A stretch of DNA of 50,804 nt, filler included, from Jimgerdemannia flammicorona (Eukaryota), in NCBI GenBank assembly GCA_003990765.1. It is 2 parts of 2 records of this genome, joined end to end, with 100 filler letters (N's around TTAATTAATTAA, not from the genome) between each part and the next. Parts side by side here need not be neighbours in the genome. Positions count along the whole stretch, not along the records: positions 1 to 25,355 come from RBNJ01000842.1; 1 more part is not named here. The stretch is one strand, 5' to 3'. Positions within the stretch are counted from its first letter, which is position 1, and every line of letters starts with the position of its first letter. The notes below the pieces were generated by a model. It was given only the letters and a program-made list of their open reading frames with translations. It had not been told where the DNA came from and did no database searches. Positions 1-50,804 of the stretch are shown here, piece after piece. The translations under genes were made by a program, and so were the position numbers.

Positions 1-917
1 GGATACAACTAATAAAAGCATCTGCGATGTTGTCTCCAGAATGAGGGCCAGCAAGTTTGACGAAGTCAAGGGTGAGAGATTTAAGCTGCCAATCGAGGTC
101 AATCCAATGACTGGTAATGCCCAGAAACGAAATTACATTGGGGGATGTCCATGTGTCGATCGTAAACGAAATTTTGCCTGCCGAATTCTGCTTATTGAAT
201 GTGAGGTTAAATTGGTGAGCTCTTTTGTATAATTCAGCTTGCAAAGGTCATAGTGCTGCCCTTATTTTACCTGAAGTGTCTGGCAGAGATTGTCGTGCTC
301 CTTCCTATAGGCCTCCAGGACATCTTTGCGAATAGTATCGGCACTTGGCAAATATAAATCATGCTTGAGGAGGCCAAAGATGCTATGCAATTGATCACTC
401 TTGATGGTTGTGAATGGCTGGTCTGTGCACACAATCCAGTGAACGAGCCGATTTCGAAATTCTGCTGAAGAGTATGGCTAAAATTTTTGATTAAATGGCA
501 TTGTTGGTACAGAAATGGTCAGGCAATCGGATAAACATACCCACCACAACTTGGATGTCGATTTTATTTATCTCCGTGTTCTTTTTGATTTTGTCAGAGT
601 GCTTGTCTTTTATGTGTCGATTCATGTTCGAAGTCGTACCCCCAAGCATTTTGAACTTCTGGCTGGTGCAGTTCATGGAGGTGGATGAAACAATATCATG
701 TGTGTGTCAAACAATACCATGTGTGTGTCAGACAAAGTGTCAATAGGTGCATCTTAATTTTTTACCTGCAATAATTACAAATAACATCATCTCCTATCTT
801 AGTACAATGTTGCCAGATTTTGGAGCGAGGATTGCGTGGAAGGTGTGGAACTATCAGGGATGTTTGACTTGAAGCATTATTGGTACTGTGGACTGTTGAA
901 GACTGATCTGTCAACAT
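1..917 (-). CDS. hAT transposase, N-terminal part; exons 917-766, 662-545, 477-271, 187-<1
   Basis: Manual splicing at GT-AG introns (765-663, 544-478, 270-188) gives a stop-free frame: BED finger RSKIWQHC..ICNYCSQKFKMLGGTTSNMNRHIKDKH, then LVHWIVCTDQPFTTI..PSADTIR, then catalytic ISFTIDTWTSPNVISFLGITSHWID..HSGDNIA. The start codon is tentative. Confidence 0.88.
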
Positions 918-1003
918 GTGTGTTTGCGTGTTTGCATGTGCATGTGTATGTATGTGTGTGTGTGTGTTGTGTTGTGGACGCGTCCGGCATATGAGTCATG
1001 TAG

Positions 1004-1420
1004 AGGATTTGGATTGGAGGATTCAGTTGAAGGATTCGGATGAGGATTCGGATTGAAGGATTCGAATTGGAGGATTCGAATTGGAGGATTTGAATTGGAG
1101 GATTCGAATTGAGTGATTTGAATTGAGTGATTCGGATTGAGTGATTCGGATTGAGTGATTCGGATTGAGTGGTTTGGATTGGAGTGGTTCAGATGGGTGA
1201 TTCAGATGGATGATTCGGATGGGGCGATTTGGATGGGGCGATTCGGATTGAGTGATTCGGATTGAGTGATTCGGATTGGGGTGGTTCAGATGGGTGATTC
1301 GGATGGGGCAATTCGGATGGGGCAATTCAGATTAAATCCGAGTTGATCCGGATGGCTTCGGATTTGAGATTCGAATCAAACCGTCATGTGATGAATCGAA
1401 TCCGGATTTGATTCGAATTG
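1004..1420. repeat. Subterminal tandem array of GATTCGGATTGAGT-like (~14 bp) units of the hAT element
   Basis: Many GATTCGGAT/GATTCGAAT motifs between the TIR and the transposase start; typical position for transposase-binding sites. Confidence 0.85.
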
Positions 1421-1437
1421 ACTCGTTCAGAGCACTA

Positions 1438-4400
1438 GTCTTGTAGCAGCAGATGATTTCTCAGTATAGGAAATCAGCTATAGAGAGGGCATTGGCTTCT
1501 TATAATGCTCCTGCCTCTATCCATTTGGTGAAGAGGTCTACAATAACTATAATATAGTGGTTTCCTGATAGTGTTACTGGTAGTAGTCCAATGATATCCA
1601 TTGCAATGTGGTGGAAGGAGATAGGCTCAATTCTTGATAATCTGGGTACCTGGTCTTGCTGATCTTGTTTCTGTTTTTGGCACTTGTCACACCCTTTGAC
1701 AAATTGGTGCAGGTCTTCTTCCATCTTGGGCCACCACATGGTTCTTCTTACCTTGTCATATGTATTGGTTCCTCCTAAGTATCCTTGCTCGTGTACTTCC
1801 TTCATTACTTGATACTTCTTGTGTTCAGGTATTACTAGCTTTCCTCCTTTTCTGAATATAGTGTTGTCTAATTCAAACTGTTTCCATGTCCGGTTGATGA
1901 TGGTGATTGTCCAGGGTTCAAAGTGGCTGGGCATCTTCTGTTGCTCAAGGTAGCTGATTAATCCATAGTATAGCTCCTTATTCATGTTGAATAGTCTTGA
2001 TGGGGATATTTCGGGGTGTCCTTGAGAGTGCATCAGTATTGGTATTGGTCTTTCCTGGGTAGTGCTTGACAGTACAGTCATATTCTTACAGCCTATAGAT
2101 TCATCTGGCATATATTCCTTTGGGGTTCAGAGTGTGGAATAGCCAGGCAAGAGTGGAATGGTCTGTTTGAATGGTGAAGTGTTTTCCAGCTAGGTAGTAG
2201 TGGAACTTGTCTACTGCCCAAACTACTGCTAAGCATTCAAGCTTGCATGACTCGTAGTTCTGTTCCACTCTGCGGGTACCTCAGCTTGCATAGGAGATGA
2301 CATATTCATGTCTATCTTTCTTCTGAGCTAAGACTGCTCCAAGTCCTATAATACTCACATCTGTCTACAGGATGAATTCTAGGCTCCAGTCTGGTCTTCT
2401 GAAGATGGGTGCTTGGGTCAACCTGGTCTTGAGTTTATTGAAGGTTTCTTGGTGCTCCTTGGTCCATTCGAATTTGGTCTCCTTCTTCAGTAGCTCATAG
2501 ATAGGTACTGTAATGTTGGAGTATCCTTTGATGAATCTTCTGTAGTAGCTGGCCAGTCCAAGGAAGGCATGGACTTCTGTGGTTGTTCTGGGTCTTGGAT
2601 AGGCTGCAACAGCCTCGATCTTCATGGGGTCTGTGTGGATTCCGGTCTGGTTGATGAGGTGTCCTAGGTAGGCAATTTCCTGAGCTGTAAACTTGCATTT
2701 CTTGGGCTTAATGTAGAGGACATGCTCCTTGAGCCTCTTGAGGGCTAGCTGTATGTGATTGATATGTTCCCATGCAGTGTTGCTGAAGATGATCACATCA
2801 TCAACATAGACAAAGAGCCATTTTCCAATCTCGGTGCTGAAGACTCTGTTCATCATTCACTGGAAACTTGCTGGGGCATTGCACATTCCAAATGGCATTC
2901 GCAGATAGATATAGGTGGCATCAGGTGTAATGAAGGCTGATTTCTCACTGGCATCTTGAGTGAGACCAAACTGATGGAAGCCTGAGAACAGATTCAAGAT
3001 GGTGTAGTATTTGGCTTCACTTCCAAGAGTGGTAAGGATTTCTTGAATATTTGGCAAGGGCTGCTTATCCTTCTTAGTGATGGCATTGAGTTTCCTGTAG
3101 TCAATGTAGAGTCTTGGTGCAAACTCTCCAGACTTGCGTCCTTTCTTTGGGGCTAGGACAATGGGTGAGGCCCAGGGGCTGATAGCTTGCTTGATGATTC
3201 CAGCTTCTTCCATTTCCTTGAGTTCTGCTTGCAGCTATTCTCTGTAGGCAGGTGGTATAGGTCTGGCTTTCTGGTAGATGAGCTTGGTATCACCAGTGAC
3301 AACTTCGTAGTAGTACTTGGGTTCTTGATTGTGGATATCCCTAAAGTCTGTAGCAAGTACTCCTTCATTCTGGTGCAGGATCTTGAGAAGTTGTTCCTCC
3401 AGGGGAAAGTTTTCTCCAATGGTATATGTGTGCTTATTCTGGTCCTTGTCTTTCTTATGCTCAAGTTTGGTAATCTTGGTGGCAACATAGACTTCTCTTC
3501 CAGTAGATCCAAAGCCTTGTTCTCCTCTCTTGGTCTTGATAAGTTCAATGGCTTCTATGATCTTGGGCTTCTTGACTTCATGGATCAACATCTGGCCAAT
3601 CCTGTCATGCTTCTTGACTTCAAAGGGGGTGGTGTGGTTGTGATTTCTGACTATGAGGAAGATCTCACCAATGTAATCAGGGTCAATTACTCCTCCTTCA
3701 ACTGAGATTTTGCTTTTGGCCAGACTGCTCCTGGTCTTGATAATTCCAACATGGTTTTCTGGTAACTTGACTCCAATTCCAGTGCCAAGTAGGGTGGTGG
3801 TCTGTGGTTCAAGGGTAGCATCTTGAATGCTGGCAAGGTCTATTTCTATGGCTCCTTTAGTCTTGTATTCTGGGATCTTAGCTTCGGAGTGAAACTTCTT
3901 GACCTTGAGGGTGATGTCTGATTCTTGTTCCTCCTCATTGTCACTATCAGCTTGAAGCTCTGGAGGCTGGTCATCTTCTTTAGCTTTCCTTTTTGCTTCA
4001 GCAGCTTCTTGCTCATATTTCTGTTGACAGATTTTCCTGACTTCACTGATACAGGACCAGCAGTCATTTAGGTATTCAGAGCAGTACATTCTAGTACCAT
4101 GGGGGCATCTTCCTTGAGGGGTATAGCCATCAATGATCTTGTTGTACTACTGCTCATCTGTGAGCTTGGGTGTCTTGTTCTTGTTCTTGTTCACTAAGTG
4201 CATGAAGGCCTCTGTGTCCTCTTCATTTCCTTTCTCCATATCTAGTAGGACTCCTTTGTGGACATTGATAGAGACTCATACCTTTCTTCCTCTGTAGTTG
4301 ATTGGTATCTTCTGGGCATTGAGGTCAATGATGGCCTTGGTCTTGTGAAGCCATTGGTTGTCAATAAAGATGTCATAGTTGGTGGCACTTGTAACAATCA

Positions 4401-6003
4401 CATCTACTGGAATGGTAGCTCCTCCTATCTTGATGGGGACTTCTCAGATTTTGCCAAGGGGGGTAGCTCATATACTATCTGCTGTGATATAGACCATCTT
4501 GGTAGACTCTTCAATGTCCCAACCTAGGTGGTCAATTGCCTTCTTGCTCATGAGGCATCCTCCAGTACCAGTATCAATAATGGTATCAAAGATACAATCT
4601 TCAATCTGACATGGGGTATAGGCTGATGTCTTGCACTGGTCTTTGGATTCTTCACCTGAGTTCTTGGATTCTTCCTGTGCATTGTGAGCTTCTACAATCT
4701 TATACTCTTGATTCTTGGCAGTAGTTGCAAGTTCTACTCTCAATTACTGTCTGAAGGTAGGGACTTCAGCTAGCTGTCCAAAAGTGGTATTGACCTTCTG
4801 TTCCTTGAGGTCCTTGTAGATGTCATACTGGTGGATCTTGGTCTTGCACAGCTTCTGTTCCTTCTTGCTATCACTTTCTCCTGAGACTGGAGTAATGCCT
4901 TCAATAATTTAGTGGGCAGCTTCATCTAACTCCATGTCTTGATCAATCTCCTTAGATTGAGTCTTGCTTTGAATAGTGATAGCTGGGGTCTTCTTTGGTC
5001 TTCTAACTGGCTTGCTGTTACTCTTCTTGTCATAGGGCTTGGATCGGGTTCTGGTACCTTCAGTAGCAGGGTAGAATTCAAGCTTCTCATAGTATTCTTC
5101 ATCATCAGCATCACCGATCTCCTTTATGACTACTGCATTGGTTTGTTCTCTGGTTCTGCTAGTATTGCTTGGTTGGGCTTTGCATCTTGTTTCAGTCATG
5201 CAACTCTTTGCATAGTAGCCTTCTTCTCCACATCTGAAGCATGTGATATTGTATTCTTCTGTAGTAGCTGCAAATCTCTGTACTGGTCTCCTGTTAGTGC
5301 TTCAGACTTCTCTAACAACATCACCAAGGTGTGCAGTCATCTCGGCGAACTGCTTGGCAAGTTCCTCCACTGGGTCAGCTTTGGCTATCTTGGGGGTAGG
5401 TGAGGTTGGTTGTCTGTTTACAACTGTGGTGGGTATGATACTAGTTGGCTTTGATGACTCCATCTTGATGTCAGTTATTTTCTCTATTGAGTGTTTGGCA
5501 GGGTGTCTGGCAGTCCAATATCTCTATGCAAAGACCACTTTCTGATCAAGGGTCAGCATAGCTGGAGTAGATTGGATTGCTAGGGCAATTTTATGGTGAA
5601 CTTCTTTGAGGAAAGTTGAATCTGCTATTTGTTCCTTGAGGCAGTCATCATAGCCAGCCAAGATAATCTGGTGGCAAATTCAGGTATAGAATGAGTTGAG
5701 ATCTTTACTAAGTCTCTGGCAGATAGTATTGAGTTGATCCTTGAGAGCTTGCTTGATCTCTTTGGTATAATATGTTGTTCTGAGGAAGACCTTCATGTTG
5801 GCAAGTTTGGCTGCACCAGTATCAGCAATGGTGGCTGCATTAAACTTGTCTCTAGTAGGTCTTCTGAGGCTGACTGATAGAAGGGCCAATTGAGCATCCA
5901 CACCAAGGGCTTGTATGGTGGTGAATTGTTCAAAGTCTTCAATGAAGGTTAGGATTGACTCTTCAGTAGTATATTCATAGAATGTGGGGAGATGCATTTC
6001 CAT
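1438..6003 (-). pseudogene. E1 gag-pol polyprotein with premature stops
   Basis: Gag MHLPTF..FIEDFE; zinc knuckle CFRCGEEGYYAKSC (~5200-5245); protease IIDTGTGG (~4555-4580); RT ISPWASP/DYRKLN/MPFGMCNAPASFQ/YVDD; RNaseH LECLAVVWAV; IN HEQG..CDKC and IAMDIIG..VDLFTKW. Confidence 0.92.
3499..3909 (-). CDS. dUTPase domain in E1 pol, between protease and RT (open frame)
   Basis: Trimeric dUTPase motifs: GAIEIDL, KTRSSLA, GGVIDPDYIGEI, DRIGQM, RGEQGFGSTG. Confidence 0.93.
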
Positions 6004-6120
6004 CTTGTCTTGAATTCTTGCAGAGGTGACTCTTGTAGTCAGGGTAGTTATTGTGGGGGTTGTTCGTTTTTCAGCTTGAAAGTGAGGGATTCATGAATCA
6101 CTAGCCAATGGGCACCAAGT

Positions 6121-7824
6121 TGTCATGTAGTGGTCACTAAGTCCTTTAAATATGCCAGATTCTCTTCAAGGTGTATCTCTTAGACTAACTCAAGTTTATT
6201 ATATGTAAGCAAGTTCTTATTGGAGTGCCTTCTCAAGGTCTTATAGTCCTCAAACTTCTTATCTTTAACTGTCTTATTATCTCTTAGATTTCTTGCAAGG
6301 AAGTGTGTATAAGTGAAACTGGAACTGACTTTATTTCAGAGGAAATAAGAGGGGTATTTATACAAAATATAATTCAATGGTTGCTAAGATATAAAGCTAA
6401 ATATAAATTCCAATAACTACTAAGTTCCAGAGTTGATACTGATGGTTGTACAGGTTCAGAATACTGGTATTATCTAGTGTCACATAGTGCTGAAACAATT
6501 TTGCATCACCTCAGAATACTGGTGCTGATATTATTCAGTGTTATATGAGAATACTGGTGCTGGCATTATCCAGTATAATAAAGAACTTAGAGCAGAAAGT
6601 TCAGGACCATGGGGGCTTCATCCTCATCATCATCATTACTAAAGGAGATGATATCTATGAACTCGTCATGTAGATTGCACATTTCGCATATATTGCATGA
6701 GATGATATCATTGCCAATGATGTCATCATGCTCGGCTATGGCAGGGAAATTGGGAACAAGGAGATCTGGAGCTCTCCAGTCTATAAGGTTCTCTTCCACA
6801 AAATAGGGAACAAATGTGGGGTCTTGGGGAGGTCTAACCTAGATGCTTGGGCCTTAGAATACTGAGATCAATCCTTGCAGGAATTGGTCTGGGTTGTCCT
6901 GAAGGATAGGATACCAGAAGTCTTCTACTTCTTCACTGTTGAGGGTGATAGTGGACTGGGCTTCTGTAGCCACCCTGGCTTCTAGTGTATTGATATGGCA
7001 GGATGACAGGTCTCTGAAGTCTGAGACTCTAACATACTCCAAGTTGGGGATTGACTATAGTGCATGCCTGAAGATCTGATGGATCTTCTTAGCTGTCCTC
7101 ATTTTGCATATATCCATGGGAGTGGTATCTTGTAGCTCTTGGGTACTGGCCTGTGGGAACTCCTGACAGAGGAGGTTTCTTATTTTGTACTCCTGCTATA
7201 TTTGGAGACATTCAGTAGCAATGGTGATCCTTGTTTATATTTTGTGGCAGTAGAGAATAAAGTGATAAGGGTCTGCAGTACCCAGATTGACACTAGGAGT
7301 CCTTCTTGAGCAGATACCCATGGCTCTTCTGATGTTTTGGAACATTCTTTCCTCAACTGAGATACCTTGGTAATTTCTTGACCTTGAGGTTTGGCAGGTA
7401 GCAGGCATTTCATTTGTGGTAAGTCTTTGAGCTATTTTGGAATTGGTGGTTCTTGTTGGTTGCTGCTACTGTGGTTCCTTGATCCTTCTTTTATATTCTT
7501 CAAGATGCTTATACTGTGGTCACAATAACTCACAGTTGATCATCATTGCTCATCTCATATACTATATGATCTTCTTGTGCTCTGATCTAGTGACTTATAA
7601 GGAAAGGCTGTCTCCTGTGCTGATGTCATCATTCTGGAGTCACAATTACAATACTAAACTAGTACAGAGGCTAGTGTGACTACTATAATATTACTGGCTG
7701 AAGAGAGCTGAAATTAGTGCAAAATCATTATGATCTTACTAATATTCTTATATTTTCTAGCATATAACCTTACTGGTGACATGAATCCAATGATGTCAGC
7801 TTGGTGATGTCATCATTTGTGACA
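6121..7824 (-). repeat. E1 5' LTR, long (~1.7 kb)
   Basis: Inverted termini TGTCA/TGACA; TATAAATACCCC (6362-6351) followed by AATAAA (6335-6330); three AGAATACTGGT repeats at ~6459-6575; PBS 3 nt after the LTR end. The partner LTR is outside the window, so the 7824 boundary is unconfirmed. Confidence 0.65.
6587..7558 (-). pseudogene. Decayed ~320-aa accessory ORF upstream of the TATA box in the E1 LTR region; function unknown
   Basis: ORFs 6587-6799 and 6854-7042 share a frame, and the reading extends to ~7558 through a few stops and one frameshift: ...RTAKKIHQIFRHAL*SIPNLEYVRVSDFRDLSS..., ending in an acidic tail with CNICEMC. Confidence 0.6.
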
Positions 7825-8163
7825 TTGTAATGTATTTTCATTATAGGCAGTCCTATTAGAGACTTTGGAGAACTTGTCTAAGAACTAGAAGATCTTATTA
7901 CACAAGCTTAAAATTGTACAGTCAGATACCCTACAGTAGTCTCACTAAGCTCACTTATAGAACCTTTATCACCAGCTCTTACAGAACTAAAAGCAGCTCC
8001 TTCAAGAATACTTAGGCTCATTTCACTTTGCCCAAGGTCCAGAACTCCATTCTCAAGATACTCAAGCACCCCCATTTCCAGTAATAGTTCAGAAAGTGAA
8101 TCAGAGTCAGAATCTGAATCAGAATCCAGACCAAAACCAGAATCAGAAGAAAGTGATGACAAA

Positions 8164-9434
8164 ATGGCCACCTTATTGCCAATCTTTACAGGATAACCAG
8201 AGGAAGACTCTAGAGAATTCCTTGATAGAATTGAAGGAATTGCAGCTCTGAGAAATCTCTCAGATGAAAGAAAAATCACTATCTACAAGGCTCAGCTCAG
8301 AGAACCAGCCAGAGGAATTTTCTACTAAACAACAAATAACCCCTACTCAGAACTGATAGTACAAATATAAGCAACAGCATCCTATGAGCTGAAGTATGTA
8401 GCCATAGTCCACTAGCTCATTGAAAAATATGTAGAAAATGAAACCCACTACAAGGTTCAAGAATCCATCATAGAGATGAAGGTAAATCTTAGAGAATTAC
8501 CCAGAGCCTTCTTTATAAAAATCCAGAAGAGAATGCATATAGCCAGATTCAATGCCACCAACTAAGATATCATAGGTCTAATGATCTTTATGAATGAGAT
8601 TCCCCTGAACATTGCCCAGCATGTCTGCACTCTAGACATCAGAAGGTCTGAAGAATAAGTAGATATAGTCTAAGAATTCTTTGATGTCAGACAAGAAACT
8701 CTCTGGAGTGATTATGATAAGAAGGATGATAAGGAAGACATCTTAGTCAAAGTCCTATAGGGACTCCTTCAAGGATAAGAGAGATCTGAAGAAAGAAGGC
8801 CAGCCAAGAAAGGAAAGAAGGACAGAAGCAAAATCTAAGACCTCAGTTCCAAGTTGGACTGATTGGTTAAATAGATTGAAAAACTCACCATATATGAAAA
8901 TCAGAGTTATTAAGATAATAAAGGATATCTACCTCAGAGGAGCCAAGATTATCCACTTAGAGATATATAACAGGAGCTATCAGCAGGAAGAAAGAAGATA
9001 CTCTGTCTGAGATAGAGCTCAAGTTCAATGCTTTCACTGTGGATAATTCAGATACTATCTACTAAATGTGACAACAAAAGAAGTGACCAAAGGGATTTAG
9101 AACTACTAAATTGAAGGAATGAAACCTCAGTACAAGAAGGCTGAAGCTTATCCTGTTGAAAACTTTGAAGAAGAAAGCAATAGTAAAGACTATAGTAACC
9201 TAGACTTGTATCCAGCCAAAGTTACTATCCAGAAAACAGTTTACCTAGTAGAAAAAAGGAAGAGACCTATAGGAAGACCATCCAGAAATATCAGCAGAAG
9301 AATTATCCAAGAAGAAGACAAAGAACATGAAGAGAAGCAAGTGGAAACACCTCTCTGAACTCCCTTACCTTTTGTTCTTAAGATAAATGAGCTGCTACCA
9401 GAGAATGAAGAAATAGAACAAGAAGAACAGGAAC
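8164..9434 (+). pseudogene. E2 gag
   Basis: MATLLPIFTG*PEEDSREFLDRIEGIAALRN...; decayed zinc knuckle QCFHCG at ~9026-9070. Confidence 0.8.
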
Positions 9435-9887
9435 TATAACAATTTCACAGTCATATTTAGTCTTAGTACATTTTTGCATCTTTTAGTTAGTCTTTTCTTA
9501 TCATTTCTTAAATATTCTACTATATTCCACCACTTTTACTTGCTTAAAAACCTTCTCTTAGTGCCCAAATACTACTAGAATATTTTTGTCTTTCCTTGAC
9601 ATCAAGTATCTTGTCTTAGCTAATTATGGAACCTTTTGGAACATTGTAGAATAGCATTAGTCAGCTTTACCAAGAACCTATTTCTTGGCATTTCTCTTTA
9701 TTTTCAAGATCCTTCTGGATCTTTCTTTCAGATTATATATAAATATTCTTGTTCTCTGCCTGAATAAAGCTCAGAATATTTTTCTCTCAGAAATTCTTCA
9801 ACCTTTAAGTATCTCTTTGAGCTATTTTAGGCCAACCAGAACTTCCAGATTTAGCTGCTTTCTCTTAAAAAAACTAGAACTGTTACA
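9435..9887 (+). repeat. E3 5' LTR
   Basis: TATAAC (from TGTAAC)...TGTTACA; contains TATAAATA and AATAAA; aligns end to end with 15062-15526. Confidence 0.95.
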
Positions 9888-9977
9888 CTTGATAGTAGTG
9901 GTGTCATTACATCTTACTTTATTAAGAAATCTCACACAAATTTGGAAACCAGTCACAACTAGTCATATAAATCTGAA

Positions 9978-12900
9978 ATGAGCCATGAAGAGTCAGCCTA
10001 TCAGCTAGACCCCTCTGTTACAGAAGAAGCAAGAGAACTGCAGCTTAGTATAGAGGATATGATCAATACTATGACCCACCAAATTCAAGAACTTTAAGTA
10101 CAACTAGAACAGCAGAAAACAAGAACTGTGAGTACATCATATTCTACTATAGTATTAGTCAGTTTCAAGTCACTCAAGCCAGATACCTTCAACAGTCATC
10201 AAGGAGGACTATCTACAGATGTATGGATCTTCTAATTAGACTAATACTTGGAGCTTACAAGAATGGAAGAAGATATGTAAATCTAATTTGCTGCTATACT
10301 TTTTTGAGAGAATGCAGCCATTTGGTAGTACAATTATATCATAATTATATCTATGTACTTATATATATGAATCAGAGATTGGGAAGCTTTCAAGAGAGCC
10401 CTTCATAGGCAGTTCAAGCCTGCTAATACTACCAAACTAGCCAGAGATAAGCTAGCAAACATCAAGCAACTCAAGTCTGTGCAAAGCTATAATATATAAT
10501 TCCTGTCAATCCTACTTGAACTACTAGTGATAGTGGAGAATAAAAAGATAGACTGCTATATCTAAGACCTGAAAGAAAACACATGAGTCAAGGTTGAGCT
10601 AGAAGAGCCACAAAATGAAGCTATGAGGATTACTAATAGGTTTGATGATATTACCTTTGGCAACTGCTTTGAACCAGAATACTGTAAGAAGAACTACTTC
10701 AAGAATCACTACAAGAACTAACCAAGGATAGTTGGCCTGATACCAATGGATTTAGACACTATGAACAAAAAGAACACCAAGCTCACCTCTAAAGAAAAAG
10801 ACTGTCTGAAGAAATCTGAGCCTGTTTCTTCTGTTATCAAATAGGATATATTGCAACCAAATATCTTAAGAAAACTAGTGAATTCTCAAGACCAGTCACC
10901 ATATTGTCTAAGAATATATCTGTCAACCCCACCATCAGTTAACCTGAGCTCAAGATCAAGAAGCTCATCCAAAGGCCCAGGCCCCTCAATATCAAACAGA
11001 AGGAGCTATTGGTCTTGATCTATACTTAGTCAAATAAGTCACTATTCCAGTTAAGGGCTGAACTCTGGTGTCTACTGGAATTGCAGTTCAATATCCTGAA
11101 GGACATTATGCTAGAATTGCATCATGATCAGGACTCAGTATCAAATATCATTTAGATGTAAGCACTAGTGTCATTAATCCAGACTTTCAAGGATAAGTTC
11201 AAGTTCTGCTTATCAACTAGAAGGATCAAGACTACACAGTTAAGAAAGGAGACTGAGTTGTATAAATGATCCTAGAAAAAGCCACTTAACTCAAGATTAC
11301 AGAAGTCCAAGAACTCTCTGAAACCAAATGAGATCAAAAAGATTTTGGCAGCACTGATCAAGCAGCAAGTCTTAGTGAAAATCATGCTCAAGCTATATTT
11401 ATTTTCAAAGGTCTAGTTAAAGGAAAAGAAGTTCAAGTACTCATAGACAGTGGAGCTATAGAGAACTTCATCAATCAGAATCTCATCAAAAGCCTCAAGA
11501 TTCTTATCAAGCCTATACTCAAGAATAATAGTATAGTCACTGCAGATGGTACTCTACACTTCATTGAGTCAATTGCTGCCAAACTATTCATCAAGATCCA
11601 GAAATATTAGAAATGGGTAGACTTTGAAATTGCATTACTAGGAGATCATGATCTGATCTTAGGAAAATCCTGGCTTATAAAACATAATCTAGACATTGAT
11701 TGATATAAGAATGAAGTCACCCTACTCTAAGATAGAGCTAATATCACTATCAAGACAGACAAGACCATGAGCAAGACTCAGATTGCAACACTGTTAGCTA
11801 TACAGTACAAGAGAGCACTCAAGAAGATAATGTATACCTTTATTGTAATGGTCTGTCTCAAGAAACAAGACAAGAGACTATCAGTCAATAAAAGTATTAA
11901 GTTACTGCTAGAAGAATTCAAGGATGTCTTTCCAGATAAGTTACCTGGTCTACCACCTATACAAGAAGTTGATCATGAAATCAAACTGACCCCAGAAGCT
12001 GTAGCACCTAAGAAATATATATACTGCATATCACTACTTGAAATTGAAGTAGTTAAGAAGGAACTAGAAGAACTACTTGCATGAGGAGCTATCCAGCCAA
12101 GCAAATATCCTTATGGCTCACCAGTCTTATTCATTAAGAAAAAGTATGGTACCCTGCAAATGTGTATAGACTATCATATACTCAACAAACTCACTATCAA
12201 GAACTACTATCTACTACCCTTGATTGATCAAATCTTTGATGCTCTCAAGAATGTCAAGTACTTCACTAAGTTAGACCTTATGTCAGAATACTACCAGATT
12301 CAAATCAAGTCAGAAGACATTCCTAAGACTGTATTTATAACCCCCTTTGGACTCTACAAATTCCTGGTCTTAGCATTTGGTCTTACCAATATATCCACCA
12401 TATTCTAGACCCTAATGAACAAGATATTTAAAGACCAACTATTTATTTTCCTGTTGGTATATATTGATGATATCCTGATCTTTAGTGTAACTAAAGAAGA
12501 ATACTTCAAATATATTTGAATAGTCCTGGAGATCCTACAAAAATACAAGCTTTATGCTAAGCTCAAGAAGTACAAATTCTTCAAGGAATAAGTCAAATAC
12601 CTTGGCCACATTATCTCTATACAAGGAATTCAAGTAGACCTATACAAGATAGGAGTAATTGAAGAATGGCCCATTCTGTCAAATCTCACAGAACTCTGAT
12701 CCTTCCTTAGTCTAGCTGGCTACTACTGCTACTTTGTCAGAAACTTCTCTGACATTACCAAGCCACTGACTAATCTCATGAGAAAGGCTCTGCACTCAGA
12801 CCACTGTACCCTATATCTGGGACCTCTTCTGTCAACAAGCCTTTCAAGAACTCAAGAACCACCTGATCCATGCTCTAGTTCTGTATAATGTAGATCAAGA

Positions 12901-14760
12901 CCTAAAATTTATAGTCATTACTAATATATTGAATTTTGCCATTAGAGCAGTCCTGTTATAAGATAATGGCAAAGAATATCATCCTATTACTTTTGAGTCC
13001 CACAAGTTGGCCCTAGCTGAACAAAAGCTAGCCACTCACAAGAAGGAACTACTGACAATAATATATACACTAGACTACTGACAATACTATTTAGAAGATA
13101 TTGAGTTTGATATTATTACTGACCATCAATCTCTTAAGTATATTAATACCCAATCTACTTTATTATGTCTACAACCCAAGTGGAGTCTCAAGCTTCAAAC
13201 CTTTAATCTGATAATCATCTACAAGCCTGACAAGACACTTATAGTACCAGATGCCTTATCAAAATGCCCAGATCTTGCCACAATCATGCAAGTTACCTTG
13301 GTATCAGAATTCCTAAACCAAATCAGACAAGTTTACAAAGAAGACATAGTTGCTACTAGAGTTTTCTCAAATGAGCTCAAGGATATATATACTGTTGAGA
13401 ACAACCTGATCTATTATCAAGATCAAGTCTACCTATCTGAAAACATGAACCTATGCTATAAGATTTTGTAAGAACACCATGACTCTCCTCTTGTCAGTCA
13501 TCTGGGAATTGAGAAGACTGTCAAGAACATTCAATACTGCTACTATTGACCAAGCATAGTCAAGGAAATCAAGAACTATATTGACAGCTGTGATCTATGT
13601 TAGCACAATAAGTCTACCAACCAAGTACCAGCCAGTTTGCTACAACTACTGCCAAATTCTACTAAGAAATTTGAGCAAGTTATTATGGACTTTATAACTC
13701 AACTACTACAAACTAAATCTGGTGCTGATACTATTATCATATTCATTGACTGCCTGATCAAGACCATGGTTGCTGAATCAACTACTACTAATACTACTAT
13801 ACCCAAAATTACAAGAATCTTCTTTAAGTCCATCTTCCATCACTATGGCCTACCATGAGTAATTGTCAGTAATTATGACTCTAAGTTCACTATTCACTTT
13901 TGACAAACTCTCTTCAAGTCCCTGGGAATCCAATTGGCTATATCTACTATCTTTCACCCACAAACTGATAGACAAACTAAGCACATGAACAGAACTCTAG
14001 AACAAATACTTAGAAACTATATTTCTTATAAGCAAGATGATTGGAACCACTATCTGACTTATATGGAGTTTGTATATAACAATACCATCCAATCATCTAC
14101 TAGTCTTTCTTCTTTCTAGTTACTCTATGGTCAAGATCCCAAGACCCCTACAAGTCTATTCTCTTTCAAGAAAAGCAGTTAAATATAAGTCTCTACTACC
14201 AAGAACCTTACAGACAAAATGGATGAACTACTTAAGATTATTACTGTGAATCTTCAGAAGACTCAACAGCATCAAGCCAAGTATACTGATAAGAAATGCC
14301 ATAATATTACTTATACTGTTGGAGATCAAGTCCTACTATCTACCAAAAACCTCAAGATATAATCTCAAGTCAATCACCCTTCAAACAAGTTCCAACCTAA
14401 GTATATTGGATCCTTCAAGATCACTGAACAAGTCTCTGCATCCTCCTACTACCTCAAGCTACTTGAAACTATAAGAGTATACCCAGTCTTTCATATGTCA
14501 CACCTCAAGACCTGGAACCAGTCACCACCCTACTCTGGTCAAATTCCTAAGTCTTTTGTCCCTATGATTATTGAAGACCATATTGAGTATAAAGCTGAGA
14601 AAATTCTTAACAAATGAATCTGCTACTGCTATTCTGAATACCTAGTCAAGTGGATGAGTTACTCTAAATATAATACTACCTAGGAACCACTGGTCAATCT
14701 CAAGAACTCTCAAGATCTAGTTCAAGACTTCAAGGCAAAATGTATTGCTCAATCTCTGTA
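9978..14760 (+). pseudogene. E3 gag-pol with C-terminal chromodomain
   Basis: Gag KPDTF; knuckle CFFCYQIGYIA (~10823); PR LIDSGA (11441); RT CIDYHILN..YIDD; IN HPQTDRQTK; chromodomain YKAEKILNK..EYLVKWMSY..T*EPLVNL (14585-14740). Confidence 0.92.
10946..11358 (+). pseudogene. E3 dUTPase domain between nucleocapsid and protease
   Basis: ELKIKKL..QTEGAIGLDLY..STGIAVQYPEGHYARIAS*SGLS..VINPDFQG*VQVLLIN..KKGD*VV*MI..DFGSTD. All five motifs are recognisable, and the stops fit CGA>TGA or CAA>TAA changes. Confidence 0.92.
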
Positions 14761-15061
14761 GTGACTTCCTTAAATTATCGACAACCTATGGCAATAACTG
14801 TATCTTATACATTGGAAGTTTACTTTGGGACCCCAGAATTAGCAGAATATTTAATAAACAAGAAGTCCACTGAAATGAAGCTATTAGCTGAGTTTGAACC
14901 CCTCCTAGTTGATTAGTCTAGTAATAGGTCCTCTGCTCTATATGAGGATGACCAATCTCTGTTAATGCATTGATATAAGTTTGAGAAATTTTGGTTAAGT
15001 ATATTTAGTCTTGTGTTACCTAAGAACTCAATGAGGATATTGGTTTTTAAGAAGAGAGAGA

Positions 15062-15526
15062 TATAACAATTTCACAGTCATATTTAGTCTTAGTATATTT
15101 TTGCATCTTTTAGTTAATCTCTTCTTATTATTTCTTAAACATTCTACTATGTTCTGCCACCTTCTACTTGCTTAGAAATCTTCTCTCAGTGCCCAGACAC
15201 CACTAGAACATTCTTATCTTTTCTTGGTACTAAGTATCTTATCTTAGCTAGTTATAGAACCTTTCAGAATATTATAGAATAGTATTAGTCAGCTTTGCTA
15301 AGAATCTATTTCTTGGTATTTCTCTTTCTTTCCAAGATCCTTCTGGATCTTTCTTTCAGATCATGTATAAATATCCTTGTTCTTTACCTGAATAAAGCTC
15401 AAAATATTTTTCTCTCAAAAATTCTTCAAGAATACTTAAATCTTTAAGTATCTCTTTGAGCTACTTTAGGCCAATCAGAACTTTCAGATTTAGCTGCTTT
15501 CTCTTAAAGAAACTAAAACTATTACA
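15062..15526 (+). repeat. E3 3' LTR
   Basis: Direct repeat of 9435-9887 with many transitions and a ~12-bp indel. Confidence 0.95.
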
Positions 15527-15531
15527 GAAAC

Positions 15532-18500
15532 CTACTGTCCCAAAGCTCAAGAAGAAGTATACCTCAAAGACTATACCCAGAGACATCTACAATAAAGTCT
15601 GGCAGAAGATTCAAAAAACTAAGATAAAAGTCTCTCTTCTATAGTTCCTATAACTGATACCAGCCAGAGTCCAAAACAAATCACTAGATCTAGCACTGGC
15701 CAAGTTCCAATCCCACAATAAGAGCCAGCTTCCATTTCTAACCAAGCTGCAGAAAGACATGTCAGCACTTATCTATATGGAGAAATTGGAGGATAAAAAG
15801 TAAAAATTCTTATAGATATAGGAGCAGCTGTCTGTATTATTGTCAAATGATTCCTGGATACCCTCCAATGGCCCATTGATGGACCATCTAACCTTAGCAT
15901 CATAGTAGTAGATGGAGCCCAAACCCAACCCCTTGGAGAAGTATGAAACATTACTATCTCTCTTAGATACATTTAGTTCTCTATCCTGAAAGCTATTATT
16001 ACTGAAGCTGTCACCTATAACATGATCCTTGGTACTAACTGAATGAAGGAAATGAATGCAGTTATCAATATTGGTCAACAAGTACTCAAGTTTGACTACT
16101 GAGACAAGAAGTATAGAGTTAAGGTGACCAGTTATGAGCAATTGAAGAAGAAGAAAAAGATAACTATTTAGGAGGAATATGCTAGTAGTGAAGAATCTAC
16201 TACAGAAGAGAAGAAAGAATCCAAAGATGGAAATAATCTCAGACTTAATCCCTGAATCAACCTGGTGAATTATAGGTCAGAAGATAATATATGGGCCAAG
16301 AACACTATCTCCATTACCATTGGAGCCATTATAGGAGAAATCAAAGAATGCCCTACCCTATCTGCCTCAAGAGATATAAGTGTCCCAAGCACTCCTCCAG
16401 GATTATTGGGTTAAGAAATTCAACTGGCACAGTCTGCCCCAAGTGTAGAAAAAAGAAAAAGAAATGCAAATATGTCCCAGAGACACCTGCAGCTGAAGCT
16501 GCAGAAGTATAGGCAATTTGAGAACAAGAATCATCTGAGGAAGAAGAAGCTCCTAACTAAAAAGTTCCTGAACAGAAAGCATCTGAAGAAAAAGAGGTCT
16601 CTGAACTTATTCTCTAGGATGACTCTTACTAAACACTACCTGAAGATAATGATCCTTGGAATATAGAAGAAGGACCCAGCACAATCCCCATTATTCCTAA
16701 GAAAGAAACTCACCAAGAAAGGGCTTTTCAGCTAGGAAGATATCTACACCAAATAGTCTTCCACTCTCTTCAAAACTATTGCTATTAGTGTCATCTATTA
16801 GACTAGTAAGAAAGACAGAAACCCCAAAGACCAGAAACCCCAACCATAGTTGCACAGTCAACTACCTTCCAAGAAGTTACCACTAGGTTGCAAAGTTGAT
16901 TTAGAGGACAAGGTCTCTTCATCCAAACAGAAGTATATCCCTTGTCTACTCTTCCCCCAACTTATGACCAAGATGGATACCAATTCCCAAGATAACAAGA
17001 AATCAACAACCAGGAACAGCATTTTTGAGTAATGGAATATTGTAACTATAGAAGATACTCAGACTGCTGAGACTGCAGACATCAGAAAATTCACCTCAGT
17101 CATGATATTGTAATATATACCTTGAAGAGAGAAGATAATAGAGGCCAGATCCAAAAAAGTCAGACCAAGAAGTCAGGAAGAAGGACCCTTAAGATCTATG
17201 ATTTAGAAGAAGATATTCTAGCTCTTATCAGATATACAATCTATCAAGAATGGGTAGAAGATGCCACCAACTTCATAGAAGCCCTAGACTCTATAGGAAG
17301 AAGAGAAATCAACTATCTCTAAGATCCCTCTACTGGAGCCAGATGGCCACACCTCAACCTCAGAGCCTGGAGGCTCTCTGCTAGTAGAGTCTTAGTCCAA
17401 GAACAGTCCAAACTCAGTAAGAATGTTATCTAGTATGCCCTTCTACATCCTAAGGCTAAACCCCTGACCAAAGCCTACCTAGAAGATATAAGATATGATC
17501 TTTACAGTCTGGAAGATGAATCCATCAAGCTTGGAAAAATATTCATGATCAAAACTGGACTAGTCATATAGCCACCCTAAGGAGCTTATATCCAACTGAT
17601 CTCAAGATCTAGACTTGCCAGATAAGGAATAACCATAGAAGGAGAAACCATTAATCCAGAATATAAAGGTAAAATCAAGGTCATCCTATATAATAGTAGA
17701 ACAGAAGATTATCTAAGCAGTCTTCATGAAGATCAAGACCCCACAATTACAAGAAGTCTCCAAACTGACTGAAGAAATAAGACAAGCCAAAGGATTTGGA
17801 AGTTCAGACAAAAAAAAAATACATCTCCTTCAAATCAACTACCTCAAGAGGAATGCCCCCCAGTAAGTACACTGCCAACTAGTCAAGCTATATAAAAACC
17901 TCATCCTGGAGCCTGGAGAACAAACCACCTTTGAAATCTTTGCACCATCTGATCTCAGAAACCTCTTCTTTGAATCCAATGAAGATATTCTATACTTGGA
18001 TATAGAAGGGCATACATTCTCTGATAAGATGAACCCAATATACTCTCAAGCAATCAACTAAAGTTGGAAAACTATCATCTTGCCAAAAGAAACCAATCAT
18101 AGAATATCTGGTGCCTTTTCTCAATTGAACTCATAGAGAAGTTTATGAACTAAACTTATTAGGAAATGGTAAAAGGTCCCATAAGAAAGGAAATACCCCT
18201 CTGTGATTCAGGAAACAGTGAAGCCTTCTATCAATATTGAAGAAGAATTGACACCCCAATAATGGCAACAACTAGTAGAACTCCTCAACAAATATCAAGA
18301 TATCTTTACTACTGATTATGGCAACCTGCCATACAACCCATCATATTATTACAGCATAAATATAGGAAATACAATACCTATCCAACAGAAATCCTATAGA
18401 ATACCCTATTATTTAAAAATATTCAAAAAGGAGTACATTCAAGAACTCTTAGACAATGGAGTCATCTGATCCTCCACCAGTCTCTGGGCCAGCTCTATAC

Positions 18501-20695
18501 TTATTGTACTAAAGAAAGGAGGATAGAGACTCTGTGTAGATTACAGAAAACTCAATTCAGTCACTGAAAAGGATACCTATTCTTTGCTCAGAATTGATGA
18601 CCTCTTGGATCAGTTACAAGATACTAGATACTTCAGCAGTATAGATCTTTTTGTAGGATTCTATAAGATCTCTATAGATCCAAAAGACATTCAAAAGACA
18701 GCCTTTCTTGCTCTAGAAAAACTGTTTGAATATCTCTGAATACCCTTTGGACTTTGCAATATGCTCTCCACCTTCCAGAGGATGATAAATTCAGTCTATG
18801 TTCTCTTGATCCACCACTGTCTGATTGTATACATGGATGATTCCAATATCTATTTAGCAAATTTTGAGGAAGACCTGTACTATTTAGAAGAATTCTTCAA
18901 GCTTATCTATAAGAACTACCTAAGACTCAATGCCAAGAAATGCTATTTTGGAAAACAGAAACTTGAATTCCTAGATTTATAGTTTTGAAAGAAGAAATCC
19001 ATACAGATTCAAAAAAAAATCAAGAAGATCAACAATTGGTCAGTACCCAAGACCCTGAAGAAAATATTATTATTTTTGATGCTAGTATCCTACTATAAAA
19101 AATTTATCAAGGACTTTTCCCAGATTGCTGCCCCAATCAGAGTCCTTCTTAAGAAAGAATTATCTTATAAATAGACAGAATTACAAGAGAAAGCTTAAAG
19201 AACTCAAGAACTGTATGACCACAGCACCAATTCTTGTATATTCTAATTTACAGAAGTTATTCATCTTATATACAGATACTTCCAAAGATGACCTAGGAGT
19301 AGTTCTAGCCCAAGAAGGATCTGACCAATAACACTATGTAATAGCTTATATAAGCTAAGCTACTAATCAGCAACAGATGAACTATGGTAGTACCAAACTA
19401 GAATACTTTACAGTTATATGAGCAGTTATCCTATTCAAGCATTACCTCATCAAAAAAAGGTTTACCCTAATCACAGATCATGTAGCCCTCAAATAGCTAT
19501 TCAATTGCAAGAAATCTATTAAAATCTTAGTCCACTAGATTCTTATCCTTCAGGATTACAAGATCACTATCATCCAAAAAGCAGGAAAAGCTCACAACAA
19601 TGTTGATGTACTTTCCTATCAGCCCCAATAAACTAGAAGAAGGGCGTTCTGAGGAACTATATCCTAAAGGAAGCTCCTCAGACTGTCAAAATACAAGAAG
19701 ATCTTATCTGAAAAGAATATCAAAAAGCCCACCAAGAATAGGTAAATATAGAAGAGAAGTTATGAATAACACACCAACATTGGTCCAATCTCAGAGCACA
19801 AGTCTGGGATATACTCAAGAAATGTGGCATCTGCTAGAAGTATCAAGGAAGAAAGAACTACCAAGTACTACTGCAACCAATTGTACTATCAGACAACATC
19901 TTTTAGAGATGAAGAGTAGATGTAATTAGACCCCTACCAGTTATACTAAGAAAAAACAAGTATATTCTTATATTTGTAGAACATCTGACCAAGTGGCCCA
20001 AGACTTTTCCAATAGAAATCACAGATGTCTTAATTATTGTAGGCCTTCTCTATAGACTCACCCTCAGATATAGACCTCTAGAAGAACTCATCTCTGACCA
20101 AGGCACAGAATTCATCAATAATATAATTATAAGTTATATCCAAATTCACAAGATTCACCTCAAATGGACTACATTATATCACCCTCAGACTAATGGTATG
20201 ACAGAAAGAATGAATCAGATCATCAAGAAAGAACTTGCCTGAGTCAATTCTACCAACTGAGACCTTTGCTTATATGAGATTCTATGGGAAATTCAGAATA
20301 CTCTTGCTGCCTCTACTAAACAAAAGCCATTCAAAATAATGTTTGCTAAGAAAGTCAGAACTACTAACTATGAAAATCTCAGAGACCTCCTCCAGAAGGC
20401 AGAATAGTTATGTAATCAGGTCCAAGTTCAGATTACCAAAGCTCAAGAAAGATAAAAGAAGTACTATAACTAGAAACAGAAGGACCAGAAGATCAAGATT
20501 AGAGATTAAGTACTAGTTTGGAGAAGTATGATTGAGACAAACTTTGCTACCAAATTGGAGCCCAAATGAGAAGGACCTTATCTTGTATACAATATCAGAG
20601 GAACCAGTATCTATTTAAGAAGTATGGATGAATGAACCCTAAAGATACCAGTACACATCAATTGTCTCAAGATATACTTCTCTCCACATTATAAA
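15532..20695 (+). pseudogene. E2 pol (PR, Cys-rich region, dUTPase, RT, RNaseH, IN)
   Basis: PR KILIDIGAAV..MILGTN (15770-16100); RT LCVDYRKLN, PFGLCN..TFQR, YMDD (18830-18842); RNaseH LYTDTSKDDLGVVLAQ; IN core YHPQTNGMTERMNQ; C-terminal KLEPK*EGPY. Confidence 0.88.
17420..17810 (+). pseudogene. E2 dUTPase domain between PR and RT
   Basis: YDLYS..IKTGL..ISRSRLAR*GITIEGETINPEYKGKIKVILYN..RQAKGFGSSD; motif 4 is partly deleted. Confidence 0.85.
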
Positions 20696-20719
20696 TCAGA
20701 ACAACTACCTTCAGACTCT

Positions 20720-21165
20720 TGTCTTCAGCTCATTTCAATCACTGCCAATTTCTCTACCCCAATTTCAAGAAGTCAACAGGAATATCCTCTAGAGAATTCA
20801 GATTCATTAAGAGAATTTTGTCCTGACCAGATGATTGTTATAGGTCCATCAACTTTAGGCTCATTATGCAATTGGAGAATAATTGCAGAACCTCTCAGCC
20901 CCAGAACAAACATATATCAGAAATATCACAGGACTATTAAGAAGAGACATTACTGCTGCAGACAGGCTCTATACCCTTTATAAGCATAATCCTATAGCTC
21001 TGATGCAAGCACAATTCTCCTAGTATGATGTATGAGGAATGAACCAAGTCATCTATCTGAGCATCATCCATGCTGTCAAAATTCTATTCTCAGAAGAAAA
21101 AGATAATAAAGATAATGGAATAGGTATTTATGTAGAAGATACCTATCTATACTAGAATGATGACT
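20720..21165 (+). pseudogene. E2 accessory ORF remnant between integrase and the polypurine tract
   Basis: Frame reads RRDITAADRLYTLYKHNPIALMQAQFS*YDV*GMNQVIYLSIIHAVKILFSEEKD, which resembles the E1 LTR ORF motif. Confidence 0.5.
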
Positions 21166-21207
21166 AAAGGACAGTCTGAGGACAGATCATCCTTTAGTGG
21201 GGACTAA

Positions 21208-22512
21208 TGTGATAAATCAAAATGTACCACCCAAATTATAACTTAAATAGATGATATAAACACATAATATAGTAATCAGACACAGTAACCATTGCTGCAG
21301 AAAACTATATAAATAGCTAGAACTACCAGATAAGATATATCTGTACTGGACCTGCACACCTATGCTGAACCAGTATACTCACTATAGATAGCAATCTATA
21401 ATTAGCAATATAGTAATCAGATATGTAGCAACTACAATGTATAAAATACTCTAGAGATAAAAGTGAATAAACCTCAGTTCAAAATTCAAAGCAAAAGACA
21501 AGTCTGCCTACTATACTTCAAGAGGAACTCTATAGTCACTGCTAGGAGATTGTGAGCTTACTTTCTACTCCAGTCCACTTTCTGATACAAAGAAGAGTTT
21601 GTTACATTTTTTGATTTGCTTGCCAGATAAGTCTGAAGAAATCACCAAGTTTAAGGAAGAACTTCACTACTTTTTGAGTAATCTACTGCTTAAGGAATAA
21701 GCCACTACATTTTAGTCTACTTGCCAGATAAGCCTGAAGAGAAACCCACATTCCCAGAGAGTCTTAAGGAATCTTGCCATATATCAGTCTCTTGATGTAA
21801 CTTTACAGTAATATGTTTATGCAAATAAAGCCAGTCTTTGATATAACTTGCTAAGAATCTGTATTGTCTGATATTTCCAGAAGAACTCTACCAATTTAGA
21901 AAGAATCTGCAACATCTGAGTTATCTGAGTTATCTGAATTATCTGTATCATCTGAGTCATTTACCCATTTCTAGTAAGCTGTGTCAAATATTTACCACTC
22001 CTAGAAGAACTGCTAAGTTATTATTCCCAGTGAGCTGATTTAGAAGAATCTGTACCAATATAATTCCTAGTAAGCTAATTCAAGAAAATCTGTACCCAAA
22101 TTAAGTTATCCACCAAATCTACATAAGGAAACCATCAAATTGCCAGATTATTCTACATAAGGAATCCATTCACACTATATAAGATTGTTATGCAGAAATT
22201 ACATACTTTTGAAAACAAGACTATCACCTAGAAATTACATACTTTTGGAGATCATCATACTATACAGAGATTGCCTGTTACTCAAGAAGAAAAACTACTA
22301 AATTGCCATATATACAAATCACCACTATACCCAGAGAACCATCTCAATTAGGAAATTGATATATAAATCACTCATAGATATCCAGCTTAAACTATTATAC
22401 TACTAAATACCAAGAATATTTTATTGCTTTTAACAAAGTAACTGGGGGCTTAAGCCAAACTATACTAACCCCCAACCTTATAATTTGCCTCTATTGAGCT
22501 GGGCACATTATA
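21208..22512 (+). repeat. E2 3' LTR (~1.3 kb; right boundary approximate)
   Basis: Starts TGTGATA right after the purine tract; TATAAATAG ~21308; AATAAA ~21466; internal repeats (CTTGCCAGATAAG x2, ATCTGAGTT-type 9-mers at ~21914-21958). hAT-like sequence begins after CATTATA (22512). Confidence 0.55.
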
Positions 22513-24994
22513 CTAGTAAGTAAATATTTTGATATCAGAGACAGTATAAATCTATTTTAAAATTTACTTATTAGCTACTACTATATAATTTATTTTATAA
22601 TTGAAAAGATATTTAAATTGAAGAGATCAAAGATAAATTTTATATAATTTATAATAAAAACTATGCTCCTCTATCTGGATTAATTAATTGAATAAGTTCT
22701 AAAGATTATGAAGAAATAGAAGATGATATCAATACTATACTATATAAATATATATTTAACAAAAGACAAAAACTAATAATAAATCCTAAGCAAGAGATAA
22801 ATATTTATTTAAAAAGTAAAACTATTAAATTTTGAGCAGAAGATGATATATTATTTTAGTAGTAAGTAAGTTAGAAATTTATATTTGAATTAGGTCAATT
22901 CAAAATATTATTTAAATTTCTCTAATTAATTTAATTGATTGAAAATATTAGAACTATAGCAGAGATTTTTCAAATCTAGCAAAAATGATATATGACTACT
23001 TAGCTATCTCAGCAATAAGTATTTCAATTGAGAGAGTTTTTTTTAAGTAATAAATATCTTATAGTGGCTAAAAGAGATATTTTAAACTCTGAAAAAAATT
23101 ATTATATTTAAAGGTATAGTAATTAGTCTAATATTTTAATAATAATAGCTAATTTCAAAATCTTGAAATATAGTTAAATTTTGAAATATCAAATAAATAT
23201 AGTACTCAGATATTATATTATATAAGTATGACTCAGAACTTGTAGATATACTATATATATATATCTAAATATAATTTCTGATATTTATATCTGATTATTA
23301 TATTCAAATATAATTTCTATTATTTTCAGTCTTAATAAGATGAGCAAGATATTATTGTATATACTAGAAATGAATAATAAATAGTATAAATGATATAATA
23401 TATTAATATATTTAAAGTTTAAGAATATATATTATACATACTTGGTCACTATATCTAAAGTACTTATATTTGTAAGCTCATAAGTCTGCAAGTAATAAAT
23501 ATAAGCTAAGAGTTTCAAATATTGCAACAAGTACAATAATAAGTATAAGTCAAGAGCTTTGAATATTTTAATAAGTATAATAATAAGTATAAGCTAAGAG
23601 TTTTGAATATTATAATAAGTACAAATAACAAGTATAAGCTAAGAGCTTTAAATATTATAATAAGTATAAGTAATAAGTATAAGCTTATAAGCTATAAGCT
23701 TCAGATATTATAATAAGTATAGATAAAATAAGCTAACTTTAATAATAAAAAATTAATAAAAAACTATATACTAATAGAATTATATAATATATTATAGATA
23801 ATTAAACTAACTATCAGCCCTAAGTTCTGAGTTCTTATGAGAAAGTGCTAAGTTCTGATTACCTATTATAGTAAAGTCCAGATATCACTTTTAGATTCTT
23901 GTATTTTCTTAAAGTACCATACTTGTATCTCTAGTTGATTACTTAGAATTATTAATAAGTTAGATCTGAAGGTTTTGTGATAAGAATACTACTTTATTCT
24001 TATATTTGAGAAAAGTAGAGCTGAGGTTACAATATACTCAGTATAGAGAATATTTATATATATTTGAGACTATAAAAAAAAAAAGCAAAATGATCTCACC
24101 TTATAATAAACTTAAATTCTATATCAATTATCTTTCTGAAGTCTTTGAAGATATATAAATAATATTATCAATAAGGTTATTATTTGGTTAAATAATAAAG
24201 AACTTAGAACTAATAATTAATATAAGAAAAAAAAAAAGAAGATTGAAGATATAATCAAGTAATTCATCTCAAAACTATCTCTGAAGCTATATTTAAAGTT
24301 ATCTCTGAAGTCTCCACCCCTGAGGTCTTCATCTCTGAAGTTACTCCTGATATTCCTAAAGCTATTTTTGAAGTCCTAGCTGCTATTCAAGCCACTATTG
24401 CTATCTAAGCTGCTCAAGCCACTACTGTTATCCAAGCTGTTCAAGCTGCTATCACTACTCAAGCTATTACTACTATCTAAGCTATTATCACTACTTAAGC
24501 CACAGCTGCTACTCAAGCTATTACTTAAGCTGCTACTTTAAAAACTAAAGATCAATCTCATATAAGTTGTAACAATTGCAGAAGATATAGAAAACTATAT
24601 TATATCCTTTTTAAAATCTGTCAACAACTCAATTTATTGATTTTTAATTTTCTACTAAGAAAGAGGCTATATAATAATACTTATTAGACAGCTACTGCTA
24701 TGGCTAGATATGGCTGAGACTTATATATATATGAGAATTTCAAAAATATAAATTAGCTATGTAAATTTTAGTTATATTTATATATAAATTTCAAATAATA
24801 TATCTTTCAAATAAAGAACTAATTATATTATAATATAAGCTACTGAGAATCTTGAATTAATATTTAATTTTATTTGACTAATTTAAATTGGACTCTCAAT
24901 TTGATTTAAATTAAATTAAATTAGATCTTAATTTGAATATAAAAATTCTCAATTTGATTTAATTTGAATTGATTCAATTTATTTAAAAGTACTA
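22513..24994 (+). mobile_element. Old, extremely AT-rich hAT relic, 3' part
   Basis: hAT dimerisation motif DFSNLAKMIYDYLAISAISISIERVF (~22963-23043; consensus FPxLxxMARDYLAIPATSVxxERxFS), decayed GATTTAAATT/AATTTGAATT subterminal units (24860-24980) and terminus ..AAAGTACTA (24994) resembling ..AGAGCACTA (1437). Confidence 0.75.
23490..23725. repeat. Tandem repeat, ~43-bp unit x ~5, within the hAT relic
   Basis: Recurrent AATAAGTATAAGCTAAGAGCTTTGAATATT-like unit. Confidence 0.8.
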
Positions 24995-25094
24995 GTAACT
25001 GCTAACTAAAATGCTATACTATATTAGGAATTAGATTCAGATACTATAATCAAATATCTATCTTCTGATTGTTATTTCTAATTTAGATCAACTA

Positions 25095-25355
25095 TTATAT
25101 TAGTTATAGAACCTTTTGAAATATTATAGTCATCTTTATTAAGAACTACTTTCTTGACTTTTCTATATATTTCTAAGATTCTTCTAGATCTTTCTTTCAG
25201 ATTTTATACAAATATTCTCTTTTTTTACTCAAATAAAGCTCAGAATATTTCTTTCAAAATTCCTTTAAGACTATTTAAACTTATGAGTATATACCTCTTT
25301 AAGTTACTTTAGGCTTACCAAAAACTTCTAGATTTAATTACTTTTTTTTTAAAAA
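25095..25355 (+). repeat. Diverged LTR related to the E3 LTRs, cut by the gap
   Basis: Shares collinear GATCTTTCTTTCAGA, AATAAAGCTCAGAATATTT, TTTAGGC and AGATTTA blocks with 9435-9887. Confidence 0.8.
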
Positions 25356-25455
25356 NNNNNNNNNNNNNNNNNNNNNNNNNNNNNNNNNNNNNNNNNNNNT
25401 TAATTAATTAANNNNNNNNNNNNNNNNNNNNNNNNNNNNNNNNNNNNNNNNNNNN
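25356..25455. other. Assembly gap: 44 N + TTAATTAATTAA + 44 N
   Basis: Six-frame-stop linker centred in a 100-base spacer; artificial. Adjacency across it is unproven. Confidence 0.97.
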
Positions 25456-25526
25456 TTTTTTTATAGTCACTCGGACTCATCCTTTATTACCCCATCTATC
25501 CTATAAAAGTACAGTGATCCCACCCC

Positions 25527-28500
25527 CTATCCAATCCCCCTAGGGGGGCCCCTCCCCTCTACCCCTTCTCGATGAAACACTACTCTATCGAATACAATCC
25601 CCACCCTCCCACCACTCTGTTCACATATCCTTGCCACCAAACCTTACTGCTGCCCCTCTGAAGGGCCCCAACCTACCCACCATCCAGTCATCAGATCCCC
25701 CAACAGCTCCTCCCACCTTAAAACCTTCTTCTGCAGTCTCATCTACCACCCCTCCTCAAACATAGATAGCCAATATCCCGCCAATCCCACCCAAACTGCT
25801 AACACCCATCTGATAGTGAGCCAACTATCCCCCACCTCCCCCCACCAGCTGAGATCTCAAGTCCTCCCAGCAATCCCCTTCACCTACTGGCCCATGCTCC
25901 ATACCTAGTCTATTCCCTATTTCAACCCAAAAGTCTCCCAAAACCTCACACTCTCTCAGCCAATGTTCTGGCATCTGCACCAAACCCCCAGCTTGCCCTA
26001 CATTGTAACACTCCTCACAATCGAAACAGCCACTATCCACCAGATGCCCAGTGTGGAAATTCAGCATGACATTCCTCTGCAGTATTCGCCACCACACCAC
26101 CCAGAACTTGGGGGGAAGCCACCACTGCACCTCAGCACTCCAAGACCAGATACCTGCCCAGTCTCACTCCTCGCCGATCCTGACTGCCTGCCAACTGCTT
26201 GGCCAAAGGTCTTGGCCAAGACCCTGTTGATACTCCACTCTGTCCCCAATATCAAAAGCAGCAAGTGGAGTACCCCCCAGTAGCAGTCTATCCCATCACC
26301 ACATACAAGGACCCCACAACACCTCTCCCTCATTGTCTTGCCAGCACAGATCAATTCTGTGCACTCCATTGACCACTCCCCACCAAAAGCCCTTAAATCA
26401 CAGCTGCTGAATTCCATTGAGCCCTATCAAAGAGAGTAGATCTCCTGAGGACCCTCAGGGGGAGGTTCTCATCTCCCATACCTTCTGCATCAGAAGTACC
26501 CAACCCTCTCTCTGTAGTTCAGCTGCTCTCTTCAACCACCAGGCTTGCAAGCAGTGCAACCTCTTAGGGAAATCCATAAGGCCAAGCCCTCCCCTGTCCA
26601 CTGGTGTCGCAAGAGTATCCCAACTAATCTGGGACCTCCTCTCTACCCAAATCCAATCCCTAGCCACCTTTGTCAGCCTCTTCACCACCCAAGCTGGGAA
26701 GTCTAGGTGGTATACCACATACCACAGCTTGGGGAACCAGTATGTATTCAGAATCGATATCTGCCCTACTAGAGAGATATGGTAGCCTCCCCAACCTTGA
26801 AGGGCCTCCCCCCAAATAGACACCCTGCTCTCCCACCATACTTGTGGCAAGACAGAACCATACACAGAGAGGAAGATGCCCAGATACCATACCACCTCAC
26901 CAGTAGGGACAATTGTTCCAATGATGTCCCCACCCATCAGCCCATTCTCTAGCACCATAGTCTCATACTTATGCCAGTTGAGCTTTACCCCAGAGTGATC
27001 CTCATACCATTCCACCATCTCCTTAAGTGCCTCGACATCTGCCACAGACCCAAGACCAACCACTATATCATCTGCAAAGGCTCCCATCTTCCACACTATG
27101 CCATAGATAGAGAGCTCCACTACCTTCTGATGAATCCTATCCATTAACAGTTCCAATGAGAGAGCATAAAGAATAGGGGACAAGGGGTCCCTCTGAGGAA
27201 CCCCTCTTCTCAAGGTAAACACCAGACCATAGTGACTATTACACATTAGTGCCACCTGACTGCCCTTGAGCAGATTTACTATAGAAGCCTGAAACCCTGA
27301 AGGAACACCAATACAATCCAGCACCTTGCCCAGCCAAACCCGCTGGACCCAGTCATAGGCCTTCTCCTGGTCCAAAAAGACCAACCTTCCATCCAGGCCA
27401 CAAGTCTGGGCCCCTTCAATGATACCATGTACCCAAGCAGTCCCATCTCTTATAAGCCTGCCTCCAACAAAGCCCCACTACTCCTCCCCCAGCACCTGTT
27501 GGGTAACCTTTTGCAGCCTTGCAACAACCACCTTAGTCACCATCTTCCTGTCCATGTAAGCATAATCGGTCACCAGTTCTTCCAATCTTCTCTCCTCCTC
27601 TTGTCTTTGTACAATAATGCCACCAGCCCAAGGTCCTGCTCTCCAACCCACTCACCACTCTGAAGAACATGATCACAGAGAGCAGTCATCTCCTCCAAAA
27701 TACCAGAGACCTTGACCATCTTCTTCTAGAAGTCCCACAGTAGTCCATCCTCCTCTGGTGCTGTTCTAGTTTTAGTTGCCTCAAAGACACTCTGGACCTC
27801 CTCACCTCACACTGGCAAGGCCAAGTCATCCAGTCCAGCCACTTGCGGTGGCCTCCATTCCCTTAATACATCTTCAATAGCTGTCTCATCAGCACCCCCT
27901 TCATCCTCACTCCACAAACCCTGCCATCTCTCTTTCAAAATCCCTAAGATTTGTTGTGTATCATATACCATGTCCCCATCGGCATCTAGGACTCCATCCC
28001 ACTGATGTCTCACCCTCCTAGCATTGAGCAGATAGGATAAATATCTAGTGGGCCGCTCACTCTCCTCAAGCCCCTGCCACTGTAGCCTAGTAGCCATACC
28101 TCGCATATGCACCTCCTCCTCTTCTCTCAGCACCTGTTGCAGTTCCAATATCTCCAACTTAATCCATGCTAACCTCCAATCCTCCACCCCATCAGAAGTA
28201 AGTAAACCTGCCCAATCTATTTGCAATCTCCTCAGCCTGCTGGAAGCATACCTCGTACACTTCCTCCTCCTTCTCCCAGCTTCTCTCCCAGCCTCTTTCA
28301 ATCTCATCTAATGGATACCCACTGACAAATCCTCACACCTCCAGTAAGAAACTTTCACCTAAATGTCCTCTACCCATAAATCCCACAACCCCTTCTCAGC
28401 CAGCAGGGAGGAGTTGAGGCACCAATGTCCGAGTCCATCTCCACTCCCCCCAAACTGCCCCTGCCCCAACAGACCCCAGTAGTCTGACCATGGGCACTAT

Positions 28501-29159
28501 TCCACCTCCAACATCTTCCAGACATCAGCCCTCCAGCATTCTGCCATCAGAATCCAGTCAATCCTTGTACCTAAGCCATTCACCCAATACATGTAGACCC
28601 TGGAGTCACCCCATTGTATTCTACCCATATCCCCTAAGAAGCTCAGTCTCTCCACCTCCTCTCATACATCCAGGCCTCCACTTCTCCCTCCTGTACTCCT
28701 CCCACCATCAGTGTGGTCCAGATGCTGATCCTGAACCATATTAAAGTCCCCCCCAAGCACATTGACCCCTTCTGCTAAGAGAACACCCTCCTCCAGTAGC
28801 TCCTCAATCCATACAATCTACTCACCCCTAACTGCAGGGCAATAGTAAGAGCCAACCCTCACCGACTCCCACCCTGGCCACTGCCAATCTCCCCAGACCA
28901 AGTGGTCACCCTAGCTCCTGATTCCCTCCAAGTCACCTCTACCCTTCCTCACCAGAATTGCCACTTTTTCAAACCAAGCAGTAGCCCTGCCCCATTCCTT
29001 AGTCCACTTCACCTGATCATCCTCATCCTCACACTGAACATCCTGTAGTAAAAAGAGATCAGCCTCCAATCCCTTGAGCCAAGTAAAAATATTCTTATGC
29101 TGTCCAGAACCCTTCAACCCATTCACATTCAAAGAGAAAATGTTAGTTATACTGTTCAT
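25527..29159 (-). pseudogene. LINE A ORF2: APE endonuclease, RT, C-terminal CCHC
   Basis: IFSLNVNGL..LFLLQD, LGGDF, RIDW; RT LDQEKAYDWV, RRGVPQRDPLSPILY, AFADD, YLGI; CFDC..EHWLREC; ends ..PPRGIG*. Confidence 0.92.
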
Positions 29160-29190
29160 AAGGAATAATGTTAAAAAGTGATCCCATTCT

Positions 29191-31150
29191 CTACAAGTCC
29201 ACATTCAGCTCCTCCTGCACCAAGTCCAATTCATGTTCAGTAGCAAGTTCCCTTTCCCCAGCTTTTCATGCCTCCAACCCTCTCAGAAGTTCTACCATTG
29301 CCTCATCTTCCCTCTCCTCAAATTCCTCTCGATACTCCAGACAGGCCTCTCTCCAGAGCTGCAAACCATGATGCTCAGCCCAACAGTAGGTTACCTGCTC
29401 ACCTGTAACCACCACCAGCTCTGCTTTCCTCACCTCATCAACCTCATAACCCTCCTCCTTTAAGAGGATTGTAAGAATCTCCTCCCTCAGTGCCTCTACC
29501 ACTCCATCACTATGCAGAATCTACTCCCAATGCTCCTCAGGCATAACCCACAGATCCACTTCTCCCAATGCATCAGCTGCAAGGTTATCCATCACCTTAC
29601 TCATCCACAGCAAGTTTTCTATCTCCTTCCCTCCTAGAGTCCCTGGCCAGCCCATATCCAACATCATGGTGTCAGCACCCACACTGGCAGCCTCATCCTA
29701 CTCCTCCTCAGGGATATTCACCAGCTCATCCTCGTCAGCCACCACCACCTGGCCCCCTTTTGCCACATCAGGGACCCCAAAATGCACTTGCTGGGCCCCC
29801 TATATCAGCACATCCTCTATTATCCTTCTTTTTGCAGCCAGGCCCCTCCTGATCAGAGGGGGGGGGGGTGGAGTCCAATTCCAGCTCCCAGACCTCGAAG
29901 GTACCATTGGTAAATGGGTCCTTGCTCAGTACCTTCTCATCTCCTTTCTTGCCTACCTCCACCTCCCCTACCCCTTTACTAGCCCAGACACTGGCTTTGA
30001 TGCCCCCAGACACCTCAGCCCCAACTGCCTTCTTCTTCACCTCTACTGTCATACTCACCAGTAGCTCCCTCTGTCTCCTGCACCCCTGTGCCTGCTCCCA
30101 CTGCCCCTTGTCCATGCGGATATGCTTCTCCTCCACAACCTCCAGATGCATCGACTCCTCATACATCTTCCAGGCCCTTGCCCTCCTCTCCACAGCTCCA
30201 CTCATCTCCTCCAGTATCTCCAACAAGTTCTCCTCCTCCTTCTTACTCCTCTTCACCCTTGACATCTTACAGATGAATGCCCCCTACATTAGCACAGAAG
30301 GCCAGTCACTTGCCCTCCCCATAGCCTCCTTGTCCACCAGCCTAATTCTGATATCAATGTTGCTCATCCTGATCATTGTTCCCTCCCACACCTGAAAGCC
30401 AATGTCCACCACTTCACCATACTCAATCATCACCTCCTCCACCCTCTTCCTAGTCTCCTCCTTAGTCACTATGAGCACCCCCTTCACCAGAAGCTGCACC
30501 ACCCTGGGGTCCCATTGTAAGCACCACACCATAGAGACTACCACCTCCCCAACCACGACTCCAGCCTTCAGTACCTCATCCAATGGACCTGCCTCCTCAA
30601 AGCCCACCTCGACCCCCTCCAGACCCTTCAAGAACTTCACTGAGACCGCCCCAGCCATCTGCTTTGAAACAAGCCCCAGAACTATCCTCACCATCACCAC
30701 CAAACCCCAGAAGCACAAGATTACTGCAAACTCCGAGATTGACTTCTTGAGCAACAGAGCCACTACCAGCCCCATTACACCATCTACCAGGTCCCCCTTC
30801 CACATCGGGAACCCCTGCACCACCTGGCCATCAGCCATCACATCTCTTTTTTTTTCCTGAATCCCCATCACACTCCTATCAGCAGTCACACCTCCAGCCA
30901 CAGCCCCTCCTCCCCCTACATCTGTACTCCCAGCCAGAGCACCTCCCCTTCTCCCAAGACTCACCTTGCCCTTCCCCTTAGCAGCACCAGCCCTAAAGCC
31001 AGCCAGCCACCCACTCTCCTTAACCTTGTCTGCGAAGCTTAGGATACCTGATCTTTCTCCATTACTACTAGACACCAGTCCTTCTCCAGAGCCTTCTCCA
31101 CTCTTGGGCCCGCCAAAGGCCCCCATCCCCAGGCCATAACTCCTCCCCAC
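29191..31150 (-). pseudogene. LINE A ORF1
   Basis: ORF pieces 30284-31150, 29768-30265 and 29266-29502 lie upstream of ORF2 and are homologous to copies B and C. A central VQLLVKGV..EYGEVVDIGF segment looks RRM-like. Confidence 0.8.
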
Positions 31151-31313
31151 CTACTACCAGTTGAAGGCCCTAGGTCTACCTGACCTAGTACATGCACCAG
31201 TATATTCATTGCTTTCCATGTTGCTAGTCACCTCTCACCAAAAACATTGTCAAAAGTATTACCTGAGTCTTGTGTCACCTGAATGTTACTGGTAAAAGGT
31301 ACCACAGGCAAGT

Positions 31314-33243
31314 CTCCTGCCAGAGCTGCAATCCATGTCACTTGGCCCAACAGTATTTAGCCCTCTCACTAGCGACCCCTGCTAGCTCAGCCTCTCACTT
31401 CTCATCCACTTCATACTCTTCCTCCTCCAGATACACTGCAAGGATCTCTGCCTTCAATACTAACTCTACACTGTCCCCCTGCAGGATCTGTGCCTAATGC
31501 TCATCACTTATCACTCTCAAGTCCACCTCCCCCAGCTCTTCCACTGCCAGATTATTCATCATTCTATATATCCAAAGTAGGTTTCCTACCTCCTTCCCTT
31601 CTAGAGTTACCAGTCGCCCACTGTCCAATATTGTGATATCAGCCCCAGCACTTGCAGCCTCATCCCACCCCTCCAGAACATCCACCAGTTTCTCCTCACC
31701 AACTGTCTCCACCTATCCCCCCTTTGCCATCTCTGGAACTCCAAATTACACTTGCTGGACCCCCTTCATAGGTGCATTCTCCTCCACCCTGCACCAGGAA
31801 GCTGGACCCCTCCTGATGAGTAGAATAGGGATAGGTGATCCCTTCCAGTCTTCTTTCCAGACCTCAACCATACCATCAGCATATGGATCACTGCTGACTG
31901 TCTTCCTGCCCTCTCCTGATCCTTTTACTGCACCCCTATTATCTTCACCAACCCAGACACTCACTTTGGCACCTCCCATTTCCACCATTCTACCAGCCTC
32001 CTTCTGTGGTCAACTTTCCAACTTGGCCAATAGCTCCTTCTGGCACTTATGTCTCTGGGCTTTTTTCCATTACACCTTGTCCACTTGAATCTGCTTCCCA
32101 TCTACCACCTCTAAGTATGTTGACTCCTCAAAAGCCTTCCAAGCCTTCACTTACTGCTCCACTACTCCACTCAGTTCTTCTAGTGCCTTCAGCAAGTCCT
32201 CTTCCTCCTCCTCACTCTCCTTCACCCTCATCACCTTGTATAAGATCACCCCCCAGACTATCTCTGATGGCCAGTCCCTTGCCTTCCAGTAGCTTCTTTC
32301 CCTGCCAGCCAAATCCTCACATCCACATCTCCCATCCTGAGTGAGGTCCTCTCCCAGACTCTGAACTCGATATCCACCACCTCTCCATACTCCTCTATGA
32401 CCTTCTCAACTCTCCTTCTTATCTCCACCACCATCACTGTGGACACTCCTTTTATCAGCAGTTGGACCACTCTGGGGTCCCATTTCAGACAGTATGCCAT
32501 TAGGACACACATCTCCCCAACTATCAATCCAGCCTTCAGCGCTTCCTCCAGGGGCTCGGCCTCCTCAAAATCCACCTCCACTCCCTTCAATCCCTTCAGG
32601 AACTTTACTGATACTGCTCTAGCCACCTGCTTGGTGATAAGCCCTAGCACCATTTTTGCCATCACTGCCAGGCCCCAGAAGCACAACATCACCATGAATG
32701 CCAAGATTGATTTCTTAAGTAACAGAGCCACTGTTAGGCCCATCACACCATCTGCCAAATCTCCTTGTCTTCTAAGCCTCAGTCACTCAGCCATACTATC
32801 AGCAGTCATATCTGGATTTTTTTCCAGATTGGCAGTCTTGTCACCATTAGCTGTCACATTCTCCCCAGCTGCTACTCCTCTAGCTCCACTGTCCTCACCA
32901 CCAAGAGCTACATGGCTGGCTTCTCCATCTTCTTACCTTTCCTCAGCCAGCCCTCCAGCCCAGTTGCCTGCTGCCTCCCCTTCACCATCTCTACAAAGCT
33001 TACCCTCCCAGACCCCTGTCCTCCCCCACTGCCTCCTCCCCCACCTCATCCTTCTGCCAGCAACCCCCTCATACCTTCCCCCAGGCCAGGACCTCTCCCC
33101 ACATACTGCTAGTCGAATGTGCTAGGGCTGCCCTGCCCTGTATGCACCCCAGATTACTTGCTGTTTGCCATTGCCTTAGTACCTTTCTCTAATAAATGAC
33201 TTGAAAGTATGTTATAGAGTATGTATAATGTGAGTGGTAGCTA
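31314..33243 (-). mobile_element. LINE copy B: 5' UTR plus most of ORF1, cut by copy A
   Basis: ORF 32258-32758 (ADGVMGLTVALLLKKSI..WDPRVVQLLIKGV) matches A ORF1. Homology stops at ~31314, where the 5' end of A begins. Confidence 0.88.
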
Positions 33244-36200
33244 CTACTGGACCATCTTCTGCAGTCTTGCTACTACTACCTTAGTAATCAACTTCCTGTC
33301 TATATTCAGTAGTATGATCAGCCTCCAGTTTCTCCAGTCCTCCCTCCTACTCTTGTTCTTATATAGCAGTATCATCAGTCCTAGATTCTGCTCTCCTACC
33401 CATCTCCCAGACTGCAGTACTAAGTCACAGAGTGCTCTCAGCTCTTCCAGCATACTAGGAACATCCACTATCTTCTTTTAGAAAGCCCAGGGCAGGTCAT
33501 CCTTACCTGGTGCTGTATCTAGCATAGTTGTGATAAGAATCTGGTAAATCTCCTCCTTCTGCACTAGTATCATCAGATTGTCTAACCCTTCTGCCTATAG
33601 TGAGTACCAATCCTCCAAGGTAAGATCAATGGTGGTATCTTCTGCCCCACTCTTCTCCTTACTCCACAAGTCACTTTACTGCTTCTTCAGTAATCTGAGA
33701 ATATTTTGTATAATATGTACCAATGTTCTCTCAGAATCAAGAACTCCCTCCCACCTCTGCTGAACTCTCTTTGCCCAAAGGGCTCTTGTGAGAAACTTAA
33801 AGGATCTCTCTCCTTCCTCCAGCCCCTGTCAACATAGATGTGCTGCCATACTCTGCATCTACACTTTCTCCTCCTCCTGCAATATCTATTGCAACTCCAC
33901 AATCTCCTTTTTCATCTATAGTAATCTTCAATCCTCTACTCCCTCCAGGGCCACCAAACCTGTCCAATCTTCCAACAGCCTCATCAATCTAGCAGAGGCC
34001 CACAACCTCTTCTTCCTCCTCTGTCTCTCAACTACTATATCTGCCTCCCTCCAATAGATCCTAGCAGCCTCCTTTAGCCTCATCTACCTAATACCAACTG
34101 AGGTACTTTCCTATATCTACTCCTCTACCCTCTGCTGAATAATCTCAGCCCACTTGTCCTATAATATCTTATTGTCTATCAGAGAGGAGTTAAGGCACAA
34201 ATGTTCTGGTCTATCTCTACTCTCTCCAAAATAGCCCTATTCCAGCAGTCTCTAATAATTAGACCATGGATACTATTTCATCTCCAGAGACCTCCAAACA
34301 TCCAGACCCCAGTAGTTCACTGTCAAAATCCAGTCAATCCTTATCTCCAAACCACTCACCCAATATATATATATCCTTCTATTACTCCATAGCTCTCTAC
34401 CAGTATCTACTAAATCACTCAGTCTCTCTACTTCCTCTCATATCTCCAAACCTTCACTCTTTCTCTCTACCTCCTACCCTTTATCAGTTCTATCCAACAG
34501 TATATCTCTGACTATATTAAAGTCTCTACCAAGCATATCTACTCTAGCTCCTGCCAGAGTCCCTTTCTCTTAGAGACCTTTTACTTACTCTATATGCTCA
34601 CTCTGTACCACAGGATAGTAGCAGGATCTAACCATAACTGGTTCCTGACTAGTGCAAATCCACTCACCCCAGACCAGCCTGTCTCCTCAGTTCTATATAT
34701 CCCATATCTCCCCTTTGCTCTTCCTGACCAAGATCCTAACCTTGCCCTTCCAAACTACCTTCCCTCTCTATTCCTTTGTCCATTCCAGTTTATCCAAATT
34801 ATCCTCGCATCTGACATCCTATAAAAGAAAGAGATTGGCCTCTAATCTCTTCAGCTAAGCAAAAATGTTTCATTGACAAAATGAACCCTGGAGCCCATTC
34901 ACATTTAAAGAGAAAATGTTGATTATACTATTTATAAGAAATAATATATAATAGTAAGCATATCCTCTACTGCTCCATATTCATCTCATCCTGAGCTAGG
35001 TCTAGATTATATTTCACAGCTTTCTCCTCCTCTTCAGTTCTCTTAACCTTCAATCTAGCCAGAAGTTCCTTAAGCTTCCCATCTTCCTTCTCCTCAAATT
35101 CTTCATAATATTTCAGGCAGGTCTCCTACCAGAGCTATAATTCATGCTGCTCTGTCTAATAGAAAGTAGCCCTCTCATCAGTACAACCACCAGCCCAGTC
35201 TCTCTCTCCTTATCAATCTCATATCCTTTCTTCTCCAGAAAAACTACAAGAATCTCTGCCTTCAGTGCCTCTACCACTCCCTTGTTATACAGGATATATA
35301 CCCAATGTTCATCACTTATCACTTACAGGTCCACCTCCCCCAACTTCTCTACTGCAAAATTGTTCATCATCTTACATATCCATAGTAGATTTCCCACCTT
35401 CTTCCCCCTAGGAGTCACTGGCTACCCTCTATTCAGTATCAAGATATCAGCCTCTATACTTACAGCCTCATTCCACTTCTCCTCCTGAATATCCACTAGT
35501 TCATTCTTGCCCACCACTACCATCTGCCTCCCCTTTACCACCTCAGAAACTCTAAAGTGTACTCTCTGGGCTCCCTATATGAGTACATCCTCTGCCACTC
35601 TGCTCCTTGAAGCTGATCTTATCTAATAAGCAGCATAGGGGTCAAGGATAACTCCTAGACCTCAAAGATACCATCTGTATAAGAGTTATTTCCCTTTGCC
35701 TCCTCTCACTCTCTTGGCTCCTTCCCTATATTCCCTCTATCCTTACTGGCCCAGATACTCTCCTTGGCTCCCCCCATGATTTCAATACTACTAGTATCTT
35801 TCTTTGTCCTGCTTTCTAGTTTTGCCAATAGCTCTCTCTGTCTCTTGCATCTTTGGGATCTTTCCCACCACCCTTTATCTACTCTAATTCTCTTTCCATC
35901 TACCATTTCCAAATGTGTCAACTCAACATATATCTTCCAAGCCTTAGCCCTCTGCTCCACAGCACTACTCAGCTCTTCCAGTACCTCTAGCAGATCCTCT
36001 TCCTCCTCCTCACTCCTCTTCACCCTCATTATCTTGCACAAGAAAGTCCTCCAGACTATCACTAAAGATCAGTCCCTAGCCTTCCTGGTAGCTTTCTTTT
36101 CTGCTAACTAAATTCAAACATCAATATTCCCAGTTCTGAATGAGATCTCCTCTCAGATCCAGAACTCAACATTGACCACCTCACCATACTCAGTTATGAC

Positions 36201-37060
36201 TTCCTCAACTCTCCTCCTTGTCTCTCTAGTAGCTACTGTGGGTACCTCTTTTACCAGCAATTGCACTACCCTGGAGTCTCACCTCAAGTAGCATATCATC
36301 AGAACACACATCTCTCTAACTATCAATTCTATCTTCAGTGTCTCCTTCAATGGTCCAGCCTCCTCAAAGCTAACCTCCACTCCTTTCAGTTCCTTCAGAA
36401 ACTTCATAGATACCACTCTAGCCACCTGCTTAGCAATTAGCCCCAGGACTATTTTTGCTATTACTACTAAGTCTCAGAAGTATAAAGTAACTATAAACTC
36501 TAAGATCAACTTCTTGAGTAATAGTGCTACCATCAGTCCTATTACACTATCTGCTAAATTGCTAGGTCTCATACCTTTTCCACTGCTCAGTCTACCACCA
36601 TCAGTCCTATCTAGATTTTTTTTCTGATCACCTGTCATACTCTCATCAGTAGTTACTTCTTCAGCCTCTACACCATCAGCCTCACTACTCTAGCCCTCCA
36701 GAGAGATTCTCTCTCAAGACAGCTACTCTGCAGTCTTCACCATCTCCTTGCCTCTTTTAAGCCAGCCCTCCAGCCTAGCTCCCTGCTGACCCCCCTTTAT
36801 CTTATTTACAAAACTCATCCTTTCTATCTTCTGACCTCTAGTACTGCTCCCTCTCCTATTATATTCTCCTGCTAGCAGGTCCCTCATGCCAGGACTCCTC
36901 CCCACATACTGCCAGTTGAATGCACCCAGGCCACTCTGCCTAGTATATACCTTGGAATGCTTATTAGTTATTATGATACTAGTAGTTTTTCTCTAGAAAC
37001 TATGTCAAAAGTATTGTCAAAAGGTTGTATAATCTGAATATTACCAGAGAACAGTATGAT
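33244..37060 (-). mobile_element. LINE copy C: 5' UTR, ORF1, EN and start of RT, cut by copy B; most decayed copy
   Basis: ORF1 homology (35706-36062), EN start IFSLNVNGL (~34890-34920), RT start LLYKNKSRREDWRNWRLIILLNIDRKLITKVVVARL (33250-33370). Confidence 0.88.
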
Positions 37061-37982
37061 AAAGGTACTATATTTATAAAAGAGTTCTTGGTATTTATGG
37101 ATAATGAGTTTCTGGTATTAAGACATCTGAGTAATATCTGTATTATAGTGGTATTTGACTATATCTTCTAGGAGATAACTAATCTGATAGTAGCTTGAGA
37201 TTTGTCCAATTCAGTAGGCTTTGCTAAGTATGTTCAGAGTATTCCATTGGACTTCTATAAAGTAGAGAGGTGCTAGACTATAGATATTCATGAGGGATAG
37301 AGGAGGAGTAGCTTAGTTGATGATAGTATTTTAAATATTAGTATAGATATAATTGTAGATCTCAGTGGTCATATTTGTATATATGTTTAAGAGTTATAGT
37401 TATTTGTTTGATTTGTTATAGTTCTCTATTTCAACATATCTGGGTGCTTGATATATATGTATTCAGTCTTGATTGGTAAGGTTTTATTTATATAAATCTT
37501 ATATTTTATAACTTTAAGTTGACTTGGCTTTATATTCTATAACTTTGATTTGACTCAGCTTTATAATCTTATATATAATTTCCTGATTTGTTCAGAGAGT
37601 GATATGTAATTTAAATGGCTTAAAGATTGTGCACTTACAATAATGAGTCCAGAAAGCCAAGATTATCATTGTATTGATCAGTACTAGGAGGAAATAAAGA
37701 GAGATTTGAAGATATAGTCTATATAAGTTGATATAAATCCCATATTATACCTTTTTCTACCTCTCTTTCTTGCTCACAATCTCAAATAAAAGGCACTAAA
37801 GTATACCTAATAGATGTCTCATAAAGTTCAAATATATACCTCTTTATCTGCTCCAAATCATCATTTACAGCTCTATAAAATAATCTTTGTTTCAGACAAT
37901 ATTCTTCTCTATCTGACAGTCTCTTGTTATATTGTCTGCCATGAAGGCCATTGCCATTGAGGTGCATAGCATGTCAGTGACA
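37061..37982 (-). mobile_element. CpG-free relic, possibly the start of another ORF-bearing LTR into which LINE C inserted
   Basis: Begins TGTCAC on the minus strand at 37982, at the CpG-poor/CpG-rich border; decayed frames such as SKAY*IGQISSYYQISYLLE. Confidence 0.4.
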
Positions 37983-38184
37983 GTGCTGAGGATATGAAGC
38001 ACCACATGTCACATTGGACTTAAAAATCTTCCAGCCACGTCACCCAAAAAAACACGATCCAAAAAAACACCGTGATGTTATAGACTTGGACAGGATGTGA
38101 CTTGCTTAATGATGTCACCTATATAATTATGTTTTTCTTTTTCGAAGCCACCCGCGTAGGACGCCACTCATACCACTCCCCAAA

Positions 38185-41100
38185 ATGTTTGAGGAAGATA
38201 CAGACATCCTCTTCGACGCCTTCAACGCGGAGCCCGACAGCACCGACCAGGACTTTACTACGGACCTCTCCGCTGCCGCCGCTGCCACTACCGCTGCCAC
38301 CGCTGCCACCACCGCTGCCACTACGGCCGCCGTCTCCAAGAAGCGCCCTTTCGATGGGCTGGCCACGAACGGCAAGCAGCACACACGAGACGGCTCCTCC
38401 CCCATCGACACCGATGGGGACGTTGCTACCGAGTCGGAGCCCGCTTCCAAGAAGACTAAGAGAGGCTTCTTTCCAAAGCCGGTGCTGGCCGACGAATTCG
38501 AACAGGAAAGCTCGAGAGAAGTCGCCGCCATTCCTGGCTTGCAGAGTGAGAGTGCTGCCGCCGGAGCACCGGGATTAGTGTTGAGCCATCAGGTAACGTA
38601 GGATTAACGTAGTTCGTCTGCGGTTCCGCTCCAAAATAAAAACTAGAATCAATGGCATTCGAGGGGGTTCTTGAGGATCAAAACCGTTCACCAACCGTTT
38701 CCATTACCGTTTTCGTCTGCTTAATTTTTTAGGTTCGCCACCAAGTCGCCATTCCTCCCAACTACCCATATACCCCCATCTCACAACACGTTGCCCCCGC
38801 TGCCCCCGCGCGCACCTACCCATTCACCCTCGATCCCTTCCAGCGAGTCGCTATCTCGTCGATCGAACGGTGCGAGTCTGTACTTGTCTCTGCGCACACG
38901 TCCGCTGGCAAGACGGTCGTCGCTGAGTACGCCATCGCCCAGAGCCTTCGGGAGAAGCAGAGGATTATCTACACGAGCCCCATCAAGGCCCTCTCCAACC
39001 AGAAGTATCGTGAACTTCTCGCCGACTTCGGCGACGTGGGCCTCATGACTGGAGATGTCACTATAAACCCCGCGGCGTCGTGCCTGGTCATGACTACGGA
39101 AATTTTGAGGAGCATGCTGTACCGCGGGTCGGAGGTCATGCGCGAGGTTGCATGGGTTGTATTCGATGAAATACATTATATGCGTGATGTTGGTGAGTAC
39201 GCCGTCATATTGGGGATTTTCTCTTGCACCTATGAATTGTGCTGTAACTTCAAAATTTGTACTTGTTCCTTCTCTTTAACACGCAAACTCGTCTTTCAGA
39301 TCGTGGTGTCGTTTGGGAAGAGGCCATTATCCTCCTCCCTCACAAGGTGCACTTCGTCTTCCTGTCTGCCACAATACCCAACGCCATGGAATTCGCCGAG
39401 TGGATCTGCAAGATGCACGAACAACCCTGCCACGTCGTCTACACTGACTTCCGTCCCACCCCACTGCAGCACTATCTCTTCCCGAAGGGCGGTGAGGGCA
39501 TCCACCTGGTCGTCGACGAAAAGGGCGTGTTTCGCGAGGACAATTTCCAGAAGGCCATTGGCGCGCTGACCGACGCACAGGGGGAGGATCCGGCGGCCGT
39601 AAACGGTGGCCGGGCCAAGAAAAAGTCTCAGACAAATAAAGGGGGGAAAAGGGATGGTGGGTGTTCATTTTGTTTCACTTGTTTGGATGAGGATTTGTTG
39701 TGATATTATGTTTTTCTAACGCTGTCCTCTATCTTTTCGCGCAGGCCCATCTGACATTTATAAGATTGTGAAGATGATTTTGATGAAGAATTACCACCCC
39801 GTCATTGTTTTCAGTTTTTCGAAACGCGAGTGCGAGGTATTGGCGTTGCAGATGAGCAAACTGGATTTCAATGATAGTACGCTTTACCCGTTCTTTCTGG
39901 TCCTTAATTTAACGAACCGATAAAAATAGATCAAGACAATTTACATCTCTTTCCCTCACATTACCTAACCTGAACAGCGGCCGAACGCGATATGGTCTCC
40001 AACGTCTTCCACAACGCCATCAACTCACTCTCCGAGGACGACCGCAAGCTTCCGCAGATCGACCACATTCTCCCGCTGCTTCGTCGTGGTATTGGCATCC
40101 ATCACGGTGGTTTGCTCCCGATCCTCAAGGAGGTGATCGAGATCCTCTTCCAGGAGGGTCTAATCAAGGTCCTGTTCGCCACTGAAACCTTTTCCATTGG
40201 CCTCAATATGCCTGCCAAGACTGTCGTCTTTACGAGCGTAAGGAAGTTTGACGGGAGGAACTTCCGATGGGTCAGTTCTGGGGAGTATATCCAGATGTCC
40301 GGGCGTGCGGGGCGTAGAGGTCTCGATGATCGTGGTATTGTGATTCTGATGTTGGACGAAAAGATGGAGCCCGCGGTGGCGAAGAATATGGTCAAGGTTG
40401 GTTAGGTGCTTTGTGGCACTGTAGTATACATGGTTTGATTTGGTTCAATGGTTTGATGAACACACAGTTTTTGTTACATTCAATTCATTTCATCTCTCTA
40501 TCATAGGGTGAAGCGGACAGACTCAACTCCGCCTTCCACTTGAGCTACAATATGCTTCTCAACTTGATGCGTGTCGAAGGCGTCAGTCCCGAATTCATGC
40601 TGGAACGGTGTTTCTTTCAGTTTCAGAACAATTCTAGCGTACCGGCTCTCGAGAATGGTAAGCCGTCTATCTCTTTATCGATCTGTGACTTATGCTTTCG
40701 TCGTTTGTTATATATACTCGGTACTGTACATGTTGGTCTAACTATCTCTCTTGCCCATACGATTGTTTCTAGAACTATATCAATTGGAGCAAGAAAAGGA
40801 CTTACTCATAATCGCACGCGAGAACGACATCGCCGAATACTACGATCTCCGTCAGCAACTGGACACATACGCGCGCGACATGCGCGACGTCATCAACCAC
40901 CCTAACTACTGCCTCCCCTTCCTTCAACCGGGCCGCCTGGTAAGGGTCCGGCACGACGACCTTGATTTCGGGTGGGGCGCCATTGTCTCGTATCAGAAGC
41001 GCCAGAACAAGTGGAAGCATGAACAGGGCGCCGAGGCTGAGGCCCAGTACATCCTCGACGTGTTATTGTACTGCTCAACCGGCGGAACAGTATCCAAGAA

Positions 41101-42608
41101 TGCGGATGGGACAGGGACCGGCGTGAGGCCGCCAAACACTGGGGAAAAGGGTGAGCTGAAGGTATGTGTGACTTGTGATGGTTTCTCTGGATTGATTTGT
41201 GCATGGCTGTTCTTGATTAAGAAAATCTTAACCCCCACACCCATCGTCATATTTGCCTTTCGATTCAGGTCGTCCCCGTATTGACAGCTACCCTCGATGG
41301 CCTTAGCCATGTGCGCCTGTTCCTCCCCAAGGACCTGCGGCCTTTAGAGCAGCGCCAGGCGGTCTACAAATCGATCCAGGAGGTCAAGTCACGGTTCCCG
41401 GACGGGATCCCGTTGTTGGATCCGATCGAAAATCTTGGTATCAAGGATGAAGCATTCAAGAAATTGGTTAGGGTGAGTGTCCGTTTCGGAACATTGTCGT
41501 TGAAAATATCGCTTTGCGTTGAGTGTTGAAACTGATTCGTTTGTCTGGCACCGAAAATGGATTTGCTATTATAGAAAATTGAGGTCCTCGAGAGCAAGCT
41601 GCTTTCGAACACATTGCACAAATCACCGGAACTATCGACCCTGTACGATGCCTACGCGAAAAAGGTTGATCTAACAAACAAGATTAAACAGGTCAGGAAA
41701 AAAATTCAGCAGGCGCATTCGATTATGCAGCTTGAGGAGCTCAAGTGCCGAAAGCGTGTGTTGAGGAGGTGGGTTTCGAAGAACTCTACGTTGGGGGTTT
41801 TGGGATGTGGAAAAGGTAGTGGAATTCAAAATACCTCTGCAAATGCAATTCCCTGACGCCTTTCATCTCTCTTTTGCCGCCCAGATTGGGTTTCACATCG
41901 TCGGCCGATGTCGTGGAGATGAAGGGTCGTGTGGCGTGCGAGATCAGCTCGGGCGACGAGCTGCTGCTGACCGAGATGATTTTCAATGGTCTGTTCAACG
42001 ACATGACGGTGGAGCAGTGCGTATCGCTGTTGAGCTGTTTTGTGTTTGATGAGAAGGTTGTATCAACGATCATCCGGTTATCGTTGTGTTTGCTGCTGAT
42101 TCAATAACCATTGCTAACCACATAAATCCTTTCCACGATCCTGCAGACCGAAGAAAAAAGCAAGTTACAGGAAGAGCTCGCCAGCCCCCTCCGCACGATG
42201 CAGGAGGCGGCGCGGCGGATTGCCAAGGTCTCGATAGAGTCGAAGCTCCCCCTGAATGAGGAGGAGTACGTGAACCAGTTCCACCCCGAGCTGATGGACG
42301 TGGTCTACGCGTGGTGTCAGGGCGCTAAGTTCTCGCAGATCTGCAAGATGACCAATGTGTTCGAGGGGTCCCTCATCCGCGTATTCCGTAGGCTCGAAGA
42401 ACTTCTCAGGCAGATGTGCATGGCGGCAAAGAGTATCGGAAACACGGAGCTCGAGAATAAGTTCGCTGAAGGTAGGCGTTCTTGACTCAGCGTGATATTT
42501 TCTGATTTCCCATTGCAAATACTTATTTTTTCTCTCCTCGTCTATCTCGCTACAGGTATCAACAAGATCAGAAGGGACATCGTCTTCGCCGCCTCTTTGT
42601 ATCTCTGA
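38185..42608 (+). CDS. MTR4: Ski2-family DExH RNA helicase Mtr4/Dob1. 12 exons: 38185-38592, 38733-39192, 39300-39656, 39745-39876, 39978-40396, 40507-40657, 40773-41161, 41269-41472, 41575-41768, 41885-42056, 42147-42471, 42556-42608
   Basis: [72 protein letters not shown], arch/KOW region, C-terminal [15 protein letters not shown] introns. Confidence 0.96.
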
Positions 42609-42951
42609 GCACGGCAATCTTCTGTTACCAAAGACTTGTATAAAAAAAAGCTTTCTGTTACTTTCTGTTAAATAGTTAGATCGATTTTTTGGTCTAATTT
42701 GTACTTCCCATAGTGTTTTAAAGTTTGCATCATGATGGGTGTACATTCGTCACCGGCATCACATCGAATTGAACCAAATAAAAGTTGTGTACAAACCAAA
42801 TAGCAAACACGATCCACACCAAGGTCACAAATTACCCAGATAGTACAACATTTAACAAGCACAGATAATTACATACAGTCGGATTATATTTAATATTTCA
42901 GATCTCGCCACTCGCCATAGAAAAAATCTTGGTCCAATTCGAAATCAAAAT

Positions 42952-42986
<35 letters not shown>

Positions 42987-43020
42987 TGACCAAAATAGCA
43001 GAATAATATTTCGGTACAGT

Positions 43021-46000
43021 TCAGAATTTCAAAGAATAGCCGATATCAACTGTATTGGGGGGGGGATTGTATGCAGTTGAGCCGGTTAGAACGAGAATAA
43101 AGTATAGTTATACCAACCTTCTAACATTCCTTCAAAATCATTGGAAAGCAACCCTGTGAACCAATAAAGACAAACCGTGAGCAAGCTTACCGAAGCGTTT
43201 CTTGTGTGTATCAGCAGCGTCTCGCTGTATTACATCTGTGGCAGGATCAGCCCACAAGAGCACAATTTCGTCTCCGAGTTTCAATGGTTGCATGGTTCGC
43301 GGTGGGAGTCTCTCGCCGTTGAGGTAGGTGCCGTTTATGCTCATGTCTTCAACGTAAGTAACACCATCTTTACGGGTGATCATACAGTCTTTTTTTTTTT
43401 GGATGGCGGGAATAATAGAGTTACCGATCTATGTAAATACAAAAGCCTACCATTACGGGATGTGTAGGAAACTAAACGACGAGTAGAGGGACACTTACGA
43501 TGAGCACTAATATGCGGATTCTTGAATCGCAATATTTCTGGGCAATCTGGATGTGGGAAAAAAAGCACGCGAAGTATTGTCTGTCACCACTGACGCTTAT
43601 TTCGAGTTATGCTGATTGTCATCGTGAAGCAAGGACCTACCCGTTTGCCTCCCAATAAAAATGGTGTCGTCGATCAACCAAACATGAGGATAAACAGGGT
43701 TGAGCGATAAAAGCCGACCCCAGGGTGTTGGGATATCGCAGGGTGATGACTACGGGAACGATGTTAAATACCCAATCTTAATTCGAAACAGGCTGTGGCA
43801 ACACAACAGAACTACATCAAAGGAGACAAGAGCAAGAATGAGGTCTAATTACCAGAGCGGGTCTTAATTGGGAAGCTCCTAAGCGGAATGACATCTATAC
43901 AATCAATATACAAGTAAAATGTGAAAGGAGATGTATCGTTCAATTAAGAACGTCGCAGAACATATTGGCATAGAAAATCAGAAGAGAGCAAGATCAAACA
44001 TCAAAACCTCGGGATCATGCTCTTCTGTCGTTCGTCGACGTAGCTTAGTAGGTCGCTCCTACATAAATGGAAATTCAAGAAATAGAATATATGTCAAAAC
44101 AAACCATTGATCCGGTAATAATATGAGAAAAGGACACAACACGCTTTCCCGAATACTATCTGTGCGATAGCCCACGAAGACGAAAGACTCACCTCAGGGT
44201 GATTTGTGCTTTCTGTCTTCATCATTGATGGCGATAGGGGAGCTAAACGTCGCCGGCATATCAAATCTGTTTTGAATTCATATTTAATAAAATCTGGAAA
44301 GATTCGGAAATTCAATCATAGGAACAAGGTGAGGAAGTTTTCAGAGGCACGTAAAAGATCTGTTGATCAAAAAAGCAAAGACGGTACATCCAAAAAAAAG
44401 TTCACGCATAATACTATAATTACCATCTTGATTAAAATTGTTGTAGATCACAGCAACTTCTTCCCCATCCTTGATTTCTATTGCTTCGTATTTCCGAATT
44501 CGCTGATTTCCAAGGTAGACCCCATTTCCGCTTTAATGCAAGATGGAACAGGGGAAAGCCATAAGACGCAAAATTCGATATGCGAGCGATGGAGTCGATG
44601 GGATACAGAACAATGAAACAGAATTAGACCGGTGTCAGAACCATACCTTGTGTCTTCCACAAAATACTTATCACCATCTTTCCAGAATGTGCAATGTTTG
44701 GATGATACGCGCCCGTCATTCAGTATCACCTGACAAGCTGGTTTGCAGTCGTGCAAGGGAAAGAGAGATGGGTAGACACAGCATAAGAAGGTCAATGCAG
44801 CGAGTTCTCAATCGTGATTGGTGCGATAATAATGATATATAACTAAGCCGTGAAAAGCAATAAAATGAACTTGATACCCACAGTGACTCCTCCCTATCGT
44901 TACCCGGTCGGCCCAACATCCAGCATCAGTTCCTTCCCTGCTCCTATCCACGAGCCGCAGCACTGCCCATGGAACATCCTCTTCTTTTATATTATCATCG
45001 TCTTCCGTATTAATACTTTGCCCATTTTCTGTAAGAATCGATTGATTAACACGAGTCGAATTACTCGCATAATCAAAATCCATATCCGTGATACCGTCTA
45101 CTGGCTCAGTGCAGCGATAGTAGGGCATGGTCGACTCGTTGAACTTATCATTTCCCATATTATCATCCAGAGGTAAGGTATTCGTACGGCCAATACGGGT
45201 AGTGCTACTTTGAGAAGGTAGGGCATCTACGGCGCCAACGCCCGCCGACGTCACGATCTCCATGGGGAACGTTGGTGTCTGATCTATGTCATGCACGGGA
45301 CTTTCCGGGTCGGTTGAAGGTGCCGGCCGTTTTTTGTTGGTTACGGTGGTGATATGCGTTGATTCGGCAACTTGAAGTTTGGATTGTGCTCGCGTGACGC
45401 GGCGTGGGGAACCTGGGGAGCCTGAGGAGCTGTGCTTTTGAACGCGAGTCTTAGGTTGTGCTTGAGGTCGGTCGATGTTCGAAGGGCCAGCCTCCGTGGT
45501 AAGCTCGGGGGCAGAAAGGAACTCGTTACTTTCGAAGATGTGCGTGAGGCCTGTGCTCAGTGAAGGCCGAAATCCATCTGAATTACGTACAATGTCGTCA
45601 TAACGAGAATGAGACGAAAGGAGTCACCAAATTGGCTTCTTTTGTGCATGATTGACAAACCAATGGTCGAGGCATTATGTTGCTTTTAAAGAGCTTACCC
45701 CTCCTATACATACCCGAGCTCAGCTCTCTCTTCAAAGGGATCGGGAGCTCCGACGATACCTCTTGTACCGTTTCAATTTTGAAATCCACCTGTGCAGCGA
45801 TTGTATGGCCATTGGAGATATGGTTCATAATATATATTAATCGTATCTTACAATTACAAAGATTTGCATTTACCGTAGTAGTCGTAACATCCATTAGCCA
45901 AGGATGCTTCAACGCCTCGTCTGCTGTCATTCTCTGTTTAGGGTCCACTTCCAACAGCCTTGTCACAAAATCCTTGGCTGGTGGCGAATGATGAGATGCG

Positions 46001-48835
46001 ACAGATGGATCATGTAGGTTAACACCAATTTTTTTTATCATGGGCATTTGTGAGCAATCTGTCGTCAGATCTTTTACAAAGGTGACATTCGACTCGAAAT
46101 TGTGGCGGAAACCCACCTAAATCACTATACCCTCCTTCAGCAGTAAAAGGTGTCAAGTCCAAGTCGCCTTGTGTGATAGCATCCGTGAGAGCCTTTTGCG
46201 TCGAGCATTCGAAAGGCATTTTGCGCGCGATCCTGGAATTAGATACATCATCAGTAACTTAGATGTGGGATATAGCTCTCCATTTCTGTTTAAATAGGCT
46301 ACACTAATGAAAATTTGGATTAGCGGAGTTATGCAACCTCAGGGTGTACATACATCTGGTAAACAACGACGCCGACCGACCACAAATCTGGAATGGAAAG
46401 ACAACATCAATAAAGCAATGTGTGGAGACAAAAACATCACTTTGCCCAATCTGCAAGGCCACGCCCGTGATGTTTAAACCCTAGTCTATCTTTCCTCAAC
46501 GTCCGTACGGATGCTACATATGTGTTATATAAATGCTGCTTACCAACCGCTTTCGAATAGGGCTCCTGCTCCGAATTATTTTGAGCTTCCTTATTTTGAG
46601 CTTCCGGTGCCTGATAAGCTGGTGTCCCGCATATTGTTTTAAGCATCGTCTCATTGGCTCCTACGAACTTGGCGAGACCTGCATTTCGACAGATGACAAC
46701 TTGTAAGAAAAGATGTTGTCGGCGTGATCAGGGAGTAATTTTGCATGGCAAACGGATGTCTTGCAGATTCCTTCGGTCAACTGCCCATACCAAAAATGGT
46801 CAAAAAGCCTTATAAGCCTATCAGAAGCTCATATGAGAAACGTAAACTTTAACCTCGAACCCACCGAGATCCGAAAGCTTAACAAAATTACGATCAGGCA
46901 AAGTGAGGAGGATGTTGTCAGGCTTGATGTCTCGGTGCACAAAACCCTTCTCGTGCATGTACTGTGTTAACATTAGTGTCAGATCAAAAGTACAGTTAGG
47001 TGATGATGAGGAGTGGAAGGAATAGTAAGATTTCGGGAGAGTGGACGAATGAATGGGACATTCGTGTTCTGAGCGTAAGGTGTTATCTTGAACAGTCAAC
47101 AATCTTACTTTTATCATATATATGTAGCCGCACGTTTTACATACCTGCACTGCCTCGCAAATCTGCCTTGTTAAATGCTTGACCTCGGACTCCTCCAGAA
47201 CAGGCTTCTTGCCCAAATAACCGTTTAGATCGCCGCCCGACACAAACTCCATTATAATCCAGTAAGTTTTGGGGTCGCGATAAAAATCAATGAAGGAAAC
47301 GATGTGTTGCTGCGTGTATAGAAATATTTGGGGGTTTGAAGGTGGGTGAACGTTGAATGCTTCAGCAAGAGTGTGTATGTTGAATTTACCATGAAACGAA
47401 TCAAAAAGGATTACTGACATGGTTCAGGCGTTTAAGGATCTCAACCTAAAGTTCACGATGGACCAGCAATACGAGGAAGAGAGCACAAATAGTCGCATTG
47501 AATAATCTGCCCAACATGGTTAAATACCGGATCGTGCGCTACCCCATAGTCCCTTTAGAACTTCTCTCACCACAAACAACTTATGAAAATCCGATGACAT
47601 ACCTCACGCTCAAGCGCCCTGAGAACGGCCGGCTGGCTGGCCCACTTATGCATATTTATAATCTTGCATGCATATTGGTCACCAGTGCTGCGATGAATAG
47701 CTTGTTTAACTATGGAAAAATTGCCGCTAGACAGAGAGAATATTTGTAAATTTTAGTCGTGAATATGTCAGTGCGATATGTATATGGATAGGAAGGAGGA
47801 GGCTGCGGTAACTCACGATCCGATGAAGTCCCGAATGTCATATGTATCGTTCACCTGCAACCGAAAACCATTTTCAAAAAATACGTGAGAGTATAAGCAA
47901 AGAGCCACAGCAGCAATGTGCAACTATAGACAAGCGGAAAGTGTTGTACTATAACATGTACTTACTTCTGTTGAATCATCCTTCGCACTACGTTGGAGGA
48001 AGATGTAGGCTGATGTTTTGTACGTAGATAATCCAAAGTTCGCGATTGCAGATAGAAACATTGAATAGTGTGTGTCGAAGGATTATAGCAAACAAAATCA
48101 AGCCAATGAGACGGATTCAAGTTATGAGTAAATGATGAAAAAGAGCCAGAACCAAACGACGAGCTCATTATCGACGAAGACGATCAGTAAAATTGCTCAC
48201 AGAGAAATTTTTTATTGCCCGAACCATCCGGCGTTGTTCCGCCCAACGTGATTTCGTCTCCGTTGGACAGGACCGTTTTGTTGGCTTTGCCGATTCTCTT
48301 CCCCCTGACGTAAGTGCCACATGTACTTGTCAAGAAGGCAATGTGTAAAGATAATTGTTAAAAAGGCAGTTGTGTTATGAAAGCCAGAGGATAAGTCGAG
48401 TGAAAATGTTAGGTTGGTACCTTTTGTCTTCAATGAAGATCGTGCGTGTTTGGTTGGGAGAATCCGAGCTATCTCCCTGCACGAAAAGAAGTCACCGAAT
48501 TGAGTAGAGTGGGGATCATGGTGCGGCGACACGTAAAAATTTACAGCAGGCTGGCACGAATATCACCAGCTGATTTCGTGAACAGAAAAACTCACCACAT
48601 ATACCTCGAAGTGTCTATGTGAGATTCCGTTAAGATCAGGAAGCACGACATTGCAGGCAGGATCTTTTCCGACGAGGTACTTTTCGTGCTCTGGGGTGAG
48701 AAGTATTTCTTCCAGATCCTTGCCATGGAGAGGCGCGAGTCTGCCATATACTACACTGCCGTTGTCCTCGTAGTTTTCATCAGACACAGGTTGGGTTGGC
48801 TGAGTGCCCCTCAGTTCCTGAGAGTTCTGTTCCAT
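43021..48835 (-). CDS. Rad53/Chk2-family checkpoint kinase: SQ/TQ cluster-FHA-kinase-FHA-FHA, multi-exon
   Basis: MEQNSQELRGTQPTQ; FHA1 YGRL..VGKDPAC..ISHRHF; kinase GSGNFSIV, YACK, MEFVSGGDL, HRDIKPDN, DLG, ICGTPAYQAPE, DLWSVG, RMTADEALKHPW; FHA2 TIGRSHC..VSSKHC..NGVY; FHA3 FIGRQ..ISAH..DMSINGTYLNG; ends DIGYSLKF*. Confidence 0.88.
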
Positions 48836-49606
48836 TTTACTGTCGCGGCAGAAACAAAAGGAACAGTTGCCGAAAACTGTTTTAAATGGGCGCGAAAACA
48901 CGTCAGTAAGCCACAAATCAACGTGATTCATGTGGATTGCGCACATGGTAATTACATGAACGCGTATCTTGGCGGTTTTACGTCTCCTTTTTGCTATGTC
49001 CAGTCTTACCTAAGCGCCCATTGCCAACGCGTAGCGCAAGAAGGTAAAGATGAGTTCCTGTGGGTAGTACTTCCACACAATAACTTTATTCTACAGAACA
49101 AGATGTACATTGGTCGCGATTATTACTCATTTGGAAAGAATGCTTCTTTTGATTTCATAAATTGAGGGTTTTCAATGGTAGGTCTTTGAGAAAATATTAT
49201 TTGTTTAAAGTGAATTTATATTATAACTTTTTAATAATTAATTTTATAATTTTAATCTATAATTATTTTTTTAAATCAACTTCAACAAAAATAGATATAA
49301 CTCTTTATGTAGTATGTATTGATAGAATATTATATGACAACTCTACAATATTTTGTCAGATCTCCATATTGTCAGAAAGACAAAGGTCCTTTGCATGTGA
49401 TAGCAGAACATCAAATGACTGGAGTTTTATTCTGTCCAAGAACCATTGTGCAAAATTGGTTCCAAAATCTCATGTATAATCTTTAAAAAAGAGACATTGC
49501 TCCCAATCTCATGACTCCCCCAACTAGTCTTGTGATGGTCCCACTTCCATAGGCTTCTTTTAGCATCCAGCAATATAAAATTCGCCGAGATTCCCTTCGC
49601 CAAGGG

Positions 49607-49696
49607 CCCCTTTGTTTCTCCCGTAACGTAAATCCACTTCCCCTTTGTTTCTCCCGTAACGTAGACCCATTTCCCCTTTGTTTCTCCCGTAACGTA
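49607..49696. repeat. 33-bp-period tandem repeat x3 (core CCCCTTTGTTTCTCCCGTAACGTA)
   Basis: Exact 24-bp cores at 49607, 49640 and 49673, between TATAAAA (~49574) and ATG 49718. Confidence 0.9.
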
Positions 49697-49717
49697 CCCA
49701 TTCTTTCTGTTTAAAAG

Positions 49718-50774
49718 ATGGAAACGAGTTCAACGGAGACGAGTTCAGCCGCCGTCCAGAGAACGTGGGATCCCTACTTCGACGTTTCCTCCCGACAAAG
49801 GCTCTTATCAACATCGCGCACTTTTGCGAAGGAAGCGTTTGAACTCGAAAGATCACTGGAGTTGCTATCCGAGAAAGGCGGGGGGACCGCAAAAGCCTCC
49901 GCGCGCTCTTTGCTGGCAAGCTATAATGTGAGCATTACGAGGTGGCTCCTGGTTCTTTTTATTTGGCAAAGAATCATCGGAGGAGATCGATTTATTCTGG
50001 ATCAAAATAGAGGTTTCTTGCAAGATTAAAAATGCTATATCATATATATACATTTTTCTGAAATATTTTATCTCATGATACTGCCTTTTATTTTATTAAA
50101 CCACTCACATTATTGAATACGGCCTTGCATTCTGTAGAAAGATAAAAGAAACGTCTCACGGGGAAAGAGCCGGAGAGCGAAGGAGTGGAATATTGACGGA
50201 GACGACATCAACGTTTGACAGTCTTCGGCAGGAAAGGCGAATTGAAATTTTCATCCCACCCTGGCGAAATCCTGTAAGATTACATTTCATTCTGATATAT
50301 ATTTGCATGGCTTTTGATCCTTGCTAAGGCTCCGAACGGATACGGATATAATTGAATTTATCCTACGGATATCGGGTTCGATCCAATCCAGATTGTCAAT
50401 TTATATATCAGATCTGTTCAGATCGATTATGTATACCCCGTATTGTTCTTAATTTTTACACTCTTTTTTTTAAATATATATATATATATATATCGATAGC
50501 CCTGAATTCTATCCTGCTACTCGAAGAAACCTCGAGACGTGCATCGTTGGACATCAATCAGACAACAAGGGCCGATATGTTTAAAGTCTTACGAGCAAAA
50601 CATTCGAAAACAGAGTTGCCTGGACTAGTCCAAAAGACTGCACAGGCTGCAAGAAACTGTTCCAAAGAGATTCTAGAAGAACTACTCGACAATACACATT
50701 TTGAACTGCGACAGCAAGGAAAGAGTGCAAAATATAAAAAGTTGCTGAGAATGTCACCAAGTTTGGATGCATAC
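49718..50774 (+). pseudogene. Unknown spliced gene or pseudogene, running off the window end
   Basis: Exon 49718-49927 (GTGAGC donor); possible exon 50138-50273 with in-frame stops; open exon 50500-50774 bounded by TAG and GTAAGT (LNSILLLEETSRRASLDIN..SLDAY). Confidence 0.4.
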
Positions 50775-50804
50775 GTAAGTTTTTTTTTTTTTTTTTTTTT
50801 TTTT

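Follow-up and report, generated by a model that had tools for sequence, protein, structure and literature searches.

Three dead Ty3/gypsy elements in Jimgerdemannia flammicorona DNA each carry a Pol-encoded dUTPase that probably came with the element

The window analysed here, the whole stretch of 50,804 nucleotides (50.8 kb) of Jimgerdemannia flammicorona DNA (GCA_003990765.1; two parts joined with filler), holds three dead gypsy elements, each with a dUTPase encoded in Pol, and these domains probably arrived with the elements, having been acquired long ago, most likely on two occasions, and not captured locally. Two of the elements, E1 and E2, would belong in, or beside, one RT-defined lineage in which PR-dUTPase-RT is the fixed order and a spacer containing a Cys-rich motif precedes the dUTPase; E3 would represent a separate lineage, with its dUTPase between nucleocapsid and protease, that landed within E2. 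The three are different Ty3/gypsy families, with an RT identity of 36% between E1 and E3 and of 33% between E1 and E2. In all of them Pol runs PR-RT-RNase H-integrase, and the RT is of the RVT_1 type (Pfam). No fourth gypsy pol turned up in the window when the E1 polyprotein was used as a tblastn query. Recognisable LTRs were seen in E3 only; candidate pairs in E1 and E2 did no better than shuffled controls. In-frame stops were translated as X for all domain searches. The elements lie as follows:

1400..6003, minus strand: E1, a non-autonomous Ty3/gypsy relic (gag-PR-dUTPase-RT-RNase H-start of integrase)
9435..15526, plus strand: E3, a complete-ended chromovirus (LTR-gag-NC-dUTPase-PR-RT-RNase H-IN-chromodomain-LTR) sitting in E2
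15527..20680, plus strand: 3' part of E2 (PR, Cys motif, dUTPase, RT, RNase H, integrase core, GPY-type end)

An earlier note on this DNA had placed dUTPases at 3499-3909 (E1), 17420-17810 (E2) and 10946-11358 (E3), in two architectures. Both points are borne out: Pfam PF00692 (dUTPase; curated cut-off 22 bits) scores 87, 37 and 84.5 bits, respectively, and the domain orders found with Pfam are PR-dUTPase-RT in E1 (on the minus strand) and E2, and NC-dUTPase-PR in E3.

The best preserved of the three domains is in E1, whose parts are, together with the adjoining repeat:

1030-1334: 14-bp tandem repeat next to E1
1665..1832, minus strand: zinc-binding domain of the integrase, beyond which nothing of E1 can be recognised (Pfam Integrase_H2C2, E 1.5e-15)
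2080-2466, minus strand: RNase H (Pfam RT_RNaseH_2, E 3.5e-31)
2659-3120, minus strand: reverse transcriptase (Pfam RVT_1, E 5.2e-28)
3499..3909, minus strand: intact dUTPase, with all five motifs and without a stop codon
4027..4107, minus strand: Cys-rich motif C-x7-C-x6-C-x2-C-x7-C in the PR-dUTPase spacer (pattern search)
4300..4611, minus strand: aspartic protease (Pfam RVP_2, E 1.4e-5, 25.3 bits, cut-off 20.3)

The gag region of E1 (4618-5991) matches the N-terminus of P0169 (38% identity, E 1e-89). The element is cut off near 1400, inside the integrase and after its zinc domain, where it adjoins the tandem repeat, and 16 in-frame stops lie between 6093 and 2050. Its longest open frame (3235-4146, 303 codons) contains the PF00692 match (3499-3885, minus strand, E 1.2e-24). 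The best match of this domain to PDB sequences (phmmer) has an E of 4.4e-22, and the domain retains those residues that are invariant or nearly so in an alignment of 51 sequences. Its AlphaFold model (mean pLDDT 94.9, pTM 0.83) aligns with solved dUTPases in Foldseek at TM 0.84-0.91, with E down to 6e-12, and we are confident in predicting for it the jelly-roll beta fold of the trimeric all-beta dUTPases. It is the only one of the three with five motifs including the invariant motif-3 Asp; going by sequence and model, only the E1 dUTPase domain still looks functional today, and the E1 element itself is dead.

E3, a chromovirus, belongs to another lineage than E1 and E2 and is inserted into the latter. 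Its LTRs, at 9435-9887 and 15062-15526, are 86% identical. Ahead of the 3' LTR stands a polypurine tract, and the 5-bp repeats flanking E3 read GGAAC and GAAAC. Between the LTRs are:

10269-10691, plus strand: gag (Pfam)
10823-10864, plus strand: CCHC-like nucleocapsid knuckle (pattern search)
10966..11358, plus strand: dUTPase relic, between knuckle and PR
11386-11730, plus strand: PR (Pfam), followed by RT, RNase H and integrase
14588..14737, plus strand: chromodomain (Pfam Chromo, 26.9 bits, cut-off 25.1, E 4.7e-6)

The E3 dUTPase matches PF00692 at 10975-11355 (plus strand, E 7e-24), with a best PDB match (phmmer) of E 3.4e-29. It has nine in-frame stops in 131 codons, and its motif-3 Asp is replaced by Asn; it is read as dead, the relic of a family member and no working enzyme.

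The E3 insertion divides what appears to be E2 into two parts:

8300..9434, plus strand: probable 5' gag-like part of E2, severed by the E3 insertion
15779-16048, plus strand: PR (Pfam)
16363-16467, plus strand: Cys motif (pattern search)
17446..17809, plus strand: dUTPase relic (PF00692 and frame reading)
18515-18973, plus strand: RT (Pfam)
19185-19559, plus strand: RNase H (Pfam)
19916-20185, plus strand: integrase core (Pfam)
near 20600, plus strand: GPY-type end (translation; the E2 end coordinate of 20680 is approximate)

The assignment of 8300..9434 to E2 is probable: judged by eye, its translation shows an open frame like that of gag and a decayed string resembling a zinc knuckle, and it gave neither a Pfam match nor a tblastn match to the gag of clade relatives. 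A Pfam search found no chromodomain in E2 at E up to 0.01. The PF00692 match in E2 (17464-17706, plus strand, E 3.4e-9) is partial, covering profile positions 6-86 of 129, and motifs 4 and 5 run on in the next frame to 17809. Motifs 1-3 contain three stops and an Asn in place of the motif-3 Asp, and a frameshift at 17692-17696 accompanies the loss of about eight residues from the stretch linking motif 3 to motif 4. This domain too is to be classed as dead, a family member's relic with no enzyme left to work.

The inheritance of these domains was judged from the RT phylogeny, in which the RT-RNase H relatives are all from environmental contigs. A dUTPase was found in 18 of the 120 nearest relatives of E1 listed, and upstream of RT in all 18. 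In the careful IQ-TREE tree (53 rows), E1 falls within a clade of 20 rows (support 100/97), of which 18 have a dUTPase (E1 and 17 database proteins) and none lacks it, the remaining two being N-terminally cut and hence unscorable. Since every scorable row of the clade has the domain, the E1 dUTPase is, as far as the sequences tell, inherited, part of its lineage. Those outgroups of the clade that bear names are elements from Rhizopus and Rhizophagus, both early-diverging fungi. E2 is weakly placed as sister to the E1 clade, with support of 81/68 in the careful IQ-TREE tree and 94 in FastTree; a quick IQ-TREE run puts it in a group next to the clade whose branching is not resolved. E1 and E2 both have a Cys-rich motif in the stretch from PR to dUTPase, and the E1 type of it recurs in P0003 and P0018, partially in the fragment P0021 and as a variant in P0006. 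The spacer from PR to dUTPase is 138 residues long in E1, about 470 in E2 and 241-341 in five E1-clade relatives.

E3 lies outside the E1 RT clade, cut off by a branch with 97/93 support from a set of 42 rows in which both E1 and E2 are found; the closest RTs to it are those of the chromovirus P0265 and of P0307, a cluster member. A second dUTPase-bearing pair, P0197 and P0214, lies apart in the RT tree, and it follows from this placement that gains or losses of dUTPase occurred more than once. Both architectures are present in unrelated public contigs. Another gypsy Pol, P0199, carries a NUDIX hydrolase at the pre-protease position.

The trees are weakly supported at the nodes that decide dUTPase origins. 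The dUTPases of E1, E2 and E3 are 29-36% identical in pairs and take three separate positions in each of the two dUTPase trees; that of E2 does not group with the E1-clade dUTPases in either, and P0047 is within the E1 clade by RT and outside it by dUTPase. Motif 2 reads RS[SR]LA in E1 and E2; E3 differs from both, and from their clade, in having the PRSGL type of the cellular enzymes, longer by one residue. The top dUTPase match of E3 is P0074 (112 bits, 50% identity), in which a DSG protease directly follows the dUTPase, and the next nearest, P0050, has the order CCHC-dUTPase-PR. Against the PR-dUTPase-RT clade the E3 domain scores 67.6 bits at best, as compared with 93-103 bits against non-gypsy forms; against the same eukaryote-type solved dUTPases, E3 scores 84-104 bits and E1 60-82 bits. 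When all PR-dUTPase gypsy rows and E3 are forced together in a single dUTPase clade, the log-likelihood drops by 47.9 units (AU test, p 0.104); with all 22 dUTPase-bearing rows forced into one RT clade it drops by 4.28 units (p 0.395). A further AU test of common origin gave p 0.189. A single origin of all three is thus not rejected by AU tests on these degraded sequences (p 0.10 to 0.40), nor is one dUTPase clade congruent with RT, the outcome that the earlier note had set against its own reading. The case for two acquisitions therefore rests on Pol position, the motif-2 signature and the asymmetry of the similarity scores, all of which fit at least two dUTPase insertion events.

The earlier note had read the three dUTPases as repeated capture under a pressure specific to this host, for example a raised dUTP:dTTP ratio or an attack of uracil excision on the cDNA. 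Three independent captures of that kind would suit the presence of a dUTPase in all three gypsy elements of the window, the two Pol positions, the low pairwise identity and the three tree placements, and host-dependent loads do exist, as a preprint on a single fungus, Entomophthora muscae, reports PF00692 to be enriched along with retroviral protease domains. We nevertheless consider this very improbable, given the uniform presence of the domain among scorable members of the E1 clade, the sharing by E2 of the E1 layout and motif signature, the AU tests and the occurrence of E3-type and E1-type layouts both in other public contigs and in other phyla. What survives of repeated capture is that at least two insertion events fit; three captures are unsupported, as the E1 domain is inherited and E2 shares its layout, and so is a host-specific pressure, with a clade fixed for dUTPase and both architectures present in unrelated contigs and in print. 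As for uracil, the hypermutation of the elements is CpG-specific (CpG observed/expected 0-0.09, vs 1.04 in genes), and the two E3 LTRs differ in 62 places, 54 of them by a transition. Such a pattern is characteristic of methyl-cytosine deamination or of a RIP-like process, from which thymine results and no uracil. A CpG-targeted, transition-dominated pattern is thus unrelated to uracil, and the note's caution against tying dUTPase to hypermutation was well placed.

One ancient capture, in the ancestor of all dUTPase-bearing gypsy elements, with the domain later crossing the protease in either direction, would agree with the AU results for one dUTPase clade and one RT clade and with the fact that the two dUTPase positions are adjacent, flanking the protease. 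It seems improbable to us all the same, as E3 has a chromodomain, a chromovirus as its closest RT and a well-supported branch between it and the E1/E2 rows, as its motif 2 is of the cellular type and its dUTPase is far closer in score to non-gypsy forms than to the clade, and as the published view (PMC2864245) favours several sources. That the dUTPases are spacers or regulators (compare the signalling phage dUTPases), or are co-opted by the host, with no nucleotide-pool role for the element, we find scarcely credible. The longest E1 open frame does span the dUTPase, but 16 stops scattered at random over about 1350 codons would leave, as their longest gap, about 270-300 codons free of stops; the Pol on either side is dead as well. 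The E2 and E3 copies lost the catalytic Asp only as part of their general decay. The keeping of five catalytic motifs in E1 and its relatives argues, moreover, for selection on catalysis in active elements.

Similar arrangements have been described elsewhere. Gypsy families of Postia placenta, among them PosPlaTy3-3, -4 and -5, have the dUTPase at the Pol N-terminus, at the Pol C-terminus or between PR and RT, and the authors proposed independent acquisitions (Novikova, Smyshlyaev and Blinov 2010, PMC2864245). As here, the domain is within Pol, in several families per genome and at varied positions; the N-terminal position resembles the E3 layout and that between PR and RT the E1/E2 layout, while the C-terminal position is unseen in E1, E2 and E3. 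The same paper cites elements of Phanerochaete chrysosporium (Novikova and Blinov 2008) and Tmt1 of Tuber (Riccioni et al. 2008). PosPlaTy3-3, PosPlaTy3-5 and Tmt1 are other families from other hosts and are compared with E1-E3 by layout only. The order PR-dUTPase-RT is also given for the rotifer elements Juno, Vesta and TelKA (Rodriguez, Kenefick and Arkhipova 2017, PMC5408684) and for planarians, with their giant gypsy-like elements, and fungi (Arkhipova and Yushenova 2019, PMC6431247). In the rotifer and planarian elements it is fixed over whole lineages, as in the E1 clade. Juno has an extra zinc knuckle that is loosely like the Cys-rich spacer motif of E1 and E2, but it comes after the dUTPase, whereas theirs precedes it. 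The hosts of these elements are animals. E1-E3 show no ORF3 or env-like gene.

Retroviruses have the same trimeric dUTPase family within gag-pro-pol, with the presumed role of keeping cDNA free of uracil; unlike them, E1, E2 and E3 are retrotransposons without env. The betaretroviral dUTPase is upstream of the protease and fused to nucleocapsid, an order that the NC-dUTPase-PR of E3 mirrors. In the non-primate lentiviruses (FIV, EIAV) it lies between RNase H and integrase, and in ERV-L after integrase. The E1 dUTPase scores 48 bits against 1f7d (a 'POL POLYPROTEIN' chain, which we take to be that of FIV) vs 67-82 bits against eukaryotic cellular dUTPases, so that it is not closely related to the lentiviral enzyme. 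The range of retroviral dUTPase positions is given in PMC5408684, citing Hizi and Herzig 2015.

In an active element, the dUTPase would be released from, or borne on, the polyprotein inside the virus-like particle and would turn dUTP into dUMP and pyrophosphate at the site of reverse transcription; uracil would thus be kept from the cDNA, and uracil excision and strand breakage would be avoided. The exclusion of uracil from cDNA in non-dividing cells is the role shown for retroviral dUTPases. That three of the three elements in the window carry the domain probably reflects the gypsy lineages populating this host. The dUTPase is a lineage-inherited trait already described in fungi, and so is no pointer to a special host pressure; its presence at several Pol positions in the gypsy families of one fungus has been known since Novikova et al. 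2010, and the statement in the earlier note that it is merely sporadic in Ty3/gypsy elements holds. The NUDIX hydrolase of P0199 may hint at a wider habit of carrying nucleotide-pool-cleaning enzymes. A more tentative idea, which we think unlikely, is that the clade of E1, and perhaps E2, is a large unnamed non-chromodomain gypsy lineage in which the dUTPase and a Cys-rich, zinc-finger-like spacer are fixed as in betaretroviruses, and that the host filters for dUTPase-bearing lineages, of at least two origins. If so, three of three would be a real host effect arising by lineage sorting and without capture, and its possible cause would be reverse transcription in non-dividing cells with little cellular dUTPase.

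A dUTPase domain lies in each of E1, E2 and E3, the three dead Ty3/gypsy LTR retrotransposons of the window, as the earlier note had proposed. The window was read in six frames, with stops written as X, and scanned with Pfam; all three PF00692 matches exceed the curated cut-off of 22 bits and are thus no chance matches, that of E2 covering profile positions 6-86 of 129, with the remaining motifs running on in the next reading frame, to 17809. A tblastn search of the window with the E1 polyprotein matched E1, E2 and E3 and no others, and the reverse transcriptases (RT) of E2 and E3 are 33% and 36% identical, respectively, to that of E1. The observation of three different gypsy families, all with a dUTPase and in two architectures, therefore stands, the order of the Pfam domains included. 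E1 runs gag, protease (PR), Cys-rich motif, dUTPase, RT, RNase H, integrase zinc domain; the downstream part of E2 has protease, Cys-rich motif, dUTPase, RT, RNase H and integrase core, with no chromodomain found in the Pfam scan; and E3, a complete-ended chromovirus, has gag, CCHC knuckle, dUTPase, protease, RT, RNase H, integrase and chromodomain.

Features of the three elements
4618-5991, minus strand: E1 gag, aligning to the N-terminus of the database protein P0169 (38% identity)
4300-4611, minus strand: E1 protease
4027-4107, minus strand: E1 Cys-rich motif
3499-3885, minus strand: E1 dUTPase (PF00692, E 1.2e-24, 87 bits)
2659-3120, minus strand: E1 RT
2080-2466, minus strand: E1 RNase H
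1665-1832, minus strand: E1 integrase zinc domain
9435-9887 and 15062-15526, plus strand: E3 LTRs, 86% identical to each other
10269-10691, plus strand: E3 gag
10823-10864, plus strand: E3 CCHC knuckle, decayed
10975-11355, plus strand: E3 dUTPase (PF00692, E 7e-24, 84.5 bits)
11386-11730, plus strand: E3 protease
14588-14737, plus strand: E3 chromodomain
15779-16048, plus strand: E2 protease
16363-16467, plus strand: E2 Cys-rich motif
17464-17706, plus strand: E2 dUTPase (PF00692, E 3.4e-9, 37 bits)
18515-18973, plus strand: E2 RT
19185-19559, plus strand: E2 RNase H
19916-20185, plus strand: E2 integrase core

E1 has 16 in-frame stops from 6093 to 2050 and breaks off near a 14-bp tandem repeat, whose array at 1030-1334 abuts the truncated end. 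E3, which also has a polypurine tract, splits E2 as a nested insertion, with 5-bp flanks GGAAC and GAAAC at 9430-9434 and 15527-15531. Judging from its translation, the upstream part of E2 (about 8300-9434) is probably gag-like; tblastn gave no match between an E2 gag and the gags of relatives in the RT clade of E1. No pair of LTRs was found for E1 or E2 by blastn, and in local alignments their scores, 36 and 28, did not surpass shuffled controls (33-46). The E2 stretch between protease and dUTPase (16049-17445) is unusually long, about 1.4 kb or 470 codons, and has no Pfam match at E <= 0.01, only the Cys-rich motif being seen there; in five relatives the corresponding stretch has 241-341 residues. 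A third LTR of E3 type, a more diverged solo copy (73% identity), lies at 25101-25355, next to which two stretches of N occupy 25356-25399 and 25412-25455.

The dUTPase of E1 is intact: all five motifs are present in the motif alignment, an alignment of 51 sequences shows both invariant residues and the near-invariant ones to be retained, and the predicted model (mean pLDDT 94.9) superposes on solved dUTPases with TM scores of 0.84-0.91. That of E3 has 9 stops in 131 codons; that of E2 has 3 stops within its first 83 codons, a frameshift and a loss of about 8 residues from the stretch that links motif 3 to motif 4; and in both the invariant Asp of motif 3 has become Asn. The open frame of E1 across the dUTPase, 303 codons, is by simple arithmetic about the longest stop-free run expected by chance with 16 stops in some 1350 codons, so there is no sign of co-option, and domestication of this frame was rejected.

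A search with the RT-RNase H region of E1 gave 7551 candidates, with 3206 proteins at E <= 1e-20, and the best 120 of these 3206 were examined with a custom dUTPase profile. Eighteen of the 120 carry a dUTPase, upstream of the RT in every case; the dUTPase-bearing relatives come from environmental contigs, and the named RT neighbours without a dUTPase, again among the best 120 of 3206, are from Rhizopus and Rhizophagus. Together with the literature, these neighbours suggest a probably fungal host. Matches covering at least 330 of 415 positions (118 database rows) went into a FastTree phylogeny, and a careful IQ-TREE analysis was made of 53 of 121 rows, namely all 22 with a dUTPase and 31 others, the latter chosen after inspection of the FastTree result. 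Among these 53 selected rows E1 falls inside an RT clade of 20 rows with support of 100/97. E1 and 17 database proteins of this clade have the dUTPase, two rows are N-terminally cut and not scoreable, and none is without it; since every scoreable member has one, the dUTPase behaves as a lineage trait here. Five full-length members show the protease, a spacer of 241-341 residues, the dUTPase and then the RT, and a Cys-rich motif in that spacer is common to E1, E2 and several relatives. E2 is weakly sister to the clade (81/68 in the 53-row IQ-TREE, 94 in FastTree) and its placement is without resolution in a quick IQ-TREE run. E3 is separated from the E1/E2 side by a 97/93 branch in the 53-row tree, next to the chromovirus protein P0265, in whose cluster P0307 carries a chromodomain. 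P0197 and P0214, a further dUTPase-bearing pair, stand apart in the RT tree.

The layout of E3 is likewise shown by public relatives. A word-index homologue search with its dUTPase region gave 282 candidates and none at E <= 0.001, likely because of the 9 stops, and its relatives were recovered through an exhaustive search with the domain of E1. The best match, P0074 (112 bits, 50% identity), has a dUTPase running straight into a DSG protease, and P0050 has the order CCHC knuckle, dUTPase, protease. The earlier note had read the three elements as repeated capture under a host-specific pressure. For E1 that reading is not supported, its RT clade having the dUTPase as a lineage trait; for E2, weakly sister to that clade, it is doubtful; and for E3 it is unnecessary. 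Clustering of dUTPase-bearing elements need not imply local capture.

Whether the domain was acquired once or several times was addressed with a dUTPase tree of 78 rows, comprising all near-complete retroelement-borne dUTPases, 17 chosen neighbours and every fourth remaining row, with 14 tandem-repeat dUTPase proteins omitted. The window dUTPases are 29-36% identical pairwise, and each of the two dUTPase trees puts them in three separate positions that have weak support. A constraint that joins E1, E2 and all PR-dUTPase gypsy rows in one clade, to the exclusion of 38 non-gypsy rows, lowers the log-likelihood by 34.1 units (p-AU 0.189); with E3 added to that constraint the loss is 47.9 units (p-AU 0.104). 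For the RT alignment, forcing the full set of 22 dUTPase-bearing rows into one clade costs 4.28 units (p-AU 0.395). None of the three AU tests rejects a single clade, so the sequence trees do not decide between one origin and several, and the argument for two or more acquisitions has to be made from position, chromodomain, motif 2 and scores. The dUTPase sits at a different place in Pol in E3 than in E1 and E2, and a chromodomain is present in E3. E1 and E2 have RS[SR]LA as motif 2, and both their clade and P0197 have RSS[LM]A; the copia-borne domains, P0050 and E3 have a motif 2 of cellular type (PRSGL), longer by one residue. The E3 dUTPase scores at best 67.6 bits against the clade and 93-112 bits against others, and against solved dUTPases of eukaryote type it scores 84-104 bits, E1 reaching 60-82 bits. 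The evidence points to no more than two old acquisitions, and possibly to a single one.

Several other architectures were seen among the database proteins. The Ty1/copia-type polyproteins (RVT_2) P0004, P0005, P0007 and P0009 carry dUTPases 35-42% identical to that of E1, that of P0004 (620-749) lying between an integrase SH3-like domain (497-566) and the RT (961-1185); a targeted literature search at the level of titles and abstract openings found no report of a dUTPase in copia retrotransposons. In the gypsy Pol P0199, which comes from an environmental contig, a NUDIX hydrolase (residues 79-141; 45 bits, cut-off 21.1) lies shortly before the protease (228-337), the position of the dUTPase in E3; no report of NUDIX in an LTR retrotransposon polyprotein was found in a targeted search at the level of literature listings. 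Tandem dUTPases, two or three per chain, occur in 14 of the best 150 matches to the dUTPase of E1 (tandem-dUTPase proteins: P0014-P0023, P0029, P0031, P0037, P0042, P0118, P0144), one being from ginger (Zingiber officinale). Fusions of the dUTPase were seen with a deoxynucleoside kinase (P0040), an Rv2179c-like exonuclease (P0092, P0150) and a dual-specificity phosphatase (P0133).

The caution with which the earlier note treated a link between dUTPase and hypermutation was right. CpG observed/expected is 0-0.09 in all transposon stretches (1400-25000, 26000-37000) and 1.04 in the gene-bearing part (38000-50804), and in the E3 LTR pair, aligned over 466 positions, the differences are 54 transitions and 8 transversions; the hypermutation of the window's transposons is a CpG-directed, transition-dominated C-to-T change. 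This points to deamination of methyl-cytosine or a RIP-like process, not to uracil damage. The product of methyl-cytosine deamination is thymine, on which dUTPase and uracil excision do not act. Being CpG-directed, the hypermutation has no bearing on uracil.

Elsewhere in the window, by eye, a hAT-transposase-like frame (1-700, minus strand) runs off the left end in translation, and a non-LTR-type RT frame lies at 26455-27477 (minus strand). In the region 25000-37000 the GC skew is strongly negative (-0.33 to -0.57), and there are internal repeats of 1.4-2.4 kb with 67-69% identity. Host genes with introns lie at 38733-41300 (plus strand) and 44800-49000 (minus strand); their ORFs suggest, by eye, a Ski2/Mtr4-like DExH helicase, an exon of which matched only generic helicase clusters in the protein atlas, and a protein kinase whose N-terminal part is FHA-like.

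Internal repeat pairs
28404-30785 with 34180-36552
29353-30789 with 31320-32757
31305-33119 with 35114-36922

By analogy, the dUTPase would be made within Pol and form a trimer inside the particle or associated with it, hydrolysing dUTP where reverse transcription happens; this would limit uracil in the cDNA and may matter in cells with little dUTPase of their own, such as non-dividing ones. We infer the putative trimer, its release by the protease and its activity from the dUTPase family and retroviral precedent, for which Payne and Elder 2001 and Hizi and Herzig 2015 are cited in PMC2864245 and PMC5408684.

E1, E2 and E3 are further members of a group of dUTPase-bearing gypsy elements already known. 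Novikova and co-workers (PMC2864245) describe several such families in one fungus, Postia placenta, with the dUTPase at the Pol N-terminus, at the Pol C-terminus or between PR and RT; their text notes earlier cases in Phanerochaete and Tuber and suggests independent acquisition from different sources. PR-dUTPase-RT lineages are described in rotifers, planarians and fungi (Rodriguez et al. PMC5408684; Arkhipova and Yushenova PMC6431247), fungal chromovirus dUTPases are mentioned by Llorens et al. (PMC2774666), and an Entomophthora muscae preprint describes PF00692 as enriched along with retroviral protease domains. Like the published fungal elements, those of the window have the dUTPase at differing positions in Pol and belong to several families of one genome. 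They add three cases, two of which are badly decayed, to a fungal gypsy-dUTPase pattern published in 2008-2010, and what is gained is modest: a lineage trait in one RT clade, clustering without local capture, and hypermutation unrelated to uracil. If dUTPase-bearing lineages dominate the host genome, this would bear on why some retroelements need a dUTPase of their own.

Follow-up and report, generated by a model that had tools for sequence, protein, structure and literature searches.

Long terminal repeats (LTRs) of retrotransposons are usually taken as non-coding and are masked ahead of gene finding, and a gene contained entirely in an LTR is a textbook curiosity, known from a few vertebrate retroviruses. 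Sag of MMTV, the product of the 'LTR ORF', is a type II membrane glycoprotein that acts on T cells, and betaretroviruses carry a dUTPase as well. In foamy viruses, Tas/Bel1 and Bet are encoded by 3' accessory genes that reach into U3 and are served by an internal promoter, and Tas feeds back on the LTR. Extra genes of LTR retrotransposons have been placed elsewhere: in the excerpts of two papers considered here (PMC7264820, plants; PMC5408684, rotifer ORF3s), the aORFs occupy internal positions, either ahead of gag or past pol. PMC7264820 is free of the phrases 'in the LTR', 'within the LTR' and 'inside the LTR', and the excerpts on crapaud of Podospora (PMC10787394) describe LTR variation, but gag and pol ORFs only. 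A full-text literature search, with most subscription journals outside its scope, returned no description of an LTR-borne gene in any fungal retrotransposon.

We analysed a window of 50,804 nucleotides from Jimgerdemannia flammicorona (assembly GCA_003990765.1), in which a minus-strand element, E1, carries a decayed protein-coding gene in the U3 region of its 5' LTR (Table 1). We conclude that the minus-strand frame is probably a dead accessory gene of the LTR (U3) of a dUTPase-containing Ty3/gypsy element, whose working copies would hold a transcription unit internal to the LTR. In its layout the gene is closest to MMTV sag: as in that virus, the whole gene sits in U3, upstream of the promoter signals of the LTR, a position that would place it in both LTRs. 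The U3 gene resembles the aORFs, as portrayed in those same excerpts, in being a lineage-restricted extra gene with no assigned role in an LTR retrotransposon. Its position differs from theirs, since it lies upstream of the TATA and AATAAA motifs of the LTR and of the LTR end at 6121, and so outside the internal region.

Table 1. Features of element E1 and its 5' LTR, in positions of the window
Feature	Position	Strand	Evidence or remarks
5' LTR of E1, most likely extent (1,530 bp)	6121-7650	minus	starts TGTAAT..., ends ...CATGACA; sequence and contig depth
Doubtful 174 bp: 5' extension of this LTR, or flanking DNA or a piece of another LTR	7651-7824	minus	TGTCA at 7824 mirrors TGACA at 6125-6121
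TATA motif GAATATAAAAG, proposed promoter of the U3 gene	7488-7498	minus	~85 nt upstream of the gene ATG
U3 gene, decayed	6587-7408	minus	ATG 7408, 273 codons and TAA 6589-6587; homologue comparison, tblastn
Internal stops of the U3 gene	7237-7235, 7198-7196, 7057-7055, 6856-6854, 6841-6839	minus	homologue comparison
Main TATA motif of the LTR, TGTATAAATACCCCTC, end of U3	6349-6364	minus	16-mer identical in L001
AATAAA poly(A) signal	6330-6335	minus	~27 nt past the main TATA; equal spacing in L001
PBS-like TGGTGCCCATTGG	6105-6117	minus	3 nt past the LTR end; sequence
Internal part of E1: gag (ATG 6003), protease, dUTPase, RT, RNase H start, integrase zinc domain	1500-6003	minus	Pfam
Asp_protease_2, weak	4468-4743	minus	Pfam
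dUTPase	3235-4089	minus	Pfam, E 2.8e-26
Reverse transcriptase RVT_1	2365-3213	minus	Pfam, E 3.6e-12 and 5.8e-11
Integrase_H2C2, integrase zinc domain	1500-2111	minus	Pfam, E 7.7e-17

The initial annotation had described a decayed sense-strand frame of ~320 aa at 6587-7558, between the upstream end of the LTR and TATA/poly(A) signals at 6362-6330. Its position relative to these signals was borne out, as was the existence of a protein-coding gene, which proved to be conserved, but the true length is 273 codons. A reading of 7558-6587 with stops given as X matched four intact proteins at E <= 0.01 (315 candidates; 5.8 billion proteins searched), the top homologue at E 1.9e-117 with 78% identity and 78% coverage. 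Among the cluster mates of these homologues are full-length proteins of 271 and 323 aa starting with MPAxxxQTxRSR, which fixes the start of the U3 gene at the ATG and its end at the TAA listed in Table 1. The stretch at 7409-7558 is non-coding leader and putative promoter sequence that is in frame by chance and contains three more stops. With tblastn, residues 1-271 of the intact homologue P0003 matched 7408-6590 at 66% identity (E 1e-115) in one frame throughout, so the gene has no frameshift and consists of a single reading frame with five internal stops. At these five sites the relatives carry E, W, W, Q and R/Q, and a single C>T or G>A change explains four of the stops. An additional out-of-frame ATG at 7413, 5 nt upstream of the gene ATG, appears to be a gain of the window copy and a further sign of decay.

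Intact homologues of 215-342 aa were found in public metagenome protein sets. All members bear uninformative names and were found in metagenome-type sets of JGI or ENA, where their contigs measure 0.5-4.8 kb. A profile word search retrieved 11 clusters (90% identity). When 11 intact members were made into a profile and run against 1.84 billion representatives, five clusters reached E <= 0.001; the family is accordingly tiny, with at least four subfamilies in its alignment. None of 8,000 scored candidates was a longer or fused form of 600-2000 aa, which is weak evidence, and the viral contig and genome contig sets contained no relative of the gene. For comparison at the DNA level we used L001, a 1,345-bp metagenome contig of the P0007-like subfamily, members of which are 51-57% identical to the window protein. 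A second contig, L002 (NFYX01008856.1), was discarded as spurious, since its 32% match stems from the search pattern itself and it contains stops.

The initial annotation had also proposed a dN/dS analysis, and NG86 (Nei-Gojobori) counts between the window copy and L001, the one DNA relative used, point to constraint. Over 208 core codons pN was 0.231 and pS 0.723, corresponding to a dN of 0.28 and a dS saturated near 2.5, so that the dN/dS ratio is merely a bound. Differences at codon positions 1, 2 and 3 numbered 67, 40 and 102, respectively, and constraint at the codon level can thus be seen in these sequences in spite of the decay of the window copy. Overall, the U3 gene is genuine, was formerly under protein-level constraint, and is dead in the window copy.

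Assignment of the surrounding segment as an LTR drew both on the window and on sources beyond it. The integrase frame of E1 ends at ~1500, beyond which lie a 14-nt tandem array and unrelated frames; E1 is therefore broken off at this point, and its 3' part, including the 3' LTR, is missing from the window. Within the window there is no second copy of 6100-7900, no visible PPT or target-site duplication for this copy, and no tRNA gene with which the PBS-like TGGTGCCCATTGG could be compared. We placed Logan contigs of four public runs (X1, X2 and X3, which are DNA, and X8) on 5600-8400 at 80% likeness. These contigs derive from other organisms, their depths are summed, and the largest share of words in any run is 0.19.

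Related contigs cover 5600-7667 in X1, X2 and X3, with stretches free of contig cover at 6634-6727, which corresponds to the variable acidic tail of the protein, and at 7668-7855. Depth over the LTR is ~2-4 times that over gag in X1-X3; in X1 it amounts to 570-2,014 in most LTR bins versus 351-484 over gag (5600-5975). In X8, a run only guessed to be RNA and hence no demonstration of transcription, depth reaches hundreds to thousands over the LTR and is 0 over gag. Among the loose ends listed, at least one X3 contig departs from the window at 7650, with the letters beyond beginning TCTTCCTCCT on the plus strand; read on the strand of the element, these letters form a polypurine run directly before TGTAAT. 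At least one X8 contig in the same list departs at 6120 into letters other than the PBS, and U5 is joined to the leader by an X2 contig that spans 6058-6247. The unit thus occurs in three settings, namely ahead of PBS and gag, behind a polypurine run, and next to unrelated DNA that follows it, and so behaves as an LTR. The proposal of a protein gene within the U3 of the LTR of E1 holds up on this evidence: the LTR ends at 6121, and a PBS-like TGG and then gag come next. The gene precedes the promoter of the LTR that contains it, where the LTR status derives from single contigs of other organisms and summed depths.

The upstream terminus of the LTR had been set at TGTCA, position 7824, in the initial annotation, with TTGTA (7825-7829) as candidate target-site duplication. 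Comparison of the terminal inverted repeats (TG...CA) favors that choice: the LTR ends in CATGACA (to 6121) and could start with either TGTAAT (7650) or TGTCAC (7824), and TGTCA at 7824 mirrors the TGACA end better than TGTAA at 7650. The contigs speak against it. Depth collapses past ~7667 in all three DNA runs, dropping in 7668-7761 to 3.8, 0 and 0 in X1, X2 and X3, respectively, and the X3 contig switches at 7650. Because related contigs end there and leave 7668-7855 without cover, we prefer 7650 (TGTAA), which on these sequence comparisons is probably the true start, over 7824. A hypervariable 5' part of U3 is a possible alternative cause of the missing cover. The segment at 7651-7824 shares with the start at 7650 only a ~25-nt look-alike (AATGATGACATCA...), and 2 of 300 shuffles score equally high. 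With either start, the gene is inside the LTR.

The arrangement of signals around the gene recurs in L001, so the layout is visible in two DNA copies only, that of the window and that of the metagenome contig. In L001, the 11-mer GAATATAAAAG is identical and lies 58-64 nt before the ATG; the ORF is followed by ~200 nt, the LTR motif TGTATAAATACCCCTC (16 identical nucleotides amid diverged sequence), a further ~27 nt, and AATAAA. The contig begins exactly at the upstream TATA, which makes comparison further upstream impossible. Within the main motif, the TATA TATAAATA at 6362-6355 lies, like AATAAA, between the gene and the LTR end, as expected at a U3/R border, and is likewise kept in L001. 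Recurrence of the order gene, TATA and AATAAA at 51-57% protein identity argues that the gene is no insertion private to the window copy. Conservation of both TATA motifs suggests a transcription unit contained in the LTR.

In a working copy, a TATA belonging to the gene would stand ~60-85 nt ahead of the ATG; the ORF would run for ~270-340 codons, and the main TATA and AATAAA of the LTR would come behind it. The first TATA would drive an mRNA of ~1.1 kb that terminates at the poly(A) signal of the LTR, and each LTR, solo LTRs included, would then be a complete unit with an expressible copy of the gene. As AATAAA stands very near the main TATA, genomic RNA would start at or after it, which would spare the 5' LTR premature polyadenylation and leave a very short R. 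By its location in U3, the gene would be copied with each LTR and would persist in solo LTRs.

The encoded protein matches no known family or fold in the profile and structure searches that were run. Pfam gave nothing above noise at E <= 10 for any of the 18 members, and the best E in a PDB sequence search was 0.91. Foldseek returned no match at E <= 0.001 for either AlphaFold2 model. In VIA wide, none of 48,161 chains reached Z >= 5, and the best one, with 83 residues aligned at Z 4.9 and an rmsd of 3.2, fell under the noise level for helical models. The top feature score in the ESM Atlas, 0.83, is in the chance range and belongs to an entry whose own model has a pLDDT of 0.35. No hydrophobic segment is present, as the highest 19-residue Kyte-Doolittle mean is below 1.0. 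The absence of gag, pol and env-like transmembrane features, reported from the first reading of the sequence, was thereby corroborated.

Intact members have a pI of 4.5-4.9. The N-terminal 40 residues of P0003 carry a net charge of +8, and the C-terminal third of the protein is strongly acidic. An AlphaFold2 model built from 18 sequences has a middling mean pLDDT of 57 (the first model, 48), with a helical core at residues 13-166 (block means of 67-94), a small hairpin, and a tail below 35. The protein is thus predicted to comprise a basic N-terminal stretch of 40 residues, a helical core of ~150 residues with no recognizable fold, and an acidic, disordered tail whose hydrophobic end is conserved. 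Of the acidic tail with CNICEMC described previously, the tail itself is conserved among homologues, as is the C-terminal end ...DEDEAPxxLNFLL. CNICEMC as a zinc or Cys motif was rejected as a feature because it is not conserved: it is private to the window copy, and homologues have no Cys there.

These properties set the gene apart from both viral systems. It is no member of the sag family, having neither a membrane segment nor any homology; sequence and fold searches gave no match, the host is a fungus, and the carrier is a Ty3/gypsy retrotransposon. Unlike sag, it is also directly preceded by a TATA that is putatively its own. Foamy-virus Tas/Bel1 and Bet share with it a regulatory-type gene at the U3 end, a separate promoter (putative here), and an acidic C-terminal part. 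The present gene differs from them in lying entirely in the LTR, not mostly upstream of it, and Pfam detected no homology beyond noise. With respect to Tas-like transactivators, the PDB sequence, Foldseek and VIA wide results given above amount to a missing match, which is compatible with kinship. Likeness to the Tas activation domain would be confined to the composition of the predicted acidic, disordered C-terminal third.

Several other explanations of the locus were weighed against a dead U3 gene with its own transcription unit. An open frame by itself is weak evidence for a gene: dinucleotide shuffles of 6122-7650 gave some 273-codon stretch with five or fewer stops in 5 of 500 cases, so the window frame is just mildly unusual. 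The view that the frame stayed open by chance, within a U3 that is long but non-coding, is nevertheless refuted by the intact-frame homologues (E 1.9e-117), the excess of differences at third positions, and a pN well below pS. It could also be supposed that the segment is no LTR at all, with a short true LTR and the gene as an internal 'ORF0' between 5' LTR and gag, or as a foreign insertion or captured host gene in a few copies. The paired LTR is not visible in the window, and some plant elements have extra ORFs upstream of gag. Against these points, the PBS-like TGG stands after 6121, not after 7650; 7650 and 6120 are the exact points at which contigs of other organisms depart from the unit, with unit depth 2-4 times that of gag; and L001 has the identical layout. 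The gene also precedes the main TATA and AATAAA, the order expected of U3-R. We regard a segment other than an LTR as very improbable. Less remote, if still unlikely, is a genuine LTR gene that lacks a separate promoter and is expressed from spliced or subgenomic RNA carrying the U3 of the 3' LTR, as are MMTV sag and HIV nef, with the upstream TATA an enhancer element or a coincidence. U3 is indeed part of the 3' end of each genomic RNA, as established in retroelement biology, and the upstream TATA is shown by one relative only, L001, whose contig begins right there. Identity over the 11 nt of GAATATAAAAG, at a similar distance from the ATG and between copies whose proteins are 51-57% identical, would be unlikely in unconstrained DNA, and we retain a U3 gene with its own TATA as the preferred reading.

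What such a gene would do invites a similar comparison. A transactivator or anti-silencing factor, as suggested in the initial annotation, would fit the charge layout of the protein. The basic head, helical domain and acidic disordered tail with hydrophobic motifs, as modelled, fit the usual build of a nuclear regulator, and by analogy with foamy-virus Tas, the nearest model, the protein may conceivably raise LTR transcription, a role that we put forward tentatively. About as likely, and so likewise doubtful, is an anti-defence factor in place of a transactivator, countering host cytosine hypermutation of repeats or RNA silencing in the manner of Vif, Rem or viral silencing suppressors. E1 carries a dUTPase, and copies decay mostly by transitions, which account for 252 of the 279 places at which X1 contigs differ from the window and for four of the five stops in the gene. 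The anti-defence idea is purely circumstantial, however: homology and fold searches gave no match to any such factor, and the window copy is itself hypermutated. The protein might also serve in assembling particles or in targeting integration. More broadly, we tentatively consider that fungal Ty3/gypsy elements of this lineage might be 'complex' retroelements, in which each LTR would be a self-contained gene, complete with its promoter and the LTR poly(A) signal, for a regulator of new fold that transactivates the element or blunts cytosine hypermutation or silencing.

If a gene does reside in the LTR as proposed, accessory or regulatory genes arose in LTR retrotransposons outside animals, solo LTRs can stay coding units, and repeat masking conceals a protein family with no known fold. 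Under the 'complex' retroelement reading, thousands of LTRs and solo LTRs would be dispersed trans-acting copies of one accessory gene. The U3 gene would also offer a concrete candidate with which to study how, in early-diverging fungi, retroelements withstand cytosine mutation directed at repeats.

Elsewhere in the window, a hAT reading of 2-706 was dropped: it had been made by eye alone, and Pfam gave just zf-BED at E 0.031, below the cut-off. In E1 itself, the dUTPase match lies between those of the protease and the reverse transcriptase, an order that excerpts of PMC5408684 also give for elements of rotifers and basidiomycetes.

Three copies of the motif ATGATGACATCA were located on the minus strand (see the table), two of them near the alternative candidate starts of the 5' LTR of E1, a dUTPase-bearing Ty3/gypsy element. 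The third lies within the U3 gene, a decayed frame inside that LTR, where it codes for DDII. The CRE-type site TGACGTCA differs from TGACATCA by a single transition. The ATGATGACATCA motif is possibly what remains of an upstream element in the proposed promoter of the U3 gene. Among the 'intact' homologues of the gene product in public metagenomes (P0005-P0013 and P0023), mutual differences are mostly swaps of R to H, C, W or Q. These swaps are the trace that C>T and G>A changes leave at the protein level, so decay may be under way in many of the public copies as well.

Beside the 5' LTR, another element has left a gag-like fragment with a Ser/Glu repeat ahead of it; E1 apparently inserted into this fragment or next to it. 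Related contigs, drawn from public sequencing runs and matched to window positions 5600-8400 at 80% likeness, are present over 7856-8325 at lower depth. At the opposite end, the 14-nt tandem array immediately follows the break in the E1 integrase. The frames at the start of the window, which resemble a BED-finger/hAT transposase, may represent the insertion that broke E1; their sole Pfam match is zf-BED, whose E-value of 0.031 does not reach Pfam's cut-off for significance.

Features of E1, its flanks and other repeats in the window
Feature	Position	Strand	Remarks
BED-finger/hAT-transposase-like frames	2-706	-	judged by eye
CA/TG-rich stretch	~880-1000
Tandem array	1030-1334		~20 copies of 14-nt unit (GGATTCGAATTGAG-like)
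dUTPase domain of E1 pol	3235-4089	-	flanked by protease and RT; E 2.8e-26 in Pfam
ATGATGACATCA motif	7630, 7815, 6725	-	three occurrences
gag-like fragment of another element	7908-8330	+ (opposite to E1)	…PEEDSREFLDRIEGIAALRNLSDERK…; stops present
Direct-repeat pair	9435-9887 and 15062-15526	+	~450 bp each; 87-91% identity; 5.6 kb apart
Third copy of ~450-bp repeat	25127-25255		partial
N runs, two	25356-25399 and 25412-25455

A dUTPase placed between protease and RT, as in the pol of E1, is rare in retrotransposons. Rotifer and basidiomycete elements with such a dUTPase have been reported (PMC5408684).

Elsewhere in the window, the direct-repeat pair constitutes the LTRs of another element. 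Positions 25000-37000 form a block of extreme GC skew (-0.33 to -0.57; GC ~36-55%) containing repeats of 83-300 nt in three diverged copies (65-72%), spaced 1,968 and 3,799 bp apart. This block is adjoined by a very AT-rich stretch at 22000-25000 (GC 20-25%).

Follow-up and report, generated by a model that had tools for sequence, protein, structure and literature searches.

RIP, as known from Neurospora crassa and other Ascomycota, is recognised by near-exclusive C:G>T:A change in repeats and a strong preference for CpA. Its index thresholds are a TpA/ApT of at least 0.89, a (CpA+TpG)/(ApC+GpT) of at most 1.03 and a composite above 0. It is further characterised by a RID/Masc1-type methyltransferase, by premeiotic action on duplicated DNA, and by individual events that hit one strand and leave tracts of either C>T or G>A. 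The account in PMC13297926 reports RID from Ascomycota only. In Zymoseptoria, as described in PMC8016269, Dim2 drives C>T change in transposons during mitosis, and transposons of Pucciniomycotina, where no RID homologue was found, carry a TpCpG hypermutation (PMC3318451). CG methylation is documented in Rhizophagus irregularis (PMC8647823). For Phycomyces, a Mucoromycotina relative, the account in PMC7862722 gives DNMT1 and a Dim-2 homologue, no RID, and methylation in the order CG>CHH>CHG. Going by that account and PMC13297926, Phycomyces is the only relative for which a Dim-2 homologue and CpH methylation are known. The fungal non-CG methylation reported to date is low, given as 0.3-0.5% in Phycomyces mycelium (PMC7862722).

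We analysed a window, meaning the whole stretch of DNA studied, of 50,804 nucleotides from Jimgerdemannia flammicorona (Endogonales, Mucoromycota), a fungus with a root association. Its genome is described in PMC10386755 as 240 Mb with 77% repeats. An MTR4 exon in the window is 100% identical to the NCBI protein of this species, which places the host in the Mucoromycota, a condition that an earlier note on this DNA had set for its reading. The decay pattern of one long terminal repeat element, E3, points to a transposon-directed cytosine mutator. We know of no such mutator described in Mucoromycota.

A dead chromovirus in a nearly CpG-free island

E3, a dead Ty3/gypsy chromovirus, sits inside E2, an older gypsy element that was its insertion target (Table 1). 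The surrounding island also holds gypsy element E1 (minus strand), an AT-rich remnant and LINE copies. LTRs, a 5-bp duplication, the order gag-PR-RT-RNase H-INT and a C-terminal chromodomain are all present, the last of which makes E3 a chromovirus. The integrase catalytic core is visible only via homologues, which carry PF00665. A dUTPase placed between gag and PR is an additional feature. Fourteen stops interrupt the 361 codons of the gag stretch (9888-10970), 16 the 547 codons of the frame at 10975-12616 and 13 the 640 codons of the frame at 12818-14737. The latter two frames have zero frameshifts, the pattern of point mutation only.

Table 1. Features of the window, with positions counted along its full length
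Feature	Position	Strand	Details
Transposon island	1425..38037	.	36.6-kb block, near-zero CpG
Target-site duplication, left copy	9430..9434	+	GGAAC; alignment of LTRs with flanks
5' LTR of E3	9435..9887	+	453 bp; ends TA...CA; CpG-free; 23 derived T/A states under C>T polarity
gag, Ty3 capsid-like, frame 1	10269..10694	+	Pfam PF19259, E=8e-6, below curated cut-off
dUTPase domain within polyprotein	10975..11355	+	Pfam PF00692, E=2.7e-24
Aspartyl protease, retroviral-type	11386..11730	+	Pfam PF08284, E=2.5e-10
Reverse transcriptase	12133..12615	+	Pfam PF00078, E=5.8e-23
RNase H	12818..13204	+	Pfam PF17917, PF17919
Integrase: zinc-binding domain, catalytic core, Tf2-type SH3 domain	13451..14512	+	Pfam PF17921, PF24626
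Chromodomain	14588..14737	+	Pfam PF00385, E=6.5e-6
Polypurine tract AAGAAGAGAGAGA	15049..15061	+	Adjoins 3' LTR; direct sequence reading
3' LTR of E3	15062..15526	+	465 bp; CpG-free; 27 derived T/A states under C>T polarity
Target-site duplication, right copy	15527..15531	+	GAAAC; alignment of LTRs with flanks
Third LTR copy, partial	25101..25355	+	73% identity to E3 LTRs; cut by N run
Gene region	38038..50804	.	MTR4 helicase 38185-42605 and neighbours; internal control

CpG loss is confined to the island. Between 2200 and 37900 we counted 59 CpGs against 1328 expected, with only 2 in 6734-25471, and the gene region holds 685 against 656 expected. The observed/expected ratio is about 0 over 1425-38037 and about 1 outside, with sharp borders; it reaches 0.88 in MTR4 introns and 1.0-1.09 in spacers. 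CpG depletion restricted to transposons, with unique DNA normal, is the pattern of 5mCpG decay.

Direction, context and age of the changes

The LTR pair and its flanks were aligned with MAFFT and columns were counted. Besides 402 identical columns there are 50 transitions (30 C/T, 20 A/G) and a single A/C transversion, a divergence of 11%. Two indels, one of 1 bp and one of 11 bp, account for the 12 gap columns. These counts bear out the by-eye tally of the earlier note, as does the target-site duplication, whose copies agree at 4 of 5 positions and differ by a single G/A. At least 50 transitions in 51 changes has P = 2.8e-8 if two thirds of neutral changes are transitions, and P = 0.03 at 90%. 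Derived states occur in both LTRs and both strands are affected. Since insertion about 1 cytosine in 6 of E3 has been converted, with transversions nearly absent and indels few. Averaged over the cytosines of the LTRs, the C>T load exceeds the transversion load per site about 140-fold (50/328 vs 1/906), an estimate with only one transversion behind it. This one LTR pair is the clean post-insertion measurement; other repeat pairs in the window, with transition/transversion ratios of 0.9-3.3, are old (about 67-73% identity) and are not twin LTRs.

Polarity was assessed with 223 homologues, at those codon columns where at least 20 of them aligned and at least 85% of the aligned ones agreed. E3 differs at 42 of 149 such columns: 11 C>T, 23 G>A, no T>C or A>G, 2 transversions, 1 ambiguous change and 5 multi-step changes. 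Forward transitions therefore outnumber reverse ones 34 to 0, with 152 and 134 opportunities (P = 9e-11). An independent MSA-based run over E3 positions 12818-14737 returned 36 forward transitions, 1 reverse and 1 transversion. The control was drawn from 45 related metagenome loci, whose 37 intact ORFs were changed at 336 of 3946 conserved columns, and their single-step changes comprise 76 forward transitions vs 112 of other kinds (E3 vs control, P = 4e-10). E3 decay since insertion is almost wholly C:G>T:A, on both strands.

Most changes lie outside CpG, namely 46 of the 50 LTR transitions and 23 of the 34 forward transitions of the coding test. The contexts that the earlier note gave as examples (AGTACA/AGTATA, TTAGTC/TTAATC and AACC/AATC) were found at alignment columns 55, 76 and 138. 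Its few CA/TG pairs derived from CpG proved to be two adjacent pairs, at columns 114-115 and 224-225, making up about 4 of the 50 changes. Per cytosine, the LTR rates are at least 0.5 for CpG (4/8), 0.23 for CpA (23/100), 0.20 for CpC (10/51) and 0.08 for CpT (13/166); the coding test yielded 15 changes at CpA, 11 at CpG, 6 at CpC and 2 at CpT. The strong CpA preference of canonical RIP appears in neither set. LTR changes show no CHG preference (CHG 7/60 vs CHH 39/255) and a mild preference for a 5' A (ACA 11/30 and ACC 5/15 vs GCT 0/26). C>T changes are mixed in with G>A changes, without strand tracts (runs test 16 and 12 vs 12.0 and 14.0 in shuffles).

The wider family was viewed in run X1, where 1591 contigs matched E3 at 80% likeness or more, with 848 transition vs 58 transversion places. 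E3 has A/T against G/C in the others at 436 places and the reverse at 412, a near-even split that would be expected if many copies had decayed independently by C>T. One contig of this run joins 9428 to 15526, omitting the 6097 bases of E3 and one duplication copy, and is consistent with a further copy of the host element in which the site is empty. The younger E1 retains long ORFs (200-300 codons), with GC 0.42, CpG observed/expected 0.07 and CpA/TpG observed/expected 1.28; 3 of its 14 single-step changes over 85 conserved columns are forward transitions. GC falls from E1 through E3 (0.35) to 0.20-0.25 in the oldest remnant. TpA/ApT is 0.80 in E1 and 1.05 in E3, and (CpA+TpG)/(ApC+GpT) is 1.50 in E1 and 1.22 in E3. 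The composite RIP index of E3 is -0.17, below its threshold, and is positive in the 3' LTR only (+0.09). This graded series is consistent with CpG being lost quickly and CpH more slowly afterwards, and not with instant mutation upon duplication.

Methylation, active mutation and other explanations

Our best reading, on which our confidence is evenly balanced, is dense methylation of transposons at CpG and non-CpG cytosines followed by deamination. The island would be heterochromatin with dense cytosine methylation. CpG would be methylated most, by a putative maintenance enzyme of the DNMT1/DNMT5 type, and CpH by a candidate Dim-2-type enzyme favouring CpA and CpC over CpT. The methylated cytosines would then deaminate, spontaneously or promoted by an enzyme, such that CpG would be the first to disappear, and entirely so, with CpA and CpC following and the loss presumably accumulating with time. 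E3 does show what would be expected of a Dim-2-type process, C>T in CpH contexts within transposon regions. The roughly 140-fold C>T load, an estimate resting on one transversion, counts against this reading, since it is more than one would expect of spontaneous deamination if non-CpG methylation were not dense. The low non-CG methylation reported from fungi would also count against it, as would the Zymoseptoria Dim2 spectrum (CpA almost alone, CpG spared), which is unlike that of E3.

Many of the same observations could come from a true RIP analogue, an active cytosine deamination that senses homology or repeats, premeiotic or parasexual, independent of RID and with its own context range (CpG, CpA and CpC over CpT). 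Near-pure C:G>T:A with transversions and indels almost nil, two LTR copies affected about equally (23 and 27), every family copy affected, a load relative to transversions as extreme as that of RIP, and the rise of TpA/ApT and fall of (CpA+TpG)/(ApC+GpT) in E3 relative to E1 all suit it. We nevertheless find it doubtful: CpA is not dominant, CpC being about equal and CpG higher, the composite index is negative and RID, on the account of PMC13297926, has been reported in Ascomycota alone. The interleaving of C>T and G>A is weak evidence against it because many rounds would blur tracts. An efficient duplication-triggered mutator is further disfavoured by the E1 ORFs and by the repeat content and genome size given in PMC10386755. 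Since CpG decay inflates CpA+TpG and masks the CpA signal, index-based screens and surveys would have missed such a process in Endogonales. A genuine repeat-directed, RID-independent cytosine-deaminating defence in Endogonales, and perhaps in other Mucoromycota, targeting CpG, CpA and CpC and sparing CpT and GpC, is a tentative possibility; if it existed, RIP-type defence would predate the Dikarya/Mucoromycota split or have arisen twice. The earlier note had offered a repeat-directed mutator or non-CpG methylation, and of these we favour non-CpG methylation. Polarity and the non-CpG load sustain its general reading, and its RIP-like label fails on the canonical signs of RIP, namely a preference for CpA, a positive composite index and tracts on one strand.

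Passive decay of methylated CpG alone would explain the complete erasure of island CpG, yet we give it next to no credence, and context counts rule it out as sole cause. Only the two CA/TG pairs of the LTRs trace to CpG, and 23 of the 50 LTR changes lie in CpC or CpT contexts, so cannot come from CpG. The earlier note was right to call passive CpG decay insufficient, and polarised changes do not fall nearly all at CpG, an outcome it had entertained. Another view holds that only CpG methylation is transposon-targeted and the rest is neutral decay under a very strong genome-wide GC-to-AT transition bias. The GC of MTR4 introns (0.37) is indeed close to that of E3, but the 34:0 spectrum implies an equilibrium GC below about 10%, and nearby unique spacers and introns hold 0.34-0.43, with the oldest transposon remnant far lower. 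Transition/transversion ratios of 50 (LTRs) and about 15 (family) also far exceed the 0.9-3.3 of the remaining repeat pairs, and intact relatives lack such a bias under the same method, so we judge this view unlikely. On the same equilibrium-GC argument, the non-CpG component is probably confined to transposons.

An AID/APOBEC-like DNA cytidine deaminase, or poor uracil repair in heterochromatin, acting on unmethylated cytosines of silent transposons, would yield pure C>T across several non-CpG contexts and could account for the mild 5'-A preference; the dUTPase encoded by the elements hints that uracil in host DNA matters. The total loss of CpG from an island whose borders are sharp is instead a mark of methylation, and we regard this explanation too as improbable. 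Editing of minus-strand cDNA predicts one-strand G>A and LTRs identical at integration; here both strands are changed and the LTRs differ. APOBEC-type retroelement cDNA editing was rejected on the 30 C/T and 20 A/G differences between the LTRs. Given a highly repetitive genome, an N run in the window (25356-25455) and many diverged family copies, the LTRs might also stem from different copies via assembly chimera, inter-element recombination or gene conversion. Such an artefact is very unlikely: the sole mismatch between the duplications is itself G/A, the joining contig omits precisely E3 and one duplication, and LTRs 11% apart are easily separable in assembly. Even if it were true, the internal polarity test and the family-wide 848:58 would be unaffected.

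E3 among known systems

With RIP as it occurs in Neurospora crassa and its fellow Ascomycota, E3 shares near-pure C:G>T:A on both strands of repeats, many stops without frameshifts and repeats drifting towards AT. In RIP, CpA stands far above the rest, whereas in E3 CpG is at the top, CpA about level with CpC, and CpT last. Also unlike RIP, E3 has a negative composite index and no strand tracts, a less-mutated long-ORF copy coexists with it, and Jimgerdemannia flammicorona lies outside Dikarya, among fungi in which RID is not known. Zoophthora radicans (Zoopagomycota; PMC11105155) likewise hints at RIP-like mutation outside Dikarya; the evidence there is a composition index, whereas for E3, with its negative composite index, direction and context come from twin LTRs and polarised codons.

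The Pucciniomycotina likewise display RIP-like C>T in non-ascomycete transposons, but their signature is limited to a CpG-containing trinucleotide and the changes of E3 are mostly non-CpG (PMC3318451). CpG decay of methylated transposons, as in the DNMT1/DNMT5 systems of Basidiomycota, shares the island-limited CpG loss and the TpG/CpA excess in younger elements, and leaves the 46 non-CpG LTR changes of E3 unexplained. The Dim2 mutator of Zymoseptoria tritici, as portrayed in PMC8016269, shares methyltransferase-linked, transposon-restricted, non-CpG C>T change that is meiosis-free and accumulates over time. More than 98% of its changes are at CpA, with CpG spared, whereas in E3 CpG is erased and CpC about equals CpA. 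By this comparison, we think that the Dim2-dependent mutator of Zymoseptoria tritici is probably the most similar mechanism.

Twin-LTR divergence and host

E3 is one complete LTR retrotransposon, and a polypurine tract adjoins its 3' LTR. When the internal region was translated straight through, with X at stops, the read-through product matched Ty3 capsid/gag, dUTPase, aspartyl protease, reverse transcriptase and RNase H as well as an integrase zinc domain, a Tf2-type SH3 domain and a chromodomain. These matches identify E3 as a dUTPase-carrying Ty3/gypsy chromovirus. Reverse transcriptase, RNase H and integrase pieces are also found in its flanks (8000-9434 and 15527-21000), and E3 lies within the older gypsy element E2. 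One contig of run X1, a sequencing run labelled as a metagenome whose contigs may derive from more than one organism, joins 9428 to 15526; the 6097 absent bases equal the element plus one duplication, which an E2 copy without the E3 insertion would give. A dUTPase domain lies between gag and protease in two different Ty3/gypsy elements, E3 and the neighbouring E1, and the E1 copy additionally matches a dCTP deaminase-like family (PF22769, E = 7e-13).

Features of E3 and of the surrounding transposon block
Feature	Position	Strand	Evidence or remark
E3, complete LTR retrotransposon	9435-15526		
E3 LTRs	9435-9887 and 15062-15526	+	repeat finding, alignment
E3 target-site duplication, 5 bp	flanking LTRs		GGAAC / GAAAC, one G/A difference between copies
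dUTPase domain of E1	3238-4146	-	Pfam PF00692, E = 3e-26
dUTPase domain of E3	10975-11355	+	Pfam PF00692, E = 3e-24
Direct repeat pair, 161 bp	1008-1166, 1173-1333		71% identical
Partial LTR (third LTR copy)	25101-25355		
Two 44-N runs, 12 bases apart	25356-25399, 25412-25455		partial LTR ends here
LINE-like copies	25456-37000	-	
LINE-like reverse transcriptase	26458-27477	-	
LINE-like endonuclease trace	28914-29204	-	
LINE-like stretches	28404-30785, 31305-33119, 34180-36922	-	mutually 67-69% identical

The earlier note had counted roughly 50 transitions against one transversion and two indels between the twin LTRs. A recount over 465 alignment columns found these figures, and the examples quoted with them, to be exact: 402 columns are identical, 50 hold transitions (30 C/T, 20 A/G) and one a transversion, and the indels measure 1 and 11 bp. 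Under the neutral assumption that two thirds of changes are transitions, at least 50 transitions out of 51 changes has P = 2.8e-8. One exon of the MTR4 helicase gene (38733-39188) shares 100% identity with an NCBI protein named from Jimgerdemannia flammicorona, while the following best named full-length matches reach 89-91% identity. The host therefore belongs to the Endogonales, and thus to the Mucoromycota as had been supposed. A review gives the genome of this species as about 240 Mb with more than 77% repeats (PMC10386755).

Polarity and sequence context of the changes

Two LTRs cannot be polarised alone and the third LTR copy is decayed; for these reasons polarity was read from the coding region. 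As an outgroup the third copy was rejected because C>T changes had arisen in parallel, as at a former CpG in columns 218-219, and confound polarity. Two stretches of E3 follow a single frame against homologues, 10975-12616 (547 codons, 16 stops) and 12818-14737 (640 codons, 13 stops). From a query-anchored BLASTP pile-up of 223 homologues we retained codon columns with at least 85% agreement among at least 20 aligned homologues and scored which single-base change converts the conserved-residue codon into the E3 codon; segments E1a, E2b, E2c and E2e had no column of at least 20 homologues, so that E2 lies outside this test. The 42 changed columns among 149 comprised 11 C>T, 23 G>A, no T>C, no A>G, 2 transversions, 1 ambiguous and 5 multi-step changes. 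Per non-synonymous opportunity, C>T occurred at a rate of 0.18 and G>A at 0.26, while the reverse transitions stood at 0/63 and 0/71 (Fisher's test, P = 9e-11). An independent test of 12818-14737, using a multiple alignment of 51 protein sequences made with MAFFT FFT-NS-2, found 38 single-step changes, of which 36 were forward (C>T or G>A), 1 was reverse and 1 was a transversion.

Since a blastn search with E3 returned only two short matches (64-66%) in 80 related metagenome loci and hence no DNA-level outgroup there, these loci served as method control. Put through the same procedure, 37 intact ORFs of at least 400 codons, taken from 45 of these 80 loci, were changed at 336 of 3946 columns; forward transitions accounted for 76 of the single-step changes and other kinds for 112. 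The method is therefore biased slightly towards G>A, far short of the degree seen in E3 (E3 versus control ORFs, P = 4e-10). The better preserved E1 showed no forward bias (18 changes in 85 columns: 3 forward, 1 reverse, 7 transversions). Gypsy ORFs at four of the metagenome loci (L021, L035, L043 and L045) have low observed/expected (o/e) CpG ratios (0.23-0.40) at a GC of 0.39-0.42, and their changes at conserved columns are enriched in G>A, a hint of the same kind of decay in other hosts.

As the coding test justified C>T polarity, the C/G state was taken as ancestral at each LTR difference, counting both LTRs and both strands. Mutated over available sites were 4/8 for CpG (0.5, the maximum visible), 23/100 for CpA (0.23), 10/51 for CpC (0.20) and 13/166 for CpT (0.078). 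With the preceding base included, ACA (11/30) and ACC (5/15) ranked highest while GCT (0/26) and CCT (0/20) were spared; with two following bases, CAT reached 11/26. Within the E3 LTRs a CHG preference was not seen (7/60 versus 39/255 for CHH), nor were strand tracts, C>T and G>A alternating along each LTR as in shuffles. The coding changes fell at CpA 15, CpG 11, CpC 6 and CpT 2 times. The claim that most changes lie beyond CpG was thus borne out: 46 of the 50 changes in the LTRs lie outside this dinucleotide, as do 23 of the 34 in the coding test. CpC and CpT changes cannot descend from CpG, which rejects passive CpG decay as the whole cause. The LINE copies, at 67-69% identity and a ts/tv of 1.9-2.6, are too old and transversion-rich for a clean test; among them the direction is likewise asymmetric (256 versus 90) and the context order is as in E3.

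At the level of the family, 1591 contigs of run X1 match E3 at 80% likeness or more, and their variant places hold 848 transitions and 58 transversions. E3 carries A/T against G/C in the others at 436 places and the opposite at 412, a split that independent C>T decay across many copies predicts. At the best-supported 40 places, each of which has all contigs differing from E3, E3 has T/A in 27 and C/G in 11, and 2 are transversions.

The CpG-poor island and transposon targeting

Dense CpG extends as far as 1424 and resumes at 38038. Between these limits 2200-37900 holds 59 CpGs versus 1328 expected, and 6734-25471 only two; the adjoining gene region has 685 versus 656 expected, with a CpG o/e of 0.88 in MTR4 introns and 1.02-1.09 in three spacers. 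The island forms a decay series. E1 and the first LINE copies have a GC of 0.42-0.51, a CpG o/e of 0.07-0.10 and a CpA/TpG o/e of 1.28; E3, E2 and later LINE copies have 0.35-0.42, 0.00-0.01 and 1.02-1.09; the remnant at 22-25 kb has a GC of 0.20-0.25 and a CpG o/e of 0.00. In 22500-25355, at this same GC and likewise free of CpG, GpC occurs about twice as often as expected and surviving cytosines favour G-C-T (5'-G o/e 1.8, 3'-T 1.63). The LTR rates are in line with this preference, to which we attach little weight: tandem repeats are present, and the composition may be a mutator end state or a tandem-repeat effect.

CpG loss is directed at transposons, as is seen directly from its confinement to the island. 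Targeting of non-CpG C>T is indirectly indicated, because the spectrum of 34 forward and 0 reverse changes implies an equilibrium GC below roughly 10% and neighbouring unique DNA keeps its GC far above this value (0.34-0.43 in introns and spacers), old transposon DNA alone going down to 0.20-0.25.

Several features of the island and its borders were noted besides. GC skew is extreme in the LINE-like region (-0.33 to -0.57 on the plus strand), and decay has gone further in the later copies (GC 0.42 versus 0.51). The N runs most likely mark a scaffold join, and the adjacency of the two island halves therefore depends on scaffolding. Directly adjoining the truncated 3' end of E1, 1008-1424 contains the direct repeat pair and many CpGs spaced by 14 bases or multiples of 14; CpG density is near normal here and the CpG-free zone begins abruptly at about 1425. 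At its other end the zone stops at 38038. The start codon of MTR4 (38185) follows after about 150 bp, so that a housekeeping promoter adjoins the silenced island; 37000-38037 has a GC of 0.31 and no recognised transposon domain.

Candidate mechanisms and known systems

Transposons of this Mucoromycota fungus are confirmed to carry hypermutation that is polarised C>T and lies mostly outside CpG. The evidence consists of a single clean LTR pair, the test of the coding region and one run's family-level summary, and we file the process as methylation-linked or RIP-like transposon mutagenesis. Adenine methylation is thought dominant in this fungal lineage, in which the signature leads one to expect either dense methylation outside CpG or a new mutator. 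It also offers a concrete, testable case of early-diverging fungi disabling transposons yet tolerating huge repeat loads. Surveys describe RIP signatures as lacking in Mucoromycotina and confined to ascomycetes or to Dikarya (PMC8647823, PMC12543289, PMC11105155), a kingdom-wide screen finds RIP-like signatures unique to ascomycetes (PMC12543289), chytrids are given as lacking RIP (PMC6572847) and TpCpG hypermutation is described in Pucciniomycotina (PMC3318451). In the present case a member of the Endogonales shows a clean, polarised and mostly non-CpG C>T signature, located on transposons within an island where nearly all CpGs have gone as well. In the main text of the papers that our searches covered, no connection was made between the Endogonales or Jimgerdemannia and RIP, C>T mutation or methylation data.

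The earlier reading of the changes as RIP-like held for their near-pure C>T and mostly non-CpG character and failed on CpA dominance, composite index and strand tracts. Canonical RIP is a poor fit: CpA is not dominant, strand tracts are missing, and the indices of E3 are 1.05 for TpA/ApT, 1.22 for (CpA+TpG)/(ApC+GpT) and -0.17 for the composite. The persistence of a copy with 200-300-codon ORFs beside heavily mutated copies, in a genome for which 77% repeats are reported, likewise counts against it. CpG decay raises CpA+TpG, so that a screen based on indices does not see any loss of CpA; this may explain the negative screens in Mucoromycotina; composite indices fail where CpG decay and CpH mutation act together. 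A process that depends on time and takes place in methylated heterochromatin accounts for the decay series better than canonical RIP does. Transposons would sit in such heterochromatin and lose cytosines with time, CpG going fast first and then, more slowly, CpA and CpC. A true repeat-sensing mutator stays a live rival because the C>T load is very high relative to the single LTR transversion and fungal non-CG methylation known so far is low.

For methylation-linked decay, analogy with two other fungi suggests a plausible toolkit. For Phycomyces, also of the Mucoromycotina, the sources list DNMT1 and a homologue of Dim-2 but no RID, and give methylation in the order CG > CHH > CHG (PMC7862722; PMC13297926); in Zymoseptoria Dim2 promotes mitotic C>T in transposons (PMC8016269). 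The Zymoseptoria mutator acts at CpA only, whereas E3 is hit at CpG, CpA, CpC and CpT.

Follow-up and report, generated by a model that had tools for sequence, protein, structure and literature searches.

The window analyzed here, a stretch of 50,804 nt of Jimgerdemannia flammicorona DNA, contains three Ty3/gypsy elements, detected by Pfam scans on read-through translations in which stops were entered as X, as well as host genes (Table 1). Element E2, on the plus strand, exhibited matches to gag-asp_proteas, RVT_1, RT_RNaseH and rve in this order between 15.8 and 20.2 kb, the match to rve being weak (about 19916 to 20185; E = 0.0078). The dUTPase lies between protease (PR) and reverse transcriptase (RT), giving an order of PR-dUTPase-RT-RH-IN; the succession protease, RT, RNase H and integrase is the one by which Ty3/gypsy elements (Metaviridae) are defined. 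A tblastn search with the pol of element E1 matched E2 at 15809-16138, 17488-17694 and 18266-19628. The two elements are 33% identical in RT and 38% identical in RNase H, and neither is nearer to the other than to a third element, element A, which is nested in E2. The LTRs of element A are direct repeats with 87 to 91% identity, and its Pfam matches are dUTPase, RVP_2, RVT_1, RNase H, Integrase_H2C2, SH3_Tf2-1 and Chromo. It is inserted between gag and protease of E2 and flanked by GGAAC and GAAAC, which resemble a target site duplication with one transition. The dUTPase precedes the protease in element A and follows it in E1 and E2.

The integrase of E1 is interrupted by a 14-nt tandem array (1030-1334) and a remnant of a hAT-type transposase (1-1334, minus strand), in whose translations a BED-like zinc finger and a D-x-WTS motif were recognized by eye; due to this interruption, the 3′ end of E1 lies outside the window. 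Downstream of E2, positions 22000-25400 are very AT rich (GC, 20 to 25%), and a third, partial copy of the LTR of the nested element (80%) at 25127-25255 is followed by a run of N. The strand from 25500 to 37000 is strongly C rich (GC skew of −0.3 to −0.57) and contains 300-nt repeat families at spacings of about 1968 and 3800 nt, with an RVT_1 match on the minus strand at 26455-27477; this region is another, different retroelement or a repeat array. The window is nuclear DNA of a eukaryote. The helicase fragment at 38.7 to 39.6 kb was nearest to yeast Dob1 (271 bits) and Neurospora FRH (259 bits), with human MTR4 behind these (227 bits), and the host thus appears to be a fungus.

Table 1. Positions of genes and other features in the window
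Feature	Position	Strand	Basis or remark
E1 gag, protease, dUTPase, RT, RNase H, integrase zinc domain	1335-6002	−	Pfam
LTR-like stretch: start TGGATAATG, TATAAAT, AATAAA, end ...CA, then PBS-like TGGTGCCCATTGG	6105-6572	−	By eye
E1-side orphan ORF, 273 codons, 5 in-frame stops; ATG 7408, TAA 6589-6587	6587-7408	−	
Conserved TATAAAAGAA box and leader AAGACTTACCACAAA just before the E1-side ATG	7401-7485	−	Comparison with L001
E2 gag part, CFHCG zinc knuckle	8164-9434	+	Translations; separated from remaining E2 by nested element
Element A, chromodomain gypsy nested in E2	9435-15526	+	LTRs 9435-9887 and 15062-15526
E2 protease, dUTPase, reverse transcriptase, RNase H	15527-19399	+	Pfam; many stops and frame changes
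E2 integrase coding	19400-20690	+	Codon starts at positions = 2 mod 3
Integrase frame open for 115 codons, overlapping ORF3 in other frame	20636-20983	+	ORF list
E2 ORF3, decayed copy; natural stop TAA 21165-21167	20691-21167	+	Four intact relatives
Possible polypurine tract AGTGGGGAC, then TGTGATAAAT, possible start of 3′ LTR	21196-21217	+	By eye
Mtr4/Dob1-type helicase, host gene (DEAD, stalk, beta-barrel domains)	38733-42100		
Protein kinase fragment, host gene	46821-47423		

A probable third gene in E2

A further reading frame, ORF3, begins where the coding of the E2 integrase ends, the last conserved integrase motif finishing a few codons before its start, and stops about 30 to 40 nt before a motif resembling a polypurine tract (PPT) and the start of an LTR. 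The copy in the window is decayed: ATA is present at 20691, where relatives have a start Met, and there are 9 in-frame stops, while the intact ORF has about 158 to 172 codons. A frame-0 read-through of 20643-21158 was utilized as a query, and all four of the proteins returned (P0062 to P0065) were open relatives with 56 to 74% identity, open frames being selected by construction as ORF3 relatives are predicted proteins from contigs of 662 to 1445 bp. These four proteins, of 100 to 172 aa and without a Pfam domain, derive from contigs of 752 to 1445 bp and, when aligned with ORF3, have a common Met start and 58 invariant columns. Two more members, forming one cluster, were also found. The full-length relatives end at a stop that matches the natural stop of the window copy. 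An HMM built from the relatives alone matched 20703-21095 over HMM positions 7 to 137 (204 bits; E = 1.7e-62). Every one of the nine stops falls at a column occupied in relatives by Gln (six stops), Arg/His (one), Leu/Trp (one) or Trp (one); stop columns of the Gln, Trp and Arg type are the pattern expected from decay by C-to-T and G-to-A changes. In addition, P0064 has an N-terminal extension of 42 residues that aligns with another frame of 20566-20691 (score of 105, 22 identical residues). This extension is translated integrase-end DNA, indicating that the junction between integrase and ORF3 recurs on another contig.

A reading of this DNA made from the sequence alone had placed an accessory ORF at 20720-21165, which nearly coincides with the decayed ORF at 20691-21167, and had described its location as env-like. 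This description was borne out by the position of ORF3 between the integrase end and the PPT/LTR-start-like motif and by its intact relatives. The same reading had looked to conservation of the ORF in other copies of E2, and on this point it stands, since open relatives exist. The TG motif that comes after the polypurine-like run past ORF3 probably opens the 3′ LTR. Comparison of 5.9-8.3 kb with 20.6-25.5 kb by blastn and Smith-Waterman detected no second copy of an E2 LTR above background, and no repeat of the 21.1-25.1 kb flank was found upstream of E2 gag.

The same stretch could instead encode a C-terminal tail of the pol/integrase polyprotein of E2, with ORF3 an artifact of gene calling on fragments. 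The integrase frame is free of stops for 115 codons up to 20983, whereas the rest of this copy has about 1 stop per 31 codons, and chromoviruses, such as element A, have an integrase tail domain at that position. However, the frame conserved in the relatives is the other one, with Met at the same column and a continuation for 60 codons beyond 20983, and it is in this frame that the window stops occupy Gln, Trp or Arg columns. Moreover, the frame-2 stretch has no Pfam family; both frames of 20636-21158 were free of Pfam matches at E ≤ 10, Chromo included. A query of integrase plus tail returned 52 distant pol proteins of ≤31% identity, which matched in the integrase part only; coverage of the query was ≤71%, and none of the 52 covered its last part. 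An origin of ORF3 as an artifact within a pol tail is, hence, improbable. The open integrase frame up to 20983 either belongs to pol, as a tail at its C terminus, or has arisen as a by-product of ORF3, and a pol tail may be encoded in part of the region, along with ORF3 or in its place. Least probable of all is that ORF3 is a host gene or another mobile gene lying beside a truncated E2: the 3′ border is not fixed by an LTR pair in the window and the relatives come from short contigs without context, but the start of the ORF is no more than a few codons away from the end of the integrase, the P0064 contig has the same integrase-end DNA directly upstream, and decay of the ORF is similar in degree to that of E2 pol.

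The preferred reading is that positions 20691-21167 (plus strand) are likely to be a dead copy of a genuine third gene of E2, encoding a lineage-specific, non-env accessory protein, and that the E1-side family described below is a separate one whose kinship with ORF3 is unproven.

Properties of the ORF3 protein

The intact relatives of ORF3 specify an acidic protein of 137 to 172 aa. About 135 residues are predicted to form six helices, one of them of 35 residues. Beyond these is a tail that is very acidic and has conserved aromatics; the two full-length relatives have 17 or 18 acidic residues among their final 40. The AlphaFold2 model is helical, with a pLDDT of 56.9 overall and of 66 to 78 for residues 31 to 110. 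For three relatives, the maximum Kyte-Doolittle mean over 19 residues was 0.94 to 1.46 and the pI was 4.5 to 8.1. Full-length forms of the ORF3 and E1-side proteins have a pI of about 4.5 to 4.9, and both have acidic tails. No membrane segment was detected by hydropathy in either protein. As both are acidic, helical and devoid of a membrane segment, they are not envelope proteins. What ORF3 shares with the env of errantiviruses and retroviruses is just its location, downstream of pol and ahead of the 3′ LTR; in contrast to these, the ORF3 protein is much smaller, acidic and helical and, by hydropathy, lacks a signal peptide and a membrane segment.

A search of PDB sequences with the E2 family produced nothing better than E = 0.21; four tissue-factor chains (E = 0.21 to 0.73) were taken as chance matches. 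At a threshold of E ≤ 0.001, Foldseek comparison with the PDB was negative for the models of both families (best E values of 0.88 and 1.1), and no relative of either family was present among 19 and 80 pattern matches in viral contigs. The ORF3 and E1-side families match no curated family; this is a statement about curated families, the literature search having been word based. The proposal of a protein family in the sequence-only reading holds for E2 ORF3 insofar as there is no Pfam, PDB or Atlas match.

The E1-side ORF

The second peptide of the by-eye comparison, from E1, lies within the orphan ORF on the E1 side. Its relatives (P0053 to P0061, P0066 and P0067) have 26 to 80% identity, and five of these are open relatives at 60 to 80%. 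A profile search of 1.84 billion representatives returned only five E1-side clusters, of 138 to 342 aa and with 26% identity at the lowest, none of the five exhibiting a fusion to pol; two further members were found besides these clusters. Members of the family have common ends, an MPA... start and an LNFLL C terminus, and share the blocks W-x-EYEI, AKKIHQ-x-FRH-x-PW, W-x-P-x-LQDNPDQ-x-LQGL...F-x-GP-x-I and an acidic tail with DLISF. To judge from this alignment, the E1 motif picked out by eye is a true family motif of the E1-side proteins, and the stop inside the E1 peptide corresponds to Trp in 5 of the 7 relatives covering the column. By eye, the D-L-I-[SNI]-F followed by acidic residues in the tail, and LNFLL, resemble short linear motifs that might engage a host partner. 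No match for this family was obtained among PDB sequences. In the ESM Atlas, the best feature score for P0054 was 0.83 with a TM of ≤0.33, its own model having a pLDDT of 0.35.

When metagenomes were scanned with the E1-family alignment, none of 250 pattern matches proved to be a relative, while a scan with P0060 returned one 1535-bp contig, L001. A TATAAAAGAA box is located 81 nt before the ATG in L001 and 77 nt before it in the window. The 29-nt stretch leading up to the ATG (positions 355-383 of L001, matching 7428-7401 of the window) shows 90% identity, while the proteins are only about 42% identical. Conservation of the box and leader (window 7401-7485, minus strand; L001 295-383) suggests that the E1-side ORF has its own promoter.

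The E1-side ORF is situated upstream of E1 gag and yet ends 14 nt before the LTR-start-like TGGATAATG, the LTR-like stretch at 6105-6572 (minus strand) being located between the ORF and gag; no second copy of this stretch occurs within the window. Past the stop of its ORF, L001 has a run of 12 purines and TGTAATAAGT. The region of L001 beyond the ORF aligned with window 7655-7434 (minus strand) with a score of 135, against a background of 65.6 ± 12.3 and a next unrelated score of 108, and the L001 ORF is bracketed by a 33-nt direct repeat (82%) whose copies, at 170-202 and 1481-1513, are 1311 nt apart. The L001 unit may be LTR-ORF-LTR, a set of units in tandem or a long LTR that contains the ORF. 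The ORF in the window may likewise be contained in a long LTR; it may also be a gene preceding gag, or the final gene of a tandem copy that lay upstream and has been lost. By tblastn with 52 pol proteins, no trace of an integrase was detected upstream of the ORF (best E = 0.047 in 5900-8400), and Pfam scans of three frames of 7409-8158 found nothing at E ≤ 10. A GPY-like motif seen by eye in the upstream region was dropped because it overlaps another candidate. No LTR pair was evident around the ORF in the window, the score being 91 with a background of 72.6 ± 14 and other segments reaching 131. An apparent homology over 240 nt between the E1 and E2 LTRs (window 6548-6314, minus strand, and 21252-21488; z = 7.5 with mononucleotide shuffles) was withdrawn because other segments of the window score 160, 160 and 152 as compared to 163.

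A further stretch of 36 nt (…CCTCTGCYCTAYATGAGGATGRCCAAT) is 86% identical between L001 3-38 and window 14921-14956. It lies about 340 nt before the ORF in L001 and, in the window, about 100 nt before the polypurine tract of the nested element, in 3′ untranslated sequence. It occurs once in the window, and there were 0 chance matches in 100 shuffles.

Relationship between ORF3 and the E1-side ORF

The two peptides that had been aligned by eye are present in the window, that of E2 at 20952-21017 and 21024-21044 (plus strand) and that of E1 at 7058-7099 and 7004-7054 (minus strand). The E2 peptide (20952-21044) lies inside ORF3 and corresponds to predicted helices 4 and 5 of the P0063 model. From this match, it had been proposed that divergent elements keep the same small helical domain at different positions. 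In its full form, the proposal is that E2 ORF3 and the E1-side ORF are remote homologues, derived from one ancient accessory gene in two gypsy lineages whose RTs are about 33% identical; we consider this possible but rather doubtful.

Pairwise comparisons gave no more than chance scores. Smith-Waterman alignment of a 270-aa E1 stretch with E2 frame 0 scored 28, compared to a shuffle mean of 26.3 (standard deviation, 4.0; P = 0.33; 2000 shuffles), and the best alignment in this frame differs from the one drawn by eye; for E2 frame 2, P was 0.22. The two 32-aa peptides alone gave a P value of 0.04, after having been picked by eye. With tblastn, the match had an E value of 8.1 and was among about 40 equally good chance hits. 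The drawn alignment fared in two ways, being at chance level by Smith-Waterman and tblastn and the top alignment in hhalign, HMMER and MAFFT; the recovery of one alignment by these three programs is a point in favor of homology.

Profile methods produced evidence on both sides. An E1-family HMM built without the window row scored ORF3 at 8.7 to 8.8 bits, the best non-self match in the window, the next best among 8337 sliding windows in six frames being 5.1 bits; the E value was 3.4e-4 when the search space was three frames of 20560-21260 but 0.52 window-wide. When the core that had been aligned by eye was fixed and the 37 residues upstream were shuffled, 0 of 2000 trials reached the observed 8.7 bits. 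These bits, however, lean on an H and a P that are absent from the E2 relatives: the KHNP of the proposed pattern is K[RW]N[ITA] in the intact proteins, and H and P are thus private to the window copy. Intact E2 proteins scored 1.1 to 7.3 bits with the E1-family HMM. The reciprocal E2-family HMM missed the E1 ORF in the six frames of the window and scored eight E1-family proteins at −1.2 to 1.9 bits. In comparison with the E1-family motifs, the E2 relatives have Q in the W column and K[RW]N in place of RH-x-P, and the third block has no counterpart in order. The TGA at 21033 had been reported to fall on the Arg of E1 by a CGA-to-TGA change; the column is occupied by Gln in both of the E2 relatives that cover it and by K, R or T in the E1 family, and so this detail was not sustained.

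Comparison of profile with profile by hhalign yielded low probabilities, of 0.3 to 1.3% for the E1 family versus the E2 stretch of the window and 0.86% for family versus family (P = 0.064; 50 columns). With intact proteins only, the probability was 0.44% on a different stretch of 13 columns, and addition of predicted secondary structure did not raise the values (0.05 to 0.16%). The hhalign score was, nonetheless, reached by only 2 of 200 column shuffles. Gapped profile Smith-Waterman scores were reached by 3 of 150, 17 of 250 and 17 of 250 shuffles, and a gapless profile score at offsets 13 to 15 had a P value of 0.046, with offset 14 ranking 5th of 136. A second match (DNPDQFLQGLI... with RIDQHLQTLI...) was equally good but out of order, indicating that the Q/L-rich sequences of both families match easily. 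Kinship of the two ORFs was, therefore, not upheld by the profile-profile test, which the sequence-only reading had itself named as one that could refute it (0.86%, P = 0.064, for the families; ≤0.44% with intact proteins only; nothing from the reciprocal HMM).

A weak hint came from structural predictions. When the secondary-structure strings predicted for both proteins were compared, agreement was highest (85%; MCC, 0.65) at offset 14, the register of the sequence alignment, and in 5000 helix/loop permutations this agreement was reached in 0.2% at any offset and in 0.08% at offsets 13 to 15. Both proteins have a pI of about 4.5 and an acidic tail, and I-[DER]-W-x-x-P is present in 7 of 10 proteins of the joint alignment. 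Against this, the structure models are of low confidence (pLDDT of 50 to 57; AlphaFold values of 56.9 for the E2 side and 50.4 for the E1 side).

As judged by sequence, the resemblance of the E1 and E2 ORFs is at chance level, with common descent unproven, and we would give such descent an appreciable but clearly minor share of the probability. A more specific version is slightly less probable again: two diverged dUTPase-bearing gypsy lineages would keep one ancient, acidic six-helix accessory gene, with I-[DE]-W-x-x-P in its acidic tail, beside an LTR, the E1 type having its own conserved TATA box about 80 nt upstream. If true, this would be a third gene retained over a long time in a clade of fungal gypsy elements and possibly a Rev/CERV-like regulator.

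Discussion

We read both proteins as lineage-specific accessory proteins of the ORF3 type, which are of a known kind. The closest parallel is CERV of Cer1, a Ty3/gypsy element of C. elegans; CERV is described (PMC10309623) as the product of an ORF in the env position that is not env-like and is needed for export of the genomic RNA. According to the same account, it has 517 aa and is translated from a five-exon spliced mRNA with gag exons, and the relatives mentioned there are confined to a narrow lineage. E2 ORF3 is likewise in the env position and not env-like but has about 160 codons as compared to 517 aa, and the two are likened by analogy, with no claim of sequence similarity. By this analogy, the ORF3 protein would most likely be nonenzymatic and serve as an adaptor or a regulator, its target being either the RNA or proteins of the element itself or a factor of the host. 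Its role might then resemble that of CERV for Cer1, the functional part of the likeness being one that we infer. Expression of ORF3 would presumably be from a subgenomic or internally started transcript.

Extra ORFs are also on record for other LTR retrotransposons. Fungal gypsy elements with an "add. ORF" of unknown function appear in the survey of Novikova et al. (2010; PMC2864245), which also describes dUTPase-bearing gypsy elements in basidiomycetes and Tuber with a varying position of the dUTPase. BcGypsy1/Boty carries an extra ORF, brtn (bioRxiv 10.1101/2021.04.13.439636). The likeness to these cases, compared by description only, is that of extra ORFs in fungal Ty3/gypsy elements and of a dUTPase whose position varies, as it does in the window. 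For bdelloid rotifers, PMC5408684 describes dUTPase-bearing, gypsy-like LTR retrotransposons with many unrelated ORF3 types, some of them common to distant retroelements. The bdelloid ORF3s named there include env, GDSL esterase and DEDDy exonuclease, whereas the two ORFs of the window match no known family.

As it stands, E2 contains an ordinary lineage-specific ORF3; the specific claim of homology with the E1-side ORF is not supported, and a weak hint of it remains. The extra genes found in LTR retrotransposons have been catalogued poorly, and for most of them no role is known. The window adds two orphan families that have intact relatives in public data. Both are linked to gypsy elements, and one is clearly located between the integrase and the LTR. 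A shared origin of both ORFs would strengthen their reading as accessory proteins. If they are functional accessory proteins, these families would offer a means of studying the way in which gypsy elements of fungi regulate their own expression or cope with the host.
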